Sequence record: PZ386971.1
Direction: 5' to 3' (one strand)
From: a phage
Length of the DNA: 64,000 bases
Each line of letters begins with the position of its first letter. Within the stretch, counting starts at the first letter, position 1. Shown piece after piece: positions 1 to 64,000 of this stretch. Below the pieces are notes generated by a model. That model was not told the origin of the DNA. It worked only from the letters and a program-made list of their open reading frames with translations, and did not search any database. Made by a program: the position numbers and the translations under genes.

Positions 1-2211
1 ATGGCGTATCAGAAGCGTGATGTAGAATACGCCCCACTCAAGACGGGGTTTAAGACAGAAGACGTCAGACTGCGTATGGACCAAACGTTCATGCGCAAGC
101 CGTCTGTGCGCGCTCCTCGTGTGGAGTTGATGCTAACAGATGAGCAGGAATCGGAGTTCGTCGAGTGCGCGATGGACGCCCATTACTTCGCCGCCAACTA
201 CTACAAGATCACGACCATCGATAAAGGCTTCATCCTCTTTGACATGCACGATTACCAGAAGCAGTTGTTCCATGACTTCCAGGACTATCGATTCAATGCG
301 GTCGTCCAGGCTCGTCAGTCTGGGAAATGTGTAAAAGGTGACACGCTTGTCACAGTTTACGATACTCTCAGCCAAGAGCAGTTGCTCCTGACCATAGGGG
401 AGCTTCACAGCCGCTTCGAGGACGTCAACCACGCTGTGCCGCTGAATACCATTGGCAACCATGACAAGTTCGTGGACAGCCGCTTCGGCAAACGTTACTT
501 TGTGCAATCCGATAGTGGTTGGGTTCCGGTTATCGCAGCGCATAAGACGAAGAAATATGCGGAATTCGTTATTGTGACTGTTACTGGGCGGCGAATTAAC
601 GTGGCCGACGAACATATATTCTTCACTCCGGAAATGAAGGAGATATTTGCCAAAGACCTGAATTCTGGGTCATACATCATGACGTCAGAAGGTCCAGAAG
701 AAATCCGTGAGATTTGGCAGACTGGTGAGACGCATCACATGTATGACCTACAGGTGAAATCTAGTGATCAGCGCTACTACACCAACGGCTTCCTCAGCCA
801 CAACACGACAGTCGTGGCAGCGTTCCTGCTCTGGTATGCGATGTTCCACTCCGACAAAGAGATCGCAGTACTGGCGAACAAAGAGAAGCAGGCGATTGAA
901 ATCCTAGATCGTATTCGCAAAGCATATCAAGATTTGCCATTCTTCCTCCAACAGGGTTGTGAGAAGTTCGGTTCCACGCTGATCGAGTTCGAAAACGGAT
1001 CAAAGATCTACGCCTATGCGACATCTTCCGACTCCATCCGTGGTCGATCCGTATCGCTCCTGTATGTGGACGAAGTGGCGTTCATTGAAAACGACTTTGA
1101 ATTCTGGGAGTCTACATTCCCGGCGATTGCATCTGCAGAGACTTCACGTTGTATTCTGACCAGTACGCCGAAAGGTCAGCGCGGGTTGTTCTACGACATC
1201 GTCACCAAGGCGAACCCAGAACACCCACAATACAACGACTTCAAACTCACCGAGGTCCCATGGTATCGTGTTCCAACGTACACCAAAGATCCAGACTGGG
1301 AATCCAAACAAAGGGCGAAGCTGGGTGATGCACGTTTCGATCAAGAATTTGGCATTAAGTTCCGTGGTTCTGTGGGATCACTGATACCTGCCAAGTGTCT
1401 GGACAAGATGACCTCGAAGCTGTATCAGGAGCCGAACGAGTTCACCAAGATTTATCACGACTACGATCCTAAGCGCATCTATATGGGTATCGCAGATACA
1501 GGCAAGGGTGTCGAAGGGGATTATTCTGTGCTGACCATTATCGACATCACAGACTATCCTCACAAGATCGCAGCCAAGTATCGAAATAACACGATACCTC
1601 CAATGATGTACGCGTACACAATCGCCGATATGGGCGAGAAGTATGGAACGTGCCCGATGCTAGTCGAGACTAACAACGACGTGGGTGGTCAGGTGATCAC
1701 AATTCTATACCAGGAAATTGAATATCCCGAGATCATCTTCACTACAACAGATACCAAGGGCACAGGCAAGAGAATCGGTGGTCGCCGCCCTGAGCCTGGT
1801 ATCAATACCAACAAGAAGGTGCGCACAAACGGCTGTGCCAACCTGAAAGCCCTGATTGAACGTGAAATGCTGGTGATAGATGACCAGGACACGATAGATG
1901 AACTCAGTACATTCGTATGGACTGGAACAAGGTATGAAGCCGATGATGGTTGTCATGATGACTGTGTAATGCCCCTCGTGTTGTATGCATGGGCGGTGAA
2001 ACAAGAATGGTTTAGTGACCTCACCAACTCCAGTATCTCAGTCGACATGAGAGGACGGTTGTCTGCGATGGAAGAATCACAGATGCTACCATTTGGAGGT
2101 ATGATGTCGACGCCAGATCCTCACTCTGTGGAGAACATCCCAGGGTTCGGTGGAATTCAGGTTTATGACGACCGCTCTGGTATGTCTATGGAAGAATGGC
2201 TGAGACGGTGA
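1..2211 (+). CDS. 17: Terminase large subunit (T4 gp17-like), intein-containing
   Basis: 736-aa ORF; Walker A reads VVQARQSGK then TTVVAAF once residues 110-268 are removed, matching T4 gp17 LSRQLGKTTVVAIF; sits directly upstream of the sheath gene as in T4. Confidence 0.9.
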   Translation: MAYQKRDVEYAPLKTGFKTEDVRLRMDQTFMRKPSVRAPRVELMLTDEQESEFVECAMDAHYFAANYYKITTIDKGFILFDMHDYQKQLFHDFQDYRFNAVVQARQSGKCVKGDTLVTVYDTLSQEQLLLTIGELHSRFEDVNHAVPLNTIGNHDKFVDSRFGKRYFVQSDSGWVPVIAAHKTKKYAEFVIVTVTGRRINVADEHIFFTPEMKEIFAKDLNSGSYIMTSEGPEEIREIWQTGETHHMYDLQVKSSDQRYYTNGFLSHNTTVVAAFLLWYAMFHSDKEIAVLANKEKQAIEILDRIRKAYQDLPFFLQQGCEKFGSTLIEFENGSKIYAYATSSDSIRGRSVSLLYVDEVAFIENDFEFWESTFPAIASAETSRCILTSTPKGQRGLFYDIVTKANPEHPQYNDFKLTEVPWYRVPTYTKDPDWESKQRAKLGDARFDQEFGIKFRGSVGSLIPAKCLDKMTSKLYQEPNEFTKIYHDYDPKRIYMGIADTGKGVEGDYSVLTIIDITDYPHKIAAKYRNNTIPPMMYAYTIADMGEKYGTCPMLVETNNDVGGQVITILYQEIEYPEIIFTTTDTKGTGKRIGGRRPEPGINTNKKVRTNGCANLKALIEREMLVIDDQDTIDELSTFVWTGTRYEADDGCHDDCVMPLVLYAWAVKQEWFSDLTNSSISVDMRGRLSAMEESQMLPFGGMMSTPDPHSVENIPGFGGIQVYDDRSGMSMEEWLRR
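328..804 (+). mobile_element. Mini-intein (159 aa) inserted in the terminase P-loop
   Basis: Starts with Cys right after SGK (CVKGDTLV, block A-like); internal TGRRINVADEHIFFT (block B-like TxxH); ends YYTNGFLSHN followed by Thr (+1 nucleophile); too short for a homing-endonuclease domain. Confidence 0.75.
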
Positions 2212-2263
2212 TCACTAAATATCTTTCAAATTGAGCGAAACTCTACAGAGAAGGAATAAGATT

Positions 2264-4159
2264 ATGGCAACTCAAAGCTTCAGCGTTGCGCCGTCCGTAC
2301 AGTGGACTGAGCGTGATGCCACGCTTCAGACGTCCCCATCCGTTGTTGTTCAGGGTGCGGCTGTCGGCAAATTCCAATGGGGTGAGGCAGAACTCCCTGT
2401 GTTGGTCACTGGTGGTGAAACTGGTCTGGTGAAGAAATTCTTCAAGCCAAACGATGCAACTGCCACCGACTTCTTAGTGATTGCTGACTTCCTGTCTTAC
2501 AGCTCTGTTGCATGGGTGACCCGTGTGGTCGGTCCGGCGGCACGCAACGCTGTAACCAAAGGTCAGACTGCAATCCTTATCCGCAACAAATTAGACTTCG
2601 AAACTGCGTCCCCATCTGCGTCTATTACCTGGACAGGCCGCTATGCTGGCTCTCTGGGTAACGACATTGCTGTGAACATCTGTGACGCTGCGCTGTTCCC
2701 GACCTGGGAATTCCGTAACAACTTCGCATATGCTCCGCAGGATGGCGAGTACCATATCGCCATCGTTGACAAAGTAGGTCGCATCACCGACTCTTCTGGC
2801 GCTGTTAGTCAGGTTGATCGTATCTCTGTATCCGGTACTGCCACCGCTGCTGGTTCCATCTCTGTTGCTGGTGAAGCCGTGGCGTACACTGACGCTGACA
2901 CCCCGGCGACTCTGGCGACAAAGATCGGAACTGCGCTGACGTCTCTGTCTGAAGTATATTCTTCTGTTGTCGTGAAGTCCAACACCGTCACCGTCACTCA
3001 CAAAGCAATCGGTCCTCAGGCTGCGACTGCGATTGTTCCAGACGCGAATGGCCTGACTGCTACCGCTGCCGTCACCACTGTTGGTGCTTCCGGTACGATC
3101 ATCGAGAAGTATGAACTGGTTCAGACCGCTCAGGGTTCTAAGAAATCTGATGGATCCAATGCATACTTCAAAGACGTGATCAACGGCACCTCAAATTGGG
3201 TGTACACCTTCGCCACTACCCTGGCTGCTGGTGTCATTGAACTCGAAGGTGGTGTAGACGATTACACTGGGAACCGTGTTGCGGCTATCCAGGCACTGAA
3301 CAACGCCGAAGCGTATGATGCCAAGCCAGTGTTCGGTTTCTGTGAAGAACTGATTGAGCAGCAGGCACTGATCGACCTGTCCACCGAGCGTAAAGACACA
3401 GTGTCCTTCGTGTCTCCTCTTCGCGATACGGTCGTCGGAAACCGTGGCCGTGAGATGGATGATGTTGTGGCCTGGCGTGAAAGTCTTGTTCGCGACTCCT
3501 CCTACTTCTTCATGGATGACAACTGGGCGTATGTGTACGACAAGTACAACGACAAAATGCGTTGGATTCCGGCTTGTGGCGGCACCGCAGGTGTTTGGGC
3601 GCGCAGCATTGAAATCGCGGGTATCTACAAATCTCCGGCGTTCCACAACCGTGGTAAATACAACAACTATAATCGAATGGCATGGTCTGCGTCTTCTGAT
3701 GAGCGTGCTGTGCTGTATCGCAACCAGATCAACAGCATTGTCACCTTCTCCAACGAAGGCATCGTGTTGTACGGCGACAAGACTGGCCTGACCCGCCCAT
3801 CTGCGTTCGACCGCATCAACGTTCGTGGTCTGTTCATTATGGCAGAGCAGAACATCGCAGCCATCGCCAAATACTACCTTGGTGAGAACAACGATGCATT
3901 CACTCGTGGGTTGTTCAGCAACGCTGTCCGCCCATATATCCGCCAGTTGGCCAACATGGGCGCGATCTATGACGGGATGGTGAAGTGTGATGAGGACAAC
4001 AACACTGCGGAAGTTATCGCTGCCAACCAGATGGTTGCTGGTATCTGGCTGAAGCCCGAGTACAGCATAAATTGGGTGTATCTCGACTTCGCCGCCGTTC
4101 GCCCGGACATGGAATTCAGTGAGATCGAATCCGGTGGTGGTATCGTAGCCGCTTCTTAA
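2264..4159 (+). CDS. 18: Tail sheath protein (T4 gp18-like)
   Basis: 631 aa from ATG 2264 with AAGGAAT SD; N-terminal AAVGKFQWGEAELPV matches T4 gp18 ALAGKFQWGPAFQI; position after terminase; track ORF begins at an upstream in-frame TTG. Confidence 0.85.
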   Translation: MATQSFSVAPSVQWTERDATLQTSPSVVVQGAAVGKFQWGEAELPVLVTGGETGLVKKFFKPNDATATDFLVIADFLSYSSVAWVTRVVGPAARNAVTKGQTAILIRNKLDFETASPSASITWTGRYAGSLGNDIAVNICDAALFPTWEFRNNFAYAPQDGEYHIAIVDKVGRITDSSGAVSQVDRISVSGTATAAGSISVAGEAVAYTDADTPATLATKIGTALTSLSEVYSSVVVKSNTVTVTHKAIGPQAATAIVPDANGLTATAAVTTVGASGTIIEKYELVQTAQGSKKSDGSNAYFKDVINGTSNWVYTFATTLAAGVIELEGGVDDYTGNRVAAIQALNNAEAYDAKPVFGFCEELIEQQALIDLSTERKDTVSFVSPLRDTVVGNRGREMDDVVAWRESLVRDSSYFFMDDNWAYVYDKYNDKMRWIPACGGTAGVWARSIEIAGIYKSPAFHNRGKYNNYNRMAWSASSDERAVLYRNQINSIVTFSNEGIVLYGDKTGLTRPSAFDRINVRGLFIMAEQNIAAIAKYYLGENNDAFTRGLFSNAVRPYIRQLANMGAIYDGMVKCDEDNNTAEVIAANQMVAGIWLKPEYSINWVYLDFAAVRPDMEFSEIESGGGIVAAS

Positions 4160-4201
4160 TTTACTCCATGCCCTCTTCGGAGGGTACATTGAGGTATTGT
4201 T

Positions 4202-4504
4202 ATGAAAAGTTTTTCTCAATTTTTAGCAGAAGCAGGCCTAAAAGGTGACCTTCAGAAAGTTAAAGACTCCGTGATTGAATGGTTGGAAGACCAAGATGTA
4301 AGGCTCAAAAAGGGTGATATCGAAAATGGAGTATTTGGAGATTTCTTCCGCATAACCATTGATGATTTTGAATATACATATAATGGCAAAGAGATCAAAG
4401 TATTCGACCTGAAGAAAGATAAACAGGTTGTTAGCAAAGCTGCTGGAACTCGAGAAGCCCCAGGTGAACTCGGTAAATTGTTTAAGAAATACAGCAAAGT
4501 GTGA
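4202..4504 (+). CDS. Hypothetical small protein (100 aa)
   Basis: ORF with GAGGT SD, followed by a terminator hairpin; lies in the sheath-tube insertion. Confidence 0.5.
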   Translation: MKSFSQFLAEAGLKGDLQKVKDSVIEWLEDQDVRLKKGDIENGVFGDFFRITIDDFEYTYNGKEIKVFDLKKDKQVVSKAAGTREAPGELGKLFKKYSKV

Positions 4505-4508
4505 CAAG

Positions 4509-4530
4509 ACCCCGCTTCGGCGGGGTTTTA
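4509..4530 (+). terminator. Rho-independent terminator (ccccgcTTCGgcgggg + T-run)
   Basis: Perfect 6-bp GC stem with TTCG loop then TTTT; same hairpin sequence recurs at 12721. Confidence 0.6.
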
Positions 4531-4559
4531 AATTTTTCTAGATTATTTTATTGAATTAC

Positions 4560-4587
4560 TTTACTTCTTCAATAACTCACGTATAAT
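4560..4587 (+). promoter_or_regulatory. Early sigma70-type promoter (-35 TTTACT, 16 bp, -10 TATAAT), cassette A copy 1
   Basis: TTTACTtcttcaataactcacgTATAAT then conserved leader cataagcag..caacttgaaa and AGGAACTATATCATG. Confidence 0.55.
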
Positions 4588-4635
4588 TCTAAACATAAGC
4601 AGTACGACACCAACTTGAAACGAAGGAACTATATC

Positions 4636-4992
4636 ATGACCAAGACCGAAATTAACGCTATCCTGAAAGAAATCGGCCTCTGCAACCTGAAACGCCGCGT
4701 CAATCCTTACCAGCCCGCAAAGCCAGTACGCGACAGCCAGGGAAAGATGATAAAAGGGATCTACTGTGCAGATGTTGGCCCAATGACTGTGACCAGTCCA
4801 CACATTGACAGATTTAACGCTATTGTTGAGGAGTTTTGTGGTAAGGTTCTGGGTGAACTAGCTAATGATTTATGCTCCCCAGATACCAAAGTTGTAGCTT
4901 TCGGGAGCCACCTCGTCACATTCCACCTCACCAGCTTCCGTGCCCACGGTGATTATCATGTGTATTATGCTCAGGTTAGCATTCGCAAATAG
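4636..4992 (+). CDS. Hypothetical protein (118 aa)
   Basis: ATG at 4636 preceded by AGGAACTATATC; the track's MKRRNYIM N-terminus is an artefact of an in-frame TTG in the leader. Confidence 0.5.
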   Translation: MTKTEINAILKEIGLCNLKRRVNPYQPAKPVRDSQGKMIKGIYCADVGPMTVTSPHIDRFNAIVEEFCGKVLGELANDLCSPDTKVVAFGSHLVTFHLTSFRAHGDYHVYYAQVSIRK

Positions 4993-4998
4993 CAGTTT

Positions 4999-5022
4999 AC
5001 CCCGCTGAGGCGGGGTTTAGTT
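4999..5022. terminator. Bidirectional terminator hairpin between convergent genes
   Basis: accccgcTGAGgcggggt flanked by T/A runs, between the + ORF ending 4992 and the - gene ending 5017. Confidence 0.5.
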
Positions 5023-6801
5023 TTCCAGTTCATACCGGATAAGACCACACCCCCAGATACGCCCCAACCCGGCTTCCACCGACAGCATATCCTCTGTTTT
5101 GCCTTCTATATCGTATCCAAGTTTAAGGAATTTCTCTTTCCTGAAATTGAATTTGTGTATACGTAAGCTATAGTCTGGTGTCACATATTTGTAATCAGGG
5201 GGAAGGATTTCCTTTTCAACAAATCCGTTATTCAGGTAAACATTTTTCAGACGACTGACAACACAACGATCACCAAAAGAATATACTGTCTCACCCCGAT
5301 GTCGAGCGATATAATATTTCAGCAAGCGTGAGAATGCGCCATGGCAATTGTTAGAAGCAAATCTCACCAATTCAATACCATGCACTCGTTTGGTAAACAA
5401 CATCACCGCCTGGATATTCCCAGTTTTGTCTACAAGGTGTATATAATCTGTCGCCACCACACCACCTTGTATATGGAATCGGTCGAGAAAGTCCTTGGAC
5501 GTCCTATAGGAGCCTTCCAAAATGGTATGTTGGCGAGCGTATGACAATGGTTTCCCTATCCCCAATTTTGCTTTTAGGAGTGATTTAACCACTTCCTGTT
5601 TGTCACGCCACTCATCTTCCCAGATATGGATTAATTGAATACCCTGGGATTCACAGTGCATAGTCTTTTCAAGATGGTAGTCTTTGTATCGATGTTTCTC
5701 CGAATGCCAATACAACCCATTAAATTCTATTGCCAACTTATGTTCTGGGCAGTATATGTCTATCTGGCGTGTGGTCGCCCTCCCGTCGAACATTTTACCT
5801 CTGAGGACGGAGAAATTACCAGATTCATAAACGACACCCAATGAATCCAGGTATGAACATATTTCTATTTCTGGCTGTGTTTGGCTTTGGCTGCTGGGGT
5901 ATGTGAAAGAGTTCCTATATTCTTCAGAAGAGAAATAGTGAGGTACGCCGTATTTTTCTTTTGAAATGATCCTGGTATTGGCCTGGCTTCTATCCCATAT
6001 AGCCTTTACCTTCAACGGATAATCAACCCCATATTTTAAGACGCATGTTTTCTTTCTCTTTTCTATAATGGAATTGAGGAACATTGGATGATCCACACCA
6101 TAGATCTTCCTCCAAGTCTCAATCACCCTTTCCCTCACTTCTGGCATTTTCATGACGTGTGATACGCCATAGCGTTCCATGACAGAAGCAGCCACTCTGT
6201 CCTTTATAACATCAGACTTCATAGGGTGGTCGACCCCATATTTCTTAAGGGCAGTTTCCCGTGACTTTTGTTTTACTTCTTCCAGTTGGAATATGTTGGC
6301 TACGCCATATTTCTCTGTTATGGCGTTTTCTAGGTTGGCCCGTTCTGAGCCTCCCACCTTCATTGATTCTCGTTGGCATTCTTCGGAACAAAACTTTTTG
6401 TATCTGGGCGGTTGGGCTTCCATTTCTAAGCCGACGTCAGCACCGCAAGTGGCACACTGCGACTTCGGAATATCGTACAGCCAAGCAGTTATCGCTTGTG
6501 GTTCTTCTAATAGGTCGTTGTGTGACACCACGTATCCAACAACATCAACCCCAGTATGGGCCGTGAGTAGGGGATGAGAGATAAGTTTGTAGTTCAACGA
6601 ACCATCTTTCTTCCTGAGTTTACTATCAACCCAAGAGCGGCATTCGGTTTCGGTCGTCGGGATGTCATCCAACAAACCCGGATTGCGTTTCATCGTTCCC
6701 AGCATGAATGATTTGCATTCGTCACTACAATACAACGCAGCCTTCCTGGTTGGGGTGAACGGTTTGTGGCAGCATAAACAATTTTTATCGGGGAATGGCA
6801 T
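5017..6801 (-). CDS. Homing-endonuclease-like protein: N-terminal Cys cluster, six tandem KYGV..HP repeats, Vsr/DUF559-like PD-(D/E)XK nuclease domain
   Basis: 594 aa from ATG 6801 (GAGGAT SD); N-terminal CLCCH..C..C; repeats KYGVANI / KYGVDHPM / RYGVSHVM / IYGVDHPM / KYGVDYPL / KYGVPHYF; IDIYCPEHKLAIEFNGLYWHSE...IHIWEDEW resembles the Vsr/DUF559 fold; antisense insertion between conserved sheath and tube genes. Confidence 0.55.
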   Translation of the reverse strand: MPFPDKNCLCCHKPFTPTRKAALYCSDECKSFMLGTMKRNPGLLDDIPTTETECRSWVDSKLRKKDGSLNYKLISHPLLTAHTGVDVVGYVVSHNDLLEEPQAITAWLYDIPKSQCATCGADVGLEMEAQPPRYKKFCSEECQRESMKVGGSERANLENAITEKYGVANIFQLEEVKQKSRETALKKYGVDHPMKSDVIKDRVAASVMERYGVSHVMKMPEVRERVIETWRKIYGVDHPMFLNSIIEKRKKTCVLKYGVDYPLKVKAIWDRSQANTRIISKEKYGVPHYFSSEEYRNSFTYPSSQSQTQPEIEICSYLDSLGVVYESGNFSVLRGKMFDGRATTRQIDIYCPEHKLAIEFNGLYWHSEKHRYKDYHLEKTMHCESQGIQLIHIWEDEWRDKQEVVKSLLKAKLGIGKPLSYARQHTILEGSYRTSKDFLDRFHIQGGVVATDYIHLVDKTGNIQAVMLFTKRVHGIELVRFASNNCHGAFSRLLKYYIARHRGETVYSFGDRCVVSRLKNVYLNNGFVEKEILPPDYKYVTPDYSLRIHKFNFRKEKFLKLGYDIEGKTEDMLSVEAGLGRIWGCGLIRYELEN

Positions 6802-6882
6802 AATAAATATCCTCACTTTGGAGTATTTTAACCCCCATTTATTTCAAAACTAAATATTTACACTATTCAGAGGAGAACGACC

Positions 6883-7416
6883 ATGGCTACAGTTAATGAA
6901 TTCAGAGCAGCTATGTCACGCGGGGGTGGCGTTCAGCGCCAACACCGCTGGCGTGTGACTGTTAACTTCCCTTCCTTCGTGGCTGGAAGCGATACCATCC
7001 GTGATGTTTCGCTGTTGGCGGTGACCACAAATACCCCAACAGGCCAGCTCGGGGAGATACTCGTCCCATGGGGTGGTCGTGAACTTCCATTCCCAGGTGA
7101 CCGTCGTTTTGAGGCTCTGCCTGTAACGTTTATCAACGTTGTGGACAACGCCCCGTACAACGCATTCGAAGTCTGGCAGCAGTACATCAACGGCAGCAAC
7201 AACAACCGTGCGTCTGCTAACCCAGATGATTATTTCCGTGATGTAATCATGGAACTGCTGGATGCGAATGACAATGTCACCAAGACCTGGACCCTTCAGG
7301 GCGCCTGGCCTCAGAACCTCGGTCAGCTGGAACTGGACATGTCTGCAATGGACTCTTATACTCAGTTCACTGTTGACCTGCGTTACTTCCAGGCCATTTC
7401 AGACAAGTCTCTCTAA
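6883..7416 (+). CDS. 19: Tail tube protein (T4 gp19-like)
   Basis: 177 aa; C-terminal TWTLQGAWPQNLGQLELDMSAMDSYTQFTVDLRYFQ parallels T4 gp19 KGLWPTNVGELQLDWDSNNEIQTFEVTLALDYWE. Confidence 0.85.
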   Translation: MATVNEFRAAMSRGGGVQRQHRWRVTVNFPSFVAGSDTIRDVSLLAVTTNTPTGQLGEILVPWGGRELPFPGDRRFEALPVTFINVVDNAPYNAFEVWQQYINGSNNNRASANPDDYFRDVIMELLDANDNVTKTWTLQGAWPQNLGQLELDMSAMDSYTQFTVDLRYFQAISDKSL

Positions 7417-7482
7417 TGTCCTCAGTGCTGGGGGATCTATATTCCCCCTCACTAATTACAAGAAAATGTTGAGGACTTAATC

Positions 7483-9177
7483 ATGGCATTCGGTAATGGT
7501 GCATTCGGAAATGGGTTCTTCGGCTTGTTCGGCAGAGGCGGCAAAGTAGAAGCGCCGATTGATACCGACAAGATGGTCACGAACCAAGAAGAGAAGTTGC
7601 TTTCAAAAGCGACTGTTGTTGCGCTGGACGATTCTCAGGATGGTTCGATCATCCTCCAGGGCGGCGCGAACACATTCAATTTCGTTGGTGTTGAGAATGA
7701 GTTGCTCAACGTCAAACAGCTGGTCGAAGAGTACCAGTCTATGGCTCAGCAGCCTGAGATTCGTAAGGCTGTGGATATCATTGTCAACGACATCGTCACC
7801 TGTGAAGAGGACGAGACTCCTGTAACCATCAACCTGGAAAAGGTAGATGGCATCACAAACGAAGTCAAAGAGAAGATCACTGAAGCATTCAAAGAGATCA
7901 TGCATCTCCTTGACTTTGACAACACGGCGTATCAGAAGATCCGCAAATGGTATATTGAAGGCCGTCAGGCATTCCACGTTGTAGTGGACCCGAAGAACAA
8001 GAAAGCGGGTATCGCCAAACTCATCATGATGGACTCACGCTGTATCCGCCCAGTGTACATCGTTCAAAAGGCGATGCGCGACGGTATCGAAGTCATCAAT
8101 GACGTAAAACTTCAATACTACTACAACCCGAACTACAACCGCAACCAATTCACTGGCCAGTCCGGTACGTCTCAGAACTTCCAACCGTCACAGCAAGAGC
8201 TGGTGTTCGACGATGAGAGCATCGTGTATCTGGACAGTGGTGAAGAGCCTCTGGCGAATGGGGTTGTACCAAGCCTGCTGAACCCAGCTATCCGTCCCCT
8301 GAACAACCTTGTTACAACTGAAGATGCAACTGTGATCTATGCGATCACACGTGCTCCTGAGAAGCGAGCGTTCTATCTCGACGTGGGTACGCTGGGTAAG
8401 AAGTCGGCCGAAGAATACATGCAAGCCATGATGGGCAAATTCAAGAACCGTCTGGCGTATGATCGCACCACTGGTAAGGTGGCTGGTAACACTCATTTGA
8501 TGGGTATCGCTGAGGACTACTGGCTGCCACGTCGTGAAGGACAGAACGCAACCGAGATCTCCAACGTAGGCGGTGGCGATCAACTGGGTCAAATGGATCA
8601 TGTGGTATACTTCCGCGAGAAGCTCTACGAGGCTCTGATGATCCCTAAGAGCCGCCTGCAAGAGGAAGGTTCCATCAACATCGGTGGTTCCAATCTTGCT
8701 GAAATCACACAGGAAGAATTGCGCTTCAACAAGTTCTGTGCGAGCCTGCGCCGTCGTTATTCTTCTGGTATCTTCCTGGAACTTCTGCGCCGTCAGCTGA
8801 TATTGAAAGGCATTACAGATCAGGCTGACTGGAATGAGAAGATCAAGCCGTTCGTCAAGTTCGAATTCACTTCTGACAGCTTCATCCGTGAACAACAAGA
8901 GAACGAAATCTTGTCACAGCGTATGGCGGCTCTCGGTCAGATCGAACCATATATCGGCACTCTCTTCTCTATCGATTTTGCTCAACGCAATTTGCTGCGT
9001 ATGTCCGATGAAGACATCAAAGACCAGCAAGAGAAGATCGCGAAAGAGAAGAAAGAAGGCAAATACCCTGAAGTGCAGGCAGATGAGTCCGGCGGCTTCG
9101 GCAGCGGGGAAGTCAGTCCACTGAAATTCAGACCTAACGTCATCCCAGCGACTAACCCTCCTGGTGGTGAAGAATAA
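7483..9177 (+). CDS. 20: Portal protein (T4 gp20-like)
   Basis: 564 aa; located between tube and prohead protease as in T4; size close to gp20. Confidence 0.8.
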   Translation: MAFGNGAFGNGFFGLFGRGGKVEAPIDTDKMVTNQEEKLLSKATVVALDDSQDGSIILQGGANTFNFVGVENELLNVKQLVEEYQSMAQQPEIRKAVDIIVNDIVTCEEDETPVTINLEKVDGITNEVKEKITEAFKEIMHLLDFDNTAYQKIRKWYIEGRQAFHVVVDPKNKKAGIAKLIMMDSRCIRPVYIVQKAMRDGIEVINDVKLQYYYNPNYNRNQFTGQSGTSQNFQPSQQELVFDDESIVYLDSGEEPLANGVVPSLLNPAIRPLNNLVTTEDATVIYAITRAPEKRAFYLDVGTLGKKSAEEYMQAMMGKFKNRLAYDRTTGKVAGNTHLMGIAEDYWLPRREGQNATEISNVGGGDQLGQMDHVVYFREKLYEALMIPKSRLQEEGSINIGGSNLAEITQEELRFNKFCASLRRRYSSGIFLELLRRQLILKGITDQADWNEKIKPFVKFEFTSDSFIREQQENEILSQRMAALGQIEPYIGTLFSIDFAQRNLLRMSDEDIKDQQEKIAKEKKEGKYPEVQADESGGFGSGEVSPLKFRPNVIPATNPPGGEE

Positions 9178-9214
9178 TTCGACTAAGTATAGAAAACATT
9201 TAGAGGATATGAAC

Positions 9215-9385
9215 ATGGCCGCTATCGATCTGGTAAAAGCAATCATCGCTGGTGATACTGATGCCGCTGCTGCTGAATGCGAAATGGAGCTGTCCACTCG
9301 CGCCCAAGAACTGGTCCAGCAGGGTACTGAATATGTCTTGAACTCCCTGAGCCAAGACATGGGTCCTTTCGGCGACGACCAGTAA
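9215..9385 (+). CDS. Small acidic protein, possible prohead core protein (gp67-like position)
   Basis: 56 aa from ATG with GAGGA SD; lies between portal and protease where T4 encodes gp67/gp68. Confidence 0.35.
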   Translation: MAAIDLVKAIIAGDTDAAAAECEMELSTRAQELVQQGTEYVLNSLSQDMGPFGDDQ

Positions 9386-9397
9386 GAGGAATGTATC

Positions 9398-9703
9398 ATG
9401 GAAATCGAAGAAGTTGCAACGTTCGCTGATTTCCTGGCTTCCCGCATGGATGAGCAGAAAGTCATTGACAAGGTGAACGCAAAAGGCAAACGCCGTCGCC
9501 GTCTGCAGTGTGCTCCTGGTTTCAAACTGTCTGCGGATGGTTCCCGTTGTGAGGTGATGGTCGCCAGTGAGCGCCGTACTCGCAAGCTGGGCAACCGCAA
9601 GGCGATCCGAGCCAAGAAACGCATGGGTATGGGATACCAGCGCAAAATCGAGCGTCGTAAGAAAAAAGCAATGAAGTTCCGTCGTATGATGGGGCTGAGT
9701 TAA
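9398..9703 (+). CDS. Highly basic small protein, possible prohead core or internal protein (gp68-like position)
   Basis: 101 aa, Arg/Lys-rich C-terminal half (KRRRRL, RRKKKAMKFRR); synteny between portal and protease. Confidence 0.4.
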   Translation: MEIEEVATFADFLASRMDEQKVIDKVNAKGKRRRRLQCAPGFKLSADGSRCEVMVASERRTRKLGNRKAIRAKKRMGMGYQRKIERRKKKAMKFRRMMGLS

Positions 9704-9710
9704 GGAGCGA

Positions 9711-10379
9711 ATGATGAAACTGTTGCGTGAGATCACTGCGATAGGGAAAGACCTTCAGATTGGTGAAGCGGCCACGGCTACTGGCGGCAAAGCCATGTAC
9801 ATCGAAGGTCCATTCGTGATGTGTAACCAGGTGAACCGTAATGGTCGCAACTACGATCTCCAAAAGGTGGGTATCCCTGCTGTCGAAGCATACGACAAAG
9901 AGTATATCCAGGATCGTCGTGCAATCGGTGAACTCAAGCATCCGGATTATCCTTTCCCCGATATCGAACACGCTGCACTCAAAACCGAATCTTTGCGCTG
10001 GGAAGGCACCAACGCTATCGGTCGAGCGCGGATCCTGAATACACCGAAAGGTCAGATCATTCGTGCTCTGGCTGAAGCAGACTTCAACCTGGCCGTGTCT
10101 ACACGTGGCCTTGGTGAGACCAAGTCAGTGAACGGCTATGATGACGTTCAACCCGGCTTTATGCTCACTGCTGTTGATGCAGTCGACCGTCCTTCTGGAC
10201 AAGTTTGTTATGTAAAGGCTGTGAGCGAATCTGTGGAATGGCAGCTTGATGAATCTTCAGGAATCTGGGTTCCTAAGGACATTAAGGGGCATGTGGTCGA
10301 TTCATTGGTGAAAACCAATATTCAGTTAGAAGACGACTTCCTGCGCCGCCTCGATATCGCATTGAAACATCTGGGCTGA
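9711..10379 (+). CDS. 21: Prohead core protease (T4 gp21-like)
   Basis: YIEGPFVMCNQVNRNGRNYD / GELKHP / STRGLGE / TAVDAV align with T4 gp21 YIEGIFLQAEVVNRNKRLYP / GELNHP / SSRGLGS / VGVDAV. Confidence 0.9.
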   Translation: MMKLLREITAIGKDLQIGEAATATGGKAMYIEGPFVMCNQVNRNGRNYDLQKVGIPAVEAYDKEYIQDRRAIGELKHPDYPFPDIEHAALKTESLRWEGTNAIGRARILNTPKGQIIRALAEADFNLAVSTRGLGETKSVNGYDDVQPGFMLTAVDAVDRPSGQVCYVKAVSESVEWQLDESSGIWVPKDIKGHVVDSLVKTNIQLEDDFLRRLDIALKHLG

Positions 10380-10388
10380 ATTCAGCCT

Positions 10389-10398
10389 CACTAAATAC
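10389..10398 (+). promoter_or_regulatory. Late-promoter-like motif CACTAAATAC
   Basis: Variant of T4 TATAAATA placed 27 nt upstream of the scaffold ATG; same motif upstream of several other late genes. Confidence 0.35.
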
Positions 10399-10424
10399 TG
10401 AAAATCGTTCAGAAGGAAACAATC

Positions 10425-11276
10425 ATGAAACCTGAATTGCAAAAACTGTTTGAGGGCGTTAACGGCCTCAGCACCGACTTCCTGGATAAAGTGTCTGGTC
10501 TGCTGGAATCTAAAGTAGAAGCCGCTCGCCTGACCGCTATTCAAGAAACCGAAAACGCTGCCAATATTGAGCGCCTGCGTCTGGTTGAAGCTCATCAGGC
10601 TGAGATTGCTCAGCTGAAAGAGTCTCACTTGATGGAAATTGCGACCAAAGTCGATGGCTTCCTGAACGCGGTTGTAGAAGAGTGGGCTAACAAGAACGCT
10701 CCTGCCATCGACGCTCAGATCAAACGTGAAGCGGCTGAAAATCTGCTGGCTGGCCTGACTGGTGTTCTGAAAGAAGCTGGTATCAACTTTGCCACCGACG
10801 AAAACGGCCAGATCGCTGCGCTGACTGCCCGCCTGACCGAAGCAGAACGACGTGCTGCGATTGCCGAAAGCGAAAACCGTCAAATCAAAGAAGCCGCGAA
10901 TGCGACTCTGCGTGACTCTGTGATCGCCCGTATCTGTGAAGGTATGGTCGACACCAAGAAAGCAACGGTTGTCAATCTGCTGGAAGCTGTGCAGTTCACC
11001 ACCGAAAGCGAATTCGCTTCCCGCGTACACACCTTCCGCAACCTGGTAGAAGGTAAGTCCGTGAAGAAAGAAGGCGATGACGATGACGATGACTTCCAAG
11101 ACAAAGTCGGCGGAAAAGACGGCGATGACGACAACAAAGATGTTAAAGCCGAAGGCAAAAAGCCTAAGAAAGAAGGCGATGAAGATGACGATGAAGATGA
11201 AACAGACAAAGAGCTGAAAGAATCTATCAAGCGTCAGTTGGCCGACTATAATCGTCGCTTCGGCATCAACGGCTAA
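10425..11276 (+). CDS. 22: Prohead scaffold protein (T4 gp22-like)
   Basis: 283 aa, alpha-helical and charge-rich with acidic tail (KEGDDDDDDFQDK...DEDDDEDE); between protease and major capsid gene. Confidence 0.7.
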   Translation: MKPELQKLFEGVNGLSTDFLDKVSGLLESKVEAARLTAIQETENAANIERLRLVEAHQAEIAQLKESHLMEIATKVDGFLNAVVEEWANKNAPAIDAQIKREAAENLLAGLTGVLKEAGINFATDENGQIAALTARLTEAERRAAIAESENRQIKEAANATLRDSVIARICEGMVDTKKATVVNLLEAVQFTTESEFASRVHTFRNLVEGKSVKKEGDDDDDDFQDKVGGKDGDDDNKDVKAEGKKPKKEGDEDDDEDETDKELKESIKRQLADYNRRFGING

Positions 11277-11367
11277 TTTTAGCAGCCACAGCCCTCGAAA
11301 GGGGGCTTGATTTTGAACTACTAAGTAATTTCAACTTAACTGAATATCAATGTAAGGAATGACCATC

Positions 11368-12693
11368 ATGGCTAAGAAACTTGTTACCGAACAAATGCGC
11401 GAGCAGTGGCTGCCAGTTCTTCAGAAAGAATCTGAAAGCATCCAGCCGCTTTCTGCCGAAAACGTTGCCGTCCGTCTGCTGCAAAACCAGGCTGAGTGGA
11501 ACGCCAAAAACCTGGGCGAATCCGACGCTCCTGGCTCCGTGAACGCCTCTGTGGGCAAATGGCAGCCAGTCCTGATCGACATGGCCAAACGTCTGGCTCC
11601 GGTCAACATCGCGATGGACTTCTTCGGCGTTCAGCCGCTGTCTGGTCCTGACGGTCAGATCTTTGCTCTGCGTGCTCGCCAGGGCATTTCAGACGGCGGA
11701 TCCAACACCCAACATTCCCGTAAAGAACTGTTCATGCAGGAAGCTGATTCTGGCTACTCTGGTGACGACACTGCTCAGGCTGGCGACCCATCTGGCTTTA
11801 CCCAGACTGAGATCGAAGGTTCCGGCGCTGCCACCACCACCATCGGTAAAGGCATGTCAACTTCCGACGCTGAACTGCTGGGCACCACCACTAACCCATG
11901 GGCACGTGTTGGTATCACCGTTCAGAAAGCAACCGTGACTGCGAAGTCTCGCGGCCTGTACGCTGACTACAGCCATGAACTGCGCCAGGACATGATGGCG
12001 ATCCACGGCGAAGACGTTGACAGCATCCTGTCCGACGTGATGGTAACTGAAATTCAGGCAGAGATGAACCGTGAGTTTATCCGCACCATGAACTTCAGCG
12101 CAGTACGCTTCAAAAAATTCGGCACCAACGGTATCGTAGATATCTCCACTGACATCTCCGGTCGTTGGGCGCTGGAAAAATGGAAGTACATGACTTTCAT
12201 GCTGGAAGTCGAAGCGAACGGCATCGGTGTTGACACCCGTCGTGGTAAAGGCAACCGTGTTCTGTGCTCCCCGAACGTAGCATCCGCTCTGGCGATGTCC
12301 GGCATGCTGGATTATGCTCCGGCGCTGCAGGAAAACACCAAGCTGGCGATTGATCCGACTGGCCAGACCTTCGCTGGTGTGCTGTCTAATGGTATGCGTG
12401 TCTACATCGACCCGTATGCAGTAGCAGAGTACATCACCCTGGCATACAAAGGCGCAACCGCGCTGGATGCTGGTATCTTCTTCGCCCCATACGTTCCGCT
12501 GGAGATGTACCGCACCCAGGGTGAAACCACCTTCGCTCCACGCATGGCGTTCAAGACCCGCTACGGGATTTGTGCCAACCCGTTCGTTCAGATCCCAGCG
12601 AACCAGGATCCACAGGTCTATGTGACTGCGGATGGTATCGCCAAGGACACCAACGTGTATTTCCGCAAAGGGTTAATTAAGGGACTTTTCTAA
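11368..12693 (+). CDS. 23: Major capsid protein (T4 gp23-like)
   Basis: GVQPLSGPDGQIFALRA vs T4 GVQPMNSPTGQVFALRA; GVLSNGMRVYIDPYA...AYKGATALDAGIFFAPYV...FKTRYGI vs T4 GVLGGKYRVYIDQYA...GYKGPNEMDAGIYYAPYV...FKTRYGI; start at ATG 11368 with AAGGAA SD. Confidence 0.95.
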   Translation: MAKKLVTEQMREQWLPVLQKESESIQPLSAENVAVRLLQNQAEWNAKNLGESDAPGSVNASVGKWQPVLIDMAKRLAPVNIAMDFFGVQPLSGPDGQIFALRARQGISDGGSNTQHSRKELFMQEADSGYSGDDTAQAGDPSGFTQTEIEGSGAATTTIGKGMSTSDAELLGTTTNPWARVGITVQKATVTAKSRGLYADYSHELRQDMMAIHGEDVDSILSDVMVTEIQAEMNREFIRTMNFSAVRFKKFGTNGIVDISTDISGRWALEKWKYMTFMLEVEANGIGVDTRRGKGNRVLCSPNVASALAMSGMLDYAPALQENTKLAIDPTGQTFAGVLSNGMRVYIDPYAVAEYITLAYKGATALDAGIFFAPYVPLEMYRTQGETTFAPRMAFKTRYGICANPFVQIPANQDPQVYVTADGIAKDTNVYFRKGLIKGLF

Positions 12694-12720
12694 TCGAATA
12701 GTTGTCCTTAACCCTGACAA

Positions 12721-12742
12721 ACCCCGCTTCGGCGGGGTTTTT
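12721..12742 (+). terminator. Rho-independent terminator after the major capsid gene
   Basis: accccgcTTCGgcggggttttt, identical stem-loop to the one at 4509. Confidence 0.65.
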
Positions 12743-12794
12743 CATTTTGGGGATTCGTTATATGATGTGCCAAACTTAACCGGAGATAACGTGT

Positions 12795-12995
12795 ATGAGC
12801 CTGAAAGAAGATTCTGTAAACACCACAGTCGCCAACTCCACTTTCCGTGAGTGGCACGACGTATTGTGCAAAGTCGCGAAAAGCCAGGGCGGTTCAGCCG
12901 CCGACGCCGACGCCTGGCGTGATGATTACGAAGCAGGCAAGACCCCTCGCCAGTCTTGGGAAGATGAATGGGGTTGGGAAGAACAAGAAGGATAA
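12795..12995 (+). CDS. Small acidic Trp-rich protein (66 aa)
   Basis: ORF with GGAGA SD; C-terminus WEDEWGWEEQEG. Confidence 0.4.
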   Translation: MSLKEDSVNTTVANSTFREWHDVLCKVAKSQGGSAADADAWRDDYEAGKTPRQSWEDEWGWEEQEG

Positions 12996-13055
12996 CAGTT
13001 TTCAATAACGGGGCGAGAGGTATTATTGCCCCGTCTACTATCCGAGGGTTGTGCC

Positions 13056-13280
13056 ATGTACCTGAAAAAGACTGTGAAGAAGCCGAAAGGCGAAGTGATC
13101 GAAGTGTGCCTTATTGAGGCTTATGTTGACTCCTGGAACAATGAGCAGCGCTACTTCATGGTCAACACATTGGTGTATGTGCCAGCCTCTCACCTGAACC
13201 GTGATTTCATCACAACCGAGAACATCGTCCGCTGGGAGATTGCAACGCAGTCCGATATCGACAAACACATCATTCTTTGA
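13056..13280 (+). CDS. Hypothetical small protein (74 aa)
   Basis: ATG with GAGGG SD; track ORF begins at an upstream TTG. Confidence 0.4.
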   Translation: MYLKKTVKKPKGEVIEVCLIEAYVDSWNNEQRYFMVNTLVYVPASHLNRDFITTENIVRWEIATQSDIDKHIIL

Positions 13281-13297
13281 AAGGAAGGAACTATATC

Positions 13298-13741
13298 ATG
13301 TCAAAAGAGAAATACATTTTTATCAGTCCAGCCACGAAGGAGTTCTTCATCTCTGACGTGAAAGACCGTGTTGAGAAGTTCCGCTACATGCGCAGCTATG
13401 GTCTGGCGTCTGGTGAGATCGATTACCAGTCCCTGGATAATGATCGCCAGGATCTGATTGATGACGGCTGGCGTTTGGTCCCATCCCCTCAGTATATCCA
13501 TATCAAGCTGTACTACATGAAGGACAGCGGGAAGTATTATTCTGAAGGTGAACTCGTCCTCAATCGTGGAGAGGCTGAAGCTGAACCTGCTAAGTCCTGG
13601 ATGGACACTATGGATAAAATCCGCTATCTTCTCGACTCAGGCAATTTGCCCGGTTTGGTTAAAGGTGCCCGGTACGAGGTCTTCGTGACCGGAGAAGGGC
13701 ATCCAGGTGGTTATCCACAACTGTTCCGCATTAACAACTGA
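13298..13741 (+). CDS. Hypothetical protein (147 aa)
   Basis: ATG preceded by AAGGAACTATATC initiation region. Confidence 0.5.
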   Translation: MSKEKYIFISPATKEFFISDVKDRVEKFRYMRSYGLASGEIDYQSLDNDRQDLIDDGWRLVPSPQYIHIKLYYMKDSGKYYSEGELVLNRGEAEAEPAKSWMDTMDKIRYLLDSGNLPGLVKGARYEVFVTGEGHPGGYPQLFRINN

Positions 13742-13749
13742 GGTCAAAC

Positions 13750-13986
13750 ATGATTATCAAAAAGATCGGCGCAAGTCCTCTCACTGGTACTATATTCCAG
13801 GGCAGGTTGAACACCAAAACCAGCATGTGGGTTGGTGAGAAGACCGACGTGACAGATGACTGCGTGGCAGCTGTAGCTGAACACTTGCGACACATCAAGA
13901 AAGACTATTGCTTCCCAACGACGGATGGTAAGTTTCTGGTGCTGAGCGCCGAGGTTCACGACACCCTTCCCGACCGCTTCAAATAA
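13750..13986 (+). CDS. Hypothetical small protein (78 aa)
   Basis: ORF with GAGGT SD immediately after the previous gene. Confidence 0.45.
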   Translation: MIIKKIGASPLTGTIFQGRLNTKTSMWVGEKTDVTDDCVAAVAEHLRHIKKDYCFPTTDGKFLVLSAEVHDTLPDRFK

Positions 13987-14011
13987 ATTTTAAATTTATT
14001 CAATATACGGG

Positions 14012-14040
14012 GTTTAATTCTTCAATAAACCCCGTATACT
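14012..14040 (+). promoter_or_regulatory. Early promoter, cassette A copy 2 (-35 GTTTAAT, -10 TATACT), -35 lies in the loop of a tacgggg..ccccgta stem
   Basis: Followed by the same conserved leader tcattccataagcagcacaaca...gaaa and AGGAAATATATCATG as at 4588 and 48392. Confidence 0.5.
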
Positions 14041-14089
14041 TCATTCCATAAGCAGCACAACATTGACTCTGAAATGAAGGAAATATATC

Positions 14090-14419
14090 ATGACTTTTAA
14101 AGGCTTTGTAGCATTCGACGCAACCAAAACCAACGTGCTGAGCAACCCGCAGCTGGAAACCATCTCTGAAATGCGCCAGTGGGTGATGGGGATCACTGGC
14201 CATCAAACCCGAAAGGATCTTGAAGCGGAGTTCTATATCGAACCTGCTGAAGTCTTCTTCAATCGCCCTGAAGATGAACCGTTCATCCGTCAAGACTTGG
14301 ATGACAATGATATCACTCTCGCGATCTTCTCTGAAGCAAAAGCGGCTATGATCGTGGACGGCCTGTGTGATGAGTCCTTCACATACGATGAATACTGCGA
14401 TCAGTGTCAGGATCTGTGA
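14090..14419 (+). CDS. Hypothetical protein (109 aa)
   Basis: ORF downstream of cassette A copy 2. Confidence 0.5.
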   Translation: MTFKGFVAFDATKTNVLSNPQLETISEMRQWVMGITGHQTRKDLEAEFYIEPAEVFFNRPEDEPFIRQDLDDNDITLAIFSEAKAAMIVDGLCDESFTYDEYCDQCQDL

Positions 14420-14488
14420 TTTGTTCTAAACCTTTGAACAGGGTATGTTAACCGCATACCCTATCCCCTACAAATAGAGGACTTTACC

Positions 14489-14833
14489 ATGGCAGCAGAC
14501 ACCAAACTGAACAAATCCGTGGAGATCCCCCACATCGTCAAATTCGAAAAGCCGAGCGAGCGTAAGCCACGCAAATCGCGTCGCCTGGTCACCAAACTGG
14601 ATATTCTGAAACAGAAGTTCGGCGACCACAGCGTGTTCACGCGCATTCGAAATGCATTAAAGGAAGGGCGAACTGAGCTGGAACTATATCGACCGAACGG
14701 TTCGACACGCGCGTATCAGACCACTGACGGCTTACTGGAACTGATCCGCCTGAGCGGGATGACGATCGAACCTCGTTCGTCAGGCACTCCTCTGTGCTCC
14801 CTGTACGTAATCGGCAATCTTGGGGCGCTGTGA
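14489..14833 (+). CDS. Hypothetical protein with basic N-terminal region (114 aa)
   Basis: ORF with GAGGA SD; KPSERKPRKSRR segment. Confidence 0.5.
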   Translation: MAADTKLNKSVEIPHIVKFEKPSERKPRKSRRLVTKLDILKQKFGDHSVFTRIRNALKEGRTELELYRPNGSTRAYQTTDGLLELIRLSGMTIEPRSSGTPLCSLYVIGNLGAL

Positions 14834-14838
14834 GTTCT

Positions 14839-15261
14839 ATGAAGAAGTATATCGTTCTCATTACGGGTTCCCGCTCAATCACCGAGCGGGATAAGGTATT
14901 CGCCAAGCTGGACGAACTCCTCGATCCTCATGAAGTCTATACGTTGATCGAGGGTGAGGCCACGGGTGTCGACACGATTTGCCGTGATTGGGCTGAAATC
15001 AATTATGTTCATATCACCCCCATGCCGATCCCTCCGAGCTATTATGAAAAGTATGGGAACGGGATGGGTAACAAACGCAATCAGGACATGTTAGACAAGG
15101 CATTGGATCTCGTCAGGCAGACCAAGCTGGAAGTGTATCCGATTGCGATGTGGGATGGTTCGTCCACTGGCACCCTGGACATGATCAACCGTTGCAAGAA
15201 AGCTGGCCTCCCTGTGGATATCACTCTAATGGGTAAGCCGAAGACCAAGCGCCTTTTGTAA
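14839..15261 (+). CDS. SLOG-superfamily (DUF2493/YspA-like) nucleotide-binding protein
   Basis: 140 aa; VLITGSRSITERD ... EGEATGVDTICRDWAE pattern typical of DprA/LOG-like Rossmann domains found in phages. Confidence 0.5.
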   Translation: MKKYIVLITGSRSITERDKVFAKLDELLDPHEVYTLIEGEATGVDTICRDWAEINYVHITPMPIPPSYYEKYGNGMGNKRNQDMLDKALDLVRQTKLEVYPIAMWDGSSTGTLDMINRCKKAGLPVDITLMGKPKTKRLL

Positions 15262-15302
15262 CATATCATAAATAATTTGAGTACACACAGCGGAGATACA
15301 TC

Positions 15303-15473
15303 ATGTTTGTCGTCATCAATCTGTTCTGCTATATCTTCACGGCGTACTTCTTGGGCGCGGTATGGATCGAGACCTACAATGACCTGAAGGATGGGGAATA
15401 CGCCAACCGAATGGTTTATGTCAAGAAGTTTGTTCGTAAGTTCTGGTCCAACTTCGTTTACAAACTACCATGA
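15303..15473 (+). CDS. Small predicted membrane protein (56 aa)
   Basis: Not in the ORF track (under 60 aa); GGAGA SD; hydrophobic helix MFVVINLFCYIFTAYFLGAVW. Confidence 0.35.
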   Translation: MFVVINLFCYIFTAYFLGAVWIETYNDLKDGEYANRMVYVKKFVRKFWSNFVYKLP

Positions 15474-15511
15474 TCCCTAAATACCCCCATCATCCATGGG
15501 GGTATTTTCTT

Positions 15512-16240
15512 ATGAACGCACAGATCTATGACGCCCTATCGCAGGGCAACGCCTTTACCAATCCTCTCCCGTCCCTCAGCAGCGCCTCACAGGGGTTAAT
15601 CACCAGTGGTAAGGCGACTACAGCGTCACTGGCTAACACCGGAAATACGCAGATTCAGGAAGCGCTGACGGCAGGTGGGTTGACTACAGCCAAACTCAAC
15701 GAATCTACGGCGATGTTCAACTCAGCAAACACCAGCATCACCACGCTGATCAACTATGGCGACCAGTCAGTGAACGAGGCATATTCCCGCATCGGTACAT
15801 CTGTGTCGTATAAGTCCGCCCTGAAGTCTATAGGTCGAGAACCGAACAACTGTGATCTGATCAATAATGCATTTGGGGTTATTCAGAACCTCGGCAAACA
15901 GTGGATCAATACCATGCAAAGTGTTCTCACAACTATCACAAACAAGATGAATGAGTTGGCTGAATTGGTAGCTCAGGGTGTCAGTGCTGGTCTTGATGCT
16001 ATTCGGGCACTGGCTGCTGAAGTTACTCAGGCCATCGACACTGCTGTCGCATCAGTAGCCTCTATTGCTCAGGACATCACGAACGGTATTGCAGCAGAGT
16101 TAGCCCATATCCAAGACATGGTTGGTAAGTGTCTTAACTTCTCTTTTGCCAACGTGATCTCAGAGTGGGCGAAAGATATCTGCGCCGGAGGTGTCATCAA
16201 CAGCATTGGTTCCGATAATCTGAAGAACGCACTGAAGTAA
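15512..16240 (+). CDS. Hypothetical alpha-helical protein (243 aa), possibly late or virion-associated
   Basis: ATG 15512 preceded by late-like motif CCTAAATAC inside a hairpin; Ala/Thr/Ser-rich helical sequence. Confidence 0.5.
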   Translation: MNAQIYDALSQGNAFTNPLPSLSSASQGLITSGKATTASLANTGNTQIQEALTAGGLTTAKLNESTAMFNSANTSITTLINYGDQSVNEAYSRIGTSVSYKSALKSIGREPNNCDLINNAFGVIQNLGKQWINTMQSVLTTITNKMNELAELVAQGVSAGLDAIRALAAEVTQAIDTAVASVASIAQDITNGIAAELAHIQDMVGKCLNFSFANVISEWAKDICAGGVINSIGSDNLKNALK

Positions 16241-16648
16241 TCAGTGCTCCCGCGCCGGAAGAACTCCCACTGGTTCGATGCCATCCAACAGCAGGGAGTT
16301 CACACCCACATTACTCAGTCTGATCAAGATCGTTCCCCCTGGGTTAACTTCAAAGATACTCATCCCATTTCCAACCGCGTCGTTGTTAACGAACACACCC
16401 TGAGTTGCGATTCGTACTGGTTTATCTGAGTCATTCATGATCTTGAACGTCACGATTATATCCGATGTTGTACCCAGTCGTCCAACCATGCGTTGCTTCA
16501 GCTTGGCATAGAATGATGGATTAAAAGTGATAATGATGCTGTTGTTCTGAGAGTAATAAATACTGGCTGAAAGGTATGGAATCTTCCCTTCATCGCCACG
16601 CCGCAGGAGAGGAATTGTGGTCTTCCAGTATGGCTTGAGGGTGCTCAT
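16241..16648 (-). CDS. Hypothetical protein (136 aa), convergent with the upstream + gene
   Basis: C-terminal 136 aa of the minus ORF read as a well-behaved beta-rich protein (MSTLKPYWKTT...); the upstream part of that ORF is W/C/R-rich antisense-like junk. Confidence 0.4.
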   Translation of the reverse strand: MSTLKPYWKTTIPLLRRGDEGKIPYLSASIYYSQNNSIIITFNPSFYAKLKQRMVGRLGTTSDIIVTFKIMNDSDKPVRIATQGVFVNNDAVGNGMSIFEVNPGGTILIRLSNVGVNSLLLDGIEPVGVLPAREH

Positions 16649-16917
16649 GTTCTCATCAAAGCAACCTAAAGGTACGAGCTTCTGGAAGGGCTGGAACTCT
16701 TGCACGATGATGTCCAGCATACCCTTGTTACAAGTGGGAACGCTGGCCGACAACATCACAGGTACGGTGCGCACTTCCGGGGTCCAGAGTTCGGAAACAG
16801 AAATTATTGGCGTGACAAAGATACGACAGCTCGTAAACAAGAGCATCGAGCATGCCAACAACAATCTACTGATCCCGCGCATCAGGGTCACAAAATATCT
16901 CCACAGCAAAGGTGCTA

Positions 16918-17420
16918 TTATGTCCAACGTACAATTCAAGAACGAAAACCCTAATTTCGCGGCGTCCGATAAGTGGCGTCTGACTATCGGAGACCTTGTA
17001 CTCCTAACCCGTAACATCCACGACTTCAGTATACCAGGGGTGTACTCCGAAGGCATCGATGGTCCGTCGCCAGGAGACGTACTGGTTTCTATTCCTTCAG
17101 AACGTTTAACCTATGATCCCGTCGTATTTACTTTCGTTATAGACGAGGACTGGAAATCATGGTTACAGATCCACCAATGGATTACCAGCAACGTCGGCAA
17201 GGATTTGCCTGTCAGCAAGGACATTACCATTGAATTGCTGGATAACCTCAACCGACCGATTGGCCTCACTCTAGTGCTGGAGGAAGCCCGCCCGACTGCT
17301 TTGGACAACGTACTGGTGGACGTAGACGCGGCTGTACCTCAGCTGGTGACGACAGTGACCTTCAAGTTCCAACAGCTGGTTCCACTATCTGGTGGGAAGG
17401 CGATTGATTCTAATCAGTGA
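16918..17420 (+). CDS. Hypothetical protein (167 aa; N-terminus may extend to about 16707)
   Basis: ATG 16918 with AAAGGTG SD; protein-like sequence to the stop at 17420. Confidence 0.5.
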
Positions 17421-17464
17421 AATGCGGTATAATTCTCTATGACATTGACAAGCTGGGATATTTT

Positions 17465-17917
17465 ATGAAAGAACAACTACAGACAATGGCTACCGAGGAC
17501 ATCATGAACGAACTGGAGCCACTGATCACAGTGGACCCAGAAGACATGAACCTTGACCAGATCTCGCTGAAAATCGGGCGCTCTTGGATGGCTGTACAGC
17601 GGCATTATCTGCGCGAGGGGCGTTATCTTGAATTCCTCAATGGGCGCTTCCGTCAGATAGATCTCTATTTGCGCCGCTACTATGCAGGGGAGTTACCCCC
17701 GAACATCTACGCAGAGCGCCCCCTGAAGGTTCGCCCCCTGAAGTCTGACCTGGATACATGGGTCAAAGCAGACGATGACTATGTGGAGTTGTCTGTTCTG
17801 TTACAAGAACAAAAAGCAAAAGTCAAGTTCATAGAGACTTGTTTGGATCGCCTGAACAAACTGGGATACGAAGTGAAAAATGCTATTGAATGGAGAAAGT
17901 ATCTCGATGGTGTATAA
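17465..17917 (+). CDS. uvsY: UvsY-like recombination mediator
   Basis: 151 aa; YYAGELP...DLDTWVKADDDYVELSVLL...LGYEVKNAIEWRKY parallels T4 UvsY YYSGRGD...VLSADKDVLKVDTSLQY...RGFAIKHIQDMR; adjacent to uvsW as in T4. Confidence 0.55.
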   Translation: MKEQLQTMATEDIMNELEPLITVDPEDMNLDQISLKIGRSWMAVQRHYLREGRYLEFLNGRFRQIDLYLRRYYAGELPPNIYAERPLKVRPLKSDLDTWVKADDDYVELSVLLQEQKAKVKFIETCLDRLNKLGYEVKNAIEWRKYLDGV

Positions 17918-17932
17918 CAAGGATCACACATA

Positions 17933-18679
17933 ATGGCATCTCTCCAGGATCTACGCAAGCTGAATGACTTCGAAAACCGCCATTACACATTCCAGCAGTA
18001 CGAACTTCCTTACAAGGAACTGGAGTGTGTGACGACGGAAAACGGTCGTCATTATGTATCGCCGACTGGCGTCAAGCTGACATCCGTCACGACTATGCTG
18101 GGGCGTACTGGTGATCATGAATGGCTTGAGGCTTGGAGGAAGAAGCTAGGTGCAGAGGCCGCCGACCTTGAGACCATGCGTTGCGCTGACCGAGGGGAGA
18201 AGCTGCACCTTGCATGCGAACTGTATTTGAAGAACCGCCCAATGAAAGAAGTGTTGGAAGCGGCTGGCGAATACATGTTCATGTTCAAGCAGCTGTTCCC
18301 CTATCTGAACAAGATGACAAAGATCTATGCTCAGGAGATCCCATTATACAGCGAGGTGCTTGGTCTTGCAGGTCGAGTGGACCTTATTGGGATTTATGAG
18401 GGTAAACCTGCTATCATCGACTTCAAGACATCGAACATCATGAAGACGCGGGGAATGATCGAGGACTACAGTATCCAGCTGTGCTTATATTCGGTCATGT
18501 TCCAGCAGATGTTCGGTGTCAAGATCACCCGCCTCATCAATGTGATCGCCAACGAGTCTTCCCCTCTACCAACCGTCATTGAGTTCAACCGTGATGACAT
18601 CCTGACAAAGATGTTTGAGCGTGTTCGTCTGTACCATCGCATGGATAAAGAACAGAACGGAGTCTGGCCAGATCACTAA
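17933..18679 (+). CDS. PD-(D/E)XK nuclease, Cas4/RecB-like
   Basis: 248 aa; GRVDLIGIYEGKPAIIDFKTS (D...D/ExK) followed by QLCLY (QxxxY motif). Confidence 0.6.
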   Translation: MASLQDLRKLNDFENRHYTFQQYELPYKELECVTTENGRHYVSPTGVKLTSVTTMLGRTGDHEWLEAWRKKLGAEAADLETMRCADRGEKLHLACELYLKNRPMKEVLEAAGEYMFMFKQLFPYLNKMTKIYAQEIPLYSEVLGLAGRVDLIGIYEGKPAIIDFKTSNIMKTRGMIEDYSIQLCLYSVMFQQMFGVKITRLINVIANESSPLPTVIEFNRDDILTKMFERVRLYHRMDKEQNGVWPDH

Positions 18680-18683
18680 ATAC
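18674..18683 (+). promoter_or_regulatory. Late-promoter-like motif CACTAAATAC upstream of uvsW
   Basis: Same motif as upstream of the scaffold gene, about 25 nt before ATG 18708. Confidence 0.3.
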
Positions 18684-18707
18684 CCCATAATTCTTGGGAG
18701 ATTTTGT

Positions 18708-20216
18708 ATGGCAGACATCCAGATTGTTAAGGTTAATGAAGTCCGCATGCGTTGCATCGCAGATCTTTCTATCAGGGAAGAACTGAATGACTACTTCAAA
18801 TTCGAAGACCCGAACTTCGTTCCCAACCCCTTCTCTAAATGGGACGGGGTTGTTCGCTTGTTCACCAAGTCATCCGGCCTGATTGATATCGGCCTACTGT
18901 TTGAGGTGTTCAAGTTCTGCAAGAACAACAACTACACCATTGAACTGGATCCGGCTCTGAAGTACATTCAGGACATCCCAGACCAAGAAATCCATGACTT
19001 CATCAACAGTCTGCATCCAAAGATCCGCACCGAAAATCACGAATATATCGATGCCGAGACTCGTGACTACCAGTACGACACCATCGCCAAGGCTATGCGT
19101 CAAACCAGATGCGTCTGTGAACTGGCTACGAGTGCCGGTAAGTCCTTTATTCTGTATGTCATGGCGCGGTACTACAGGCAGCGCAGAGAAGCTCTCGAAA
19201 GTCCTCTGAAGACGCTTATCGTGGTTCCGTCAATTCACCTGGTCACTCAGCTGTACGACAACTTTGAAGAGTACGCACACGGCAGTGATTGGAAGCCCGT
19301 TGTCAACACTCAATTGATCTTTGAGGGCGCGACAAAGGAAATCAGCAAACCAATCGTCATCAGTACATGGCAGGGTATTCAAGACCAGCCGAAGGAATGG
19401 TTCCACCAGTTCGGTGATATCGTGGTGGATGAAGTGCACACCTCCAAGTCTGAGAAACTGTCTTACATCCTAAACAACTGCATCTATGCCGACCAGCGCC
19501 TGGGGGTTACAGGTACGCTGGCGAATACCAAAGTTGCCGGGCTTCAGGTGGTGGCTCACTTCGGGGCGTACCATAAGATCATCACGGCTCGCGATCTTAT
19601 CAATCTCGGGTACGCCACTGACATCAAAGTGAAGATGATTCAGCTGAAGCACACTCCGGCGGATGCTGTTGGTCTAGACGGGGATTATTCCAAGGAAATA
19701 GAATACCTTATCACACACCAGTCCCGCAACGAACTGATCGCCAAGATGGCACTGAATCTGAAAGGAAACGTGGCCATCATGTTCGAACGTATTGATGGTC
19801 ACATGATGGTCGTGTATGATATGCTGAGCGCAGTCAAGCCCAACGTGTTTGTCATCAACGGGGAAGTGAAGATCGAAGACCGCCGCCGCATACAGAAAGC
19901 GATGGAGGATGGAGAGGACATCACCCTGTTGGCATCATACGGGACAATGCAGCAGGGAGTGTCGATCAAGAAGCTACACCACCTTGTACTGGCACACCCG
20001 AGCAAGTCATATATCCGCGTCATACAGACATTGGGTCGTCTGATGCGTCAGCACTCCTCTAAGGACGTCGCGTGGATATGGGACTTAGTGGATGATGCAT
20101 CGTACAACGCCAGCACGAACCACGCTCTTAGGCACTCTCACGAGCGTTACAAGTTTTACCTGGCAGAGCGCCACCCTGTGGAATTCATGAAGGTGGCGCT
20201 GGGTAATCACGATTAA
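18708..20216 (+). CDS. uvsW: UvsW SF2 helicase
   Basis: ELATSAGKS Walker A, DEVH box, QPKEWFHQFG and KKLHHLVLAH match T4 UvsW QPKEWFSQFG and KNLHHVVLAH. Confidence 0.9.
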   Translation: MADIQIVKVNEVRMRCIADLSIREELNDYFKFEDPNFVPNPFSKWDGVVRLFTKSSGLIDIGLLFEVFKFCKNNNYTIELDPALKYIQDIPDQEIHDFINSLHPKIRTENHEYIDAETRDYQYDTIAKAMRQTRCVCELATSAGKSFILYVMARYYRQRREALESPLKTLIVVPSIHLVTQLYDNFEEYAHGSDWKPVVNTQLIFEGATKEISKPIVISTWQGIQDQPKEWFHQFGDIVVDEVHTSKSEKLSYILNNCIYADQRLGVTGTLANTKVAGLQVVAHFGAYHKIITARDLINLGYATDIKVKMIQLKHTPADAVGLDGDYSKEIEYLITHQSRNELIAKMALNLKGNVAIMFERIDGHMMVVYDMLSAVKPNVFVINGEVKIEDRRRIQKAMEDGEDITLLASYGTMQQGVSIKKLHHLVLAHPSKSYIRVIQTLGRLMRQHSSKDVAWIWDLVDDASYNASTNHALRHSHERYKFYLAERHPVEFMKVALGNHD

Positions 20217-20584
20217 TCTTGATTCACATAGGCGGGGGTGGCCTCGCCTTCATCAGATACTACGCCGAACAATTTGTCCAGAGAAGCCAGACATTGTGAG
20301 TTCAGGTGTTCACTGATCGTATCCTTCAGCATTTGTTCGCTGCCCATTTTGAATGGTAGAACCTTCGCTTCGATGCCGTTTTCAAACGTCACAACACCGA
20401 CATACAGACCAACTTTCAGGCCTGTCATCAAGCCAAGAGGGACAAATCGCGGCTCCGATGGTAAGTTCTTGTCTGACGCCAGCTGTGCCAGATAAACTGG
20501 GGTGCCTGTGACAAATTGCCCTGCGGTGAGGATGGCGTCTGGCTTACTGCATCCGACCGCATATAATCCTACGAACTGTTTCAT
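20213..20584 (-). CDS. Hypothetical protein (123 aa)
   Basis: Clean minus-strand ORF convergent with uvsW; AT-rich promoter region upstream. Confidence 0.5.
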   Translation of the reverse strand: MKQFVGLYAVGCSKPDAILTAGQFVTGTPVYLAQLASDKNLPSEPRFVPLGLMTGLKVGLYVGVVTFENGIEAKVLPFKMGSEQMLKDTISEHLNSQCLASLDKLFGVVSDEGEATPAYVNQD

Positions 20585-20768
20585 ATATTACTCTCGTGTG
20601 TTGGTTAACCTGACATACATATTATTTCGCATGCATGTTTAGACCAAATTAAATTAATTTTGCTGTTGAATAAAAAATTGCTTTCCTGTTGAACAATGGC
20701 GTGGTATTATACGAGTTGTGAGTGTTAACGAACAACGAGTATTTGTTTTATGAGCGAAGCGAATAGGA

Positions 20769-20817
20769 TTAATAAAGATTATTATCTTTAATAAAGGTTA
20801 TTATCTTTAATAAAGTC
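20769..20817. repeat. Tandem near-palindromic repeats, 2.5 copies of AATAAAG(A/G)TTATTATCTTT
   Basis: Each unit holds the inverted repeat AAAGAT-TATT-ATCTTT; lies in a 364-bp AT-rich divergent intergenic region. Confidence 0.6.
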
Positions 20818-20838
20818 CATAAATGCCGAAGGCATTTA
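20818..20838. promoter_or_regulatory. Perfect palindrome ATAAATGCC-GAA-GGCATTTAT (hairpin or operator)
   Basis: 9-bp inverted repeat with 3-nt spacer, directly after the tandem repeats. Confidence 0.45.
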
Positions 20839-20948
20839 TTAATAACGCGTAGCGCAATTTGCCACTTGTTCTATAAACAAAACACAGCGATACTAGATTG
20901 CGTCAAACATGACTTGAACCCCCCACTATATTTTGAGGATACATACAA

Positions 20949-21617
20949 ATGCAAGAGATCACTCTCTCCGAACGTACACTTCAGTTGCTGGCCAACTTTG
21001 AGACCATCAACCCATCTATCGTCCTGACACCGGGTAAGATGCTGCGCAGCATTAACGATTCGTCTACTGTTATCGCCGTGGCACAGATCGAAGAAGACTT
21101 CCCGTTTGAGTTCCCTATCCTGGACCTGACCAAACTTCTGGCCATCCAGCGCCTGCCTTCCTTCAAAGGTGGTAAAGCCGAATTCCATCAGGACTACATC
21201 CTGTTGAAAGGCGAAAACTCTCAGCTGCAATTCTGGCGTTCTGCTAAAGAACTCACTGTTGTTCCGGCTGACACCATTGAACTGCCGTCTGTCGACTTTG
21301 AAGCGATCATCACTCCAGAGAAGATGAAAGAACTGACCCGCGCCTGTTCTACCCTCGGACACAAGACTGTGCGCCTGGTTGCTCAGGGTGGCAAAACTCG
21401 CCTGGTTGCAACCACCACTACCCTGGACAACTCCAACAACTACACTGTTGAGCTGGGCGAAACCGCGCTGCCGGACTTCGTAATGCCGCTGGATGTTGCC
21501 AACCTGAAAATGATCGAAGGCAACTACACTCTGCGTGCCTGTGCTGATCTACAGATGGTGAACTTCCAATCATCCGACGCGACGATCAATTACTTCGTCG
21601 GCGCACAGATTGAGTAA
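20949..21617 (+). CDS. 45: Sliding clamp (T4 gp45-like)
   Basis: 222 aa; LLANFETINPSIVL and NLKMIEGNYTL resemble T4 gp45 LLKNFATINSGIML and NMKMQPGNYKL. Confidence 0.85.
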   Translation: MQEITLSERTLQLLANFETINPSIVLTPGKMLRSINDSSTVIAVAQIEEDFPFEFPILDLTKLLAIQRLPSFKGGKAEFHQDYILLKGENSQLQFWRSAKELTVVPADTIELPSVDFEAIITPEKMKELTRACSTLGHKTVRLVAQGGKTRLVATTTTLDNSNNYTVELGETALPDFVMPLDVANLKMIEGNYTLRACADLQMVNFQSSDATINYFVGAQIE

Positions 21618-21646
21618 TCAATCTCCAGCCTGATGCTATAATGTGT

Positions 21647-21670
21647 GGGCGGGGCGTTCCCCGCCTATTT
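21647..21670 (+). terminator. Attenuator or terminator hairpin between gp45 and gp44 genes
   Basis: GGCGGGGcgttCCCCGCC then TATTT; T4 has an analogous hairpin between genes 45 and 44. Confidence 0.5.
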
Positions 21671-21697
21671 GAAATGATTCTTCTACACGAGGCTGAA

Positions 21698-22687
21698 ATG
21701 TCTAATATCACTATCGTTTCCGACCAGTACGCATGGGAAAACAAGTACCGCCCTGACAACCTGGACGAGATTATCATCCCTCAAGACGTCCGCGCTAAAA
21801 TCCATGGCTACATCACCAGCGGCAACGGCAACATCCCGTCTATGCTGTTCTACTCCCCTCAGCCTGGTACTGGCAAGACTACCTCCGCCCTGGCCGTGTG
21901 TAATGAAATCGGTTGTAAGCAACCACTGATGATCAACGCATCCCTGGACAACAGCATCGACGTTATCCGTGACCGCGTGATTCAGTACTCTACTGGTGTG
22001 AGCGTATTCGGTGGTCGCAAAGTCGTTATCCTCGACGAAGTAGAGCGTCTGTCTATGGCGGCACAGGAGTCGCTGAAGGGTATTGTGGAGAAGGTCTCCA
22101 AGAACTGTTCATTCATCCTGACCACCAACGCCAAGCAACGTGTGAACGAACCTCTGCGCTCTCGTTGCCGTGAAATCGACTTTATCTGGAATGAGGCTGA
22201 GGCTGATGAGGTAAAACTTCAGTTCATGCGCCGCTGTGCTGAAATCCTTCGCTGCGAAGGTGTTGAGTATGACCCTCCTGTGTTGGCTGCTATTGTCAAG
22301 CGCCATTTCCCTGATAACCGCCGCATCATGGGTGTTCTACAGGATAACGTCACCACTTACGGCAAGATCGACGAACGTGCACTGGCTGTGTTAAAATCGG
22401 CCGATATGGGCATGTTGGTGAATATGTTGAAGGATAATGACTGGGCTGGGATGAAGCAGTGGGTGACCGACAACCAGAACTATATCACTGAAGACTTCTA
22501 TTCCCGCTTCTTCCAGTTCTGTGTACCACAGGATAAAGAGAAGCAAATGTTGGTTCAGAATGAGTCTATCCCTGATCTGGTATGCGTGTGTGGTCAGTCT
22601 CAGATTGAACACCGTCAGGTCGGCGATGTCTGGCTGCATGCTGTGTATTTCCTGACCAACGTCATGCTCAACATCAAGTGGAAGTGA
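21698..22687 (+). CDS. 44: Clamp loader large subunit (T4 gp44-like AAA+)
   Basis: SPQPGTGKTT Walker A (T4 SPSPGTGKTT), LRSRCREIDF (T4 LQSRCRVITF), C-terminal NIKWK (T4 EMQWK). Confidence 0.9.
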   Translation: MSNITIVSDQYAWENKYRPDNLDEIIIPQDVRAKIHGYITSGNGNIPSMLFYSPQPGTGKTTSALAVCNEIGCKQPLMINASLDNSIDVIRDRVIQYSTGVSVFGGRKVVILDEVERLSMAAQESLKGIVEKVSKNCSFILTTNAKQRVNEPLRSRCREIDFIWNEAEADEVKLQFMRRCAEILRCEGVEYDPPVLAAIVKRHFPDNRRIMGVLQDNVTTYGKIDERALAVLKSADMGMLVNMLKDNDWAGMKQWVTDNQNYITEDFYSRFFQFCVPQDKEKQMLVQNESIPDLVCVCGQSQIEHRQVGDVWLHAVYFLTNVMLNIKWK

Positions 22688-22691
22688 TACT

Positions 22692-23114
22692 ATGGCCGCC
22701 CTTGGATTGTTCGATTACCTGTCTGCTCTGAACAGCAGCAAAGAAAACCTTCTGCGGACTGATGACCCAGAAGTGTTGAAAGGATTCGACCCGTTTATGA
22801 CGCGGCGTGGTTTAGCTCAGAGCAAAGACACTCTAGTGACCGCTCAGCAGATGAACAAACTGCATGCTGTTACTCCATGGATGCAATGGTCATATGCCTT
22901 TCACACCATTCCGGCGCGGAAACGCTACGACAAATGGTCTAAGAAAGGTCCGATTGATCCTGACGTGAAGTTACTCTCCGAGTACTTCTACATCAGCATG
23001 GAGAAGGCATCCGAGTACGTCCGTTTCTTGCCGAAGGAAGTCCTGGCCGAAATACGCGAGAAGATGAGACGCACTGAGCTGAACGCCAAAGCGAAACCGC
23101 GCAAGGCTAAGTAG
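22692..23114 (+). CDS. 62: Clamp loader small subunit (T4 gp62-like)
   Basis: 140 aa; ARKRYDKWSK resembles T4 gp62 RGKRYGKWAK; follows gp44 gene. Confidence 0.7.
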   Translation: MAALGLFDYLSALNSSKENLLRTDDPEVLKGFDPFMTRRGLAQSKDTLVTAQQMNKLHAVTPWMQWSYAFHTIPARKRYDKWSKKGPIDPDVKLLSEYFYISMEKASEYVRFLPKEVLAEIREKMRRTELNAKAKPRKAK

Positions 23115-23143
23115 TTCAAACTATTGTGAAAGGAGAATGAGTC

Positions 23144-23608
23144 ATGGCGCGCAATACGCTAGACATATTGAACATTTCAGCCGTCAACGATGAGGCCAGC
23201 ATCGTTGATTGTATGGTTGAAGTTCAATTGAACCAAGATCGGCCAGGAATATTCCTGGGGATCAAGGAAACACTGAGCCGGATTGGGGTAAACACGCGCC
23301 AAGAGCCGAATACTCTGTATCAGACTTGCCATATTCTTCATAAGTGTGGTAAGTATTATATCGTCCACTTTAAGCATCTATTCATGCTGGACGGGCATTA
23401 CAACGGATTTAACCGCGAAGATGTCCTGAGGATGAACCGCATCATCAAGCTGCTGGAGCAGTGGAACATGGTGAAGGTCATTCATCCCGAGCAGGTCACC
23501 GAAGCCGCCGATATGTCACGCATTAAAGTGGTTAAACACGATCAGGTTCCTGAATGGAAGCTGGTCCCAAAATACATTATCCGGCCTACGAAGGCCAAGA
23601 GCGAATAA
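23144..23608 (+). CDS. regA: RegA translational repressor
   Basis: LYQTCHILHKCGKYYIVHFKHLFMLDG and EWKLVPKYIIRP match T4 RegA LYQSCHILQKKGLYYIVHFKEMLRMDG and EWKLVPKYTIG. Confidence 0.85.
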   Translation: MARNTLDILNISAVNDEASIVDCMVEVQLNQDRPGIFLGIKETLSRIGVNTRQEPNTLYQTCHILHKCGKYYIVHFKHLFMLDGHYNGFNREDVLRMNRIIKLLEQWNMVKVIHPEQVTEAADMSRIKVVKHDQVPEWKLVPKYIIRPTKAKSE

Positions 23609-23624
23609 CTGGAGTCGCTAAATC

Positions 23625-24497
23625 ATGACAACTACATTTTCTAAGAACGTGAATCTGAATCTGGCTTTCGGTAATGCAAAGGGCGACGTCACATCGCCTG
23701 ACTTTGGTAAGATCCGCAATCAGGCGAAACTGGTGCTGGAAGAGACCCGCGAACTGCTGGAAGCGGTGTTCTTTGACCATGATGTGAAGGTGGAATTCAC
23801 TGCAACTCCACGAGTCCTGAAAGAACCTGCCGTTGTGGACATCAAAGGCATCATGCGCCAGATCATGGATGCCCAGGGCGACATCACAACAGTCAACGAC
23901 GGTTTGGCTCATATTGCTGGTTTCGACGGCGACGAATGCCTACAGCGCGTGTATGCGTCTAACATGAGCAAGTTCATTCGCAATGAAGGTGAAGTTGTGC
24001 CTGCACTGGATTACTACTACAACAAAGGCTTCCCACGCGAAAGTCTGCGCATCGAAGGGGAATTCCCTCAGGCGTGCATCAAAGTGGTAGACACCATCAC
24101 CGTCGACGGCAAAGAATACCCGGCTGGCAAGTTCCTGAAGAACATGGCAACCTTCAAAGAGCCTGACTTCTCTGATATGCTGACTGCCGAGCCTAAGCGC
24201 CAGATCACTGAAATCATTCTGACGGGTACGGCCATTCCAGGCCAGCTCGGCTCTAACGAACACGCTGGTGTTGCCTTCGCTCCGTTCGATTTTATTGACG
24301 AGATCATGGGATACACCAAGATGGGCTTCCAGGCGTTCTCTGGCGAAACAGTCGAGAGCTACATTCCCGTGTTTGTTTTCAATGAAGACAACTTCCCAAC
24401 TCTACCGTTGATCTGGGGTGAATGGAAAGCCAACGTCCGTATCTATGTGGCCAGCCCAGTGCAATCATCTATCACCCAACTGACCCGTATCGATTAA
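23625..24497 (+). CDS. Hypothetical protein (290 aa) with weak MazG/HisE-like all-alpha NTP-pyrophosphatase signature at N-terminus
   Basis: EETRELLEAV (EExxE) segment; the full EExxE...EExxD motif is not convincingly present. Confidence 0.45.
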   Translation: MTTTFSKNVNLNLAFGNAKGDVTSPDFGKIRNQAKLVLEETRELLEAVFFDHDVKVEFTATPRVLKEPAVVDIKGIMRQIMDAQGDITTVNDGLAHIAGFDGDECLQRVYASNMSKFIRNEGEVVPALDYYYNKGFPRESLRIEGEFPQACIKVVDTITVDGKEYPAGKFLKNMATFKEPDFSDMLTAEPKRQITEIILTGTAIPGQLGSNEHAGVAFAPFDFIDEIMGYTKMGFQAFSGETVESYIPVFVFNEDNFPTLPLIWGEWKANVRIYVASPVQSSITQLTRID

Positions 24498-24565
24498 GAT
24501 ATACGGTTATTCACTAAACAACAGAGGCTATAATGGCCTCTGTTTTCGTATTCTAAGAGGATACC

Positions 24566-25789
24566 ATGAAAGATAAACCATATGACATCCCATATTGCGG
24601 TGTCCGTGAAACCAAAATCAAATCAGCCCATCCTATGTTAAGTTCATTCCACCGTCAGCTGGCATATGAATGGATGAGGGATCGTTATGCGATACATGTC
24701 AAGAAGGACGTGCAATGCCTTCCAGCGCCATGGACGGATAATCCGGTATTACGCCAAGTCAAGTTTTGTAACGTGCGGAGAGAGCACGATAGACAGTCTC
24801 GAAATTTGATCAATAATATCATCCTCAATCAGGATCTCACGCTATCTGACAAAATGTTCAACTGTGTATTGTTCCGCATGTACAACATGTGGGAACCTAT
24901 ACAGGCTTTGGGTGGTCCATGGACGATCGAAGAATTCGGAAACATAAATCTTGAATGGTGTCGAAGTGTTCTTCAGGAATTCGAATCTAAAGGTGGCAAA
25001 GTTTTCACCAATGCGTTTAATACAGGCGGTCTGAAACAATGCCTGGCTTTCCCCGAACTAGTTGTCAACCACAAGGAGCAGCGCTTCGGTGGGATGATGG
25101 TGAATCTGATCTGTAAAGACGGTTCAACCCAGAACATGGATTACAAGGAAGCCAAGGCCATCGCTGAAGCAGAGCCGGACTTCTACACCATCGAAGGTTG
25201 GGAACCGTACATGCCAATGCGTGTCATCCGCTCCCTGAAGGCATTCGTCAACAAACACCCTCATTACTTTGATCGCCTCAGGGAATTTAGCCGTCCCGAC
25301 TCTGTTTACCAGGCGATGTATGACGACATTGAGGGGCTTGGACCATTCTTGGCATACCAGATTTGGGTTGATTTTACATACATCGATGAATATCCATTCA
25401 GTGAAAACCACTTCACTATCGCTGGTCCAGGTTGCCGTGCTGGTATCGATCTGTTATTTTTGGACAAGGACGGCATGACGCATGAAGAATGCATATTCTG
25501 GGTTCGTGATCATCAAGATCAATTGTTCGCTCAGTATGGGTATAAACGTAATGAATTTTGGTCGGCAGAAGAACCGGAAGATCGTTGCATGAATGTTATG
25601 CAGCTGGAGAACATGTTCTGTGAACTTCAGAAATATACCCGCTGTGTTGAGGCAGTGATGCGCGGGGAGAAACCTCGAGGAAAGGTGGGGTATGACGGGA
25701 ATGGTAGTGCGTATAAGCAACGTTGTGATGAAGTCGTGCTCAAACGTGGTTCCGTCAATTTGCTGGACCGTTTGAAGAAACCTGAATAA
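24566..25789 (+). CDS. Hypothetical protein (407 aa), orphan enzyme-like
   Basis: Long clean ORF with RBS; no recognisable P-loop, methyltransferase or ligase motif. Confidence 0.55.
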   Translation: MKDKPYDIPYCGVRETKIKSAHPMLSSFHRQLAYEWMRDRYAIHVKKDVQCLPAPWTDNPVLRQVKFCNVRREHDRQSRNLINNIILNQDLTLSDKMFNCVLFRMYNMWEPIQALGGPWTIEEFGNINLEWCRSVLQEFESKGGKVFTNAFNTGGLKQCLAFPELVVNHKEQRFGGMMVNLICKDGSTQNMDYKEAKAIAEAEPDFYTIEGWEPYMPMRVIRSLKAFVNKHPHYFDRLREFSRPDSVYQAMYDDIEGLGPFLAYQIWVDFTYIDEYPFSENHFTIAGPGCRAGIDLLFLDKDGMTHEECIFWVRDHQDQLFAQYGYKRNEFWSAEEPEDRCMNVMQLENMFCELQKYTRCVEAVMRGEKPRGKVGYDGNGSAYKQRCDEVVLKRGSVNLLDRLKKPE

Positions 25790-25903
25790 AGATTCCCTTT
25801 ACTTCGTTCTTCAATAACTCAATCCAGCGTATATTAACCTCACTTAAACGAAGCGCCCTGGCAAACGGGGCGCACATTTGAACTGAAACAGGAAGATTAC
25901 ATC

Positions 25904-27922
25904 ATGTCAGATTTTAAGCCCTTCGCAGTAGCTGTCAACAATAACGTGCTGGCCATGTCAGCAACTGGTCTGTTCATGACCAACATCGATAAAGATGCTC
26001 TGTGGGATCTGTATCTGTCTTCTTTCCCTGCTGGCACTAACCCGCTTTATCGTGAGCGTACCGAGCACGACTGCACCTGCTGTAAACAATTCATCCGTAA
26101 TATCGGCGGTGTGGTCACCATCGACTCCGACCTGAACGTGATCTCTATCTGGGATAACATTCAGCTGGGTAACGAATACGACGTTGTCGCTGCGGCGCTG
26201 TCAGCATATGTTAAGCAGCACGCAATCGTCGACGTGTACTTCAACGACACCAAGAAAGTTGGTGTTGAGTCGAATCACGAAATGAAAGACGGTATTGCCC
26301 GCACCTACAACCACTTCCACACCGACCTGCTGGGTAGCTATGTTCTGCGGGCAGATACCATCGCTTCTAAGAAGGGCGAAATCCGCCAGGCGATTGAAGT
26401 GTTTGAGCGCGGTCTGCGCGAACTGTCTCTGGAATCGGCTGAAATCGTTCTGGAATTGATTGACCAGAATTCTCTGTATCGCGGTGAAGAGCACAAAGCG
26501 GCAGTGCAGGCGTTCGTGGTGAACAAGACCCTGTACGAACAAACTGCAGAAGAGAAACGCGCTCTGTGGGCTTGGCGCACTGGCTACCGTGCAAACGGTC
26601 ATACCCCTCACGGCATTCGTAATACCGTGATTGGCTCTCTGCTGGTAGACCTCAATGAAGGCCGGGATTTGGAAACCGCCGTGAAGTCCTTTGAAGCCAA
26701 AGTCGCCCCGACGAACTACAAGCGCCCAACCGCGCTGGTCACGAAGTCGATGATTGAAAACGCGCAGAAAGAAGTCGAAGCGCTGGGTCTGACTGATTCA
26801 CTGGGTCGCCGTTATGCCGTGTATGACGATCTGACCATCAACAACGTTCTGTTCGCCGATCTGGCAGCTCAGAAGAAGATGGACCCGTTTGCTCAGCTGG
26901 CGTCTGAAGTGAAGACTCCGACCAAGTCCCTGGACAAGGTTGAAGAGATCACGATCGACGACTTCCTGGCCAACGTGTTGCCAAAGGCGCATTCCCTGGA
27001 AGTGCTGGTCGAAAACTCTCACATTGGCAACCTGATGTCCCTGATCGCTCCGGCTACCGCAGGCGCTCCTAACCTGTTCAAATGGAACAACGGTTTCAGC
27101 TGGTCATACAACGGTGAAGTGGCCGACTCCATCAAAGAGCGCGTGAAGACAGCAGGCGGCAACGTTGACAGCTTCCTCCGGGTGTCACTGGCTTGGCATA
27201 ACAACGACGACCTGGATCTGAGCATGAACGATCCTCTTCACAACCACGTATATTTTCGCAACCGTCGTTCGACAACTGGCGCAACTCTGGACATCGACAT
27301 GAACGGTATGGACGGCATTGACCCAAATCGCCGTCCGGTGGAGAACATCTTCTTCAGCGATGAACGCAAGCTACGTGACGGGAATTATGAGTTCTATGTC
27401 ACCAACTTCAACAAGCGTGAAACCTGTGACGTTGGTTTCGAAATCGAAGTCGAATACAAAGGCCAGACCAAGCGCTTCTCACACCCTGGCCTGGGTAACA
27501 AAGATCGCACGTTGGCTGTTGTGGTTCAGGTTCGCGCTGGTCAGGTGGTTGACATCAGTTCTACCCTGAAAGACGACGCTCGCTCTCAGGAAATCTGGGG
27601 CATCAAGACCTCCGTCTTCCAGAAGGTACAGCTGGTTCTGAACTCACCAAACCATTGGGACGGCGAGCAGACGGGCAACAAGCACGTGTTCTTCATCCTG
27701 GAAGGTTGTGCTAACCCTGTCGGCACCCGTGGTTTCTATAACGAATATCTGAAGCCGGAACTTGATAAACACCGCAAGGTTTTTGAAATGTTAGGTGGTA
27801 AGATTAAAGTACAGCCAAGCAATGAGCAGCTGTCCGGTCTGGGCTTCTCTACCACCCAACGCAACCACGTGTTCGTGAAGGTGAGCGGTTCGTTCAACCG
27901 CACTGTGAAAGTTGTGTTCTAA
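25904..27922 (+). CDS. Hypothetical large protein (672 aa)
   Basis: Clean ORF preceded by AGGAAGATTACATCATG; Cys cluster HDCTCCKQF near N-terminus; no recognisable catalytic motif. Confidence 0.6.
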   Translation: MSDFKPFAVAVNNNVLAMSATGLFMTNIDKDALWDLYLSSFPAGTNPLYRERTEHDCTCCKQFIRNIGGVVTIDSDLNVISIWDNIQLGNEYDVVAAALSAYVKQHAIVDVYFNDTKKVGVESNHEMKDGIARTYNHFHTDLLGSYVLRADTIASKKGEIRQAIEVFERGLRELSLESAEIVLELIDQNSLYRGEEHKAAVQAFVVNKTLYEQTAEEKRALWAWRTGYRANGHTPHGIRNTVIGSLLVDLNEGRDLETAVKSFEAKVAPTNYKRPTALVTKSMIENAQKEVEALGLTDSLGRRYAVYDDLTINNVLFADLAAQKKMDPFAQLASEVKTPTKSLDKVEEITIDDFLANVLPKAHSLEVLVENSHIGNLMSLIAPATAGAPNLFKWNNGFSWSYNGEVADSIKERVKTAGGNVDSFLRVSLAWHNNDDLDLSMNDPLHNHVYFRNRRSTTGATLDIDMNGMDGIDPNRRPVENIFFSDERKLRDGNYEFYVTNFNKRETCDVGFEIEVEYKGQTKRFSHPGLGNKDRTLAVVVQVRAGQVVDISSTLKDDARSQEIWGIKTSVFQKVQLVLNSPNHWDGEQTGNKHVFFILEGCANPVGTRGFYNEYLKPELDKHRKVFEMLGGKIKVQPSNEQLSGLGFSTTQRNHVFVKVSGSFNRTVKVVF

Positions 27923-27966
27923 ACCTGATTTGAAATTGTAACCCATTCATCATTGAGGATAGTAAA

Positions 27967-28338
27967 ATGTTTGATAAAGCAACCCGTATGAAACTGCGCT
28001 TCGAGTCTAACAAAGGCCTGTTGTCTGTTGAGCAGGTCTGGGACCTGAGCCTGACTGCCCTGAACGAAATGGCGAAAGGTCTGAGCCGTCAGGTGAAAGC
28101 AGCAGAAACCGATGAAGAAGATTTCATTGGTACCAAAAGCAACGTTGACTCCGAACTGCAGCTGCGCTTCGACGTTGTCAAGCACATCATCGGCGTTAAG
28201 CTGAAAGAACGTGACGACAGCAGAGACGCGGCAGAGCGTAAGGCGAACAACCAGATTATCCTGGAGCTGATCCAGCGTAAGAAACAGCAAGAGCTGGAAA
28301 GCAAATCTGTTGAAGAACTGGAAGCACTCCTGAAATAA
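27967..28338 (+). CDS. Hypothetical charged helical protein (123 aa)
   Basis: ORF with GAGGAT SD; followed by a terminator hairpin. Confidence 0.5.
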   Translation: MFDKATRMKLRFESNKGLLSVEQVWDLSLTALNEMAKGLSRQVKAAETDEEDFIGTKSNVDSELQLRFDVVKHIIGVKLKERDDSRDAAERKANNQIILELIQRKKQQELESKSVEELEALLK

Positions 28339-28361
28339 TCTGTCTGACCTCAGCCTGAGCA

Positions 28362-28388
28362 ACCCCGCCATGTGCGGGGTTTCTTTTG
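28362..28388 (+). terminator. Rho-independent terminator
   Basis: ccccgcCATGTgcgggg then TTTCTTTT. Confidence 0.55.
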
Positions 28389-28398
28389 GACAAAGAAT

Positions 28399-28773
28399 AT
28401 GAAACCTGTTATATGCGATTACTGTGGCCTCCCAGCCGAATTCGTCGGTGGTGATGTTCTCTACCCTCATCACCCTGACCTCCGCAATCTGAAGTTCTGG
28501 GTGTGCACTCCATGTGATGCCCGTGTCGGTTGCCATGCCCATGGCGACGGCAGACAACCTTTGGGAAGGATGGCGAATGCCGCTCTCCGTGCTGCTAAGC
28601 AAAAAGCCCATAGATCGTTTGACCCATTATGGAAAAGCGGAGAGAGGAGCAGGAGCGACGCTTACAGTTGGCTGGCGCATAAGCTGGGGATTAAGAAGCG
28701 CGATTGCCATATCGGCTTGTTCGATATCGACATGTGCCGTAAAGTAGTGGAGGTCTGTAAACAAATATCATAG
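28399..28773 (+). CDS. Zinc-ribbon protein (125 aa)
   Basis: CDYC...(n)...CTPCDARVGCHAH Cys/His cluster. Confidence 0.5.
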   Translation: MKPVICDYCGLPAEFVGGDVLYPHHPDLRNLKFWVCTPCDARVGCHAHGDGRQPLGRMANAALRAAKQKAHRSFDPLWKSGERSRSDAYSWLAHKLGIKKRDCHIGLFDIDMCRKVVEVCKQIS

Positions 28774-28781
28774 GAGAACAC

Positions 28782-29654
28782 ATGACAACTCGCACTGGCA
28801 TCAAACTCACTCCTGAAGTCCTGAAGTCACATATCGCTGAGGTGATTTACGAAGACCGCGAAGTCGGCGGTCACCGGGCTATCACTTGTCATTTCAAGAT
28901 GGATAACGGCTTCGTCGTTCACGGCACCAAGCCCAGCACATCCATAGACCCGGCCAACTTCGATGAAGCCCTGGGCAAAGAGATTTCCTACAATAACACC
29001 TTCGACCAGCTGTGGCAGCTGGAGGCGTACCGGGCGCTTGTTGAACAAGATCTGTTGGCCAAAGCCACGGAAACGGCAGAGATCCGGATCGATCAATACG
29101 CTGTTGAACGTAGCGCCCTCTGTCCGGCCTATCACCTCGGCTTCAATGTGATGATTCAGGAAGTGATGTTCAGAGCGGAAAATGGCGAGCGCTTCTTGGC
29201 GTCTTTCATTTGTGGGCCGGATGACATGGAACTTGTTGTTGAATCTCACAACGCCAAATCTCGTAAGGCTGTTAGTGATTTCCTGCGCGCCAACTCCAAA
29301 CTCGATCTCACTTGTTCGCCATTGGTTCTGCGCATCGCCAAGATTTGTCATGAAGCCAACCGCGCATACTGCAAGTCTATTGGTGACGACTCTCAACTGC
29401 CTTGGGAACAATCTCCGGCCTGGCAGCGTGAGAGCGCTTGCAAAGGTGTTATCTTCCATCTCACTGGTGATCGTAAGCCCAGCGAATCGCATGAGAGATG
29501 GATGGCGGAGAAGGAGTCTGAGGGATGGGTATATGGCCCAGTCAAAGACCCTCAGACCAAGCAACACCCTTGCATAGTTCCGTATGGAGAACTCCCGGTA
29601 CAACAACGCTCCAAAGATTATATTTTCAAATCCATTGTAGACTCCTTTAAATAA
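28782..29654 (+). CDS. Gp49-like N-terminal domain fused to a C-terminal RyR-domain
   Basis: N-terminus HRAITCHFKMDNGFVVHGT...DPANFDEALGKEISYNNTFDQLWQLEAYRAL; C-terminus HERWMAEKESEGWVYGPVKDPQTKQHPCIVPYGELP resembles the RyR repeat. Confidence 0.5.
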   Translation: MTTRTGIKLTPEVLKSHIAEVIYEDREVGGHRAITCHFKMDNGFVVHGTKPSTSIDPANFDEALGKEISYNNTFDQLWQLEAYRALVEQDLLAKATETAEIRIDQYAVERSALCPAYHLGFNVMIQEVMFRAENGERFLASFICGPDDMELVVESHNAKSRKAVSDFLRANSKLDLTCSPLVLRIAKICHEANRAYCKSIGDDSQLPWEQSPAWQRESACKGVIFHLTGDRKPSESHERWMAEKESEGWVYGPVKDPQTKQHPCIVPYGELPVQQRSKDYIFKSIVDSFK

Positions 29655-29690
29655 GCTCTGAATAATATTTCAACCTGTCAATAATATAAT

Positions 29691-29719
29691 GCCCGGTTAT
29701 ATTCAATCGGGCATTTTTA
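29691..29719 (+). terminator. Terminator-like hairpin after the RyR-domain gene
   Basis: gcccg-(12 nt loop)-cgggc followed by ATTTTTA. Confidence 0.4.
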
Positions 29720-29728
29720 TTATATTAA

Positions 29729-29759
29729 TTGGCATCAATACCGCCTGTCGTAATATAAT
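29729..29759 (+). promoter_or_regulatory. Sigma70-like promoter (TTGGCA ... TATAAT) upstream of the vWA gene
   Basis: TTGGCA at 29729 and TAATATAAT at about 29751-29759 (16-19 bp spacer depending on hexamer choice). Confidence 0.4.
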
Positions 29760-29804
29760 AGTCCCATGTTAAAATAGTTAGGAAATATAACTCACGAGAG
29801 CCTG

Positions 29805-29981
29805 ATGACCGACAACAAATTAAAACGTGTCGGACTTGATTGTCTTGACAATTCATTCCGCCCCAGTGATGTTCTGGTCGCCCAAATGGAAAACAACCGG
29901 GATTTCATTGAAACTATGCTGGAGAACGCCGACGCGAACTCCAAACACTCCAAAGCCCAAAAAGGTCAAAACGATGATTGA
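29805..29981 (+). CDS. Possible small ORF (58 aa) overlapping the vWA start
   Basis: Not in the track (under 60 aa); ATG with GAGAG upstream; reads MTDNKLKRVGLDCLDNSFRP...; hand-indexed coordinates. Confidence 0.25.
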   Translation: MTDNKLKRVGLDCLDNSFRPSDVLVAQMENNRDFIETMLENADANSKHSKAQKGQNDD

Positions 29982-32175
29982 ATCATTAACATTTAAGAAT
30001 GCGGTTGCGACCGTTGCGCCGTCTAACCATGTAATCGTTGTGGATATCTCCGGTTCCATGTATCGTTCACTTCCAGAAGTCCGTAAGCATCTGAAGGAGA
30101 ACCTGCCTTCCCTGGTGAAACCCGAAGATACTGTGAGCATCCTTTACTTTTCATCTCGCGGTGATTTCGGAACGGTATTTGCCGGACGCCAGATCGGTGT
30201 CGCATCTGACCTGAGCGAGCTGAATAAGCTGATCGATCGCTTCCTGCAACCGTCCGGATGTACTGGCTTTGTTGAGCCGTTGAAACTGGCGATGGACACT
30301 GCTCGTAGCCTGAAGAAGCCTGGCTATGTCAACAACCTGGCGTTCATGACTGACGGGTATGACAACTGCTGGCGTACCAACGAAATCTTACTGGTTGCTG
30401 AGACCCTGCCATTTGCTTTCGATAACATTACTTTCATCGAATACGGCTGGCACTGTAACCGCGAACTGCTGGCGCAGATGGCCGAACGCTCCGGTGCGAC
30501 CCACGTGTTTGCCGAAGGTCAGACCGAATACCAGACCGAACTAGAAAACGTGCTGAAGTCATCAGTGCCGAAGGTGAAAGTTGATGTCCCAGTCATCTAC
30601 ACCCATGCCATCTACGTCGAAAACGGTGTGGCAACAGTACTGGCGGTGCAGGACGATGACTCTCACCCGGTCGGCTATGTGAGCATCCCTGAGAGCGTCA
30701 CCAAGCTGTGGGTTGTAAACCCTAACATGATCGACCAGCTTGATGCGCTGGCGGACATCCAGGCGGCATACGTGCTGGCGTTCTACGGCGTACACATCAT
30801 GGACGCAGACCTGGTATGGGCTGCGCTGAAGAAGACGGGCGACGTTCGCTTCATCAAACAGTACAGCAACTGCTTTACCAAGCAGGACTACTCCAACATC
30901 AAGAACGATCTGGTACAGGCGATTGTTGACGACCAGCTGCGCGGCGTTGACGGTATTGACTATGACCTGGTTCCGGCTGAAGATGCGACGACCGTCGTTG
31001 ACGTGCTGACGTATCTGGCTGAAGCTGGCGTGTCTGTTGCCACCAAACATCCTATGTTCTCCTACAAGAGCATTGGTCGCGGTACTGTGCAGAAAGCGGA
31101 CGATACCGAAGACAAACTGGCAGAACAGATCGCGAATGCTCAGTCCAAAGAAGAGCGTAAAGCCCTGGCTCTCAAGCTGGCTGAGCACGAAGAATGGACG
31201 CCGTCGTTTGAACCTGCCAACGATCTGGGCGTTATCTCAATCAGCGATCTGGTCTACAACTCTGAGCGCCCGAACATCAGTGTGCGCACTATTCAGCATG
31301 GTACTGTGACTGTCCCTGAGTTCGCACAGAAGAAGTTTGGTCTGCCTGAAGAACTGGATACTTTCCAGTGGCGCAACTACACCATCGTCAAAGATGGTAT
31401 CATCAACGTGAAGACCCTGCCGTTCAAGGCTGATATCGAAGTTGTACAGAAGCTGATCGAAATGGGCGTCCACGTGTTTGGTGGACCGGAAGTGTTTGTC
31501 CTGAACCTGGAAAGCGTACCGCTGGTCAACCGCGCCATGGTCAAGAACATCAGTGCTGCTCAGTTCTTTGCGGATAATGTCCGTTTGGAAGCCCTGAAAG
31601 GCAAGCAGAAGGTGCTGAAGTTCTATCGAGACGCCCTGGTTGGTAAAGGTAACGCCAAAGGCCTGGCAGTACAGTACGGCGCTGAGGCGGCCGAGTTCCT
31701 GTCCTCCTACGGCATCCGCGATTACGGCTTCTCACCGAAGACTGAGACCAAAGAGTCTACCGACTTCTACATGAGCCGGGAGCTGAACGTGAAGATCGCT
31801 GGCGCTTCATCTCTACCGTCTATCGCAGCGGTACAGAAGAAGATTGCCGAGAACAAGAAACTCAATGCTGGTGACTTGTTCATCGCCAATGCTCTGAAAG
31901 AGTACGAAGCATTCGTGAAGTCTCCTATGATCACTGCCGTGCCTGAAGCCTTACAGAAACAGCTGATCGAAAACTGGATCGACGCTGCTGCCAAGGCGAC
32001 CATCACCGAAGTCCGTGCCCTGAACAAGACACTGTCTAAAGTGGTGTATGGTATCGTTGCTGGCCACGGCTGGTTCACCGACCTCGACCTGGAAGAGTCC
32101 ACCATGGAAGTTGAAGTGGATGGCGTGAAGTACAAGGTCACTGCCGAACTGACAGAGAAAGAAATCAAAATCTAA
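29974..32175 (+). CDS. von Willebrand factor A (vWA) domain protein, 733 aa
   Basis: VIVVDISGSM (MIDAS DxSxS), later FMTDGYDN; N-terminal 49 aa of the track ORF are low-complexity and likely untranslated, start ATG 29974 with AAAGG SD. Confidence 0.7.
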   Translation: MIESLTFKNAVATVAPSNHVIVVDISGSMYRSLPEVRKHLKENLPSLVKPEDTVSILYFSSRGDFGTVFAGRQIGVASDLSELNKLIDRFLQPSGCTGFVEPLKLAMDTARSLKKPGYVNNLAFMTDGYDNCWRTNEILLVAETLPFAFDNITFIEYGWHCNRELLAQMAERSGATHVFAEGQTEYQTELENVLKSSVPKVKVDVPVIYTHAIYVENGVATVLAVQDDDSHPVGYVSIPESVTKLWVVNPNMIDQLDALADIQAAYVLAFYGVHIMDADLVWAALKKTGDVRFIKQYSNCFTKQDYSNIKNDLVQAIVDDQLRGVDGIDYDLVPAEDATTVVDVLTYLAEAGVSVATKHPMFSYKSIGRGTVQKADDTEDKLAEQIANAQSKEERKALALKLAEHEEWTPSFEPANDLGVISISDLVYNSERPNISVRTIQHGTVTVPEFAQKKFGLPEELDTFQWRNYTIVKDGIINVKTLPFKADIEVVQKLIEMGVHVFGGPEVFVLNLESVPLVNRAMVKNISAAQFFADNVRLEALKGKQKVLKFYRDALVGKGNAKGLAVQYGAEAAEFLSSYGIRDYGFSPKTETKESTDFYMSRELNVKIAGASSLPSIAAVQKKIAENKKLNAGDLFIANALKEYEAFVKSPMITAVPEALQKQLIENWIDAAAKATITEVRALNKTLSKVVYGIVAGHGWFTDLDLEESTMEVEVDGVKYKVTAELTEKEIKI

Positions 32176-32181
32176 TCCAAC

Positions 32182-32205
32182 GGGCGGGGCAACCCGCCTT
32201 TCTTT
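32182..32205 (+). terminator. Rho-independent terminator with GNRA loop
   Basis: ggcgggGCAAcccgcc then TTTCTTT. Confidence 0.55.
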
Positions 32206-32217
32206 GGGAGAAGTAGC

Positions 32218-32541
32218 ATGAGCAGTAAACCAACATATGTTGAAGTCATGCGTCATCTGGCTCAGTACGCCACTGACAATCTGAACTTGGATCTGTGGCG
32301 TGACGATGACAAGCGCAAATTGCTGGACGACGTGGCATCTCAGAACGAGGACGCCCTAGACAAGCTGGCTGGCCTCCGCACCAAGAAAGACCTCGGCGGT
32401 GATGAACTGGACGCTATCGAAATTGTAATGGACCTCGAAGAAGAGTTTCAGGTCGAAATCGACGATGGTTGGCTGGGCAGTAAAGGTGATGACCCGACCA
32501 TGGGTGAACTCGCTGAACTCGTGGTTGCCCTGCGCAAATAA
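32218..32541 (+). CDS. Acyl carrier protein homolog with Ser-to-Glu at the phosphopantetheine site
   Basis: DLGGDELDAIEIVMDLEEEFQVEIDD aligns with E. coli ACP [26 protein letters not shown]; the conserved DSL Ser is Glu (DEL). Confidence 0.7.
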   Translation: MSSKPTYVEVMRHLAQYATDNLNLDLWRDDDKRKLLDDVASQNEDALDKLAGLRTKKDLGGDELDAIEIVMDLEEEFQVEIDDGWLGSKGDDPTMGELAELVVALRK

Positions 32542-32547
32542 CAGAAG

Positions 32548-32572
32548 TCCCCAACAAACGTTGGGGATTTTT
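32548..32572 (+). terminator. Terminator hairpin tccccaacAAAgttgggga + T-run (copy 1)
   Basis: Identical 26-bp element recurs at 32904. Confidence 0.55.
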
Positions 32573-32583
32573 ACTTTTAGGGG

Positions 32584-32612
32584 TTTACTTCTATAATGTA
32601 AATGCGTATTAT
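32584..32612 (+). promoter_or_regulatory. Early promoter (-35 TTTACT, 17 bp, -10 TATTAT)
   Basis: gggGTTTACTtctataatgtaaatgcgTATTAT; same -35 family as cassette A. Confidence 0.45.
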
Positions 32613-32661
32613 TGAATTCATAGAGCGGGGCGTTCCTGTTCATTGAAAGAAGGTATACATT

Positions 32662-32886
32662 ATGTCTGCTATATCATGTGTTGTTGATCTCACCCCATTT
32701 TGCCTGAACAATATTGCTAACCCTAAATTGGTCTTGTTTAAGGATCCCTCTAATTTCTGCTGGCTGGCAAGTTGTGATACCAACAACGGGCGTCGTGCTG
32801 TTTGGGAGTTTCCCGCAACTGATGAAGGCAGAATTTCTGCTATAAGAAAATTAGAACTAGAAAATTCAAGCCGAGAAATTAAATAG
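32662..32886 (+). CDS. Hypothetical small protein (74 aa)
   Basis: ORF flanked on both sides by duplicated terminator-promoter cassettes. Confidence 0.4.
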   Translation: MSAISCVVDLTPFCLNNIANPKLVLFKDPSNFCWLASCDTNNGRRAVWEFPATDEGRISAIRKLELENSSREIK

Positions 32887-32903
32887 GCATAACTTTTATT
32901 AAA

Positions 32904-32928
32904 TCCCCAACAAACGTTGGGGATTTTT
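32904..32928 (+). terminator. Terminator hairpin tccccaacAAAgttgggga + T-run (copy 2)
   Basis: Exact repeat of the element at 32548. Confidence 0.55.
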
Positions 32929-32940
32929 AACTTTTAGGGG

Positions 32941-32969
32941 TTTACTTCCTTTAAGGAATGTCCTATTAT
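32941..32969 (+). promoter_or_regulatory. Early promoter (-35 TTTACT, 17 bp, -10 TATTAT)
   Basis: GTTTACTtcctttaaggaatgtccTATTAT. Confidence 0.45.
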
Positions 32970-33020
32970 TCAATAACTGGCGAACGATGGGTTCACCGGG
33001 TTGAAAGGTAAGATTATATC

Positions 33021-33260
33021 ATGAAGAACAAAATGGTCGAAACTTCAGTAGAGATTGATCGCAATTGGGGATTGCTCCGCGCTAAAGGGTTCCGTCGTGT
33101 GTATGCGACCAAAGAAGTCTACGCACAGCGCCGTGACGTTATCATCAGCAAGAAAGGCAAAGAGTGGGTTGCTGAAGAAGTTGATGTCGAGACAGGCATC
33201 GTAGGAAAGGTAAAGGCCAAGGCCGTGATCCTCTTCGCTCTTCTGAAGCACATCAGTTAA
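33021..33260 (+). CDS. Hypothetical small protein (79 aa)
   Basis: ATG preceded by AGGTAAGATTATATC. Confidence 0.4.
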   Translation: MKNKMVETSVEIDRNWGLLRAKGFRRVYATKEVYAQRRDVIISKKGKEWVAEEVDVETGIVGKVKAKAVILFALLKHIS

Positions 33261-33273
33261 TTCTATAACTTTG

Positions 33274-33300
33274 GGCGGGGTATGATTACCCCGTCTATTT
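33274..33300 (+). terminator. GC hairpin GGCGGGGTATGATTACCCCGTC + TATTTG (type B, copy 1)
   Basis: 31-bp element identical to the one at 33833. Confidence 0.5.
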
Positions 33301-33319
33301 GAAATGCAGGAACTATACC

Positions 33320-33826
33320 ATGACCGATCAACAAATTCAAGATTTATTTTACCTCGTCCATGATAAGTCCCACATCATGCGCCCCGGTACTGTTTCCCCT
33401 GCCGTCCGTGATCTGGTGCAAGAATTGCGCGAACCACAGACGACCACACTTTATCGCGGGTTGCCTAAAGAGGACGTTGCGCGTTTAGAGATGATGTTTG
33501 AACGAGGCGACATGTTCCAGACATGGGATTCTTGCCTTAGCTTCAGTGAACTGAAGCATGTGGCCAAAAAATTTTCTAAATCGTACGGAACCCAAGCTGT
33601 TGCCCGCATTTGTTACAAACATCGAAACAGACTCCCGGAGGGGCTTAATGTCTATGGTTCTCTAGAAAAATTTGTGAACAAAGGCGATGAATCAGAAATG
33701 GATATGCTGGACTTGGCGTCCATGGAGAAAGAATGGATATTCTGCCAGCCTCGCGTCATACCAGTTTCAAGAAAAATGGCAACAGACGGCACGATGGTTT
33801 TTACCGTATCACTTGTTACCCTATAA
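33320..33826 (+). CDS. Hypothetical protein (168 aa)
   Basis: ATG preceded by CAGGAACTATACC. Confidence 0.5.
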   Translation: MTDQQIQDLFYLVHDKSHIMRPGTVSPAVRDLVQELREPQTTTLYRGLPKEDVARLEMMFERGDMFQTWDSCLSFSELKHVAKKFSKSYGTQAVARICYKHRNRLPEGLNVYGSLEKFVNKGDESEMDMLDLASMEKEWIFCQPRVIPVSRKMATDGTMVFTVSLVTL

Positions 33827-33832
33827 ACCCAC

Positions 33833-33859
33833 GGCGGGGTATGATTACCCCGTCTATTT
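33833..33859 (+). terminator. GC hairpin GGCGGGGTATGATTACCCCGTC + TATTTG (type B, copy 2)
   Basis: Exact repeat of 33274 element. Confidence 0.5.
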
Positions 33860-33878
33860 GAAACCAAGAGACTATATC

Positions 33879-34256
33879 ATGAAAAAGTTAATCCTCGCTG
33901 TTGCCCTGCTGGGCGCTTCCTTTGCTGCTGTTTCCGCCCCTCCTGTCATCACCGGAGTGTCTACCAACGGTGTTTATGCTTTCAAGGCGTATGGCCAAGA
34001 CCTCGTTCTGTATAAGAACGGGAAGATGATTGAGCGCTGCGTATCAGACGACGTGAATCGTGGGATCGACAATCAGGGTAGCCCATACGTCCTGGACATC
34101 TATTCCTGCTCCAACGGGACGAAGTCCTTTGGCGTCAAGACCTTTGGCAACGTCGCCGACGGTGGCTGGGGCTTCATGTTCGAAACCCGCAACCACCACC
34201 CGGTCAAGACCATGCAAGAAGAGTTCTTGATCTCTGTCGGGGGTGGAACATTATGA
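33879..34256 (+). CDS. Secreted small protein with signal peptide (125 aa)
   Basis: MKKLILAVALLGASFAAVSA signal-peptide-like N-terminus; two Cys. Confidence 0.5.
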   Translation: MKKLILAVALLGASFAAVSAPPVITGVSTNGVYAFKAYGQDLVLYKNGKMIERCVSDDVNRGIDNQGSPYVLDIYSCSNGTKSFGVKTFGNVADGGWGFMFETRNHHPVKTMQEEFLISVGGGTL

Positions 34257-34540
34257 CGCCTGAACAACGCCGTTCCGTGAAAGTCATGGTGAAAGGTAAG
34301 ACTCAGCTGAGTTATGTCCAGTCTGCCAATGTTGTCCGCCTGATGGAAGTCAAGAACGACATCGACAACTCCCGATTCCAATCGGCACTCTACGGGCTTC
34401 TCGAGTTCGTTCTTCGCCAGGCTGATCTTGGTCCTGTCTATACTCTTGATGATCTGACCAAGCTGTTGAACACGGGCGGGGAAGGTTTCGACACTGCTCG
34501 TATCCTGATTGACGGTGGACCTAAAGAAGACGAGGTATAA
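34253..34540 (+). CDS. Hypothetical protein (95 aa)
   Basis: ORF overlapping the upstream stop (ATGA). Confidence 0.45.
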   Translation: MTPEQRRSVKVMVKGKTQLSYVQSANVVRLMEVKNDIDNSRFQSALYGLLEFVLRQADLGPVYTLDDLTKLLNTGGEGFDTARILIDGGPKEDEV

Positions 34541-34732
34541 TTTGGATAAAGAATTGGTTTGGGAAATTGTGAAGGGTGTCCTAGTAATAATCGCGGTGGT
34601 TTTCATCTTGGGTGGAAACTTCTTCTATTGGTTATTCCGATCCGACCAGAAACGTCGCGAACGCAAGGAGAAAGAGAGAAAGGATCGATGGATGCGCTAA
34701 CTAAGGGATAACCCTATATCCCGAGGTGTGTC

Positions 34733-35182
34733 ATGTTCCTTACATCCTTTATTGACTGGTTGAACATCATTAACGGCCTGAGGATCCCTGTTGGGAACCT
34801 CGGGCTTTCTCGTTCTTCTATGCCGCAAATCGATGCCGACAAACAAGAAGATTTTCACAAATATCTTGAAGACAACGGCGTGTCCATAGATGCTGTGCAA
34901 GTGCCCATCAAAATGCTTCGTCTCACCCAGAACGAAATCAACAAGATGAAGGTCTGGAAGATCATGAAGCAGATCAGAAATAAGAAACCTATGGGTCGAG
35001 TTTGGGTGTCTTCTGACAATTACGTTGTTGACGGTTCTCACCGATTTGTCGCTGCGTTGAACATGGACGGCAAACAGCGCATGAAGGTCTACAAAGTTGA
35101 TTTGCCAGCGATGGAATTTGTTAAACTCGCTAAACAGTTTCAGGGTGTGCGATACAGAACGGTCAGCGATACCCGTTTCTGA
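34733..35182 (+). CDS. ParB/Srx-like nuclease-domain protein
   Basis: 149 aa; LRLTQNEI ... VVDGSHRFVAA resembles the ParB N-terminal domain (LxxTQ ... DGxHR). Confidence 0.5.
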   Translation: MFLTSFIDWLNIINGLRIPVGNLGLSRSSMPQIDADKQEDFHKYLEDNGVSIDAVQVPIKMLRLTQNEINKMKVWKIMKQIRNKKPMGRVWVSSDNYVVDGSHRFVAALNMDGKQRMKVYKVDLPAMEFVKLAKQFQGVRYRTVSDTRF

Positions 35183-35261
35183 ATACGATAGTTTATTGAA
35201 ACCCTTTACTCATCATGGTGAGCCGCCTATCATTTCATCCAATGAAATAAGGAGAATCACC

Positions 35262-35948
35262 ATGAAACGTTTAATCCTCGGGGTCGTGCTGTCTGGTCTG
35301 GCATTACCCGCCGCTGCTAAGCTGAACTCCACAGGTGATAAACTGTGGTCCGACCTTTCCTATTGTGCTGGGTTCTCCCAGGCGGTTGCCATCGACAAGT
35401 CTGGTTCCATAGAGAACTTCGCTGAACTCTGGAACACAGGCAACGTCTCCACTGCTGTCGTCAATGCCGGAATTGAGTTCAACCGTTACAAACAGGGAGC
35501 CTATAACCTCAAGGGCTACCTCAATGACGACGAATTTAACCGTGGAGGCATGGAGGCTGGCGATTTGATCATGACTGGGCGTATGGGCACCCAAGGCCGA
35601 ATGACCGTAAGACAGTGCCGTTCGCTCCCTTCTCCGGCATTACAGAAGGGTGTGCAGGTTGGTCGCCGCCACCTGAACCTCATCAACGATGGCAACCAGT
35701 GCGTCAAAGTATTCGAATACAGCGCTACGCAGACCTCTGATCGCGTCCTGAAGAAGGAATGGCGCACCCGCGCTCTTGGTCTCAGAGCCTGGCTGGTTGA
35801 GAACGATTATTACTTTGAAGACAGGGTTCAGAACGGTCTGAAAGACCTGGCCACGAATCTGAGCGTGAACCTTGATGATCCTCGCATGTCGCGCGAACTC
35901 CAGCAGACTCGTGTTGACTGCGACAATATGATGAAGGAGAACGAGTGA
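35262..35948 (+). CDS. Secreted or periplasmic protein with signal peptide (228 aa)
   Basis: MKRLILGVVLSGLALPAAA signal-peptide-like N-terminus; several Cys. Confidence 0.5.
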   Translation: MKRLILGVVLSGLALPAAAKLNSTGDKLWSDLSYCAGFSQAVAIDKSGSIENFAELWNTGNVSTAVVNAGIEFNRYKQGAYNLKGYLNDDEFNRGGMEAGDLIMTGRMGTQGRMTVRQCRSLPSPALQKGVQVGRRHLNLINDGNQCVKVFEYSATQTSDRVLKKEWRTRALGLRAWLVENDYYFEDRVQNGLKDLATNLSVNLDDPRMSRELQQTRVDCDNMMKENE

Positions 35949-36274
35949 TGAAATGTAAAATCTTGCTCTTGTTGGTACTGATAGCCGGATGTGTAAACGC
36001 CGCGCCACCGTCCAAACTGAACACATGTGTGGCATGGATGGAGACGTATCAGCAGTTCCACCCAGATGACAAAGACACATCTATCCTCCTGTCTGACTTT
36101 GAGGGAGAGCTGAAGCGCCTTGATCTGTTCAGTGTTGATCAGATAGAGAATGCGCTGGATCTTCCCATGATGCTGACTGCGGCTGATAACAGTCCACAAA
36201 CGAAAAAAGACCTGATGTATTGTCGGGGGATTGCCCAGGACTTTGTCGGATTTCAAAATAAAGTTTCGGGTTAA
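35945..36274 (+). CDS. Putative lipoprotein (109 aa)
   Basis: MMKCKILLLLVLIAGC: signal peptide with lipobox-like LIAGC. Confidence 0.5.
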   Translation: MMKCKILLLLVLIAGCVNAAPPSKLNTCVAWMETYQQFHPDDKDTSILLSDFEGELKRLDLFSVDQIENALDLPMMLTAADNSPQTKKDLMYCRGIAQDFVGFQNKVSG

Positions 36275-36313
36275 AATTTAGCCCTACATTGTGAACTGAA
36301 GGAATACACTGTG

Positions 36314-37180
36314 ATGCTCCTGACCAAAACAATCGCTGCGGCGATTATCGAAAAGAATAAGGCTTTTGCCCCCAACGCAGCCAAAGTTATGTTGGTACAC
36401 GAAGACGCTCGCGTGATCTTCGCCGAGAAGTTCGAGATGGGCGCGAAGTTCTGGTATGCCGACAACTTACGTGAGAGCAAACTTCAGGGTATCATCCACA
36501 AACTGACTCTGGTCGCCAAGCGTAATGACCAGGGTGACTGGGTCGGCGTTTCTGACTTCAGTACGAAGATCACCCCAAAGGCTCCGCTTTCTCGTCAAGA
36601 GCGCATTCTGGAAGCCCAGGAAAAGCTGCGTGCGGCTCGGAGTACCACAAAGGCGAAGCCAGATGCAAGCCCTGTCATCAAGCCAGCGGTTGTTCCTAAG
36701 TCCAAATACCTCCCGCCCGTGAGTCAAAAGTCTGTGGAGCAATTGGTTGAGAAGCGCAAGGGTGACGTTGTGATGAAGTCTGACTCTTCAGTGGAGTCGT
36801 TCAAGCCGGATCCAGCAGAAGTACAGGCGCTGGCAGAAAAGGTAAAGAATTCACAATTCATTTCCCTGCGCGAACTTGAACCGCCTACTCGCCGTCGTAT
36901 CGCCAACGAGCTGTTTGTGTCGTTCAGGTCGGATGGCAAGATCGTCCTGTGCAAAGCCCTGCGCGATGCAATCCCTTGGACAACTCTGAACATGATGGTC
37001 ACTCGCGACTTCAAGCGTTTTGGTATCATGCAAGGCAAGGACTACAACGTCAACCAGAGCGGGACTTATGTTAATCGCGCCATGTGTGACAAACTGACCT
37101 TCCCAGAAGACACCGGAACGATCCGTGTCGTTCTGAATTGGGATGACAAGCTGAACATGTATGTTGGCGATTTCCAATAA
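36314..37180 (+). CDS. Hypothetical protein (288 aa)
   Basis: ATG 36314 with AAGGAA SD; track start is the GTG 3 nt upstream. Confidence 0.5.
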   Translation: MLLTKTIAAAIIEKNKAFAPNAAKVMLVHEDARVIFAEKFEMGAKFWYADNLRESKLQGIIHKLTLVAKRNDQGDWVGVSDFSTKITPKAPLSRQERILEAQEKLRAARSTTKAKPDASPVIKPAVVPKSKYLPPVSQKSVEQLVEKRKGDVVMKSDSSVESFKPDPAEVQALAEKVKNSQFISLRELEPPTRRRIANELFVSFRSDGKIVLCKALRDAIPWTTLNMMVTRDFKRFGIMQGKDYNVNQSGTYVNRAMCDKLTFPEDTGTIRVVLNWDDKLNMYVGDFQ

Positions 37181-37236
37181 TCAATAACCTCGGGCGGCTT
37201 ATCATAAAGCTGCCCTTTCATTTGAGAGACTATATC

Positions 37237-37899
37237 ATGGAAAAACTTTATTCTATTATCGTCGGTCCTGATCCTGACGGATTATTCTTCGCCTCGTTGT
37301 CTTATATTGCCCACGCCCGTATCGGTAGCTATTACGCATATTGCACACGTGGCCACGACGGTTCCAATATCCTCCATTATAGCCGCCTGAACGATTTCCT
37401 GGCACTTCAACCAGAAGATGTTGTGCTGGCGCGTCGCGTGTTCATCGACTTCAACGCGATGCACAACAACGAAATCGACGCTCGCTACCATGCCATGCGT
37501 TCTATGGACGGGGGAGATTGCATTTATCGTATCGACCATTTTAGTGAGTTTACCGAATGTATTGATTGGTTTATCTCTGATAAAGTGATGGGTGAAAGAA
37601 TCGTCACAACTCCGTGGGCACATGCGGAACAACTTCGTGTGTCTACCGATGCGTACAAAGAAGTCGACAATCTGTGCAACAAGTTCCGCATCTCGGTGAC
37701 CTGTAATCAAGACCTGGGCGAAGAGATACAATGGACAGCTGAGTCTCCTCATTTCAGTGGCCTGGTGATGACGGCCGAAACCCGTTCCCGTGCTGTTGTC
37801 CAGTTAGTACTCTGGGCGTTCTACCAGCGCACCCCGTTCTCGTACATGGGGCAGAAAGAGATTGATGAACTCCTGAAGTCTCACGCGGTGGAGGTGTAA
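37237..37899 (+). CDS. Hypothetical protein (220 aa)
   Basis: ATG preceded by GAGAGACTATATC. Confidence 0.5.
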   Translation: MEKLYSIIVGPDPDGLFFASLSYIAHARIGSYYAYCTRGHDGSNILHYSRLNDFLALQPEDVVLARRVFIDFNAMHNNEIDARYHAMRSMDGGDCIYRIDHFSEFTECIDWFISDKVMGERIVTTPWAHAEQLRVSTDAYKEVDNLCNKFRISVTCNQDLGEEIQWTAESPHFSGLVMTAETRSRAVVQLVLWAFYQRTPFSYMGQKEIDELLKSHAVEV

Positions 37900-37900
37900 T

Positions 37901-38179
37901 ATGGCTGGCGTATGGTGTGATGTCTTGCTGGTTCGTTACAGCGTAAATGGGTGTGTCCAAGTGCGTTCCGCCTTCTATCCAGTACCGTTCTCTTCCGGTG
38001 GCCTGACGGTTCAGCGAGTTCTCGATATTGAGGCAGAACTGAACAAAAAGTCTTTTGGTGTACAAGTCCTGGGGTACGATCTTCTGAATGAAATGATGGT
38101 TGAAGAAGACAAAGTTGAGACTGTCATTGGTCGTCAGGAGATGGAATCGTTAATCTCCAAATCGGAGGTCAAATCATGA
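37901..38179 (+). CDS. Hypothetical small protein (92 aa)
   Basis: ORF with GGAGGTG SD. Confidence 0.4.
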   Translation: MAGVWCDVLLVRYSVNGCVQVRSAFYPVPFSSGGLTVQRVLDIEAELNKKSFGVQVLGYDLLNEMMVEEDKVETVIGRQEMESLISKSEVKS

Positions 38180-38427
38180 GTCCCAACATGGCAATAATCT
38201 GGGTTGGTGAATCGTCAATGCGTTGTCCTCACAAGACGATCACCTTCTTGGACGATGAGCGCCTGGCCGAACAACGGGTTGAAGTCCGCGAAATGCAGGT
38301 TTCTTCAAAGGTGGTGAACGTTCCTGTGACTAATATTCAGACTTTTAAGCCTTGCGTCAGAGTGATTTGTGAACGCTGTGGATGTTATGGCACGATGACG
38401 ACTGAAGACGTGGCGAAAGGCTATTAA
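38176..38427 (+). CDS. Hypothetical small Cys-containing protein (83 aa)
   Basis: ORF overlapping the upstream stop; C..C pairs. Confidence 0.4.
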   Translation: MSPNMAIIWVGESSMRCPHKTITFLDDERLAEQRVEVREMQVSSKVVNVPVTNIQTFKPCVRVICERCGCYGTMTTEDVAKGY

Positions 38428-38517
38428 TTCCGCTTTATTCAATAAAATTTGTTAGTTAAACTGTAGTCCTCTTGTAGTGAACATGAAAGTAAACATTAAC
38501 CCAACGGAGAAATCCAG

Positions 38518-38796
38518 ATGAATCGTACTGAATTTGTTGCCCACATTGCTTCGACCCAGAACATCACCAAAGGCGAAGCGGAGAAAGTAGTGGCATCCTT
38601 TATCAACGGTGTTAAGACTGCAGTTGCTGCAGGCGCATCTGTACAGCTGGTCGGCTTCGGTGCGTTCGAAGTGAAACACCAAGAAGCGCGTGAAGGCCGC
38701 AACCCTCTGGACGGCCAGACCATTCAGATCGCGGCGAAAAACGTTGTGAAATTCAAAGTGGGCGAAGGTCTGAAGAACGCTGCCAACGGCAAGTAA
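38518..38796 (+). CDS. HU/IHF-family histone-like DNA-binding protein
   Basis: 92 aa; GFGAFEVKHQEAREGRNPLDGQTIQIAAKNVVKFKVGEGLK matches the HU signature arm. Confidence 0.85.
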   Translation: MNRTEFVAHIASTQNITKGEAEKVVASFINGVKTAVAAGASVQLVGFGAFEVKHQEAREGRNPLDGQTIQIAAKNVVKFKVGEGLKNAANGK

Positions 38797-38848
38797 TTCT
38801 ATCTGACGCGCGGCCAGGCTCTGCAATACAGGGCATGGCAAAGAGAAA

Positions 38849-38875
38849 GCCGGAGCATTGTACTCCGGCTTTTTC
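38849..38875 (+). terminator. Rho-independent terminator after the HU gene
   Basis: gccggagCATTGTActccggc then TTTTT. Confidence 0.6.
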
Positions 38876-38924
38876 GTTCTTGGGGATCGGGTAAACTATA
38901 GGCGAATCCCATAGGAGGAAGAAA

Positions 38925-40643
38925 GTGACAGCATTCAACCAATATACCAAGGCGCTTGACGGCGTCGGACCAGTCAGCATAGACCGCATCAAGTCTCTTG
39001 CCACTGAGTTCTTCCCGTATGACACCGCCAACCCCGGCCAGATGGAATGCATCGTTGAAGCCATTGATGCCCTTGTGAATAAGAAATTCAAACACGTGAT
39101 CATCGAGGCTCCGACTGGTGTAGGTAAATCCCTCATCGGCACTACCATCCATAATGTGCTTCGCCATTTGGTTCTTGAGCACAACCCGTATGGTCAGTTC
39201 CGCACGTCTATCACGACGCCGACCAAAGGTTTACAGGATCAGTATGCAGCAGAGAAAGCCGTGGCGATAGACATCCTGAAGGGCAAGAAGAACTACCGTT
39301 GCCACATCAGTCCCGACCTATACTACAACGCCATTCAGTGCCGTATGGCATGCCGTGATGGCCACTGTAGTAAGAATCGTTGCCCATATGTTCAGGCGCG
39401 TCGACAGTGGACCGACGTCTCCTCCCTGCGCTGCACCAACGCCGCCATGATGGTGGAGATGTGTACGACGATTTGTATGAAGCCGGAAAACCGTGCCGAT
39501 ATGCTGATCCTTGACGAGTGTCATAAGATGCCCTCTACGCTCCTAGAGCATACTATCATGGAATACAACATAAAGGCTGTGGAAGGGTTGCTTACGATCC
39601 CCGAGGGAGTGCCTATCGTGGAGACCATCAAGGATATCATCATCCGCACAGAGAACTATGAATTGGGCAAGCTGTATTCCCTGTCTGGTGAGATGCATGC
39701 GATATTTGATGAACTACACGGCAAGGTTGAAGCCCTGTTGGAAACTCTTGAAGAACTGGTAGAGGATGAGCGCCTGACTGAAGCCCAGGTGATGAAGCTG
39801 TCTGATATTATTGATAATCTTCACAACCTCAGTGACTACTGCGGTATCATGGGGCAGACCAACGCCAGCACTTTCATCGTACAGGAGAAGGACAAGGGTA
39901 TGATTCAGTTCAAGCCTGTCATCGCCTCTGATGTATCCCAGTTCGGTCTGTTCCGCAAGGGTGACTACCACGTTCACATGTCGGCGACCATCTGCGGGAT
40001 TGACTCGTACGCCCGGTCACTGGGTATCCGCGAGGGTGAGTACCACAAGATACAGATCGGCAACCCTATCCCGATTGAGAACCGGAAAGTCAACTACATG
40101 CCCATCATGAAGATGACAGCGAACATGGGTGACTACGAGATGAAGAAGCTGGCTGAATACGTGGATGAAATTATCGCGTTCCACCCTGGGCAGTCTGGCA
40201 TCATTCACACAGTCAGTTATGACCGCGCCCTGGCTCTACAAAAGTTCAGTAAGTACCGGAATATGATTCACGTTCCTCGTACTCGTAAGGCTCTGATGGA
40301 CATCATGGAAAACGCGTTCAGGACGAAGACGCCTTGTGTCATCGCCAGTCCGGCCATGGAAGAGGGGTATGACTTCAAAGGCGATTATAGTCGATTTCAG
40401 ATCTTGATCAAAGTGCCATACGATTACCTTGGTGATCCTCTGGTGGCCCACGTCAACAGTGTGGACCCATCGGCGTACTTCAGGATGGCGGTACTGCGTA
40501 TCGTTCAGATGTGTGGGCGTTCGGTCAGGGGCGTGAATGACTGGGCTGCGACGTACATCCTTGATTCTTCTTTTGAATCACTGATGATGCGCAACCCAGA
40601 GTTCTTCCCCGCTTGGTTCACTGATGCCGTGTTTGAGGTTTAG
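38925..40643 (+). CDS. DinG/XPD-like Fe-S SF2 helicase
   Basis: 572 aa; APTGVGKS Walker A; four-Cys cluster CHISPDLYYNAIQCRMACRDGHCSKNRC; DECH box. Confidence 0.75.
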   Translation: MTAFNQYTKALDGVGPVSIDRIKSLATEFFPYDTANPGQMECIVEAIDALVNKKFKHVIIEAPTGVGKSLIGTTIHNVLRHLVLEHNPYGQFRTSITTPTKGLQDQYAAEKAVAIDILKGKKNYRCHISPDLYYNAIQCRMACRDGHCSKNRCPYVQARRQWTDVSSLRCTNAAMMVEMCTTICMKPENRADMLILDECHKMPSTLLEHTIMEYNIKAVEGLLTIPEGVPIVETIKDIIIRTENYELGKLYSLSGEMHAIFDELHGKVEALLETLEELVEDERLTEAQVMKLSDIIDNLHNLSDYCGIMGQTNASTFIVQEKDKGMIQFKPVIASDVSQFGLFRKGDYHVHMSATICGIDSYARSLGIREGEYHKIQIGNPIPIENRKVNYMPIMKMTANMGDYEMKKLAEYVDEIIAFHPGQSGIIHTVSYDRALALQKFSKYRNMIHVPRTRKALMDIMENAFRTKTPCVIASPAMEEGYDFKGDYSRFQILIKVPYDYLGDPLVAHVNSVDPSAYFRMAVLRIVQMCGRSVRGVNDWAATYILDSSFESLMMRNPEFFPAWFTDAVFEV

Positions 40644-41407
40644 TAACCCGCAACGAAGGACAGATGGCACTTGACATTCGGTTCCAACGACGTCACAGAA
40701 ACCGTCATATTGTCCGTATCTTGGCTGAAGTCAATGGTGGCGAGAGGTTTGGTCTGAATATGGTTGTAAACACTGTAGATCAGATCCTCGCCACGATACC
40801 CTACCTTCCCGTCGGTGTCTTGCCAATGACCCAGTGTTTCATCGTAGACATGCACTCTGAACTCGATCATATGGAAGAGTGCCTTGGGGATGTCCTTGAG
40901 TACGCTGGTGCCAACCACGGGAATCTCTATGCTGGAATCATTGGAGTTCCCTTCATAGACCGAAGCCCATGCAAAGGTAGGATCACCCCCAGCAACAGGG
41001 GTTCGCTTCCAGTATTGGAATTCTGGGTTGCCTGAAGCGTTCTTCTGAAGTAGAATGACCTCACCACCTTTGAAGTTCGAGGTATCGATGTCGCCTCGCT
41101 GAAGTTCATCTGCTGGAGATCCAATAAATTTCCAACCTTCGCGATCCAGTAAAGACTTATAATAGTCGGTGAACACGTTGCTGTCTTCTGCATCGTTGAT
41201 GGCATCTTTGAGACCTTGGCCTGTCACCATCTCGTTGAGCTTCAACCACATGTTCTTGACAGCAGACGCTGCTGCGACTTGTCCAGCAGTCCCACCTGCA
41301 GCATAATCATAGATGATATCTTCTGACTTGATAGCATCATAGATAGAGAGGAGCAATTGCTCAATCTGCGGGGCGGTGAGACTGAAACGATATGCGCGGG
41401 GTGCCAT
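40640..41407 (-). CDS. Hypothetical protein (255 aa)
   Basis: Minus-strand ORF from ATG with GAGGAA SD; the track's upstream extension (52 aa) looks like junk. Confidence 0.5.
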   Translation of the reverse strand: MAPRAYRFSLTAPQIEQLLLSIYDAIKSEDIIYDYAAGGTAGQVAAASAVKNMWLKLNEMVTGQGLKDAINDAEDSNVFTDYYKSLLDREGWKFIGSPADELQRGDIDTSNFKGGEVILLQKNASGNPEFQYWKRTPVAGGDPTFAWASVYEGNSNDSSIEIPVVGTSVLKDIPKALFHMIEFRVHVYDETLGHWQDTDGKVGYRGEDLIYSVYNHIQTKPLATIDFSQDTDNMTVSVTSLEPNVKCHLSFVAGY

Positions 41408-41452
41408 AGTTTCATTCCTCTTTCTATAAAACCAGTTTGGGATATTTATATC

Positions 41453-41980
41453 ATGATAGAAATTTATTCTGACGGGGGTTCTAACCCGAAGACCAACCAG
41501 GCCGCAGGCTGGGCATTTGTCATCAGGCCAATAACGGGTATGCAATGGAAGGTGTTCTTCGGTCATCTACCTCCCCCGTCCACTAACAATATCGCCGAGT
41601 TGTTGGGTGTGACCAACGCATTGAAGCTACTGTGGGCATTCTCAGGAAAGGGTGAGCGCAGAATACCAAAGGCAACAATTTGGTCTGACAGCCAATATGC
41701 CATCAAGAGTGTCACCGAATGGCGAGCGAAGTGGGAGTATCAGGGTTTCCCAGAAAAGAACGTTGAACTCATCAAAGATCTGTTCAGAATCTATGATCTC
41801 GTTTGTTCAATTTGTGATGTTGAACTAAAATGGGTTAAGGGTCATGCGGGGCACGAAGGCAACGAACTTGCCGATGACTGGGCCACAGCAGCCAAAAACG
41901 ACAGCAACTTCCTGATTGAGAATGACAAGATCTCAGTGAAGAAGGTTGTTGGATCTTTTGATGAATTTATCGGTATCTGA
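41453..41980 (+). CDS. rnhA: Ribonuclease HI
   Basis: YSDGGS...GWAFVI, TNNIAELLGV, WSDSQYAI, VKGHAGHEGNELADDWA match the RNase H type 1 catalytic motifs. Confidence 0.85.
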   Translation: MIEIYSDGGSNPKTNQAAGWAFVIRPITGMQWKVFFGHLPPPSTNNIAELLGVTNALKLLWAFSGKGERRIPKATIWSDSQYAIKSVTEWRAKWEYQGFPEKNVELIKDLFRIYDLVCSICDVELKWVKGHAGHEGNELADDWATAAKNDSNFLIENDKISVKKVVGSFDEFIGI

Positions 41981-41991
41981 GGGCTTTCATA

Positions 41992-42783
41992 ATGGGAATG
42001 AACTTCGTGGACAGAGGGGAGAATGTCGTCAAATATTTCACGGACGAAGACAACGAGCGTGTCATTAGTATCCTTCGTGATTGGATCCCCGCCCGCAAGA
42101 AAGCACTTGCTGAGGGCACCAGGCTTCCAAAGATCCCCAACTATGTTGCTCTGCAGGTCCAGCGCATCATCACCAAGATGAGTACCCGCTACAACTATCG
42201 CGACTATCCCTTCCGTGAAGACATGGTCTCTGAAGCAATAGTCAACATCCTGCGCTACCTCCACACCTTTGACGTCGAACACATTGGAAAGAAAGGGAAG
42301 ATCAACTTCTTCTCTTGGGTGACCATGTGCGCTGATCGATCATTCGCTCGTAAACTGAATATCGAAGAAGAACACACGTACATCAAATTGCGCTCATTTG
42401 AAGAGGCGGGTGGGTTCGCAGGCCTGGCAGACGATCCCGACTTCCAACAAGAGATCTTTGTTGACGCGACAGGGATTGGTATGGACTTCCGTGAGCGTAT
42501 CGGTAACTTTGAGAACAAAAAGGACGCTCAAAGGCAGAAGGAGCGAGAGAAGGTGGAGGCGGCTCGTCTCGCAGAATCGAATAAAAAGATTGCGAAAGGC
42601 ATACTTCAATACATGGCGCAGGCTAAGAATACGGTAACAGCGCAGGCCGAAGACAATTCAGATCAGGACTTTGGCAAAACCCAATTCAATCTGGAAGATG
42701 ATATCTGTGCGATGGAACCAGATTGGGAAGCCCTCAAACAAAGATTAGAAGAACGGGAGAAAAAGAATAATGGCGATTGCTAA
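41992..42783 (+). CDS. 55: Late sigma factor (T4 gp55-like)
   Basis: NFFSWVTMCADRSFARKLNIEEEH resembles T4 gp55 [24 protein letters not shown]; lies upstream of gp47/gp46 as in T4. Confidence 0.6.
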   Translation: MGMNFVDRGENVVKYFTDEDNERVISILRDWIPARKKALAEGTRLPKIPNYVALQVQRIITKMSTRYNYRDYPFREDMVSEAIVNILRYLHTFDVEHIGKKGKINFFSWVTMCADRSFARKLNIEEEHTYIKLRSFEEAGGFAGLADDPDFQQEIFVDATGIGMDFRERIGNFENKKDAQRQKEREKVEAARLAESNKKIAKGILQYMAQAKNTVTAQAEDNSDQDFGKTQFNLEDDICAMEPDWEALKQRLEEREKKNNGDC

Positions 42784-43885
42784 AATCGGCGATCTGCATA
42801 TCGGGAGCCGTAATGGTTCCCGATACGTTCGCGACTTCATCAAGAACTACCTCATCAATTATTTCATCCCTGAACTTGTCGCCTCCGACATCCATGAGGT
42901 CTGGCAGTTTGGTGACACATTTGACGTCCGCAAATTCATGTACGGGCGTGACAAGGACTGGTTGAAAGATGAGCTGACTCCGGCGCTGAAAGCTGCTGGG
43001 ATCAAGTGGAATGGTATTGTTGGCAACCACGACATCACCCTGGAAGAGTCTAACCGCATCAACTGGCCATCCTACCTGAACGAACTCGACCCAGATGTAT
43101 ACTGCTATTATAGCGAACCGACCGAAGTGATGATCGAGGGTGTCAAGACTCTGCTCCTACCGTGGATCAACAAGGAGAACTATGATGCGTCTATTAAGGC
43201 GTTACAAGATACAGACGCCGAGTACTGTTTTGCGCATCTGGAGTTGGCAGGGTTCAAAATGTACCAGTCCTCTACTTGTGATCACGGTCAGATCGACGTT
43301 GCGTTGCTTTCCAAGTTTACCAGGGTCGACACGGGGCATTTCCATACCCGTTCGATGGAAGGTAACATTCAGTATCTTGGGACTCCGTATCACCTGAACT
43401 GGGAAGACTACAAAGATGGCACCAACCGTGGCTTCTATGTGGACGACATGCGCGGCGGTGAGGTATTCATTCCCAACAGCGAGCACCAGACGTTGTTCCG
43501 CTATGTGGAATATGATTACACCAAGTTGTCCTCAGACGATGAGGGTAACTGGATCGACCCGGAATGGTTGAACACAGGCTTGGGTATTGAAGGGCAAATC
43601 GTTAAGGTTATTGTACAGAATCGCGACAATGCTAAGCATTATGAAAAGTTCTGTGATGCAATGAAGCGATGCAAGTGTATTGACTACAACTTCATCGACC
43701 GGACTATTACCGTAGCGGCTGAGAAGGTTGAGGTCACCGAAGAGATGGTGGCAACCGACGCAGTGGAAGTCCTAAAGAAGGATATCCGCGCCGGGAACAA
43801 CATCCAGCGCCCTGAAAACGTCTGCAAGCTAGCAGAGCACTTCTACAACGCTGCCCAACAACGCCTGAATACACTGGATGCATAA
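42770..43885 (+). CDS. 47: Recombination nuclease subunit (T4 gp47, Mre11-like)
   Basis: Calcineurin-like phosphoesterase motifs GDLHIG, GNHD, GHFH; followed by the gp46 gene. Confidence 0.85.
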   Translation: MAIAKIGDLHIGSRNGSRYVRDFIKNYLINYFIPELVASDIHEVWQFGDTFDVRKFMYGRDKDWLKDELTPALKAAGIKWNGIVGNHDITLEESNRINWPSYLNELDPDVYCYYSEPTEVMIEGVKTLLLPWINKENYDASIKALQDTDAEYCFAHLELAGFKMYQSSTCDHGQIDVALLSKFTRVDTGHFHTRSMEGNIQYLGTPYHLNWEDYKDGTNRGFYVDDMRGGEVFIPNSEHQTLFRYVEYDYTKLSSDDEGNWIDPEWLNTGLGIEGQIVKVIVQNRDNAKHYEKFCDAMKRCKCIDYNFIDRTITVAAEKVEVTEEMVATDAVEVLKKDIRAGNNIQRPENVCKLAEHFYNAAQQRLNTLDA

Positions 43886-43886
43886 C

Positions 43887-46223
43887 ATGACTCAAAGTAC
43901 AGATATCCTGGCCAAATTTGGCAATCTTTTGAAGGAAGCTGACACCCCGGTAGAGGTGGAAGTCCCATTTGAAGTGCGTGATAACGTTACGCACAAACTG
44001 ACTTTCCGCAAAGGTCGCGCCAAGAACTTCCGCTCCATCGGCAATCAGTTCATGGAGATTGATTATCAGCGCAACCCAGCCACCCTTGTCACGTCTGATG
44101 ACAACGGCGCGGGTAAATCCACGATGTTGGTATGGCTGCTGTTCTTCGTACTGTACAACACCACGTACAGTAAGAAGGAGAAGAAGGCAGGCCTGGTTAA
44201 CTCACAAAGCCGCAAGGAATGTGTGGGTGAGGTAGAGTTTGCCTGTCGTGGTAGTGAATGGAAAGTTCGCCGGGGTATCAAGCCCGACTTTGTTGAAGTC
44301 TACCAGATGGTGGACGGTAAGTGGTTGCAGATCGATAACGAAGCAGCCAAGGCCGACATGAACAAGTACATCGTGAACCTCATCGGTGTAGACCAGAAGA
44401 TGTTTGAGAACTCTCTGGTGCTGGGTAAAGAGAAGTTCATTCCGTTTACGGAGATGTACACTGCCGACCGTCGCGCCATGGTGGAGACAATTTGGGACTT
44501 GGGCTTCTTCAGCCTGATGAACGAAGATGTCAAGGCCGCCATCAAAAAGGCAAATACAACTCTGGACTCCATATCTAACGAATGCGCACTGAAGGTTATT
44601 GACCACACCAACAAGAAGACGCAGCTTCAGCAGATCGAGCAATCCAACGCCCTGATCCAACAGCAGTCGGCCGATATCCTTGTACAGCAACAGGAAGCCC
44701 TGAATTCCCTGGATGCTGACATCGCTTCCCAGAACGAAGAGCGCAGCCGCCTCACTGCGGTTGAGTTCGAAGCCACCCAGGAAATGAAGACGGTAGAAAA
44801 CCGCCTGAATGATGAATCCATGGTGGAGATCGAGGCTATCAAGAAAGACTTTGATGCCAAGATCCAGGCGGTGAAGGATGCCGCTCAGGAAAAGGCCGAT
44901 GATTATGAGCGCATCGAAGTGTCTACTGCGGAGCATGAACTTCAGGTCTTGCGTGACCGTGCCTTTACAGTGGCCGAAAGCAAGAACACCCTGCTCACCG
45001 AGCGCAACACAAACCTGGACGCCCTGAACGCTGCTATTCAGCGCCGCCAGCAGGGTGAGAACTTCCGCATCAAGTTCCAGACCGAAATGGACGGACATCA
45101 GTCGGCCATCAAGCGCTTCCACGACATGGGGACTTGCCCTACCTGTACCCAACTGGTGTCTGATGACACCAAGGCGCGGATTGAGAGTGAGTACAATCCT
45201 CAGATCCAGGAACTGCAGTCGAAGTTAGATCAACTAGACAAAGTTACCGCCGATATCAATGTCCTGATCGATGATCACAAGGCTCAGGACGATAAGTTGG
45301 TTGCTGACATTGCTGTGTTGGACACTGAACTGGATGCAATGCGCAAGCAGGCTGACGAAATCGTTGACAACATCAAGCAGCTGCGCCGTGATATTCAAGG
45401 TTTTCATGATGCTGCCACGATTGAGTGTAATTCACTGAACCGTGAATGTCAACAGAAGATCCTTGACATCCGTAAGGCACTGAACGTTCGTTTTGAAGAC
45501 ATCACTGCGTCACTACAACAAACTCGAGAGAATGCCGTCAGCGGGATTAAAGCCGTCGATGATAAGATCGCCGAGCTGAAAGCCCGTCGTGCTCCTCTCG
45601 TGGCGTCTATTGCCGATCTGGAGCGTAAACTGGCTGTACAACCAACGCCTACCGCCGAACTAGAGAACTCTATCGCTGTGTTGGAAGGTGAACTGGAGGA
45701 TCTATACCAGCGCCGCGAGGATGCCGATCAGGAACTCCAGGACTTACAGCACCTCCTGTTCTTCCTGAAGGATGACCAGACCAAGGCGCGTATCATCGCC
45801 CTGTATCTGCCATTCCTCAATAGCAAGATCAACGAGTATCTTGAAGCCCTCAACATGTTCTTGGACATCGTTGTTGACGATACCTTTGAGATCACCATGA
45901 GTGCAGCAGGCCGCAAGGGGCAGAGTATCTTCTCCCTGTCTACTGGCCAGCGGAGCCGCCTGAACCTGGCGGTGACATTAGCTCTGCGTGACGTGGCTAA
46001 CCTCAAGGCATCAGTGCAATGTAACCTGTTTGTCCTGGATGAAATCCTTGAGAACATGAGCGAGCGCGGGGTGCAGGAATCGGTTGAGATGCTGAAGCAT
46101 AAGTTCGGCGGGAACAACCTGTTTGTCATCAGCCAGCGTGAGCAGGAGTTCCAGGAATACTTCCAACACAACATTCGCTACGGCCTACGAAACGGCCTGA
46201 CCGAAGTTATCAAGAAGGATTGA
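43887..46223 (+). CDS. 46: Recombination ATPase subunit (T4 gp46, Rad50-like)
   Basis: N-terminal P-loop DDNGAGKST, long coiled-coil, CPTC zinc hook; start could be ATG 43878 instead. Confidence 0.85.
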   Translation: MTQSTDILAKFGNLLKEADTPVEVEVPFEVRDNVTHKLTFRKGRAKNFRSIGNQFMEIDYQRNPATLVTSDDNGAGKSTMLVWLLFFVLYNTTYSKKEKKAGLVNSQSRKECVGEVEFACRGSEWKVRRGIKPDFVEVYQMVDGKWLQIDNEAAKADMNKYIVNLIGVDQKMFENSLVLGKEKFIPFTEMYTADRRAMVETIWDLGFFSLMNEDVKAAIKKANTTLDSISNECALKVIDHTNKKTQLQQIEQSNALIQQQSADILVQQQEALNSLDADIASQNEERSRLTAVEFEATQEMKTVENRLNDESMVEIEAIKKDFDAKIQAVKDAAQEKADDYERIEVSTAEHELQVLRDRAFTVAESKNTLLTERNTNLDALNAAIQRRQQGENFRIKFQTEMDGHQSAIKRFHDMGTCPTCTQLVSDDTKARIESEYNPQIQELQSKLDQLDKVTADINVLIDDHKAQDDKLVADIAVLDTELDAMRKQADEIVDNIKQLRRDIQGFHDAATIECNSLNRECQQKILDIRKALNVRFEDITASLQQTRENAVSGIKAVDDKIAELKARRAPLVASIADLERKLAVQPTPTAELENSIAVLEGELEDLYQRREDADQELQDLQHLLFFLKDDQTKARIIALYLPFLNSKINEYLEALNMFLDIVVDDTFEITMSAAGRKGQSIFSLSTGQRSRLNLAVTLALRDVANLKASVQCNLFVLDEILENMSERGVQESVEMLKHKFGGNNLFVISQREQEFQEYFQHNIRYGLRNGLTEVIKKD

Positions 46224-46225
46224 TC

Positions 46226-46390
46226 ATGAACTACGAACAAATTAAACTCGCAATCCTGGTCTTTGCATGCATCATTGATATCGTTGCGTTTTCTCGTGAA
46301 GTCGAAAGGAAAAACTACCTGAAAGCACTGGGGTATCTCGGGTTCTCTGTCTGGTTCTGTTATCTACTTGCAGGTCAAATCCTGAAATGA
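46226..46390 (+). CDS. Small predicted membrane protein (54 aa)
   Basis: Not in the track (under 60 aa); hydrophobic segments ILVFACIIDIVAF and LGFSVWFCYLLAG; stop overlaps next ATG. Confidence 0.3.
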   Translation: MNYEQIKLAILVFACIIDIVAFSREVERKNYLKALGYLGFSVWFCYLLAGQILK

Positions 46391-46716
46391 AAGTCGTCCA
46401 CTTCAAGAAGGAGCCATATGATGTCTACATTGGTCGGCCTGGTAAATGGGGGAACCCGTTTGAGGTCAAAGACCATGGACGAGGCGTCTGTATCGAACTG
46501 TTTGAGGACGACCTGTATGTGCGCCTGATTGAAGGGGATATCACTGAGGATGAACTCCTTGATCTTGACGGGAAGGTATTGGGGTGCTGGTGTAAGCCGC
46601 GCCCCTGCCACGGAGATGTTTACGTCAAAGTCGTCGGGCGTATTAAACTATTCCGCAAGCTGGGCAAATCCTTTACTGAACATCTGAGACAAACGTATGT
46701 CAGAAAACAAAGATGA
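46387..46716 (+). CDS. DUF4326-like protein
   Basis: YDVYIGRPGKWGNPF and LGCWCKPRPCHGDV recalled as hallmarks of DUF4326. Confidence 0.45.
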   Translation: MKVVHFKKEPYDVYIGRPGKWGNPFEVKDHGRGVCIELFEDDLYVRLIEGDITEDELLDLDGKVLGCWCKPRPCHGDVYVKVVGRIKLFRKLGKSFTEHLRQTYVRKQR

Positions 46717-46981
46717 AATTCAGGAATCCTGTGACATTGCTGTGGAGATATGGAATCGCAGGAATCCTCATTACCAAGTGACCGTCACTCCGAATCGTTA
46801 TCTTGAGCAGGGCGGCCTGATTGTGGTTGATGCTGTACTCGCTTTCAACAAGTACCAAGATATGCAGATCCTGGACGGCAACTTTACCGTCGCGACCAAT
46901 ACGGCATGGGATGACCCTCTACAGTTCGTCTATGGCTGGCTGGAGTGTATCGAGGAATCCTACCACCTCATCTACGAATGA
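46697..46981 (+). CDS. Hypothetical protein (94 aa)
   Basis: ORF overlapping the upstream gene end. Confidence 0.45.
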   Translation: MSENKDEIQESCDIAVEIWNRRNPHYQVTVTPNRYLEQGGLIVVDAVLAFNKYQDMQILDGNFTVATNTAWDDPLQFVYGWLECIEESYHLIYE

Positions 46982-46991
46982 GGCTGAAGGG

Positions 46992-47001
46992 CACTAAATA
47001 C
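46992..47001 (+). promoter_or_regulatory. Late-promoter-like motif CACTAAATAC in a hairpin loop
   Basis: gggcac-TAAATACCAC-gtgccc; same motif class as at 10389 and 18674. Confidence 0.3.
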
Positions 47002-47080
47002 CACGTGCCCTTTATCTTTTAACCCCTGTCAGGAGGCTCAAGCGAGCTGCAAGTCGACAAACCACATAAGGAACGCCATC

Positions 47081-47695
47081 ATGACGATGACAACGTTGAA
47101 GGCCATGGCCTTGTCCGTGACCTTTACCATTGCCAGCGGGAATGTGCACGCTTCCCAAAATACAAGTCAATGTGTTTATGATTTCTCTGAGCAACAACTT
47201 AATACGATGGCAACCGCCTATCACGTAGGCAAGACACAAGATCTTGGCTACACTCTGGCCGCCATATCTTGGCGAGAGAGCCGCGCTGGTGAAGATGTAG
47301 TGTCAATGCGATACGGCCTCAAGGCGGCCAACATGGGAGCCTTCCAGAACAAGGTGAAGACAGTTGGTGATCGCGAAGGTTGTAAGAATCGCAAGTGCTA
47401 TGCCAATGTCGCCATAAAGTTGCTGACCGACCAAGAATATGCCGCGCAAGCCGCCCTCGATGAGATACAGTTCTGGCTGACCTATCACAATCAGAATATC
47501 CGCAAATCCCTCTCCTCTTACAATGCTGGCTTCGCCCGTAATCCCGCATCGAACGCTTATGCTGCTGACGTCGTGAAGAAAGCTAAATATCTTCAGAAAT
47601 GTGTGTCTTTCGAAGGCCGGACCATCTCCGAGGTAGATCCTCAGGTGATCGCCATGAACAAGCACACAATAGAGAAACTGAAGAGGACAAGATAA
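47081..47695 (+). CDS. Secreted protein with lytic-transglycosylase-like motif
   Basis: Signal-peptide-like N-terminus MTMTTLKAMALSVTFTIASGNVHA; ISWRESRAG...GAFQ weakly resembles the SLT ES/GLMQ motifs. Confidence 0.4.
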   Translation: MTMTTLKAMALSVTFTIASGNVHASQNTSQCVYDFSEQQLNTMATAYHVGKTQDLGYTLAAISWRESRAGEDVVSMRYGLKAANMGAFQNKVKTVGDREGCKNRKCYANVAIKLLTDQEYAAQAALDEIQFWLTYHNQNIRKSLSSYNAGFARNPASNAYAADVVKKAKYLQKCVSFEGRTISEVDPQVIAMNKHTIEKLKRTR

Positions 47696-48333
47696 TGAAC
47701 ATCACTCCATCTCAGGCCGGATATGAACATATCTTGGTCTTCATTGCTCTACAGGGTGCGAAGGAAGGCATCATCGTATCCGAGTACTCAGGCACGGTTC
47801 GCCTTGCCGATTATGTCGCACCAGAGGCATTTATCAAGAAGTGTATTGACGCATGGTGCCTCTATGCCCTCGGCACGTATCCTGCTCCTCCTGATGGCGA
47901 GCTGTTGTTTACTGTGCCGACTCCGGCTGCTGGCGATACGGACGCGATCTTTGCCGATATGCTGGCCAAGGGGTATCTGGTGTATGACATCACCCACGAT
48001 GTCTACTCCTTTACTTCGCTGAACACCGTGTTTGGATTCACCATCACATCTGAAGCCAACATCCCTGACTGGGGTATCTTGGCATGGGGTGTTGACGGCC
48101 TGGGTGCAACCTACGCATCGTCTGACGTCGGTGCAGTTCTGATTGATGAGGGTGTCACCATGGAGCAGTACCTTGCCCAGTTCCCTCAGCACAATATCAC
48201 AGGCAGCGACATCATTTTGGTCCAGCCTGGCGCTATCGCTCTCCCCCGTTTGGTGGATGGATGGAATCCTCGGCTGAAGGACATCATCGCAGGTATTCGA
48301 TCCCACATTCCGATTGTGAATCCGACGCCGTAA
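47695..48333 (+). CDS. Hypothetical protein (212 aa)
   Basis: ATG overlapping the upstream stop (TAATG); the track's N-terminal extension is low-complexity. Confidence 0.5.
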   Translation: MNITPSQAGYEHILVFIALQGAKEGIIVSEYSGTVRLADYVAPEAFIKKCIDAWCLYALGTYPAPPDGELLFTVPTPAAGDTDAIFADMLAKGYLVYDITHDVYSFTSLNTVFGFTITSEANIPDWGILAWGVDGLGATYASSDVGAVLIDEGVTMEQYLAQFPQHNITGSDIILVQPGAIALPRLVDGWNPRLKDIIAGIRSHIPIVNPTP

Positions 48334-48362
48334 AATAATTCAATAAAAGGGGCTTTTGCCCC

Positions 48363-48391
48363 TTTACTTCTTCAATATCCTTCCCTATACT
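48363..48391 (+). promoter_or_regulatory. Early promoter, cassette A copy 3 (-35 TTTACT, 17 bp, -10 TATACT)
   Basis: Preceded by hairpin aggggcTTTTgcccct and followed by leader tcattccataagcaacacaacaccaacttgaaa and AGGAACTACACCATG. Confidence 0.5.
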
Positions 48392-48439
48392 TCATTCCAT
48401 AAGCAACACAACACCAACTTGAAAAGCAGGAACTACACC

Positions 48440-48715
48440 ATGAAAATTATCCTCGACGCATATATCCGCCACGGTCAGAAATACCTGATGGCCAAGGTTT
48501 ACGACGGCGAAGAATTGATCCACGCCCAGACCGCCCCAGCTGCCCAGCTGCGAGAAATCATGTCACGCGACTTCCCTGGTGTTGAAATGGTAGAGCCTAC
48601 CAACCAGGCCGAAGTAGACAAAGAGTGGGAGCGCGAATGGAGTCCAGCGGCTATCGCTCGGGCTGAAAAGAATTGGTCTAACCGCGAAAACGCAAACCGC
48701 CCTTTCCGCCGTTAA
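48440..48715 (+). CDS. Hypothetical small protein (91 aa)
   Basis: ORF downstream of cassette A copy 3. Confidence 0.45.
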   Translation: MKIILDAYIRHGQKYLMAKVYDGEELIHAQTAPAAQLREIMSRDFPGVEMVEPTNQAEVDKEWEREWSPAAIARAEKNWSNRENANRPFRR

Positions 48716-48737
48716 TTTGAACCGAAGGAACTATATC

Positions 48738-49073
48738 ATGACACAACTCAAGAACTTCACCGCCGATGACATGTTTGCCTTCCAGGGTGCTGAGCACTTT
48801 GCTGACGGCTCCGTACCTCGCATCTACTACTTCTCCGACGAAGAAATGGAAGATTTCTTCGCCCTGATGGAAAAGGACTACGAACCAGACGACTTCGTTT
48901 ATATCATCCATCACGCCGAAGGACTGACATTGGGCTGGACGGCCAACAATGAACCAGAAGAAGTAAACTTCCCTGAAGGTATCATGTCAGAGCGCGTCGA
49001 ATATCTACTGGAAGCCCTGGACCCCCACACCCTCCCGCTCTGGGCGATGTCTGTAGCCCAAGTTCAAAAATAA
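48738..49073 (+). CDS. Small strongly acidic protein (111 aa)
   Basis: ATG preceded by AAGGAACTATATC; Asp/Glu-rich. Confidence 0.45.
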   Translation: MTQLKNFTADDMFAFQGAEHFADGSVPRIYYFSDEEMEDFFALMEKDYEPDDFVYIIHHAEGLTLGWTANNEPEEVNFPEGIMSERVEYLLEALDPHTLPLWAMSVAQVQK

Positions 49074-49148
49074 GATAAGGGGGCTGACGCTCCCTTTTGG
49101 TTTCGCTAATTAGAAGAAACCGCCGTTAATTCAATCAGGAGATATAAA

Positions 49149-52133
49149 ATGTCAAAGCCAAGTTTCCTCCAGTTCATGCAGGAAAGAGATCAGTTGGACG
49201 AAGCGTTCAACTCCGCTCCGTATGAGCTGACCATGGGTAAGAAGAACGCAGGCGATGTGTTCTTCACCTTCGTCGACGAAGATGATAAGGAATACCGCAT
49301 TCAGTTCTATACTCCTCAGGGACTGGGCAAGAGCGTTCGTCAGGTTTTCATCGGCCAGAAGCGCGGCTCCGTCTATCCTGACGCCATCGCTCGCTTCAAG
49401 AACCCAATGCGCGTTATTGCTTCCATGATCGAAGCGACCAAACAATTCATGGCGACTCCTCTGGGCAAAACTATCGATGGCTATGCTGTCAACTTCTCGA
49501 AGAAAGCGCTGGATCGCGGTATGACCCTGATTCCTAAGATCATCCGCCAGTCCGGTCTGAAGCAGAAACTGAATGTCATGGACCTGACCTACGCGCCTGT
49601 CCCTGACCGTGGTTATGTGTGGCTAGTTCGTAAGGGCAAAGATCCGGCTCAGGTATTCGACGGTCCGAAGATGCAGGGTATCACCTGGGATGATCCAGAC
49701 AAGGTCGGTGACGTTCCGGTTCAGAACAATACTCCGGATGTGGGTGTGTCATCTTCTGTTGATAATTCCAACGGATGGAAATTAACTTCAAACGGGGATC
49801 AGCCCATGTTGATATGGGCTGGTAAGGAGAGAGGCCGCACGAATACGGCAAATATCGCTCCCCACTACAATGAGCCGGGCGTGTATGTTGGCGCATACAT
49901 GAATGAGAAACCTGTGCGTGGGCAAAGTGCTGATTTCATTGCTCGTCAGTTGAAATTACCACAAGTCCCTATCAGTATCCTGAATGATTTCACCACGGCG
50001 TCCACAAAATTTTGGAAAGGTTCTCAACAGAAATCTGCGCCTGTTGTGCCGGCAGGTTCGGACAGAAATAACCCAGCCAACATTATCGGTTCTGGAACTG
50101 CTGTTATTGATGCCAAACGGCTTGGTGCTCAGGAAGTAAACGTGGAACGATTCAAAAACGGCGTTCGCATGCGTTCTCGAAACGGTGACGTCGACATCAG
50201 TATTTCTGACCCAGACTTTTCAAATGCAGCAAGTGCGGCTGATGCTGCCACAGCCTCTGTTGTGGTCAAGAACGGGCGTTACGAAGGTGCCATCAATTCA
50301 AAGCGCAAGATTGCCCGCACCTCGAACGAGCAGGGTACTGAATGGGATATTATCGGCGTCAACGGGGAAATCCTTGTCTCTATCAAGTTGAACAAAGTGT
50401 CTAAATCCACATCAGATTCGACCGAGGGTGCAACCAGTGTTGATCAATTACGTGACAGCGGTTTCATCGCTCGTGTTCTGGGTATCATTGATACCAACGT
50501 TGGGCTGGACACTTCTATTCTTCCTGGTGAAAACATCCGTCGCGTGGGCGCTGGTCGTTACACGACGACAGGCGGGTTGGTTATCGTTGTCAACTTCACA
50601 AACGTCCTCGCTGGTTTCGTTCAATACTCAGTTTTCAGCGAAATTGCTGAAGAGGAGAACGTGGCCAAAGGTAGCGCCCGTGACGTCGCCAAGGCGGTAA
50701 TTGCGTCCATCTTTGAGGTTGCTAAGACCCAGTACACTGGCAAATGGGAAATTAGCGCAGTGCCAACAAGCGCTCCATATCCTATCAAAGCCATTCGCCG
50801 TTCTCGGGGCTGGGGTTATGTGGAAACCGCAAACTGGACTCTGACAGTGTCCGACGCTGTCCTGAATCGTGTGAAGCCAGGGAACACTGCTCTGCTGGAA
50901 CTCATCAAAGAGCCTCCGCGTGGCAAGCACCTGCTGGAAATCATCCCAGAGAAGGGCGACAAGACCCTGATGCTGAAAGATCGTATTACCGGGGCCATCT
51001 ATGGTTCTATCGACCTGAATGCCCAAGGCGCTGATCTGGTCAACTCTGGAACCCTGAAGATACCAAGCAACGCCATGGTGTTTGGTGAGACTGTCAACGG
51101 TATGTCCATTCGGTGGGATGTCAATTTCCCCGAAACGGGAAAATACGCCGGTACTTCTATGATAACCAACGTGACCTATTACTACGACAAAGGTAAAGTT
51201 GCATTCACCCCAATTGTCTCTCAGAAAGGGCGTACCCTGAACAATCCGAAGACATATGAACTTCCTTTAAACAAAGATATGGTCCAGAGTGTGATTGATG
51301 AGATTTCATCAAAAATGGTATATCTTTCCAGAAACCTCCAACAGTTGAAAAGTCAGTCATACAACCCAAACCAGGTGTTCTTGAACGATATAACCATCAC
51401 GGATAAAGGTGAAGTGATTTGGAATGATTACAACTTGTCTGACGGCAAAGTTACACAAATTATGCTGTCCATGATAAGCGCAGAAAATAAACGCCTGGAG
51501 AAAGTAGCAAACACGCCGGATATCAATATCACATTGCCCAAGAAACAAGCTGAAGTGGTAGAATTTATAAACCGGATGATCGACATCGATCTCACCCCTT
51601 ATGTGAGAACCCCCAAAAAACGTGATGTGGTATTATTTGACTCTTCTGAATTGTCGATAAACCAACTCAACAACATAGAACGCCTGGGAAGAGAAACAGG
51701 AAAATGGTCTCTTCAGCCAAACGGTGGTATGGGTCATGCACTACTTCTGAAAAGCACGTCGCACAATCCGAAGGACGACCTTGCGGCATACGCCGACTCC
51801 ATTCGCGACAACGCACCAAAAGGTCGCGACCTGGATTGGCAGATCTATGCAAGCCGTGATGGTCAGACTCTGAACGTGGACTGGGATATCACCTTCCGCC
51901 GCAACACAACTGAAGGGGCATATCGCGAGTTCAAAGCTCAGATTGACCGCGCCAACCAGTACCTGCAGACACTGTACCGGGATGCGAAGTCCAAGGGTTA
52001 CAACCCGACTGAACCAAACCTGATGACTCTGGCTCGCGCCCAGCAGTCTGACCAGTGGTCACAAGACAACGGGGAAAGCGCATACAGCGAGTACGAGCAG
52101 TCCCTGGGTGGCAACATGCAGATTAAGATCTGA
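49149..52133 (+). CDS. Large hypothetical protein (994 aa)
   Basis: Long uninterrupted ORF with GGAGA SD; Asn/Gly/Ser/Thr-rich; no polymerase or ATPase motifs found. Confidence 0.6.
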   Translation: MSKPSFLQFMQERDQLDEAFNSAPYELTMGKKNAGDVFFTFVDEDDKEYRIQFYTPQGLGKSVRQVFIGQKRGSVYPDAIARFKNPMRVIASMIEATKQFMATPLGKTIDGYAVNFSKKALDRGMTLIPKIIRQSGLKQKLNVMDLTYAPVPDRGYVWLVRKGKDPAQVFDGPKMQGITWDDPDKVGDVPVQNNTPDVGVSSSVDNSNGWKLTSNGDQPMLIWAGKERGRTNTANIAPHYNEPGVYVGAYMNEKPVRGQSADFIARQLKLPQVPISILNDFTTASTKFWKGSQQKSAPVVPAGSDRNNPANIIGSGTAVIDAKRLGAQEVNVERFKNGVRMRSRNGDVDISISDPDFSNAASAADAATASVVVKNGRYEGAINSKRKIARTSNEQGTEWDIIGVNGEILVSIKLNKVSKSTSDSTEGATSVDQLRDSGFIARVLGIIDTNVGLDTSILPGENIRRVGAGRYTTTGGLVIVVNFTNVLAGFVQYSVFSEIAEEENVAKGSARDVAKAVIASIFEVAKTQYTGKWEISAVPTSAPYPIKAIRRSRGWGYVETANWTLTVSDAVLNRVKPGNTALLELIKEPPRGKHLLEIIPEKGDKTLMLKDRITGAIYGSIDLNAQGADLVNSGTLKIPSNAMVFGETVNGMSIRWDVNFPETGKYAGTSMITNVTYYYDKGKVAFTPIVSQKGRTLNNPKTYELPLNKDMVQSVIDEISSKMVYLSRNLQQLKSQSYNPNQVFLNDITITDKGEVIWNDYNLSDGKVTQIMLSMISAENKRLEKVANTPDINITLPKKQAEVVEFINRMIDIDLTPYVRTPKKRDVVLFDSSELSINQLNNIERLGRETGKWSLQPNGGMGHALLLKSTSHNPKDDLAAYADSIRDNAPKGRDLDWQIYASRDGQTLNVDWDITFRRNTTEGAYREFKAQIDRANQYLQTLYRDAKSKGYNPTEPNLMTLARAQQSDQWSQDNGESAYSEYEQSLGGNMQIKI

Positions 52134-52189
52134 TCATTGAAAGCCCCTTCGGGGGCTTATAAATAACTGAAATCCCCGAGGAGATTAAG

Positions 52190-52759
52190 ATGAAACCGTT
52201 TATCGAATATTTTAAAGAACAAGCCGCTAAACCTCAGACCCATGCTGGTGTCCAGGGTAAGACCGTATCCATCACCAAGCAAGCTGACGGCACCCAGTGG
52301 TGTTCCGGCGCTACCGTGACCCAGATCACCCCTGACAATCAGGCGGATGTCTACAACCTGGAGTTAACCAACGGCAACACTATCAAGGTGAAGCTGACTC
52401 CGGATCAGACCCATGGCATTACCCAAGGCCAGGAAGTTGTTGCTGTCCATGACGGTTTCGAATTCTTCTTTGGCAAGTCTGCCGACAAAGGCCAGGTGAC
52501 CGAATCCTATGCTCAGGAACTGGCGAACATGGACAAGATGATCGGTAAAGCACTGGGTGCTGGCAAGTCTCGCAAGAGTGGTCGTACTGAGTTTGAATAC
52601 TCTGGCATCCCTGGCATCGGCAAGGCGATCACCGTGAACTTCGGTGGTGAAGATGACCCGTATGTGATCGTCACCTGCAACGGCAAGGAGCATGATATCA
52701 GCAAGGGTAAAAACCTGGCTGCTGACATTGCCAAGTTCCTCGGTGTTAAGCCTGTCTAG
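52190..52759 (+). CDS. Hypothetical protein (189 aa)
   Basis: ORF with GAGGAG SD. Confidence 0.5.
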   Translation: MKPFIEYFKEQAAKPQTHAGVQGKTVSITKQADGTQWCSGATVTQITPDNQADVYNLELTNGNTIKVKLTPDQTHGITQGQEVVAVHDGFEFFFGKSADKGQVTESYAQELANMDKMIGKALGAGKSRKSGRTEFEYSGIPGIGKAITVNFGGEDDPYVIVTCNGKEHDISKGKNLAADIAKFLGVKPV

Positions 52760-52852
52760 AAGGTTGCACTAGACGACGCCACGGCGAAAGAACTTGGTCT
52801 GTAACTGGATCCCCCTAAATACAGGGGGATTTCTTTTTCTGAGGACAACATC

Positions 52853-53206
52853 ATGGTCAACGCTAGTATTTTCATCAACCGTGGATTGCTTGCTATAGCC
52901 CACTCTCATGCCTTACACTTCGTTACAACGTCCTATGCCAAGCACAAGGCACTCGGGGAGTTCTACGGGGAACTGGAGGACTTACTAGACACGTTTACCG
53001 AAGCATACATCGGCGCGGGTGGTCAGTATGTTCCATCATTCGAGAATATCAAATTGTACAATCCTGATCCGATATCGTATATCAACAGCGTAATCATCGA
53101 CGTCAATGGGATCTACAATCAATGTGACAGCCATTTACAAAACACGCTTGACGAAATCAAAACTCTGTGCTATCAAACGATTTACAAACTGAAGCAACTG
53201 GCGTAG
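52853..53206 (+). CDS. Hypothetical protein (117 aa)
   Basis: Preceded by ccccc-TAAATACA-ggggg hairpin carrying the late-like motif. Confidence 0.45.
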   Translation: MVNASIFINRGLLAIAHSHALHFVTTSYAKHKALGEFYGELEDLLDTFTEAYIGAGGQYVPSFENIKLYNPDPISYINSVIIDVNGIYNQCDSHLQNTLDEIKTLCYQTIYKLKQLA

Positions 53207-53267
53207 TCTATAGATCTATCTGATAATATAATTGCCCATTATTTGTCAATCATAGATAAGGATAAAG

Positions 53268-53876
53268 ATGGGCAAGATCTTCGTTCCAACACATTTAGAA
53301 GGCTGTCAAATTGCAGCCAAATATCTTCACAAGCAGATGAATTGCGGTGCCGTATTTATCGAACCGAATCCTCACACCAATTCTGAATCCCCTGATGCAA
53401 TCGGGTTTCGCCCCGATGGGTGCAGTATTTTGATCGAGGTCAAAATCAGCCGGGATGATTTCCGAGCAGATGCTAAGAAACCTCATCGCATCAATCCTGA
53501 GCAGGGGATGGGCAGCTATCGTTTTTATGCATGTCCTGAGGGAGTCATCCGCATTGAAGATCTACCACCAAAGTGGGGGTTGTTCTACTTCACGCCTCGA
53601 AAATCATTGAAGGCGATCCATGTCCCCGACATGAAGATATCTTCCCTGTATTCCCCTCAGCACTATCTGAATATGATAGCCTGCCGAGGCCAGAATGGCA
53701 AGATGCCTCCTTATCTCCTCCATTACCAAAAGATGGTGGAAGACTTCGGCCATGTCGTAAAGAACACCGTCGCTGAACACAATGTCCTCTATGGGGCTTG
53801 GCGTCAGCTCTGTATTGCTCAAACCCGTGGTGTGGCATATACTGTCAATGAGGTATTCCAGAGGCCCGCGATTTAA
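53268..53876 (+). CDS. Putative PD-(D/E)XK-fold nuclease (202 aa)
   Basis: ESPDAIGFRPDGCSILIEVKISRDD contains a PD...(E)xK arrangement. Confidence 0.4.
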   Translation: MGKIFVPTHLEGCQIAAKYLHKQMNCGAVFIEPNPHTNSESPDAIGFRPDGCSILIEVKISRDDFRADAKKPHRINPEQGMGSYRFYACPEGVIRIEDLPPKWGLFYFTPRKSLKAIHVPDMKISSLYSPQHYLNMIACRGQNGKMPPYLLHYQKMVEDFGHVVKNTVAEHNVLYGAWRQLCIAQTRGVAYTVNEVFQRPAI

Positions 53877-53886
53877 GAGGTGTACT

Positions 53887-54171
53887 ATGTCATTAGCAGC
53901 ATACAACAAAGAATTTTCAGAAATAAATTATGACTTCTTGTTTGCGAGTGAGCGCCGATTTGTACAGGCGAATGAATATTTGGAAAACCACGGTATGGAA
54001 TCCAGATATGAAAATATATTGAACATGCAAGCGGCCATGGCGACGACTGAACTTGGGGCTGACAGTTATGAAGCCAAAGCATATTCTCGTCTTACCCATT
54101 ATGATCAGACCATGGTAGAAAAATATAAATCTATCCTTTCTCAGAACGGGTGGGTAAATGAAATTTCTTGA
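53887..54171 (+). CDS. Hypothetical small protein (94 aa)
   Basis: ATG 53887 with AGAGGTG SD; track ORF begins upstream. Confidence 0.4.
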   Translation: MSLAAYNKEFSEINYDFLFASERRFVQANEYLENHGMESRYENILNMQAAMATTELGADSYEAKAYSRLTHYDQTMVEKYKSILSQNGWVNEIS

Positions 54172-55219
54172 CGAACAATTCATAAATTACGTTGCTCCCA
54201 GACTCGATAAATTCAAGTGGGAACGTGTTGGGTCTGTCGCAAATTTTAGATGCCCACTTTGTGGAGATTCTCTCAAAAGTGCTAACAAGCGACGCGGTTA
54301 TTTTTTCTTCGATCGAGATAATGATTGCTTTCGGTTTAAATGTCATAATTGCCATAACATGAGTGGCTGGGCGTTTGAGTTCTGGTTGAAGAAGTTTGAT
54401 GAACGCTTGTCCACCGAGTACAACATGGAGAAGTTCCGTCTGCTGGGTGATTCATCTTCCAAGCCGCTCCCGGCGCTGAAGCCTTTGCCAAAGCTGACAC
54501 AGTCAGCCCGTATCGGTTCAATGGAGGCTAAACGCGACGAGAGCCTCCTCGGCAATATGCTCCGACTTGATCTGCTACCGCCCAACCATAAGGCTCGGCA
54601 GTACGTACAGGGCAGGGGAATGCCGGAGAGCACGTTGCCCCTCCTGTATTACACCCAACACTTCCGCCAGGATCTACTCCAGTTCGAAACGAACCCCGAG
54701 AAGCAGCTGAAAATCCCCGATGACGAACGGCTGGTGATTCCATTCTGGACGCAAGACGGGCGTATGAAGATCGTCCAGGGGCGTGCATTTGAAGTGCGTG
54801 ATGGGATACTGCGGTACTCTACTGTCAAGCCGCGCGATGAAGACACTAAGGTCTATGGTGAAGACCGGGTGAACATTCACAAGACCAAGCTGGTTGTGGA
54901 AGGTCCGATTGACAGCCTATTCCTACCCAACTGTCTTGCATCGGCCGACGCTGATCTACTGAGTGTGAAGGGCGACATCTATATCCCCGACAACCAGTAC
55001 CGGAACCCGCAGGTGTGTGACGGTATCCAGAAGATGATAGATAAAGGTGTCAAGGTTGTACTGTTCCCACCAGACGTTCCTTGGAAGGATATCAACGACA
55101 TGGTCATGCCATCAAAGGGCAACATGTCCATACAAGACCTCCTGAAGCTGATCGCCAAGAACGTTTACCAGGGTATGGCCGCATCATTACAATTCGCAGA
55201 ACTGAGGAAAGTACGATGA
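54158..55219 (+). CDS. 61: DNA primase (T4 gp61-like, zinc ribbon + TOPRIM)
   Basis: FRCPLCGDS...FKCHNCH zinc-binding region; VVEGPIDSLF TOPRIM acidic motif. Confidence 0.7.
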   Translation: MKFLDEQFINYVAPRLDKFKWERVGSVANFRCPLCGDSLKSANKRRGYFFFDRDNDCFRFKCHNCHNMSGWAFEFWLKKFDERLSTEYNMEKFRLLGDSSSKPLPALKPLPKLTQSARIGSMEAKRDESLLGNMLRLDLLPPNHKARQYVQGRGMPESTLPLLYYTQHFRQDLLQFETNPEKQLKIPDDERLVIPFWTQDGRMKIVQGRAFEVRDGILRYSTVKPRDEDTKVYGEDRVNIHKTKLVVEGPIDSLFLPNCLASADADLLSVKGDIYIPDNQYRNPQVCDGIQKMIDKGVKVVLFPPDVPWKDINDMVMPSKGNMSIQDLLKLIAKNVYQGMAASLQFAELRKVR

Positions 55220-55422
55220 CGTTAGAAGAACTGAACAAACTGGACGACGGAGAGATCTTGCGGGGGTACTTGAAATCTCGTGAGGGATATGTCCTATCTG
55301 GGGAAGAGTCTCCGAGTTTCATCCACGGCTGGAAGAATGGTCAGGCGGACTTCCATGGGGTTCCCATCAGTGATGAGCAGGCCGAATTGGCTCGCGAGTT
55401 TGTAAGATTTCGCCCGAACTAA
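55216..55422 (+). CDS. Hypothetical small protein (68 aa)
   Basis: ATG overlapping the primase stop. Confidence 0.4.
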   Translation: MTLEELNKLDDGEILRGYLKSREGYVLSGEESPSFIHGWKNGQADFHGVPISDEQAELAREFVRFRPN

Positions 55423-55450
55423 AACTTTTTAATTCACATTACTTCCCTCC

Positions 55451-55476
55451 AGGCCTCATTCGACGAGGCCTTTTAA
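55451..55476 (+). terminator. Rho-independent terminator
   Basis: aggcctcATTCGACgaggcct then TTTT. Confidence 0.6.
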
Positions 55477-55516
55477 AATACTTCAAAAATAATTTTAAAA
55501 AATTATTGAAAAAGAC

Positions 55517-55548
55517 TTTACTCTTCAATAATAGCGCACTATTATAAT
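55517..55548 (+). promoter_or_regulatory. Strong early promoter with AT-rich upstream element (-35 TTTACT, 17 bp, -10 TATTATAAT)
   Basis: aaaataattttaaaaaattattgaaaaagaCTTTACTcttcaataatagcgcacTATTATAAT. Confidence 0.5.
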
Positions 55549-55617
55549 CACATAGGGCGGCAACACACCGCCGAATGAAAAGTGAAACGAACCAACTACA
55601 TTATGAGGAATTACATC

Positions 55618-56106
55618 ATGGCTACTACCAAAACTCTGATCACCAACGGCACCATCTCTTTCGAACTGAACACCGAAGTTGCTAAAGTTGAAATGTTCCG
55701 CATCGCTCAAGCAGCTGGCTTCACTGGTGGCAAAACTTCCTTCATGAACCTGCTGAACGGTAAAGTGAAAGCGACTAACGGCTTCACCCTGGTAGAGCAG
55801 GTTGTGGTTGATAAAGCTGTGGTTGCTAAGACTGCCGACAAAGTTGGTATGCTGAAAAACCTGGGCCACGACATTCACATTGTCGAAGCGAAGACCGAAA
55901 CTTACGGCACCATCGTAGTCGGTAAAGGTCGCATCCAGCTGAACCCACTGAACAACGGTTCCTTCTCTGTGATGGTCTTCCCTAAGAAGGGATACGACAA
56001 CACCGACATCGTGAAAGCTGCTGGCGGCGAAGCAAAAGCTCAGTACGTCAAAATGGGTAAACTGAGCGCCGACGCAGTTGAAGATCTGGTGAGCAAACTG
56101 GCCTAA
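55618..56106 (+). CDS. Hypothetical protein (162 aa), probably abundant
   Basis: Strong promoter and UP element upstream; codon choice looks biased toward abundant codons; Gly/Lys/Thr-rich. Confidence 0.55.
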   Translation: MATTKTLITNGTISFELNTEVAKVEMFRIAQAAGFTGGKTSFMNLLNGKVKATNGFTLVEQVVVDKAVVAKTADKVGMLKNLGHDIHIVEAKTETYGTIVVGKGRIQLNPLNNGSFSVMVFPKKGYDNTDIVKAAGGEAKAQYVKMGKLSADAVEDLVSKLA

Positions 56107-56252
56107 TCCAGACGTGTAACATAGGGGAGGCAACTCCCCCTATCAGGTCTTGGGAGGAGATCACAGTCATTCAATCCTCTTTGGTGCTCTCTGGGTTGCT
56201 GACACATCCAGAACAAAGTCTCCCCCAGCTCCTCGAGTAGTTCACTTTCACT

Positions 56253-56262
56253 TTAAATACCT
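56253..56262 (+). promoter_or_regulatory. Late-promoter-like motif CTTTAAATAC upstream of endolysin
   Basis: About 27 nt upstream of ATG 56289; the SD GGAGGT lies in a possible hairpin acctcTGCATTCATTGTGgaggt. Confidence 0.3.
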
Positions 56263-56288
56263 CTGCATTCATTGTGGAGGTATTTCTT

Positions 56289-57083
56289 ATGGCCATTCTA
56301 AAACTTGGCAACCGTGGCACTGAAGTGAAGGCACTTCAGGATAGCCTCAACAAAATCGGCTTCACCCTCGTCGCTGATGGTATCTTTGGCAAGGCAACAG
56401 AGAACGCCGTCAAGACTGTTCAGGCGGGTGCGGGGCTTGTCATCGATGGTATCGTGGGTCCAAAGACCTCCTATGCTATTCGCAACGCCGGAGACGCCCA
56501 TCAGGATCATCTAACTGAGTCAGACCTGATTGATGCTGCTAACGATCTGGGTGTTGACCTCGCCTCTGTCAAGGCGGTGAATCAGGTTGAGTCGCGCGGC
56601 ACGGGCTTCACCAAGTCAGGTAAGATCAAGACATTATTTGAGCGCCACATCATGTATAAGAAGCTGATGGCGAAGTTCGGACAGGCTCGGGCGAATGCCA
56701 TGGGACATATGTACCCGACGTTGGTCAGTCCTTCCGCAGGCGGGTACACGGGAGGCGACGCGGAGTTGGATCGACTTCATGCGGCCATCAACATCGATGA
56801 GGATTGTGCGTACGAGAGCGCCTCTTACGGTCTCTTCCAGATCATGGGATTCAACTGCCAGGTCTGTGGATACGCCAACGCCAAGGAGATGTTCAACGAC
56901 TTCCTGACAGGAGAACGTGCTCATTTGATGGCATTCGTGAAGTTCATCAAGGCTGACGCCAAGCTCTGGCAGGCTCTGAAGGACAAGAACTGGTCTGAAT
57001 TTGCACGGCGCTATAATGGTCCGGCGTATGCCAAGAACCAGTACGACAAGAAGCTCGCAGCAGCATACAAGAGTTTCAGTTAA
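56289..57083 (+). CDS. Endolysin: peptidoglycan-binding domain + DUF3380-type muramidase domain
   Basis: N-terminus LKLGNRGTEVKALQDSLNKIGF...DGIFGKATENAVKTVQ (PG_binding_1-like); C-terminus ESRGTGF...SYGLFQIMGFN...WSEFARRYNGP. Confidence 0.8.
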   Translation: MAILKLGNRGTEVKALQDSLNKIGFTLVADGIFGKATENAVKTVQAGAGLVIDGIVGPKTSYAIRNAGDAHQDHLTESDLIDAANDLGVDLASVKAVNQVESRGTGFTKSGKIKTLFERHIMYKKLMAKFGQARANAMGHMYPTLVSPSAGGYTGGDAELDRLHAAINIDEDCAYESASYGLFQIMGFNCQVCGYANAKEMFNDFLTGERAHLMAFVKFIKADAKLWQALKDKNWSEFARRYNGPAYAKNQYDKKLAAAYKSFS

Positions 57084-57088
57084 CTCAA

Positions 57089-57111
57089 AGGCCGGAAACG
57101 GCCTTTTCTTT
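57089..57111 (+). terminator. Rho-independent terminator after endolysin
   Basis: aggccgGAAAcggcct then TTTCTTT. Confidence 0.6.
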
Positions 57112-57185
57112 ATCCAATCCTCAGGTATGCTGGGGTTGTCACCTTAATTAGAGGTGATGACACCCTGAGATATAGGAAGGTTCCC

Positions 57186-58028
57186 ATGCAATCTGCCACC
57201 AAAGTTGTAAGTAAGAAGCCAGCGGGTAAGACCAAGTCAGCACGTAAGAAAGAGACAATTCAGAAAGAAGATGACTGGATGAAGTTCTCTAAAGGTGACT
57301 TCAGAATCGCTCCATTCAATGGCCTCTCAGAAAATCAGAACCTCGCGTATCAATCTGCTCTTGAAGAAAACCTCACCATCGCAATCGGTCCGGCAGGCAC
57401 AGGTAAATCGTATTGTGGTGCCTCAGCCGCCGCCAAGCTCCTGATCGATAAAGTGGTCAGCAAGATCGTCATCACGCGCTCTCCGCTGCCAACAGGCCAG
57501 ACTGCAGGCTTCCGCCCTGGCGACACATACGAAAAACTGATGCCATATCTGATGCCCCTGATTCAGACGCTGAAGAAGGTGCTGAAGACTGACACAGGTA
57601 GCGACGGTTTCTTCAACTATCTGTGGGAGAAGCGGATCATTGAGATCCAGGATCTGGAGACCATCAAGGGGATGACCTTCGACGACACCTTCCTGATCAT
57701 TGAAGAAGCGCAGGAATGTGATATGGAGCAGCTGAAGAACCTACTGACCCGCGCATCCGACTCGACTTATATCTTTGTCAACGGTGACATCAAACAGTCC
57801 AACAAGCGCCTGCGCGACAGCGCCCTTGAAAAGTACGTCAGTTCCTTCCGCGACTTCAACGCCAAGCTGGAGGCCGGAACCCTGAAGATCGATGGTATTG
57901 ACGTCGGTGATGAGTACCCTGAATGGGTTCAGCCGTTCAGTATCATCGAGTTCGACAAGTCTGACCGCAACGGGCGCGGCGACTTCACCCGCCTGATGCT
58001 GGAAGTCAACGATCTGTACGACATTTAA
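57186..58028 (+). CDS. phoH: PhoH-like ATPase
   Basis: GPAGTGKS Walker A and IIEEAQE Walker B-like segment in a 280-aa protein, as in PhoH family. Confidence 0.8.
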   Translation: MQSATKVVSKKPAGKTKSARKKETIQKEDDWMKFSKGDFRIAPFNGLSENQNLAYQSALEENLTIAIGPAGTGKSYCGASAAAKLLIDKVVSKIVITRSPLPTGQTAGFRPGDTYEKLMPYLMPLIQTLKKVLKTDTGSDGFFNYLWEKRIIEIQDLETIKGMTFDDTFLIIEEAQECDMEQLKNLLTRASDSTYIFVNGDIKQSNKRLRDSALEKYVSSFRDFNAKLEAGTLKIDGIDVGDEYPEWVQPFSIIEFDKSDRNGRGDFTRLMLEVNDLYDI

Positions 58029-58111
58029 GTAACTCGCCAACCCTCCCCGCCGCCTTCAATCTACGAGGGCGGCGTATAATAAAACCTGCGTAAACAAACC
58101 CGAGGAACACC

Positions 58112-60394
58112 ATGATTAACGTTATAAAACGTGACGGATCTTCTGTCCCATTTGATATTGAGAAACTACACGCAGTCGTAGACCGCGCATGTGATGGCCT
58201 GTCTGGTGTGTCAATGTCAGAGGTGATCGCTGCATCGAAGATTCAGTTCACCGACAACATGAGAACAGATCGCATTCAGGATATCCTCATCCAGGCTGCG
58301 GCTTCACTGATCTCTGTAGAGAAACCCAACTACCAGTATGTGGCCGCTCGCCTGAAGTCATATGATCTGCGCAAGGCTGTCTATGGCCAGTACAAGCCGC
58401 CTCACCTGCTGGACATCTTCGTCAAGAACATCAAACAGCGCGTGTATGATCGTGAGTTCCTTGATCTCTACACGACCGAAGAGTTCAACGAGCTGAACGA
58501 TGTTATTAACCACAAACGTGACAAGAACTTCACGTGGGCGGCCATGGGCCAGCTGACAGAGAAGTATCTGCTGCGCGACCGTTCCAAGAAAGACAGCAAG
58601 ATCTTCTATGAAACTCCACAGGTCATGTACATGGGCATCGCCATGGCGTTGTTCTCCAACTGGGACAAAGCCAGCCGCCTGGAGATGGTGAAAAAGTTCT
58701 ATGAATATGCCAGCACAGGCAAGTTCAGTCTTCCCACCCCGATTATGGCAGGTGTTCGTACTCCTACCCGTCAGTTCAGTTCCTGTGTGTTAATCAAGAC
58801 GGATGACACCCTGAACTCTATCAACGCAACAGCCAAGACCATCGTTGACTATGTGTCCAAACGTGCGGGTATCGGCTTCGATGTCGGGGCAATCCGTGGG
58901 ATTGGTAGTCCTATTCGCGGCGGAGAGATGGTTCACACAGGCCTGATCCCGTTCATCAAGTATCTCACTGGGGCACTCAAATCGTGCTCTCAGGGCGGCA
59001 TTCGTGGTGGTGCAGCAACAGCGTACATCCCTCTGTGGCATTACCAGTTCGATGACGTCGTTGTTCTGAAGAACAACCGTGGTACTGAAGAAAACCGCGA
59101 ACGCCGTATCGACTATGGCATTCAGATCAACCGCGTGATGTTTGAGCGCCTGGTTGCCAAGCAGCCTCTGTATCTGTTCGACCCGAAAGACAACCGCGAA
59201 ATGTATGAAGCATACTTCGCTGACGTTGACAAGTTCCGTACTCTGTATGAGAACATGATCAAGGCCGCTGATGCTGGTTTGGTTCGTGCTAAAAAGTTGC
59301 AGGCAGAAGAGGTGTTCCAGATGCTGTTAGACCAGCGTTCAGACACAGGCCGCATCTACATCGCATTTGTCGATCACATGAATGAATACAGTCCATTCAA
59401 CCTAGACACGATTTATTCTTCAAATCTTTGTTTAGAAATCGCCCTGCCGACCCGTGAGTTTGAGCAGTACAACGATGAAAACGGGCGCGTGGCTCTGTGC
59501 ACCCTGGCTTCCTTCAACCTGACAGCGTTCGAAGATCCTACGGAAATGGAAGACGTGGCGTTCGTGTTGGTGTCTGCGCTGGACATGCTGTTGGAATATC
59601 AGGACTATCCAGCGATTCAGGCTCGCAAGGCTGTTGAAGACTATCGTCCTCTGGGTGTTGGTATCGTGAACGTGGCTCACTTCCTGGCCAAGAACTTCAC
59701 GGGCTATGGCTCACCAGCTGGTCTTGAAATGCTGGATGCGTGGATGGCACACCTGCACTTCTATCTGGTCAAGGCGTCCAACCGTCTGGCCATGAAGTTC
59801 GGGGCGTGTAAACGCAGAACCATCCACAATAATGGGCAGGTCACCGCCGACCTTCAGCCGCTTCCACTTGATATCCTACCAAATGGCAAGAAGCCAGAAG
59901 GGATGGCATACGGGCTGGATTGGGATGAGTTGAAGGATAATCTGAAGACCTATGGTATCCGCAACGCCACTCTGCTGGCAGTAGCCCCTACCGAAAGCTC
60001 CTCACAGGTCCTCAACGCAACGAACGGCATTGAGCCACCGAAGGGCTTGGTGAGCATCAAGGGTAGCAAGGACGGCACTTATAAGCAGGTCGTCCCGGAC
60101 GTTGAGACCCTTGGACCGATGTATGACCTCAAGTGGGACCTGGACTGTATTGAGTACCTGAAGACCGCTGCTGTCATCCAGCGCTGGGTTGACCAGTCCA
60201 TCAGTACCAACACGTGGTATGACCCAGAGAAGTACCCTGACAGCAAGATCCCTCGCGCCAAGATGATGCAGGATATCCTGTCGTTCTATATGTGGGGTGG
60301 CAAGACTCTGTATTACAACACAAACAAGGACGCCAAGGAAGACGAAGAGCTGAAGCAGGCTGAGGAAACTCAGTGCGATAGCTGTGTTGTATAA
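58112..60394 (+). CDS. nrdA: Ribonucleotide reductase class Ia alpha subunit
   Basis: 760 aa; N-terminal ATP-cone (VIKRDGSSVPFDIEKL); C-terminal redox Cys pair CDSCVV; size equals T4 NrdA. Confidence 0.95.
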   Translation: MINVIKRDGSSVPFDIEKLHAVVDRACDGLSGVSMSEVIAASKIQFTDNMRTDRIQDILIQAAASLISVEKPNYQYVAARLKSYDLRKAVYGQYKPPHLLDIFVKNIKQRVYDREFLDLYTTEEFNELNDVINHKRDKNFTWAAMGQLTEKYLLRDRSKKDSKIFYETPQVMYMGIAMALFSNWDKASRLEMVKKFYEYASTGKFSLPTPIMAGVRTPTRQFSSCVLIKTDDTLNSINATAKTIVDYVSKRAGIGFDVGAIRGIGSPIRGGEMVHTGLIPFIKYLTGALKSCSQGGIRGGAATAYIPLWHYQFDDVVVLKNNRGTEENRERRIDYGIQINRVMFERLVAKQPLYLFDPKDNREMYEAYFADVDKFRTLYENMIKAADAGLVRAKKLQAEEVFQMLLDQRSDTGRIYIAFVDHMNEYSPFNLDTIYSSNLCLEIALPTREFEQYNDENGRVALCTLASFNLTAFEDPTEMEDVAFVLVSALDMLLEYQDYPAIQARKAVEDYRPLGVGIVNVAHFLAKNFTGYGSPAGLEMLDAWMAHLHFYLVKASNRLAMKFGACKRRTIHNNGQVTADLQPLPLDILPNGKKPEGMAYGLDWDELKDNLKTYGIRNATLLAVAPTESSSQVLNATNGIEPPKGLVSIKGSKDGTYKQVVPDVETLGPMYDLKWDLDCIEYLKTAAVIQRWVDQSISTNTWYDPEKYPDSKIPRAKMMQDILSFYMWGGKTLYYNTNKDAKEDEELKQAEETQCDSCVV

Positions 60395-60463
60395 ATTGGT
60401 CTAAACCTACTACCGTTATATCATCAGGGGTGAGAGATCACCCCTATTCATCAGGAGTTCTAT

Positions 60464-60757
60464 ATGTTCCAAACGTTATTGTTAGTCCCTGGCCAACCAG
60501 GTATCTTGCTCGAACACAACAGCAAAATGGAAGCGGAGAATGTTCTGCGCAACGTGAAGGTGGCCACTGCTTGGCACAACGGCGGCGAAGTCACGGCTAT
60601 CCCGTTGAACTACACGGATCCAATGGATACTGTGAACCGTACTCACATCCTTCTAGACCTCAGCAAATTACCTGCAGACAAACGCCGGGATTTTGTTGTT
60701 AACATCAAGAATTACATTACCACCGAACAGATCAAACTCCACGAAGGCAAGGCATAA
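60464..60757 (+). CDS. Hypothetical small protein (97 aa) between nrdA and nrdB
   Basis: ORF with AGGAG SD. Confidence 0.4.
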   Translation: MFQTLLLVPGQPGILLEHNSKMEAENVLRNVKVATAWHNGGEVTAIPLNYTDPMDTVNRTHILLDLSKLPADKRRDFVVNIKNYITTEQIKLHEGKA

Positions 60758-60758
60758 C

Positions 60759-61862
60759 ATGAGCGAACAGAAACAATTCTCCGTATTCGACCCAAGCTCC
60801 GATAACACTGGTCTGCCGTTCTTCGGTGACCCAGTGAGCATTCAGCGTTACGATGTCGTGGCCTGGCCATTCGTACAGAAGTGGTATGAGAAAGGTCTCA
60901 GTCAATTCTGGCGTCCTGAAGAGGTGGACATCACCAAGGACAAGGCAGACTTCGCTACTCTGAACGAAGCAGAGAAACATGTCTACTTCAGCAACCTGAA
61001 GCGCCAGACCATGCTGGACTCTATCCAGGGTGCGGCTCCGTTCGAGGCGTTTGGTCCATGGGCGTCTACCCCTGAAATGCAGTTTGCTGTCCTTGAATGG
61101 ACGCGCCAGGAAGCCATTCACTCTTTATCTTACACCCACATTTTGCGCAATACTGTGAACGATCCAGGTATTGTGTTTGACCACGTACTGGATGTTGTGG
61201 AGATCGTGGACTGTGCTCACCAGATCAGTGTGTACTACGATGACATGGTACAGTACAGTGGCATGCGTATGGCCGGACGCATCTTCACCCGAGAAGATCT
61301 GATGAATGCCAAACGCGCATTCTGGCGTGCTCTGTTTGCTGCCAACACACTGGAAGGCATCCGCTTCTACGTGTCCTTTGCATGCTCTTGGGCATTCACA
61401 CAGTTCCAGAAGAAGATGGAAGGCAATGCCAAAATCATTCGACAGATCGCCCGTGATGAGCAGGATCACCTGATCCTGACCCAGACGCTGCTAAACCGCC
61501 TGCCTGGTATGGACCCTGACTTTGCAATCATCCGTGAGGAACTGCGTGGTGAGATGACCCAGATGTTCCTGGACGTGGTTCATCAAGAGAAGGAGTGGGC
61601 GAACTACCTATTCAAAGACGGTTCCATCCTGGGGCTGAACGCCAAGATCCTTCATCAGATGGTAGACTGGCTGGCAACCCACCGAATGGGCGCTATCGGG
61701 CATCCATATCCCGGTGAACCTCGCAAGGAGAACCCAGTCCCATGGATTAATGACTGGCTAGATAATAAGGCAATGCAGTACGCGTTGCAGGAAGCGGAAG
61801 CTCCTGATTATCTGATGGGTGTACTGACTGGTTCGGTATCCGATGGCCTCAAATTCGCTTAA
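60759..61862 (+). CDS. nrdB: Ribonucleotide reductase beta subunit
   Basis: 367 aa; di-iron ligand region EAIHSLSYTH and EGIRFYVSFA; no intron interruption. Confidence 0.9.
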   Translation: MSEQKQFSVFDPSSDNTGLPFFGDPVSIQRYDVVAWPFVQKWYEKGLSQFWRPEEVDITKDKADFATLNEAEKHVYFSNLKRQTMLDSIQGAAPFEAFGPWASTPEMQFAVLEWTRQEAIHSLSYTHILRNTVNDPGIVFDHVLDVVEIVDCAHQISVYYDDMVQYSGMRMAGRIFTREDLMNAKRAFWRALFAANTLEGIRFYVSFACSWAFTQFQKKMEGNAKIIRQIARDEQDHLILTQTLLNRLPGMDPDFAIIREELRGEMTQMFLDVVHQEKEWANYLFKDGSILGLNAKILHQMVDWLATHRMGAIGHPYPGEPRKENPVPWINDWLDNKAMQYALQEAEAPDYLMGVLTGSVSDGLKFA

Positions 61863-61871
61863 AGGTGAGAA

Positions 61872-62096
61872 ATGATTACTATCTATTCCAAACAAGGTTG
61901 CGCTCAGTGTGTAACAGCCGAAAATCTGTGCAAAATGAAAGGGCTGGAACACAAGATCCTCAAGCTGGACAAAGATTACCGGCTGGAAGAACTTCAGCAG
62001 TTGACGGGTAAGCCGCGCGTGTCGATGCCTGTAATCGTCCTCGCTGACCAGACCGTGACCGACGTTAATGGACTCGCCGCCAGCCTTAAACGCTGA
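61872..62096 (+). CDS. Glutaredoxin/NrdH-like small redoxin
   Basis: 74 aa; MITIYSKQGCAQCV CxxC active site; directly downstream of nrdB. Confidence 0.7.
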   Translation: MITIYSKQGCAQCVTAENLCKMKGLEHKILKLDKDYRLEELQQLTGKPRVSMPVIVLADQTVTDVNGLAASLKR

Positions 62097-62122
62097 CAAG
62101 CCAAAGCCCCTCATTGAGGGGC

Positions 62123-62151
62123 TTTACTTCTATAATCCCTGCGCTTATACT
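62123..62151 (+). promoter_or_regulatory. Early promoter (-35 TTTACT, 17 bp, -10 TATACT)
   Basis: Hairpin agcccctCATTGaggggct then TTTACTtctataatccctgcgctTATACT; AGGAACTATATCATG at the ORF start. Confidence 0.45.
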
Positions 62152-62202
62152 TCCCAGTAATTCATTGGCATTCGCCACAAATTGAACAGCAGGAACTATA
62201 TC

Positions 62203-62442
62203 ATGACCGACTCTGAAGTCTACGACACCTCAATGAAATACCACGCCATGACAGCCAAACGCGGCTGTGCTGCTAACAAGGCATATTGGATAGGTGAACT
62301 CAGAACCCTCCGCGCCGTGGTCAACCACGAAATCATTATGAATCACGACAACAACGGTCAAGGTAAAGACCGAGAAGAATTGAAGGTTGCTCGTGAACGT
62401 CTTCGCTTTGGTCTGACCAAAGCCCTTGAATATGTGAAATAA
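62203..62442 (+). CDS. Hypothetical small protein (79 aa)
   Basis: ATG preceded by CAGGAACTATATC. Confidence 0.45.
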   Translation: MTDSEVYDTSMKYHAMTAKRGCAANKAYWIGELRTLRAVVNHEIIMNHDNNGQGKDREELKVARERLRFGLTKALEYVK

Positions 62443-62453
62443 GGAACTATATC

Positions 62454-62915
62454 ATGACAAACAAAGTACTCACCAACCCACTGCACAACTTCGGTTACAT
62501 TCAACTCCCTCTGGTGATCGACACCCTGTACGCCGACGACAAAGAAGAGATCTGCTGGTCACCCACCGCACTGATTGAACGCGAAATCTTCAAGTCTGTT
62601 GTTGATGTCATGTTCCGTATCGGTCGCAATGGACCTCTGGTCTACCTCGGCAAGGTGACTGAGTTGAAGACAAGCCACAACGAACGCTTCCTTCGTATCG
62701 ATACAACGGGGTGCTCTCATCAGGACTTCAACACATTGCGCAATTATGTTCTGGTCAACCGCCCGGTCAGTCAACACCGCCCGTATCTGACGTCAATGCA
62801 CATCGACAATTTCATCACCGACGTACACCTCCGCGCCGAAACCCTCCATGAAGAGGAAACAGGCCGAGCTATCGACACAGTCTTAAATATGGTTGTGATC
62901 ACCCTGGCGGAGTAG
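62454..62915 (+). CDS. Hypothetical protein (153 aa)
   Basis: ATG preceded by AAGGAACTATATC. Confidence 0.5.
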   Translation: MTNKVLTNPLHNFGYIQLPLVIDTLYADDKEEICWSPTALIEREIFKSVVDVMFRIGRNGPLVYLGKVTELKTSHNERFLRIDTTGCSHQDFNTLRNYVLVNRPVSQHRPYLTSMHIDNFITDVHLRAETLHEEETGRAIDTVLNMVVITLAE

Positions 62916-62920
62916 TCCTC

Positions 62921-63271
62921 ATGCAAGATTACAAAGAGTTGAGAATGCAGCTGGCAGTCCCCATACCAGACAAAGGTTTATACCAGAACCTGCATCATCT
63001 GATGTCTGAAGGGCATATGCTGCCCTTGCGGTCTGAGGATGGATCTCAGATCGGTTATGCCACCAGTTGCGTGGTCTACGACAAACCAGGAGACGAAGAG
63101 CGCGGAAAGGTCAGTGTGGGTTCCAGATTTGTGTTGAACAAGAAGCTGGAGGGATCAGTGGTTGACGTCAGGCCGATGATTATCCTCTACCAATTCAACG
63201 GCAAAGAAATGTTCAGGTTATTGAGCCACTTCATGTTAGTCGTGGCTCCGGCATTCAGGACGAAATTCTAA
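62921..63271 (+). CDS. Hypothetical protein (116 aa)
   Basis: ORF immediately after the previous gene. Confidence 0.45.
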   Translation: MQDYKELRMQLAVPIPDKGLYQNLHHLMSEGHMLPLRSEDGSQIGYATSCVVYDKPGDEERGKVSVGSRFVLNKKLEGSVVDVRPMIILYQFNGKEMFRLLSHFMLVVAPAFRTKF

Positions 63272-63648
63272 TTCGTCCTTTTCAACCACACGGTGTCTGT
63301 TATTGGATCTGGATTGTTGACCACATAGAATGTGATGGTCACGCCCAGAGAGTGGTAATCCTCTGACAGACTCACCGTGACTTCTTCTACCTCTGCTCTG
63401 GGTTCATACAGGGCGATGGCGTCCTCTACTTTGTTCTTCACATCTACCTGGATAGTCGGTGTCGTGTTTTCACCCAGCAGCCCATAAAGTCCCGCGCCGA
63501 TCCCAGGATAAGTGGGCCAGTCCCCGACTGAAGACATGACGATATTCCGCACGGATTGTAAGACAGCATACACACCTGATTTCATGGTGACATCTTTGGT
63601 CACCGGATGCATGCCGAACTTCAGATCGACATCTTTATACTCTTTCAT
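63268..63648 (-). CDS. 25: Baseplate wedge protein (T4 gp25-like)
   Basis: ALYEPRAEVEEVTVSLSEDYHSLGVTITFYVVNNPD aligns with T4 gp25 RNYEPRIDKLAVNVIPVYDDYTLIVEIRFSVIDNPD. Confidence 0.8.
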   Translation of the reverse strand: MKEYKDVDLKFGMHPVTKDVTMKSGVYAVLQSVRNIVMSSVGDWPTYPGIGAGLYGLLGENTTPTIQVDVKNKVEDAIALYEPRAEVEEVTVSLSEDYHSLGVTITFYVVNNPDPITDTVWLKRTN

Positions 63649-63721
63649 TTCGCGATCCTCTCAGGATGCCTATAAGGAGCAGAGAGACGTGCTGTCCCTC
63701 TGCCACTAAACTTATACCAAC

Positions 63722-64000
63722 TTACTCTTTGGTGCCGAAATTACCACCATTGTCTTTTAATTCTGCCTTGATGTCAATCTCACCCGGACCCGTAGGGGAT
63801 GCAGGGGTTGCACCTGACAGAGAAGAAGCGCGACCAGCACCTTCGGCATATATGATGTTACCATTGATCGTCTGAGCGACAGTCAGTTTGTCAGCGATTA
63901 TCTCAGTCGTTAGAATCTTAGGAACCTTCAATGTCCCACCGACCTCCAGAGTCTCGCAGATAATGCGCAGAATATTCTGCGCTTGCATTTCCGCTAGGTC
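63722..64000 (-). CDS. Partial gene upstream of gp25 (3-prime part only), possibly baseplate-associated
   Basis: Minus-strand reading frame runs to the window edge; Gly/Thr/Ala-rich C-terminus. Confidence 0.3.
   Translation of the reverse strand, partial: DLAEMQAQNILRIICETLEVGGTLKVPKILTTEIIADKLTVAQTINGNIIYAEGAGRASSLSGATPASPTGPGEIDIKAELKDNGGNFGTKE

Follow-up and report, generated by a model that had tools for sequence, protein, structure and literature searches.

Strand-specific hairpins and a copy-number-variable repeat in the divergent region upstream of the gp45 clamp gene of Ackermannviridae phages

The window, i.e. the whole 64-kb stretch of DNA analyzed, belongs to an Agtrevirus-like phage of the Ackermannviridae. 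Phages of this family (ViI, CBA120, LIMEstone and relatives) are widely used in therapy and biocontrol; to our knowledge, neither a transcript map nor an origin has been described for them. A 364-bp gap separates the CAT start of a minus-strand ORF of 123 aa (20213-20584) from the ATG of the gp45 clamp gene (20949). Its GC content is 32.7% vs. 49.5% for the whole window. Genes nearby (uvsY, uvsW, clamp, loader) are replication and recombination genes, and a regA homologue lies three genes 3' of gp45 in the same cluster. The gap had been singled out from the letters alone, in what is called here the sequence-only reading, as AT-rich, divergent and non-coding, which is borne out. Its description as the longest non-coding stretch stands within what was checked: the homologous gap of RPN242, the closest annotated relative, spans 361 bp and is the largest between annotated genes in the surrounding 50 kb, and the window's second apparent gap (12694-13276) contains small ORFs that are annotated as genes in RPN242. 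No ORF of at least 20 aa inside the gap is common to phage ViI. A small conserved ORF was rejected: Mooltan annotates one of 38 aa, the window has no counterpart, and indels are not multiples of three. The features of the gap are the following.

20585-20948, no strand: divergent intergenic region of 364 bp, a non-coding gap
20619-20647, minus strand: candidate sigma-70-type promoter of the 123-aa gene, -35 TTGGTC (20647-20642), 17-nt spacer, -10 TAATAT (20624-20619), proposed from sequence and alignments
20648-20681, no strand: AT-rich stretch between the divergent promoters, with the A-tract AAAAAA, of which AAAAA is invariant
20682-20710, plus strand: candidate upstream promoter, -35-like TTTCCT (20682-20687), invariant TGTTGAAC (20687-20694), extended -10 TGG-TATTAT (20702-20710)
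20712-20739, plus strand: hairpin H1, C-GA-GUUGU-GA-GU[GUUA]AC-GA-ACAAC-GA-G, with two tandem G.A/A.G steps (RNAalifold, 19 distinct sequences)
20750-20764, plus strand: hairpin H2, A-U-GA-GC[GAA]GC-GA-A-U, with a GCGNAGC mini-hairpin sequence; GAGCGAAGCGA is nearly invariant
20769-20815, no strand: 2.5 tandem copies of the 19-nt unit TTAATAAAGRTTATTATCT, with a weak AT hairpin in every unit (Tandem Repeats Finder)
20819-20846, plus strand: terminator-like, possibly bidirectional hairpin ATAAATGCC-GAA-GGCATTTAT (20819-20839), perfect 9-bp arms, with a U-rich tail
20866-20894, plus strand: candidate proximal gp45 promoter, -35 TTGTTC (20866-20871), 17-nt spacer, -10 GATACT (20889-20894)
20924-20951, plus strand: putative late-promoter-like CACTATATT (20924-20932), Shine-Dalgarno GAGGA (20935-20939) and gp45 ATG (20949-20951)

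Judging from the alignments, the gap outside the repeat is strongly constrained, being as conserved as the adjoining clamp gene. Identity to phage ViI is 77.5% in the gap, 77.3% in the clamp CDS, 53.8% at third codon positions of the clamp and 55.3% in the 123-aa gene; the corresponding figures for Menlow are 75.2%, 75.3%, 49.3% and 50.4%. The gap is alignable in 273 phage records from four genera, its core in Miltonvirus as well (clamp 52% identical), and about 55 nt of the core are near-invariant. All five genera feature the same layout, a -10-like TAnTAT at the 5' side and a hairpin with a U-rich tail at the 3' side, even where the sequence of the hairpin differs. The conserved blocks may be read as three promoter-like pairs and two plus-strand hairpins. 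An exact-pattern scan of IMG/VR found matches in Ackermannviridae only. The metagenome scan added two Agtrevirus contigs; three other metagenome matches were discarded as unrelated (L048, simple sequence; L049, archaeal; L052, high-GC coding). A literature search for Ackermannviridae transcript or sRNA data, or for a ViI-like replication origin, found none.

Folding of the core with RNAalifold over 19 distinct sequences gave H1 and H2 with 98.1% of the cells paired, two pairs being changed on both sides (9 cells). The covariation score was reached in none of 500 shuffles, and slid controls were 13-51% paired; the score has to be read bearing in mind that independent events are few and the sequences closely related. 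As the inner pair of H1, 4 sequences have U-A and 15 have C-G, RPN242 (GCGTTAGC, 97.5% identical) being among the latter, the partner of U20719 is A or G, and both arms of Miltonvirus H1 are longer together. The closing pair of H2 is intact in every sequence, U-A in the 5 from Aglimvirinae and C-G in the 14 from the other three genera. H1 loops are GUUA, UUU, GAA or GGA. H2 fits the GCGNAGC/GCGNNAGC pattern in 18 of the 19 distinct sequences, N being A, or T in phages May and IME250; the sole exception is L018 (GCAAAGC). H1 is GCGAAGC or GCGGAGC in Miltonvirus and GCGTTAGC in RPN242 and L013, the UUU loop of Kuttervirus and Taipeivirus H1 being the other departure from the mini-hairpin type.

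H1 and H2 are not equivalent on the two strands. On the opposite strand the G.A pairs, and the U.G pair found in 14 of the 19 sequences, would become C.T and A.C. Folded as RNA, the interval 20712-20766 yields -13.4 kcal/mol (z -2.8) on the plus vs. -3.4 (z -1.1) on the minus strand, and the interval 20713-20846 yields -34.1 (z -5.2) vs. -20.1 (z -3.6). With standard DNA parameters the core is at -3.7 kcal/mol (z -1.0), G.A pairs and mini-hairpins being outside that model. Compensatory change, strand asymmetry and free loops, the marks of a structured single-stranded element, are all found in H1 and H2, with few independent events. The core is read here as plus-strand single-stranded nucleic acid, most likely RNA, and H1 and H2 as undescribed strand-specific hairpins of a non-coding region of Ackermannviridae. 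Rfam 15, searched at a permissive threshold, gave a best score of 13.9 bits in the clamp-locus gap, vs. a gathering score of 34.7. A loose window scan for Y-GA-stem-loop-stem-GA-R was uninformative (45 matches vs. about 29 in shuffles).

The H2 motif is found, with the same flanks, also 5' of the baseplate-hub gene gp5. There it lies within a conserved leader, about 150 nt 3' of a candidate promoter (CTTTCTT...TGCTATAAT). The gp5 leader has further compensatory hairpins (GCCC/GGGC, GCCU/AGGC and GUCU/AGAC; GGAAGC/GCTTCC and GGATGC/GCATCC). Over both loci seven loop variants were counted, GAA, GUA, GGA, UUU and GUUA, plus UUCA and AAC at the gp5 locus, with stems and G.A steps fixed. The best Rfam 15 score at this locus was 22.4 bits at the permissive threshold, vs. 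a gathering score of 35. Two known elements were considered for the gp5 locus and rejected. A hammerhead ribozyme (UGAUGA-GC-GAA-GC-GAA) would require C3, G5 and A14, which other genera do not conserve at the clamp or the gp5 locus, and finds no support in Rfam; an RfaH ops element (GGCGGT...) is mismatched at positions 7-8 and its sequence is unconserved in ViI.

The 19-nt repeat follows a different pattern. Tandem Repeats Finder placed it at 20769-20815 (period 19, 2.5 copies, 96% matches), with a score of 87, the top array score in the window; the 2.5 copies of the sequence-only reading are thus confirmed. That each unit is an inverted repeat is correct inasmuch as AAAGAT-TATT-ATCTTT is inside each full unit, the second unit having one G-T mismatch. 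The number of copies in 46 Aglimvirinae records is 1.5 in 38, 2.5 in 7 and 3.5 in phage A221, and varies among phages 96-100% identical over the remaining segment. The repeat, less conserved than any other part of the gap, is missing from Kuttervirus, Taipeivirus and Miltonvirus, which keep the flanks and carry different AT-rich palindromes instead. The ancestral form features TTAATAAAG twice, 10 nt apart, a substrate for slippage. On these comparisons the element is best described as a young, copy-number-variable slippage repeat, unremarkable in itself and of possible use in typing Agtrevirus-like phages.

The sequence-only reading had taken the palindromic 19-mers as an operator array for a dimeric regulator, or as iterons of an initiator-dependent origin. 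This is very improbable. It may draw on the inverted repeat in every unit, on a 19-bp spacing close to two helical turns, on the 12-nt iterons of T4 oriE (PMC3016281) and on a 9-bp array of about 14 copies 5' of the clamp gene of the distant Vibrio phage VPALA. Against it, most phages have a single full unit, near-identical phages differ in copy number, the sequence is kept only within Aglimvirinae while flanking blocks are kept beyond, the palindrome differs in sequence in every genus, and the unit has no other occurrence in the window. An iteron origin calls for at least three direct repeats that related phages share in both number and sequence, and an operator array for conserved palindromic half-sites and a regulator gene nearby; neither set was found at 20585-20948. 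No candidate initiator protein for the repeats was found. The 123-aa neighbour was considered as a regulator and rejected: it has no Pfam family and no PDB sequence match, its PHROG is of unknown function, its predicted structure (pLDDT 81) matches no helix-turn-helix or other DNA-binding or nucleic-acid-binding fold, and it diverges fast (41% identity with the Kuttervirus homologue). Of the regulatory interpretation first given to the gap, a functional divergent control region is supported, while the role assigned to the repeats is not.

Promoter-like pairs may account for other conserved blocks. At the minus-strand site GTTTAGACCAA is invariant in four genera, and TAWTAT is found at the same 17-nt distance in Kuttervirus and Taipeivirus; a consensus scan missed this promoter because its -35 matches at 3 of 6 positions only. 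At the upstream plus-strand site all five genera have TAnTAT in the same position, invariably one base 5' of the CGAG of H1, and Miltonvirus has TTGGAC-N17-TACTAT. In the proximal gp45 pair CACTTGTTCTATA and GCGATACTA are invariant in four genera, the spacer varying in sequence and fixed in length; the match to the sigma-70 consensus is weak (7/12), and phiMAM1 has TTGTCA-N16-TATAAT at the aligned place. CACTATAT(T/C)TTGAGGATA, near the gp45 start, is also invariant in four genera. The window has 10 occurrences of CACTAAATA with no more than one mismatch, always on the plus strand and mostly directly 5' of gene starts; CACTATATT at 20924 fits this motif with two mismatches. The consensus scan called no plus-strand promoter in the gap, and all promoter matches are weak relative to the sigma-70 consensus. 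TTGAAC...TATTATAC was also considered as a sigma-32, sigma-E or sigma-54 site and rejected for its spacing or its -10, and TGTTGAAC, CTTGTTCTATAA and GTTTAGACCAAAT were discarded as recurrent phage motifs, their other matches being in coding sequence or at chance level.

Two T4-type assignments were not upheld. TTGCTTT is present at 20678-20684, slightly off the position first given (about 20676), and is not supported as a MotA box. The T4 MotA box lies about 11-13 bp 5' of the sigma-70 -10 hexamer; here TGCTT ends (20682) 21 bp before the sole -10-like hexamer, TATTAT (20705-20710), and the sequence changes to GTCCTTT in Taipeivirus and TCGCTTT in Kuttervirus. MotA and AsiA are not among the names in the RPN242 annotation (record positions 50001-58119 excluded). 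In T4 middle promoters the MotA box, with its TGCTT core, is in the -30 region (PMC3016281). TATAAACA, reported near 20866, is present at 20872-20879 and matches the T4-type late promoter TATAAATA, an 8-nt element placed at about -10, at 7 of 8 positions, but is not conserved as a motif: only the first four or five bases are kept, relatives having TATAAGCA, TATAACTG/TATAACTA or TATATCCC, and it sits in the spacer of the better-conserved proximal pair.

The perfect palindrome noticed earlier is real (9+3+9) and maps to 20819-20839, one base to the right of the 20818-20838 first given. Agtrevirus, Limestonevirus and Kuttervirus all keep it, and its loop varies from GAA to GUCA. Miltonvirus has at its place a different GC hairpin plus CTTTATTT, and Taipeivirus an AT palindrome only, with the GC stem missing. 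The consensus scan called a terminator on the minus strand only (20839-20819). On the plus strand the stem has 3 G-C and 6 A-U pairs, the tail UUUAUUAAU overlaps the stem and the U-tract is interrupted; better U-tails are found in Kuttervirus and Miltonvirus.

Taken together, the gap may be a compact divergent control region with a short structured plus-strand transcript ending at the 20819-20839 hairpin and a slippage-prone AU-rich spacer, a proposal to which we assign a little less than an even chance. It builds directly on the conservation, the strand-specific hairpins with compensatory changes, the second copy and the repeat polymorphism; all the promoters, the transcript, its termination and any binding factor are putative additions. 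Leftward, the sigma-70-type TTGGTC-N17-TAATAT promoter would serve the 123-aa gene. Rightward, the upstream promoter (UP-like A/T tract, TGG-TATTAT) would start a short non-coding transcript carrying one or two small Y-GA-GC-loop-GC-GA-R hairpins (H1, H2), followed by an AU-rich spacer with a weak hairpin, and the GC-cored hairpin with its U-rich tail would halt much of the transcription. gp45 itself would be driven by the TTGTTC-N17-GATACT pair and the late-type CACTATATT. The G.A hairpin module could be a recognition or stability element common to the gp45 region and the gp5 leader, bound by a phage or host factor, or protecting or processing the RNA. The 19-nt repeat would be a by-product of replication slippage between the two TTAATAAAG copies, from 1.5 to 2.5 units here and to 3.5 in A221, its expansion being tolerated because the spacer would be constrained only in base composition and hairpin potential.

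Several observations speak against a transcript: the promoter matches are weak, the plus-strand terminator stem has only three G-C pairs and is missing in Taipeivirus, and no Rfam family is matched. Moreover, if TAnTAT is the -10, transcription would start at about 20716-20718, inside the 5' arm of H1, and the outer H1 stem would be unable to form in the RNA. This stem is invariant, and co-extended in Miltonvirus, which a DNA-level fold or an earlier start fits better than a start at 20716-20718.

A DNA-level fold is at the heart of a transcription-primed origin of the T4 oriF/oriG type, the chief rival reading, possible but rather unlikely. A promoter would fire into an A+T-rich unwinding element (20764-20846), and the transcript, annealed in an R-loop, would prime the leading strand; the displaced plus strand would fold as H1 and H2 GCGNAGC/GCGNNAGC mini-hairpins, keeping the loop open or marking a loading site for helicase or primase, and the gp5 copy would be a second origin. 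The resemblance to oriF and oriG lies in features other than repeats, a candidate promoter and then the least stable duplex. The conserved TAnTAT with its upstream A/T tract, although a weak match to consensus, adjoins the hairpins, and the overlap of H1 with the expected start fits a fold of the non-template DNA strand. Among 80-bp duplexes of the window and of the RPN242 sequence (taken without record positions 50001-60000), the interval 20764-20843 ranks jointly as the least stable, at -85.9 kcal/mol vs. a mean of -112.5 (sd 5.7), 4.7 sd below; two other intergenic spots of the window, at 55470 and 4525, are almost as unstable. The A+T-rich block is constant in composition, not in sequence, across genera, the neighbours are replication and recombination genes, and the most active T4 origins lie at transcription divergence (PMC3016281). 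Mini-hairpins are reported at priming sites (PMC13037366), and Vibrio phage D508, the clamp of which is 35% identical, carries GATTGC-GAA-GCAATC and GAGC-GGA-GCGT by an extreme AT tract 5' of its clamp gene. GC skew, tried as an origin signal, is however flat, with no inflection at 20585-20948, the folding of the core with DNA parameters is poor as far as these model it, and the gp5 motif is not followed by a comparable A+T block. T4-type R-loop formation needs no specific sequence (PMC3016281), so that the near-invariance of about 55 nt is not accounted for. In a more specific version, which is quite improbable, the Y-GA-GC-loop-GC-GA-R hairpin, with its tandem sheared G.A pairs, would be an undescribed family-wide element of Ackermannviridae, in two copies at the clamp locus and again at gp5, and would work on the non-template DNA strand displaced in an R-loop near a promoter. 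If true, these would be the first sequence-specified replication origins in a T4-related phage, with mini-hairpin DNA as the loading signal for helicase or primase.

It is also unlikely that the gap is an ordinary one with no additional non-coding role, in which early, middle and late promoters overlap one another and regulator sites serving gp45 and the 123-aa gene, H1 and H2, as 5'-leader hairpins, would only stabilize or process a long gp45 mRNA, and the palindrome would be a bidirectional insulating terminator. The three promoter-like pairs, with invariant hexamers, fixed spacing and variable spacer, are in keeping with this, as are the minus-strand terminator call and the regA homologue in the cluster; T4 gene 45, with several promoter classes and RegA translational control, is a precedent. 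Still, some 55 near-invariant nt with compensatory pairs exceed the needs of promoters, and the presence of this hairpin module in the gp5 leader too, where its flanks co-vary, suggests a specific recognition element common to both sites. Published promoter annotations of these phages, from T4-style searches for middle and late consensus sequences, do not account for the conservation of the gap. The roughly 55 nt are a precise target, which could reveal either a novel RNA element through which the phage controls its replication and baseplate genes or the replication origins of the family.

The 19-nt repeat resembles ordinary VNTRs in its perfect head-to-tail units, in the pre-existing 9-nt direct repeat flanking them and in whole-unit differences among near-identical genomes, and no difference from VNTRs is in evidence. 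Its common feature with T4 oriE, the iterons of which are of unproven function, is the presence of short direct repeats in non-coding DNA of a T4-related phage (PMC3016281). The oriE iterons, in contrast, form a cluster of 12-nt repeats at even spacing, which related phages keep in syntenic regions; the repeat of the gap had one full unit in its ancestral state and lacks conservation across genera. T4 oriF (uvsY) and oriG (gene 34) share with the gap a promoter, in the gap a candidate one, directly 5' of an A+T-rich, easily melted block of which the composition, not the sequence, is kept, and a local transcription divergence among replication and recombination genes. Unlike the gap, they use MotA-dependent middle promoters, whose spacing is absent here, and neither share nor need a sequence, whereas about 55 nt are nearly invariant and structured here.

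The mini-hairpins GCGAAAGC, GCGTTAGC, CCGAAGG and GCGGAGC are reported at the priming sites of G4, St-1/alpha3 and RSF1010 and in the N4 hairpin promoters (PMC13037366). GCGAAGC in H2, with its variants GCGTAGC and GCGGAGC, is alike to those of the G4 and St-1/alpha3 origins, RSF1010 ssiA and N4 promoters; H1 of RPN242 and L013 carries the exact sequence cited for St-1/alpha3 (PMC13037366). As in those systems, variation in H1 and H2 is confined to the N positions of the loop. Those systems belong, however, to ssDNA phages, to plasmids or to a phage that has a hairpin-specific polymerase of its own. We know of none of their enzymes in Ackermannviridae. Here, moreover, the mini-hairpin is always set within flanking tandem G.A steps, and the H1 loop UUU, found in Kuttervirus and Taipeivirus, falls outside the GNA type.

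The boxB elements of lambda nutL and nutR, and HK022 putL and putR, are leader RNA hairpins in two copies, 3' of early promoters and 5' of terminators. They have no sequence similarity to H1 and H2, no N-like or Q-like protein was identified, and the present phage is T4-like and lytic; boxB is recognized via its loop, whereas in H1 and H2 the loop is free and the G.A stem fixed. By analogy, what the lambda and HK022 systems and the present one may have in common is a small conserved hairpin module in two leaders, each between a promoter-like element and a terminator-like hairpin.

The divergent intergenic region between a minus-strand 123-aa gene and the clamp gene gp45 (20585-20948, hereafter the gap) is 77.5% identical to its counterpart in phage ViI, and 75.2% in Menlow. 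The corresponding values are 77.3% and 75.3% for the clamp gene, 53.8% and 49.3% for its third codon positions, and 55.3% and 50.4% for the adjacent 123-aa gene. The gap was found in 273 phage records, and parts of it are recognisable in Serratia phage phiMAM1, although the clamp protein is just 52% identical. Outside a 19-nt tandem repeat the gap is under strong constraint. Its GC content is 32.7% (vs. 49.5% for the window), its counterpart in Escherichia phage vB_EcoM-RPN242 is the largest space between annotated genes in the surrounding 50 kb, and no ORF of 20 aa or more inside it is common to the window and ViI.

Over a 2.5-kb segment around the gap, identity to the window is 97.5% in RPN242, the closest annotated relative, and 96% in Shigella phage Ag3 (Ackermannviridae, Aglimvirinae, Agtrevirus); Limestonevirus, Kuttervirus, and Taipeivirus phages match at lower identity. 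Genes run in the order gp3, uvsY, exonuclease, uvsW helicase, the 123-aa hypothetical gene (opposite strand), gap, gp45 clamp, gp44, gp62, regA. The surroundings of the locus are polymorphic by mobile elements. Among relatives of window 19500-22000, phages YX22, PC3, PH4, SW16-7, and SP-9-14 carry ~650 bp extra with a hypothetical ORF, and in Dickeya phages the I-LimI endonuclease splits uvsW; beside the major capsid gene, RPN242 has a homing endonuclease that the window (12694-13276) lacks.

The block 20712-20765 (the core) is nearly invariant, CGAG-rich, and holds two hairpins, H1 and H2:

20712-20739, plus strand: H1, C-GA-GUUGU-GA-GU[GUUA]AC-GA-ACAAC-GA-G
20750-20764, plus strand: H2, A-U-GA-GC[GAA]GC-GA-A-U

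In both, tandem G.A/A.G steps in the context CGAG/GAGC break the Watson-Crick stems. Both were recovered unaided by RNAalifold from 19 distinct sequences, 98.1% of the cells being paired, with changes on both sides at two pairs, the H1 inner pair (C-G in 15/19, U-A in 4/19 sequences) and the H2 closing pair (C-G in 14/19, U-A in 5/19). One more pair varies on a single side (U-G in 14/19, U-A in 5/19). The unpaired cells are just four, at two pairs in two Miltonvirus sequences, and are attributed to MAFFT misalignment of the longer Miltonvirus H1, both arms of which are extended in step. The covariation score was reached by 0/500 shuffles, and slid registers were 13-51% paired. The H1 inner-pair change separates even the window (GTGTTAAC) from RPN242 (GCGTTAGC), while loops are freely variable (GUUA, UUU, GAA, GGA, GUA). 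The folding energy of the core is -13.4 kcal/mol (z -2.8) on the plus and -3.4 (z -1.1) on the minus strand, because G.A and U.G pairs would turn into C.T and A.C on the latter. This asymmetry excludes both a double-stranded operator and a symmetric cruciform for the core; the structure is one of the plus strand, as RNA or unpaired DNA.

A third mini-hairpin of the GCGNAGC type (GCGTAGC) is found at 20846-20854 (CGCGTAGCG), right after a terminator-like hairpin, and is partly kept elsewhere (GCGTAGG in Kuttervirus, CGCGAAGAG in Taipeivirus). In the 157-kb Vibrio phage D508 (L045, 2240-2345), the clamp gene is preceded by an extreme AT tract and, after it, GATTGC-GAA-GCAATC and GAGC-GGA-GCGT, mini-hairpins of the H2 type in a region otherwise not alignable with the window.

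Intergenic matches to YGAGC-N3-5-GCGAR in RPN242 (positions 50001-60000 left out) reside only at the clamp locus (H1, H2) and at position 45134, inside a 363-bp gap (44898-45260) upstream of gp5, baseplate hub and tail lysozyme. The two loci have 20 identical bases in common, ATGAGCGAAGCGAATAGGAT, in inverted orientation and ~44 kb apart; the second copy maps ~1.4 kb past the window end (position 64000). The gp5 gap is conserved across the family, the motif reading CGAGC-UUCA-GCGAG-UAGAA in ViI and CGAGC-AAC-GCGAG-UUGAA in Magnus, and the closing pair and 3' flank are those of the clamp locus, genus by genus. It is made up of a terminator, a TGCTATAAT promoter, and a ~200-nt structured leader with compensatory hairpins, which folds with z -2.1 on the plus vs. 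-0.7 on the minus strand. The motif lies ~150 nt downstream of the promoter, and is followed by GGAAGC-AGA-GCTTCC (GGATGC-TGAC-GCATCC in Magnus). A metagenome contig (CYGL01000298.1; L050, 1500-1700) tracks the window to 20776 and continues with gp5-locus sequence in reverse genome order, the switch falling exactly at the common 20-mer; L051, its sister contig from that sample, is collinear. Either L050 is a chimera of the assembly, or the inverted copies have been the ends of a real inversion.

Promoter blocks were inferred from the alignments; each candidate is a weak match to the sigma-70 consensus, and the consensus scanner called none of them:

20647-20642 and 20624-20619, minus strand: candidate promoter, TTGGTC, 17 nt, TAATAT; hexamers and spacing kept in three genera
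20702-20710, plus strand: TGG-TATTAT of the candidate upstream promoter, preceded by an A/T tract and invariant TGTTGAAC
20866-20871 and 20889-20894, plus strand: candidate proximal gp45 promoter, TTGTTC, 17 nt, GATACT; hexamers invariant
20924-20932, plus strand: late-type element CACTATATT, directly before the Shine-Dalgarno GAGGA, resembling CACTAAATA

The upstream plus-strand hexamer is TAnTAT in 5/5 genera, always one base before the H1 block. The spacer of the candidate gp45 promoter is variable in sequence and fixed in length, and TTGTCA-N16-TATAAT is aligned with this promoter in phiMAM1. CACTAAATA (up to one mismatch) occurs 10 times in the window, invariably on the plus strand and in most cases 20-90 nt ahead of a gene start, and looks like the late-promoter consensus of this phage, rather than the T4 TATAAATA. 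Sites are found, for example, at 2213, 6848, 7450, 10389, 24512, 46992, and 52813; genes downstream include those for tail tube and portal, and the one that follows the prohead protease.

All features listed in the sequence-only reading, gap bounds included, were found. The tandem repeat (20769-20815, period 19, 2.5 copies, score 87) is the top array in the window according to Tandem Repeats Finder. The inverted repeat AAAGAT-TATT-ATCTTT is present in each full unit, with one G-T mismatch in unit 2, and the perfect palindrome lies at 20819-20839, one base from where it had been placed. TTGCTTT resides at 20678-20684, but its interpretation as a MotA box fails on spacing (21 bp to the -10) and conservation (GTCCTTT in Taipeivirus). 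TATAAACA is present at 20872-20879, but falls inside the spacer of the candidate gp45 promoter, and only its first 4-5 bases are conserved.

The proposal that the tandem repeats form an operator or iteron array did not survive comparison. In alignments of four, then five genera, Ag3 and LIMEstone1 lack the extra 19-nt unit and feature TTAATAAAG-RTTATTATCT-TTAATAAAG (1.5 copies), and the sequence at this position in Kuttervirus, Taipeivirus, and Miltonvirus is AT-rich but unrelated. Searching all phage records with 20740-20850 returned 46 Aglimvirinae records, 38 with matches 19 nt shorter than the window (1.5 copies), 7 of the same length (2.5 copies), and one, phage A221, 19 nt longer (3.5 copies on reading its sequence). 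Conservation within the gap is lowest at the repeat, which rules out a conserved array of operators or iterons. It is a young, variable-number repeat, the ancestral 9-nt direct repeat of which is an obvious substrate for slippage; the 19-nt repeat is ordinary. In Vibrio phage VPALA, a distant relative (L058, 1-130; clamp 36% identical), the non-coding sequence preceding the clamp gene holds the 9-nt CTCCAAACA ~14 times in tandem, where the circular record has its arbitrary start.

The 123-aa protein (20213-20584, minus strand) is ~41% identical to its Kuttervirus homologue, and its middle portion diverges fast. It has no Pfam family, no PDB sequence relative, and a PHROG match of unknown function. 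By prediction (pLDDT 81) its fold is alpha/beta and matches only ATP-grasp sub-domains, weakly; no feature of the protein points to a regulator. The N-terminus MKQFVGLYAVG and the acidic C-terminal tail EGEATPAYVNQDQS are invariant, the latter directly preceded by a SLDKLFG/SLDFLFG-like motif; this end resembles the clamp-binding tails of T4 proteins. One source labels a homologue 'clamp loader subunit'.

The element has no Rfam family match, and in the literature searched no description was found of it, nor of an Ackermannviridae transcript or origin map; published annotations of these phages are based on consensus searches. As a new non-coding element, of a general kind already known, the conserved G.A-hairpin module is credible. 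That it is a leader or small RNA with a terminator is put forward tentatively, at somewhat less than an even chance: in all genera the core is preceded by a promoter-like element and followed by a hairpin and U-rich tail, though the hairpin sequence differs, and at the gp5 locus the motif is well within the leader. That the gap is a plain promoter and terminator region is unlikely, and an operator or iteron array, which would have to rely on a poorly conserved repeat of variable copy number, is highly improbable.

An R-loop or ssDNA origin of replication is possible, if rather unlikely. In favour of DNA, H1 starts one base past the -10-like hexamer, and a normal start near 20716-20718 would cut the 5' arm from the RNA; this arm nonetheless does not vary, and in Miltonvirus it is lengthened together with its partner. 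Also in favour, the hairpin cores follow the pattern GCGNAGC/GCGNNAGC, that of unusually stable DNA mini-hairpins, which a 2026 review (PMC13037366) lists for the priming sites of G4 (GCGAAAGC), St-1 and alpha3 (GCGTTAGC), and RSF1010 ssiA, and, as GCGGAGC, for N4 hairpin promoters. Likewise, of all 80-bp duplexes in the window and RPN242 sequence examined, the segment following the hairpins (20764-20843) is jointly the least stable. Against an origin, other intergenic spots are nearly as unstable, GC skew is flat, and T4-type R-loops require no particular sequence (PMC3016281). A+T-rich intergenic duplexes at 55470-55550 and 4525-4605 have calculated energies of -85.9 and -87.1 kcal/mol, the former with short imperfect tandem repeats (55471-55513). 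T4 oriF and oriG consist of a promoter and an A+T-rich unwinding element, where the transcript forms an R-loop, and origin R-loops are unwound by UvsW (PMC3016281); here a candidate promoter precedes an unstable A+T block, and the uvsW gene is close by.

Follow-up and report, generated by a model that had tools for sequence, protein, structure and literature searches.

The window analysed here is a 64,000-nt stretch of phage DNA (record PZ386971.1). Its source phage is an Agtrevirus (ViI-like, Ackermannviridae) with 94% nucleotide identity to Salmonella phage vB_CECAV_050. A first-pass annotation drew attention to three ORFs downstream of regA at 23625-24497 (290 aa), 24566-25789 (407 aa) and 25904-27922 (672 aa), all of which are indeed present on the + strand, and considered the last two to be orphans devoid of assignable motifs. 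Both proteins instead have many homologues; the features of the locus are as follows.

20949..21617, + strand: gp45-like sliding clamp, 222 aa, from the annotation of the syntenic genes in Marshall and ViI
23144..23608, + strand: regA translational repressor, given for context (Pfam Translat_reg, E 2e-34)
23625..24497, + strand: MazG-like nucleoside triphosphate pyrophosphohydrolase, 290 aa (full-length match to phrog_2144, 'MazG-like pyrophosphatase', E 7.9e-131)
24520..24544, + strand: terminator-like hairpin between the MazG-like and 407-aa genes, 11-bp stem followed by TTTTCGTATT
24566..25789, + strand: HMUDK_hel / 'aGPT-Pplase clade 1' protein, 407 aa (Pfam PF18723, E 2.4e-83)
25745..25786, + strand: C-terminal tail RGSVNLLDRLKKPE of the 407-aa protein, residues 394-407, a putative clamp-docking peptide after a predicted disordered linker
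25904..27922, + strand: DUF8224 protein, 672 aa, about five predicted domains (phrog_1735; homologues carry PF26675:DUF8224)
26066..26083, + strand: segment H55-D-C57-T-C-C60 of the 672-aa protein, which with H137 would make up a possible metal (Zn) site in the N-terminal domain, on the basis of conservation
27161..27583, + strand: TerD-like beta-sandwich of the 672-aa protein, roughly residues 420-560, in which the acidic motifs DDLDL and LDIDMN are conserved
27967..28338, + strand: small DUF8224 partner, 123 aa (phrog_2018), a homologue of which recurs downstream at DUF8224 loci
28361..28381, + strand: terminator-like hairpin closing the DUF8224-partner unit, 8-bp stem (6 of the pairs GC) ahead of TCTTTTGG

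Upstream of the three ORFs are found gp44-like, gp62-like and regA genes (Pfam Gp44_lid/AAA, Phage_clamp_A and Translat_reg). As had been noted, no DNA polymerase gene lies 3' of regA here; in the ViI record, the polymerase Vi01_190 and Vi01_130c are some 56 kb apart, and regA is 57-58 kb away from the polymerase. The weak MazG-like resemblance first seen in the 290-aa protein is confirmed by its PHROG match. The gene is likewise annotated MazG-like in relatives and is retained in the Vibrio Ackermannviridae phage 207E48.1 (tblastn, 43% identity), and its product has no match in Pfam or NCBIfam. A terminator is annotated in Marshall at the spot equivalent to the hairpin that follows this gene. 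The 222-aa sliding clamp, which serves here as context for the putative docking of tails and lies outside the finding proper, has no Pfam match of its own, and the 227-aa gene at the equivalent position in the L025 lineage matches Pfam gp45-slide_C. The 'cassette-type promoter' placed at 25798-25835 proved to consist of TTTACT, 26 nt and TATATT, a spacing wrong for sigma-70; the window contains just one further pattern that loosely resembles it, and a consensus scan of the gap 25790-25903 revealed no + strand promoter-like site.

The 407-aa protein matches the HMUDK_hel model PF18723 at 280.2 bits (cutoff 25), its residues 31-363 covering positions 5-278 of 281, and has 910 homologues, one of which is named 'alpha-glutamyl/putrescinyl thymine pyrophosphorylase clade 1' in GenBank. 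It is 79% identical over its full length to ViI gp160 (Vi01_130c = orf00160; the gp-to-orf numbering was verified on gp226, gp243 and gp247). The AF2 model (pLDDT 88.5) is helical for the most part, and the invariant residues of the family are R71/R72/D75/R76, T148-N152, G287-C290 and E348/N349/C352/E353. In the L026 lineage, the genes for 5-hmdU DNA kinase 2 (HMUD2), the amino-acid:DNA transferase (ADDT) and HMUDK_hel are directly consecutive. The same three genes are clustered with one intervening 186-aa ORF in the L025 lineage, and with two small ORFs between them, 5 kb from the polymerase, in Vibrio phage 207E48.1. In the window itself, the HMUDK_hel gene is not clustered with a kinase or a transferase gene. 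Together with HMUD2 and ADDT, the 407-aa protein makes up a conserved trio. By orthology it is part of the set of thymidine-hypermodification genes of ViI-like phages, in which gp160 had previously been listed as the aGPT-Pplase clade 1 paralogue. The role in nucleotide or DNA modification initially suggested for both large proteins consequently stands for this one, a gp160 orthologue with an HMUD2/ADDT cluster elsewhere, and is not supported for the 672-aa protein. Placement of both in known families, which the first-pass annotation had set against its own proposal, was found for one half of the pair: profile searches assign the 407-aa protein to a named DNA-modification family and take the 672-aa protein no further than a domain whose function is unknown.

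The C-terminus of the 407-aa protein is distinctive as well. In the AF2 model, residues 382-402 have a pLDDT below 50, i.e., they form a disordered linker ahead of the tail. The corresponding tails in ViI are RVNLLSMMGKKG for the polymerase, SVSLLGLMRKA for gp243, SVNLMSLLKR for gp247 and SVNLLDRLKKPE for gp160. Among 1,045 six-frame ORFs of ViI, a regular expression that was built after the motif had been noticed in those same proteins retrieved only the polymerase, the gp243 kinase, the gp247 ADDT, gp160 and one 70-aa protein; the tail is absent from the ViI gp67 kinase and gp226 PLP enzyme. In the Vibrio phage, K(R/K)LW ends the polymerase and all three enzymes; there, as in ViI, the 407-aa orthologue shares with the polymerase of its phage a terminal peptide that a flexible linker precedes. 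All three enzymes of L025 end in xV(L/F)D(F/L/I)(F/L), and those of L026 carry TK(K/R)LW while its polymerase ends differently, in KVNVLKFFK. Tail type varies by lineage, with nearly all of the 49 HMUDK_hel homologues assignable to one of the types given. In T4, the C-termini of gp43, gp55 and gp33 bind the gp45 clamp on flexible linkers (PMC2988020). By analogy, we infer that the tail may be a sliding-clamp docking peptide; since the L026 polymerase tail is unlike those of its enzymes, the tails may bind something other than the clamp. The lineage-specific common tail suggests a physical link between base hypermodification and the replisome and gives a simple, testable handle on this link. 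We found no mention of it in the literature consulted, and the word 'clamp' is absent from the 2021 pathway paper.

ViI-like phages replicate with 5-hydroxymethyl-dU, phosphorylate it in DNA and then swap out the phosphate. Reconstitution of 5-NeOmdU on 5-hmdU DNA from mixed lysates involved five ViI proteins, gp160 among them, and the published pathway contains no activity turning 5-hmdU in DNA into thymidine (PMC5889632). Enzymes with assigned steps are gp67/gp243, gp247 and gp226 only; gp160 is missing from the table, and a kinase, ADDT and PLP decarboxylase were enough to make 5-NeOmdU in vitro from purified parts, gp160 being dispensable (PMC8989533). The gene family itself has been known since 2013-2018. 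Treatment of 5-PmdU with M6 gp51 and borohydride yields thymidine, and according to classical work the conversion to T or to the hypermodified base is sequence-specific.

We propose that the C-terminal peptide would dock on the sliding clamp and hold the 407-aa protein at newly replicated DNA, like the T4 polymerase tail, and that the protein would act on flipped-out 5-phosphomethyl-dU using its Glu-Asn-x-x-Cys motif, which resembles the catalytic Glu-Thr-x-x-Cys of ADDT. Since kinase, ADDT and decarboxylase suffice for 5-NeOmdU in vitro, the product would probably be whatever else the activated base can become, either thymidine or a second adduct. In clade-2 enzymes, both Glu and Cys of E-T-x-x-C were reported to be essential (PMC8989533), and in PaMx11 gp46 Glu243/Thr244 bind a metal and Cys247 packs on the flipped base (PMC11472151). 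The sole local alignment of the family profile with that of ADDT, devoid of statistical support, puts E348-N349-x-x-C352 on the ADDT motif. The 407-aa protein has no match to Pfam ADDT (PF18724) at E<=0.1, and an hhalign comparison of its family with ADDT is not significant (probability 0.55%, E 0.11). Eight of its 16 top Foldseek matches are Ogg or QNG1 enzymes, all of them weak (E >= 0.18, probability <= 0.25, TM <= 0.41), and neither a cofactor motif nor one for a hydride donor was detected in the protein. Alternatively, it may be non-enzymatic, a DNA-binding specificity or scaffold subunit choosing which ~40% of thymidine positions become hypermodified. Synthesis of 5-NeOmdU without gp160 would fit such a role, as would the sequence specificity described in the classical work, the tail that its orthologues have in common with the kinase and the transferase, and the naming of the Pfam family after a helical domain fused to the SP10 kinase, which works without that domain. 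We nevertheless find this alternative possible but rather unlikely, because the invariant polar and Cys-containing residue set of HMUDK_hel is more reminiscent of an active site than of a scaffold; the statistically unsupported alignment of its E-N-x-x-C with the catalytic ADDT motif points the same way.

The 672-aa protein is no orphan either. Precomputed PF26675 (DUF8224) assignments are carried by more than 5,500 of its homologues, including nearly all of the 120 homologues listed, from 99% down to 48% identity; membership is read from these homologues, and the Pfam copy that we scanned (0 matches) holds no PF26675 model. At E<=0.001, DUF8224 comprises 9,357 representative clusters (50% identity). 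Phage records with a match number 558, and genomes of bacteria or archaea contribute 73 loci. Its carriers are many unrelated phages and prophages without ties to thymidine hypermodification, among them phiCbK-like, Bastille-like, N4-like Vibrio, Microcystis and Cellulophaga phages as well as Firmicutes prophages, and they span myo-, sipho- and podoviruses. Identity reaches 40-50% between phages of Gram-positive, Gram-negative and cyanobacterial hosts.

TerD is a Ca2+-binding protein, and one domain of the 672-aa AF2 model (pLDDT 84.8) shows a TerD fold with acidic loops, candidate metal-binding elements; this domain-level match is the sole fold match tied to an activity. For the 672-aa protein, the Foldseek search against PDB was empty, the profile search against PDB sequences likewise brought up nothing, TerD included, and there is no match to the TerD Pfam profile at E<=0.1. 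The Cys cluster HDCTCC pointed out earlier is present but conserved only in part: among 75 DUF8224 homologues C57, C60 and H137 are at least 97% conserved and C59 is not. H55, C57, C60 and H137 are also kept in three distant relatives of ~535 aa, and this His/Cys site may bind a metal. The C-terminal domain is very conserved and rich in His, Cys and Glu (H594, C602, H623, E614, E628).

The gene immediately downstream codes for the 123-aa partner, which has a conserved N-terminal motif, a charged and repetitive C-terminal half, and no Pfam or PDB match. A homologue (pairwise E 5e-34 to 7e-4) lies downstream on the same strand in 72 of 79 DUF8224 loci, at a median gap of about 17 nt. It is the only recurrent neighbour (83 loci), no other family being found in more than 9 loci; the remaining neighbours are heterogeneous and include RNR, ligases, RtcB, queuosine genes, AAA+/MoxR-like ATPases and UvrD-like helicases. 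In Marshall and CcrKarma, a terminator annotation follows the DUF8224-partner pair, and a 782-aa vWA protein is encoded 1.9 kb 3' of the pair in the window. The most probable account, which we hold with moderate confidence as a whole, is that the interval contains two unrelated, non-orphan genes of a ViI-like phage, and that DUF8224 and the 123-aa gene form a self-contained two-gene module bounded downstream by a terminator-like hairpin, for which no promoter was found. A link between this module and thymidine hypermodification is not supported. Our best guess, made with low confidence, is that the 672-aa protein would be a metal-dependent enzyme or sensor working in complex with its partner on a universal target in early or middle infection.

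Other roles have been weighed for DUF8224. Because the two genes sit together in a nucleotide-metabolism neighbourhood, the first-pass annotation thought a role in nucleotide or DNA modification plausible, a reading in which both large proteins would act jointly. The genes are indeed adjacent in all enteric Ackermannviridae examined, and in other phages DUF8224 is often found near RNR, thymidylate-synthase-like, ligase or 7-deazaguanine genes. However, Vibrio phage 207E48.1 lacks DUF8224 despite a complete hypermodification set (HMUDK_hel, ADDT, HMUD2, PLP enzyme and MazG), HMUDK_hel clusters with HMUD2 and ADDT rather than with DUF8224 in L025 and L026, and the small partner alone recurs beside DUF8224. 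Moreover, the 407-aa and 672-aa genes are separated by a 114-nt terminator-less gap, and insertions vary on the upstream side. The distribution of DUF8224 largely refutes a joint role, which we consider very unlikely.

A Ter-type anti-defence or superinfection-exclusion module, in which a TerD-like Ca2+ sensor coupled to an effector domain would act against host immunity or rival phages, would make use of the TerD-like fold but is doubtful: PADLOC defence profiles match none of the 407-aa, 672-aa and 782-aa proteins, no other Ter gene recurs near DUF8224, and its conservation across hosts is unusually high for a conflict protein. The beta-sandwich domains of the C-terminal half, which match pilins, Ig domains and protease accessory domains, and the pipeline annotation of nearby genes as 'minor head protein' and 'tail protein' would suit a role in the virion or its assembly, with the helical partner serving in the manner of a chaperone. 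Yet DUF8224 lies in replication or early regions, away from structural modules, in every annotated phage examined, PHROG gives it no structural category, and it spans all three virion morphologies, so that we regard a virion role as highly improbable. Returning to the two-gene module, its combination with the proposal for the 407-aa protein is more ambitious: HMUD2, ADDT and HMUDK_hel would ride the clamp, HMUDK_hel would make T or set the T:hypermodified-T ratio, and DUF8224 and its partner would be a new metal-dependent enzyme system. Taken together, these claims are unlikely all to hold. If the module is such a metal-dependent system, its folds are mostly unprecedented and it would rank among the most widespread uncharacterised modules of large phages. 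In any case, the 672-aa gene should not be filed under DNA modification, a conclusion whose value is mainly triage, and the very large and strongly conserved pair is a worthwhile target for structural and genetic work.

Several known systems resemble parts of this locus. Unlike TerD of Klebsiella (2kxt) and Streptomyces SCO6318 (2qz7), the 672-aa protein has no TerD sequence match, its TerD-like domain is one of about five, and no other ter genes are nearby. Phage MoxR AAA+/vWA chaperone pairs come to mind since an AAA+/MoxR-like ATPase gene lies directly 3' of the DUF8224 pair in BCP78 and pVa5 and the window encodes the 782-aa vWA protein; however, no MoxR-like gene adjoins the pair in the window or at most loci, and vWA is not recurrent near DUF8224.

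Likeness to the T4/RB69 gp43, gp55 and gp33 peptides lies in a short, hydrophobic sequence at the extreme C-terminus after a variable disordered linker, common to the DNA polymerase and other proteins acting on DNA. The T4/RB69 peptides are acidic-hydrophobic, whereas the tails described here are basic, SVNLLxxLKK or TKRLW, and are carried by base-modifying enzymes. ADDT, or aGPT-Pplase clade 2 (the ViI gp247 serine:DNA transferase; PaMx11 gp46 PUGT, of known crystal structure), is helical like the 407-aa protein, occurs in one cluster with HMUDK_hel and the kinase and has the same tail type. A helix-hairpin-helix glycosylase-like fold has been described for ADDT, and a DNA-glycosylase-like fold was predicted for gp160 in earlier work; the 407-aa protein nonetheless lacks significant sequence or profile similarity to ADDT, and PaMx11 gp46 is not among the Foldseek matches of its model. 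In Bacillus phage SP10 gp186, a 5-hmdU DNA kinase is joined to the helical domain from which PF18723 takes its name, and the C-terminal half of gp186 is of the same family as the 407-aa protein by Pfam name and Lee 2018 Table 3; the HMUDK_hel domain stands alone here and the kinase is a separate gene. The closest counterpart is the orthologue ViI gp160 (Vi01_130c, YP_004327501; 'aG/PT-PPlase1' of Lee et al. 2018), which falls in the same Pfam family, likewise follows regA and MazG and ends in the same tail, and from which the 407-aa protein differs in nothing of substance.

The three ORFs of 290, 407 and 672 aa reported in the first-pass annotation lie exactly at the positions given there. The observation is real; both larger genes are further members of families already known. 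The genes that precede the three ORFs are, by Pfam match, a clamp loader of the gp44 type (AAA/Gp44_lid), a gp62-like subunit (Phage_clamp_A) and regA (Translat_reg). The features discussed here are:

20949-21617, upstream, sliding clamp of 222 aa, from annotation in close relatives
23625-24497, plus strand, 290-aa MazG-like gene
24566-25789, plus strand, 407-aa HMUDK_hel gene
25904-27922, plus strand, 672-aa DUF8224 gene
27967-28338, plus strand, 123-aa partner gene
28361-28381, terminator-like hairpin after the DUF8224-partner pair
28372-28773, plus strand, DUF3268 zinc-finger gene
28782-29654, gene with an N4 gp49/Sf6 gp66 domain and a RyR domain
29827-32175, large vWA-domain protein gene

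The 7 kb from 23000 to 30000 share 94% identity with Salmonella phage vB_CECAV_050 (Agtrevirus, Ackermannviridae) and 85-92% with Kuttervirus phages, Marshall and SFP10 among them. This phage family does not keep the gene order of T4, 45-44-62-regA-43; in ViI the DNA polymerase gene, Vi01_190, lies approximately 56 kb away from that of gp160 on the record and adjoins two hypermodification genes. The MazG-like assignment of the 290-aa protein agrees with its PHROG match. The promoter claimed at 25798-25835 would have a 26-nt spacer and is not detected by a consensus scan; a sigma-70-type promoter ahead of the 672-aa gene is not supported. The same intergenic gap contains a GC hairpin (25853-25873; 6-bp all-GC stem, 9-nt loop) with no T-run after the stem; it may serve in RNA stability, processing or attenuation. 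The gap between the MazG-like and 407-aa genes (24498-24565) is an insertion hot spot among relatives: an HNH homing endonuclease gene occupies the equivalent gap of Marshall and Maynard. In phages maane, SilasIsHot and Mansal, the matched stretch bears extra genes for NAMPT and ribose-phosphate pyrophosphokinase (NAD salvage), insertions that probably sit at this same place.

Far from being an orphan, the 407-aa protein matches Pfam PF18723 HMUDK_hel ("5-hmdU DNA kinase, helical domain") with 280 bits (E 2.4e-83) and has 910 detectable homologues, several of which bear the name of the domain in UniRef; in some GenBank records and one paper, homologues are named "aGPT-Pplase clade 1". No match was found in NCBIfam, in PADLOC or in PDB sequence searches using either the single sequence or the family profile. 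Phage ViI encodes a full-length counterpart with 79% identity, Vi01_130c, which carries the note orf00160. The "gp" numbers of Lee et al. follow ViI orf numbers, as gp226, gp243 and gp247 correspond to orf00226, orf00243 and orf00247, with accessions in agreement with PMC8989533. Judged by this identity and numbering, the 407-aa protein is therefore the gp160 orthologue. The 2021 pathway paper (PMC8989533) gives every step in ViI to other proteins (gp67 and gp243 as kinases, gp247 as serine:DNA transferase, gp226 as PLP decarboxylase) and none to gp160. A role for the 407-aa gene in nucleotide or DNA modification was rightly proposed, in that it belongs to a known hypermodification family with its own step unassigned.

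The 672-aa protein is no orphan either: it matches phrog_1735 end to end, and more than 5,500 homologues carry a precomputed PF26675 (DUF8224) assignment. The local Pfam, NCBIfam and PADLOC libraries gave no match. A DUF8224 profile retrieved 9,357 representative clusters at E<=0.001, the best 150 listed being all full-length-sized (~660-760 aa). By tblastn, DUF8224 was found in 558 phage records, from groups that include Ackermannviridae, ~141-145-kb Klebsiella phages (KPP-1), phiCbK-like Caulobacter phages, Bastille-like Bacillus phages, N4-like Vibrio phages, Microcystis MaMV-DC and Cellulophaga phi17:2. A further 73 loci are in bacterial and archaeal genomes and MAGs, among them bacterial genomes (L027, L029, L081, L089), archaeal MAGs of Methanobrevibacter (L085-L087) and Asgard (L047, L082), and one other locus, L068. 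Four bacterial loci have a UvrD-like helicase within a few kb; a NAMPT gene lies near DUF8224 in Paenibacillus, and the next large gene in a Ruminococcus genome encodes a P-type cation ATPase. In the ViI record NC_015296 (15301-17320, minus strand, locus L002), the gene is split into overlapping Vi01_129c (491 aa) and Vi01_128c (183 aa), both noted as orf00158. This split is a frameshift or sequencing error, the gene being intact in the window and approximately 460 other phage records.

The wide distribution of DUF8224 bears on the modification role suggested for the 672-aa gene as well. Vibrio phage 207E48.1 carries the full hypermodification set and lacks DUF8224; in two metagenomic lineages, L025 and L026, DUF8224 is not near that set. 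Consequently, a role for the 672-aa protein in thymidine hypermodification is not supported.

Of 79 full-length DUF8224 loci, 72 have a homologue of the 123-aa ORF (phrog_2018) downstream in the same orientation, at a median gap of approximately 17 nt. In five of the seven loci without it, the contig ends within ~350 nt; L061 and L087 have room downstream with no detectable partner. Neighbourhood clustering found no other family in more than 9 of 83 loci, the neighbours being heterogeneous DNA/RNA-metabolism and early genes. The partner protein showed no consistent Pfam match in 40 members and no PDB sequence match. In the closest relative, vB_CECAV_050 (L006 7920-8711), a minus-strand "hypothetical protein" is annotated over window positions 27919-28611, where the plus strand of the window carries the partner and DUF3268 genes. 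This call is probably an annotation error, since the plus-strand genes are conserved across dozens of loci. Comparison with Marshall and ViI, together with a PHROG match, places the true start of the vWA gene probably near 29971. The DUF3268, N4 gp49/Sf6 gp66-RyR and vWA genes do not co-occur with DUF8224 elsewhere. In two phages unrelated to each other, Bacillus phage BCP78 (L008 7530-8606) and Vibrio phage pVa5 (L009 7521-8540), an AAA+/MoxR-like ATPase gene directly follows the pair, which hints at a chaperone-type helper in some lineages. A MoxR-vWA pairing with DUF8224 was dropped, since such a gene follows the pair in 2 of ~20 inspected phage loci and the vWA protein of the window has no counterpart elsewhere. 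In the cyanophage Microcystis MaMV-DC (L010 3203-4672), the gene directly upstream of DUF8224 encodes SelO, a protein adenylyltransferase, at full length (Pfam E 1e-212).

The AlphaFold model of the 672-aa protein (pLDDT 84.8, pTM 0.50) comprises about five domains. Foldseek against the PDB gave no match beyond generic beta-sandwich noise, and PDB searches with the single sequence and the family profile gave none. A TerD-like region (~residues 420-560) holds two conserved motifs, DDLDL and LDIDMN. Conservation of H55, C57, C60 and H137, which extends to ~535-aa distant relatives devoid of the C-terminal half, suggests that the N-terminal domain has a candidate metal site. Conservation is highest in the last domain (H594, C602, H623, E614, E628). 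Our working guess, a rather improbable one, is a metal-dependent enzyme or sensor that has a universal target and acts together with the partner. Counter-defence of a Ter-like kind has about the same likelihood, and the protein is unlikely to be structural. A Rosetta-stone approach was abandoned, as longer homologues (700-764 aa) have no extra Pfam domain, nor do the short ~535-aa relatives (phiH2 GP01, A1432 gp77, Eowyn gp020) contain any. A literature search found no paper on DUF8224, and the very large uncharacterised DUF8224-partner module is one point of remaining interest.

What the 407-aa protein does may be approached through the invariant polar core of its family, which includes E348-N349-x-x-C352-E353. 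In amino-acid:DNA transferases (ADDT), one Glu and a nearby Cys are essential (PMC8989533); in the PaMx11 gp46 crystal, the metal at O4 is bound by Glu243 and Thr244, and the flipped base has Cys247 packed against it (PMC11472151). The sole local profile-profile alignment between HMUDK_hel and ADDT pairs E-N-x-x-C of the former with E-T-x-x-C of the latter, without significance (probability 0.55%, E 0.11). The top Foldseek matches of the 407-aa model in the PDB are mostly Ogg and QNG1 helix-hairpin-helix glycosylases, without significance; as far as the model goes, this agrees with the fold predicted earlier by others (PMC5889632). Kinase, ADDT and PLP enzyme suffice for the hypermodified base, and with borohydride an ADDT enzyme yields thymidine from 5-PmdU (PMC8989533); the natural route from 5-hmdU to thymidine was stated as not known (PMC5889632). 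For these reasons, the most attractive proposal is a putative role in an alternative fate of activated 5-hmdU, namely thymidine or a second adduct, which we regard as possible and still doubtful. It is about equally likely that the protein has no catalytic role and provides specificity or a scaffold. The thymidine-forming step is another point of remaining interest.

Gene order is a new source of evidence on the use of the 407-aa protein. In L026, the genes for 5-hmdU DNA kinase 2 (HMUD2), ADDT and HMUDK_hel directly adjoin one another in that order; the DNA polymerase gene comes just before the cluster, and an HMUD1 kinase gene and a thymidylate-synthase-like gene follow it. In L025, ADDT and HMUDK_hel have one 186-aa ORF between them, and the genes for the clamp and clamp loader come right after the cluster. 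In the Ackermannviridae Vibrio phage 207E48.1, two small ORFs interrupt the cluster and the polymerase gene is 5 kb away.

These enzymes also share C-terminal tails. Profile comparison of the HMUDK_hel family with ViI gp247 alone shows similarity limited to the last dozen residues, and in ViI one motif is common to the DNA polymerase (RVNLLSMMGKKG), gp243 (SVSLLGLMRKA), gp247 (SVNLMSLLKR) and gp160 (SVNLLDRLKKPE). Stretches noted for tails of this kind, which read SVNLLxxLKK in enteric Ackermannviridae and TKRLW in Vibrio ones, are:

Window 25745-25786, enteric tail SVNLLxxLKK
ViI (L013) 28084-28125, 30493-30534 and 32271-32312, enteric tail SVNLLxxLKK
L014 10356-10568, tail motif
L016 12844-21703, tail motif

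Among 1,045 six-frame ORFs from the window and 137 kb of ViI, a regular expression, written after the motif had been seen, matched only these four proteins and a single 70-aa one. In the Vibrio phage the tail is a different one, K(R/K)LW, again common to polymerase, HMUD2, ADDT and HMUDK_hel; of 685 ORFs there, two that encode small proteins and one that is probably spurious carry it as well. In L025 all three enzymes end in xV(L/F)D(F/L/I)(F/L), and in L026 they end in TK(K/R)LW. Nearly all of the 49 HMUDK_hel proteins in the alignment have a peptide of one of these types at the C-terminus, and residues 382-402, before the tail, are disordered in the AlphaFold model of the 407-aa protein (pLDDT 88.5).

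Taken together, the lineage-specific tail is probably a sliding-clamp docking motif, with GSVNLLDRLKKPE and TKRLW as candidate docking peptides. Against this reading, the L026 polymerase ends in KVNVLKFFK, unlike its three enzymes, and the tail is missing from ViI gp67 and gp226. The word "clamp" is absent from the 2021 pathway paper (PMC8989533), and the shared tail, read as replisome docking, is a further point of remaining interest. In T4, gp43, gp55 and gp33 bind the sliding clamp gp45 through similar C-termini, each at the end of a flexible linker that varies between them (PMC2988020). The tails of HMUDK_hel, kinase and transferase have the same layout, a short end peptide after a flexible linker, from which we infer that HMUD2, ADDT and HMUDK_hel would be tethered to the clamp on newly made DNA, much as these T4 ligands are.

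Follow-up and report, generated by a model that had tools for sequence, protein, structure and literature searches.

A 733-residue vWA protein of Ackermannviridae phages with a complete MIDAS site and a C-terminal module unlike any solved structure

The window analysed here is a stretch of 64,000 nucleotides (sequence record PZ386971.1) from an Agtrevirus/Kuttervirus-type phage of the Ackermannviridae. Within it, a gene for a 733-residue vWA-domain protein sits among replication and nucleotide-metabolism genes, preceded by a Gp49_66/RyR fusion gene, a terminator, a candidate promoter and a 58-aa ORF, and followed by a hairpin and an ACP-like gene (Table 1). The gene order is common to the window, Maynard, vB_CECAV_050, CBA120, Ds9CZ and a Klebsiella phage.

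Table 1. Features of the vWA locus; positions are those of the window.
Feature	Position	Strand	Details
Gp49_66 + RyR fusion gene, 290 aa	28782..29654	+	Pfam matches PF13876, PF02026
Intrinsic terminator, closes upstream unit	29688..29715	+	11-bp stem, then T-run
Sigma-70-like promoter candidate	29729..29759	+	TTGGCA, 16 nt, TAATAT; overlapping TATAAT at 19-nt spacing
Conserved acidic 58-aa ORF	29805..29981	+	phrog_11447, E 2.2e-44
vWA gene, 733 aa	29974..32175	+	PF00092 VWA, complete MIDAS
vWA domain, residues 1-196	29974..30561	+	MIDAS D-I-S-G-S at 30043-30057; T97 + D127 complete the site
Small beta-sandwich, residues 200-248, packed against vWA domain	30571..30717	+	
Family-specific C-terminal module, residues 252-733, mixed alpha/beta	30727..32175	+	matches no known relative
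GC-rich hairpin with interrupted U-run, after vWA stop	32182..32199	+	scan; fold -17.6 kcal/mol, z -2.07
ACP-like protein, 107 aa, pI 4.2	32218..32541	+	PF00550, 24.8 bits vs cut-off 20.8

The first-pass annotation had called a 733-aa vWA-domain protein here, and the call is borne out both by the Pfam match (residues 20-184, 29.4 bits against a cut-off of 23.8) and by the presence of all five MIDAS residues, D24-x-S26-x-S28, T97 and D127. The site was real, although the motif then quoted, VVVDISGSM, was not the exact string, which reads VIVVDISGSM. Conservation was assessed in 249 full-length sequences, namely the window protein and 248 homologs with a median identity to the query of only 36%; each of the five residues is kept in 242-249 of them. 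Near-invariance despite such divergence indicates, at the level of sequence, that the MIDAS is under selection. The Rossmann-like alpha/beta fold of the domain matches solved vWA domains. The protein as a whole has a pI of 5.1 and no hydrophobic segment, the maximum Kyte-Doolittle value over a 19-residue window being 1.45.

Beyond the vWA domain and beta-sandwich, profile searches (Pfam and others) found no family for the remaining ~480-530 aa, in agreement with the earlier statement that some 530 aa of C-terminal sequence lack an assignment. The structure predicted for the module of ~480 residues is a confident one and has no match among solved structures, and a BFVD search for viral proteins sharing its fold returned family members alone. 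The most conserved segment of the entire protein lies here (residues 516-615, 50% mean identity over the 249 sequences, with invariant polar residues), and near-invariant positions of the module include R432, N434, D474, K546, D597, Y599 and W700. A profile of the C-terminal module matches 1,404 representative clusters at 50% identity: among the 150 clusters listed, about 135 represent proteins of 680-823 aa that end in the module and have roughly 190-330 residues ahead of it, and about 15 are shorter, with little beyond the module itself.

The family is large. The profile phrog_2426 matches residues 1-733 at E 0, covering profile positions 2-736 of 736, and 144 proteins were retrieved at E <= 0.001, the best 120 of which are nearly all full-length, down to 32% identity. 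Full-length homologs occur in 504 phage records, and the lineages bearing them comprise Ackermannviridae, Slopekvirus and other T4-like Straboviridae, pf16, Rhizobium T4-like phages, PBS1 and jumbo contigs of 300-500 kb, all with the same layout of vWA domain, beta-sandwich and ~480-aa C-terminal module. A published core genome of Vi01-like phages, 114 genes in all, includes the vWA gene (PMC10892097). Maynard gp87 (AGY47809.1), CBA120 orf143 and Sajous1 gp185 (PHROG 2426), each a "VWA domain-containing protein", are orthologs of the same gene; orthologs within the Ackermannviridae have ~82-97% protein identity to the window protein, the same synteny and nearly equal length, with no substantive difference, and DNA identity of the vWA gene to Maynard is ~92%. 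The window copy is an unremarkable ortholog of a core protein annotated before, and it offers no new discovery at the level of the window. As a core gene of the Ackermannviridae and part of a large phage-only family, it therefore encodes a well-conserved protein rather than a recently acquired accessory module, as had been proposed. A literature search on function, transcriptomics and escape mutants found only annotation and the Sajous1 proteomics for the family.

The closest structural matches are ArnB, the 4fx5 protein, ITIH, Rpn10, TFIIH p44 and Sec23/24; none of these is known to be MoxR-dependent. The previous assertion that a missing AAA+ partner is unusual for vWA proteins is therefore not upheld. 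The absence itself was correctly noted. Walker-A ORFs of the window are those of a PhoH protein, the ORF at 38925-40643 and a DUF7487-containing ORF; the second of these presumably corresponds to a helicase that the Maynard record places at this relative position. With this ORF assigned by position, no MoxR-type ATPase is found among the three. Nor is one annotated in the roughly 120 kb inspected of the closest relative, vB_CECAV_050, or found next to the vWA gene in 78 related loci.

ArnB is a protein of ~380 aa whose partners are the FHA/zinc-ribbon protein ArnA and kinases. The Sulfolobus acidocaldarius structure (PDB 8s05_B; paralog 5a8j) itself resembles the Sec23/24 trunk plus beta-sandwich core, and the vWA and beta-sandwich head of the phage protein is of this ArnB, Sec23-24 trunk or ITIH type. 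The phage protein differs from ArnB in its extra ~480-aa module and in having no FHA, kinase or phosphatase neighbours. The same C-terminal module is absent from 4fx5_A, a structural-genomics vWA protein of Catenulispora acidiphila, and from the ITIH heavy chains (6fpy, 9c4f), which are secreted eukaryotic proteins. In RavA-ViaA, NorQ-NorD, CobS-CobT and BchI-BchD the vWA domain is C-terminal and an AAA+ gene is adjacent, whereas here the domain is N-terminal and no MoxR accompanies it. Ku70/Ku80 have a ring-forming, DNA-binding beta-barrel core after the vWA domain, which the phage protein does not.

Transcription signals upstream of the vWA gene were partly as described before. The terminator hairpin with its U-run is confirmed (RNA fold -18.4 kcal/mol, z -5.15); its sequence is identical in vB_CECAV_050 and Maynard, and the Maynard record annotates a terminator there. 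The promoter had been given as TTGGCA...TATAAT. Its TTGGCA is present (29729-29734), but TATAAT lies at a spacing of 19 nt and the scan pairs the -35 hexamer with TAATAT instead, with a 9/12 match. Taken alone this site is weak, because 16 promoter-type sites were observed in the region against 9.2 +/- 3.0 expected; the candidate draws support from CBA120 and Klebsiella phage phi1_146029, where a TATAAT -10 is kept at the corresponding place, and it probably acts as a promoter. The contrast drawn earlier with "cassette promoters" elsewhere in the window is confined to the -35 hexamer, since those elements (TTTACT-N16-TATAAT) are also sigma-70-like. The motif TATAAATA was not found upstream of the vWA gene, the late-promoter consensus of the phage not being established, and a repeated CTGTCRWTAATATAAT motif, considered as a phage-specific promoter, was rejected as its count is no higher than chance.

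The promoter does not stand directly before the vWA gene, as had been stated: the 58-aa ORF, missed in the first pass, intervenes. Its stop overlaps the vWA ATG by 8 nt (ATGATTGA), and the annotated ORF shows an overlap of equal length in Maynard, CBA120, Ds9CZ and the Klebsiella phage; among 78 IMG/VR loci compared it is seen in those of Ackermannviridae only. This gene layout suggests translational coupling of the two. The evidence supports a terminator-bounded transcription unit belonging to the vWA gene, and gene position together with the weak promoter match may point to early or middle expression.

The Gp49-like/RyR fusion upstream was correctly recognised, both domains scoring above the Pfam cut-offs: Phage_gp49_66 at residues 9-84 (E 1.4e-11, 45.1 bits against 27) and RyR at residues 235-279 (E 4e-10, 40.2 bits against a gathering score of 27.4), the latter spanning only profile positions 27-71 of 91. 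The RyR part is found as a lone domain in N4-like phages, T5-like phages and actinophages. One could suppose that this gene, the vWA gene and the ACP-like gene form a horizontally acquired module acting jointly on a host complex: the three are adjacent, the last two presumably co-transcribed, none belongs to the T4 core set, and the upstream position is mosaic. Against this, the strong terminator parts the Gp49/RyR gene from the vWA unit, and the former varies independently, the orthologs at the same position in CBA120 (241 aa) and the Klebsiella phage (251 aa) having Gp49_66 without RyR, and Dickeya phage Ds9CZ having no full-length Gp49/RyR gene upstream of its vWA gene. The fusion gene is a variable upstream neighbour, outside the vWA transcription unit. 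Moreover, where a Gp49/RyR, 58-aa or ACP-like gene appears beside the vWA gene in the 78 IMG/VR loci, the locus belongs to the Ackermannviridae, a single Gp49/RyR match excepted, which argues against co-inheritance of vWA, RyR and ACP-like genes, and the vWA gene is core in Ackermannviridae and widespread well outside them. As a module the proposal is already largely refuted, and we consider it very improbable. That a host complex is the target, as the first pass suggested, may hold.

No other gene takes the place of a universal partner, judged from ORFs within +/-6-10 kb at 4 metagenomic, 78 IMG/VR and 8 genome loci: distant loci have the vWA gene alone in common, and synteny is otherwise at the lineage level. 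In one jumbo-phage clade a GT51 transglycosylase accompanies the gene; L003, Novimethylophilus and Achromobacter share an HD_4 hydrolase near it. Small neighbours in distant loci gave no matches in a Pfam scan.

Downstream, the hairpin after the vWA stop is probably a leaky terminator or attenuator. The RBS and ATG of the ACP-like gene lie within 19 nt of it, leaving no room for a promoter, and this layout suggests read-through from the vWA gene. The ACP-like protein passes the PP-binding helical fold signature but falls far under NCBIfam ACP cut-offs (33.7 vs 70.45). Its GGDELD/GGDDLD aligns with GADSLD of E. coli AcpP in 5/5 Ackermannviridae phages, so that the phosphopantetheine-carrying serine of the DSL motif is replaced by Glu/Asp. 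Neither this loss nor the missing promoter space had been remarked on in the first-pass annotation. Among phage records 272 contain the gene, and their names assign nearly all of them to the Ackermannviridae; vWA homologs at >=60% identity are carried by ~270 records. Such figures invite the idea that the ACP-like or 58-aa protein is an Ackermannviridae-specific MIDAS ligand, the pair mimicking or sequestering host ACP-interacting factors; the MIDAS metal would then be coordinated by the Glu/Asp that opens ACP helix II in the position of the carrier serine. The strong acidity of the ACP-like protein is in keeping with this, as are the adjacency of the two genes in every Ackermannviridae locus inspected, with no promoter between them, and the equal trace level of both proteins in Sajous1 (PMC10892097). 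However, all lineages outside the Ackermannviridae carry the vWA gene without an ACP-like neighbour, and the ACP-like protein is therefore not the ancestral ligand. Though compatible with the reading that we prefer, the idea seems to us distinctly unlikely.

Proteomics also bears on whether the vWA protein might be a minor virion or ejected internal protein entering the host with the DNA. Two records carry the automated annotations "tail protein" and "minor tail protein", and one spectrum was recorded in CsCl-purified Sajous1 virions. That count equals those of the clamp loader and thymidylate synthase, obvious non-structural contaminants, abundant virion-associated proteins reaching 196-311 (PMC10892097). 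The position of the gene among replication genes, behind a sigma-70-like promoter, argues in the same direction, and in Miro and pf16 the small-gene clusters that include it are transcribed away from adjacent baseplate and tail genes. A virion role is accordingly highly unlikely.

Genomic context lends itself to another reading, in which the C-terminal module would act on replication, repair or host immunity, as a novel enzyme or as an inhibitor, and the vWA domain would serve for docking. In the window the gene is surrounded by genes of replication and nucleotide metabolism, with a 5-hmdU DNA kinase 4 kb away; in pf16 it adjoins topoisomerase II; in a 452-kb contig, genes for a DnaB-like helicase, a primase and a DNA polymerase are found 5-10 kb upstream of it; and NAD-salvage, Acb1-like and RelA/SpoT-type HD hydrolase genes are nearby in other contigs. 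The location of the most conserved segment, with its invariant polar residues, in the C-terminal module also fits. Yet contexts vary among lineages, an acidic protein is untypical of DNA binders, and Pfam signal is absent, as are PADLOC-DB matches for the vWA, Gp49/RyR, ACP-like, 58-aa and 672-aa proteins; the PADLOC result is a weak test of counter-defence, because that resource covers host defence and not anti-defence proteins. A role in thymidine hypermodification, considered in view of the kinase 4 kb upstream, was rejected: the published ViI pathway was reconstituted complete without the vWA protein (PMC8989533). Overall we regard a factor of DNA metabolism or counter-defence as doubtful.

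The reading that we prefer, with a probability of about one half, is that the 733-aa gene represents an ancient single-gene family confined to phages (PHROG 2426) whose product is soluble, essentially non-virion and AAA-independent and binds a partner through its metal site. The short operon runs from the 58-aa ORF through the vWA gene and the probably leaky hairpin to the ACP-like gene, behind the strong terminator and the sigma-70-type promoter candidate. The protein would be soluble and cytoplasmic, with no real place in the virion. An Asp or Glu of the partner would complete the coordination of MIDAS-bound Mg2+, as in other MIDAS vWA domains, this contact clamping the partner protein without an AAA+ remodeller, and the C-terminal module would provide a family-specific activity or a second binding surface. 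Counted against it are the single spectrum and the two tail annotations mentioned above; the polar residues kept across the C-terminal module could, moreover, point to an enzyme rather than a scaffold.

The family merits attention as a large one confined to phages, from 150-kb Ackermannviridae to 450-kb jumbo phages, which keeps a perfect metal-dependent binding site together with ~480 residues unlike any solved structure. A further and tentative possibility, unlikely as it stands, is that the C-terminal module has a genuinely novel fold and a biochemical activity of its own and, joined to an AAA-independent MIDAS clamp, makes the protein a host-takeover or counter-defence factor widespread among large virulent phages; in the Ackermannviridae, a serine-less ACP mimic would have been enlisted as its ligand or regulator. 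That serine-less neighbour is a second, smaller puzzle. Ackermannviridae are used as biocontrol and therapeutic agents against Salmonella, E. coli O157, Klebsiella and Dickeya, which makes a core vWA gene of their replication region a sensible choice for functional studies.

The vWA family is essentially a phage family. A word-indexed search with the vWA protein returned 144 proteins at E ≤ 0.001; among the 120 matches listed, nearly all were full-length (about 675-790 aa), with identities falling to 32% and contigs reaching 452 kb. By tblastn the gene was found in 504 phage records, spanning all Ackermannviridae genera, T4-like Straboviridae (Slopekvirus Miro and phages of Enterobacter, Cronobacter and Citrobacter), Pseudomonas phage pf16, Rhizobium T4-likes and Bacillus phage PBS1. 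A CoreGenes analysis places the protein within the 114-gene core of Vi01-like phages (PMC10892097). Given this distribution, the proposal in the first-pass annotation that the gene forms part of an acquired module is largely wrong. In bacteria, scanning 185,579 species genomes with one strict peptide pattern produced 8 loci, most of them MAG contigs. The two isolate copies, from Novimethylophilus and Achromobacter, have further genes in common with a phage-like soil contig, which suggests phage-derived islands. A RelA/SpoT-type HD (HD_4) hydrolase lies around 5 kb from the vWA gene in both isolates and is 63-66% identical to that of the soil contig.

An AlphaFold2 model built from a 41-sequence alignment is confident for the N-terminal head (pLDDT 87.3), in which residues 1-196 form the vWA domain and 200-248 a small β-sandwich. 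The MIDAS motif is present as first claimed, although it reads VIVVDISGSM, one residue off the VVVDISGSM originally given. Its residues D24, S26, S28, T97 and D127 are kept in 242-249 of the 249 full-length proteins compared (that of the window and 248 homologs; median identity to the query 36%), strong evidence for metal-dependent ligand binding as the selected function of this domain. The C-terminal 484 residues, modelled alone, yield a mixed α/β structure that features long strands plus a helix of 39 residues (pLDDT 89.5, pTM 0.80). Neither Pfam (22 members) nor a PDB sequence-profile search gave a match to this module, and a BFVD search recovered vWA family members only. It contains the best-conserved stretch of the whole protein, residues 516-615, with 50% mean identity compared to 47% for the vWA domain, and its near-invariant positions include R432, N434, D474, K546, D597, Y599 and W700. 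A profile of the module alone matched 1,404 representative clusters (50% identity), with 898 scoring below E 1e-30. Among the 150 clusters listed, the module mostly ends a protein of 680-823 aa, preceded by some 190-330 N-terminal residues, while about 15 are shorter proteins comprising barely more than the module. The architecture of the family is accordingly old and largely fixed. With a pI of 5.1 the protein as a whole is acidic, and it lacks any hydrophobic segment.

Comparison of the ORFs surrounding the vWA gene among distant loci revealed nothing in common except the vWA gene itself. Across 78 IMG/VR loci, the 58-aa ORF and the ACP-like, Gp49/RyR, DUF3268 and 672-aa genes accompany it almost only in Ackermannviridae; outside that family there was one Gp49/RyR match and one DUF3268 match. 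The vWA, RyR and ACP-like genes, initially treated as one group, do not therefore travel together. The initial ORFs and domain calls are themselves sound: the vWA domain and both domains of the 290-aa Gp49-like/RyR fusion (Phage_gp49_66 at residues 9-84, a partial RyR at 235-279) exceed Pfam cut-offs. The fusion gene is a mosaic, judging from its relatives: the proteins encoded at its position by CBA120 (241 aa) and a Klebsiella phage (251 aa) contain Gp49_66 without RyR, Dickeya phages have a fragment only, and N4-like phages, T5-like phages and actinophages encode the RyR part by itself. The reported lack of an AAA+ partner is also borne out, as no MoxR-type ATPase was found among the Walker-A ORFs of the window (PhoH, an ORF at the Maynard-helicase position and a DUF7487-containing ORF) and none is annotated across some 120 kb of the closest relative. 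That this is unusual does not follow, however, since the closest structural relatives (ArnB, ITIH, Rpn10, TFIIH p44, Sec23/24) normally work without such a partner. In one jumbo-phage metagenomic clade, a protein of about 550 aa that combines a GT51 transglycosylase-like motif with a hydrophobic N-terminal segment is encoded 0.1-2 kb after the vWA gene. The two genes adjoin directly in four of these loci; this is lineage-specific synteny, not a family-wide partnership.

Coordinates of features, in the window unless a locus is named
Feature	Position	Match or remark
Walker-A ORFs of at least 150 aa, other two	5017-6816 (minus strand); 38925-40643	
PhoH-like ATPase	57186-58028	PF02562, E 1e-38; one of three Walker-A ORFs of at least 150 aa
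Conserved leader copies	4611, 13273, 14065, 33295, 33854, 48713, 62178, 62429	each about 47 nt
Leader copies with promoter and spacer	4560-4640, 14013-14111, 48386-48443	
5-hmdU DNA kinase helical domain protein, 407 aa	24566-25789	PF18723, E 2.4e-83
672-aa protein	25904-27922	phrog_1735
Plus-strand ORF	27967-28338	phrog_2018, E 1.5e-47
Plus-strand ORF	28372-28773	DUF3268 zinc-finger, PF11672, E 7e-38
Gp49/RyR gene	28782-29654	
Intrinsic terminator	29688-29715	-18.4 kcal/mol, z -5.15, U-run after
TTGGCA hexamer	29729	
Conserved 58-aa ORF	29805-29981	phrog_11447, E 2e-44; between promoter and vWA gene
vWA gene	29974-32175	733 aa, PHROG 2426
GC hairpin	32182-32199	interrupted U-run
ACP-like gene	32218-32541	
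168-aa protein	33320-33826	C-terminal part of phrog_832 "RNA polymerase ADP-ribosylase", E 5.8e-15
vWA family gene, Novimethylophilus kurashikiensis	L096, 7140-9287	chromosomal isolate copy
vWA family gene, Achromobacter anxifer	L098, 7137-9332	chromosomal isolate copy
vWA family gene, soil contig	L003, 10001-12166	
GT51-type synteny loci	L057, L059, L064, L066, L069, L073, L074, L079, L085; L049	downstream of vWA in all listed before L049

The terminator hairpin proposed ahead of the vWA gene is convincing. The TTGGCA and TATAAT promoter hexamers assigned at first pass are likewise there, but TATAAT lies at a spacing of 19 nt, the 9/12 match of the promoter scan uses TAATAT at 16 nt, and the 58-aa ORF intervenes before the vWA gene. 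Matches of 9/12 are only mildly enriched in the region (16 vs 9.2 ± 3.0); the TATAAT -10 is retained at the equivalent position in CBA120 and the Klebsiella phage despite diverged flanks. The 58-aa ORF overlaps the vWA ATG by 8 nt (ATGATTGA), an overlap also annotated in Maynard, CBA120, Dickeya phage Ds9CZ and a Klebsiella phage. After the vWA stop comes a GC hairpin, and the ACP-like gene has its RBS and ATG no more than 19 nt further on. This leaves no space for a promoter, so that the ACP-like gene must depend on read-through for its expression. The transcription unit thus runs from the promoter through the 58-aa ORF, vWA and the leaky hairpin to the ACP-like gene, and the Gp49/RyR gene, beyond the strong terminator, is part of the preceding unit. 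The contrast once drawn with the cassette promoters elsewhere in the window is smaller than claimed, because these (TTTACT-N16-TATAAT, then a conserved leader) are σ70-like too. The leader, TTGAAA..AGGAACTATATCATG, directly abuts the start codon in at least eight genes, some copies being preceded by a TTTACT-N16-TATAAT/TATACT promoter and a conserved spacer of about 40 nt. The arrangement resembles a cassette of promoter, 5'UTR and RBS that is used repeatedly, and it may also be a site of translational control.

Within Ackermannviridae, the ACP-like gene is the sole neighbour that tracks the vWA gene (272 records vs about 270 vWA records at ≥60% identity). Its 107-aa product resembles ACP around helix II only, scoring far below NCBIfam ACP cut-offs, and in 5/5 phages aligned the phosphopantetheine serine of E. 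coli AcpP (GADSLD, core DSLD) is replaced by Glu or Asp (GGDELD/GGDDLD). Lacking the carrier serine, it cannot work as a carrier; what is called the "acyl carrier protein" in Ackermannviridae probably mimics ACP. One may speculate that it is a MIDAS ligand, in view of the acidic residue at an exposed site, its pI of 4.2 and its co-transcription with the MIDAS protein. It could not be the ancestral partner, since other vWA lineages are without it.

Region 28300-32700 has DNA-level matches in 225 phage records, being 95% identical to Salmonella phage vB_CECAV_050 (Agtrevirus) and Escherichia phages PC3 and PH4, and about 92% to the Kutterviruses Marshall and Maynard; these matches identify the window as an Ackermannviridae (Vi01-like) phage. 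The vWA gene sits in a long run of plus-strand genes for replication and nucleotide metabolism (clamp, clamp loader, RegA, MazG, 5-hmdU DNA kinase, helicase, RNase H, late sigma factor), where the kinase-domain match agrees with the 5-NeOmdU thymidine hypermodification pathway of ViI-like phages (PMC8989533). The 672-aa protein has no Pfam match, and its full-length homologs occur in 558 phage records of very diverse types, including phiCbK, Bacillus BCU4, the 76-kb Stenotrophomonas phage Piffle, and Microcystis and Vibrio phages; in some records it goes under the name "DNA-directed RNA polymerase", which nothing here backs. A minus-strand CDS called at 27919-28611 in vB_CECAV_050 is probably an annotation error: the two plus-strand ORFs opposite are family-backed and are those annotated in Maynard and CBA120. 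The 168-aa protein, named RNA polymerase ADP-ribosylase in vB_CECAV_050, is encoded on the downstream side of the vWA operon, two genes or about 1.1 kb away, and may by its profile match be an Alt/ModA-like host-takeover enzyme.

In two pipeline annotations the vWA product is entered as a tail or minor tail protein, a role argued against by CsCl-purified Sajous1 virions, where it gave 1 spectrum, as did the ACP-like protein, clamp loader and thymidylate synthase, whereas abundant virion-associated proteins gave 196-311. This spectrum shows that the vWA protein is made, and argues for a lysate contaminant rather than a structural protein. Position, orientation and the σ70-like promoter fit early or middle expression; no confirming transcriptome was found in the literature.

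The vWA protein is predicted to be soluble, with a fully conserved MIDAS head, a novel conserved C-terminal module, no obligate gene partner and its own short operon. We envisage that the MIDAS metal would clamp a partner protein by one of its acidic side chains, the C-terminal module providing a family-specific activity or a second binding surface. The family's host range (Gammaproteobacteria, Rhizobium, Pseudomonas, Bacillus) makes it probable that the partner is conserved among hosts or among the replication machineries of large phages. To this general picture we give a probability of about one half, and to any specific target much less. The gene itself, a conserved hypothetical member of the core, has been annotated before; viewed as a whole, its family is attractive phage dark matter.
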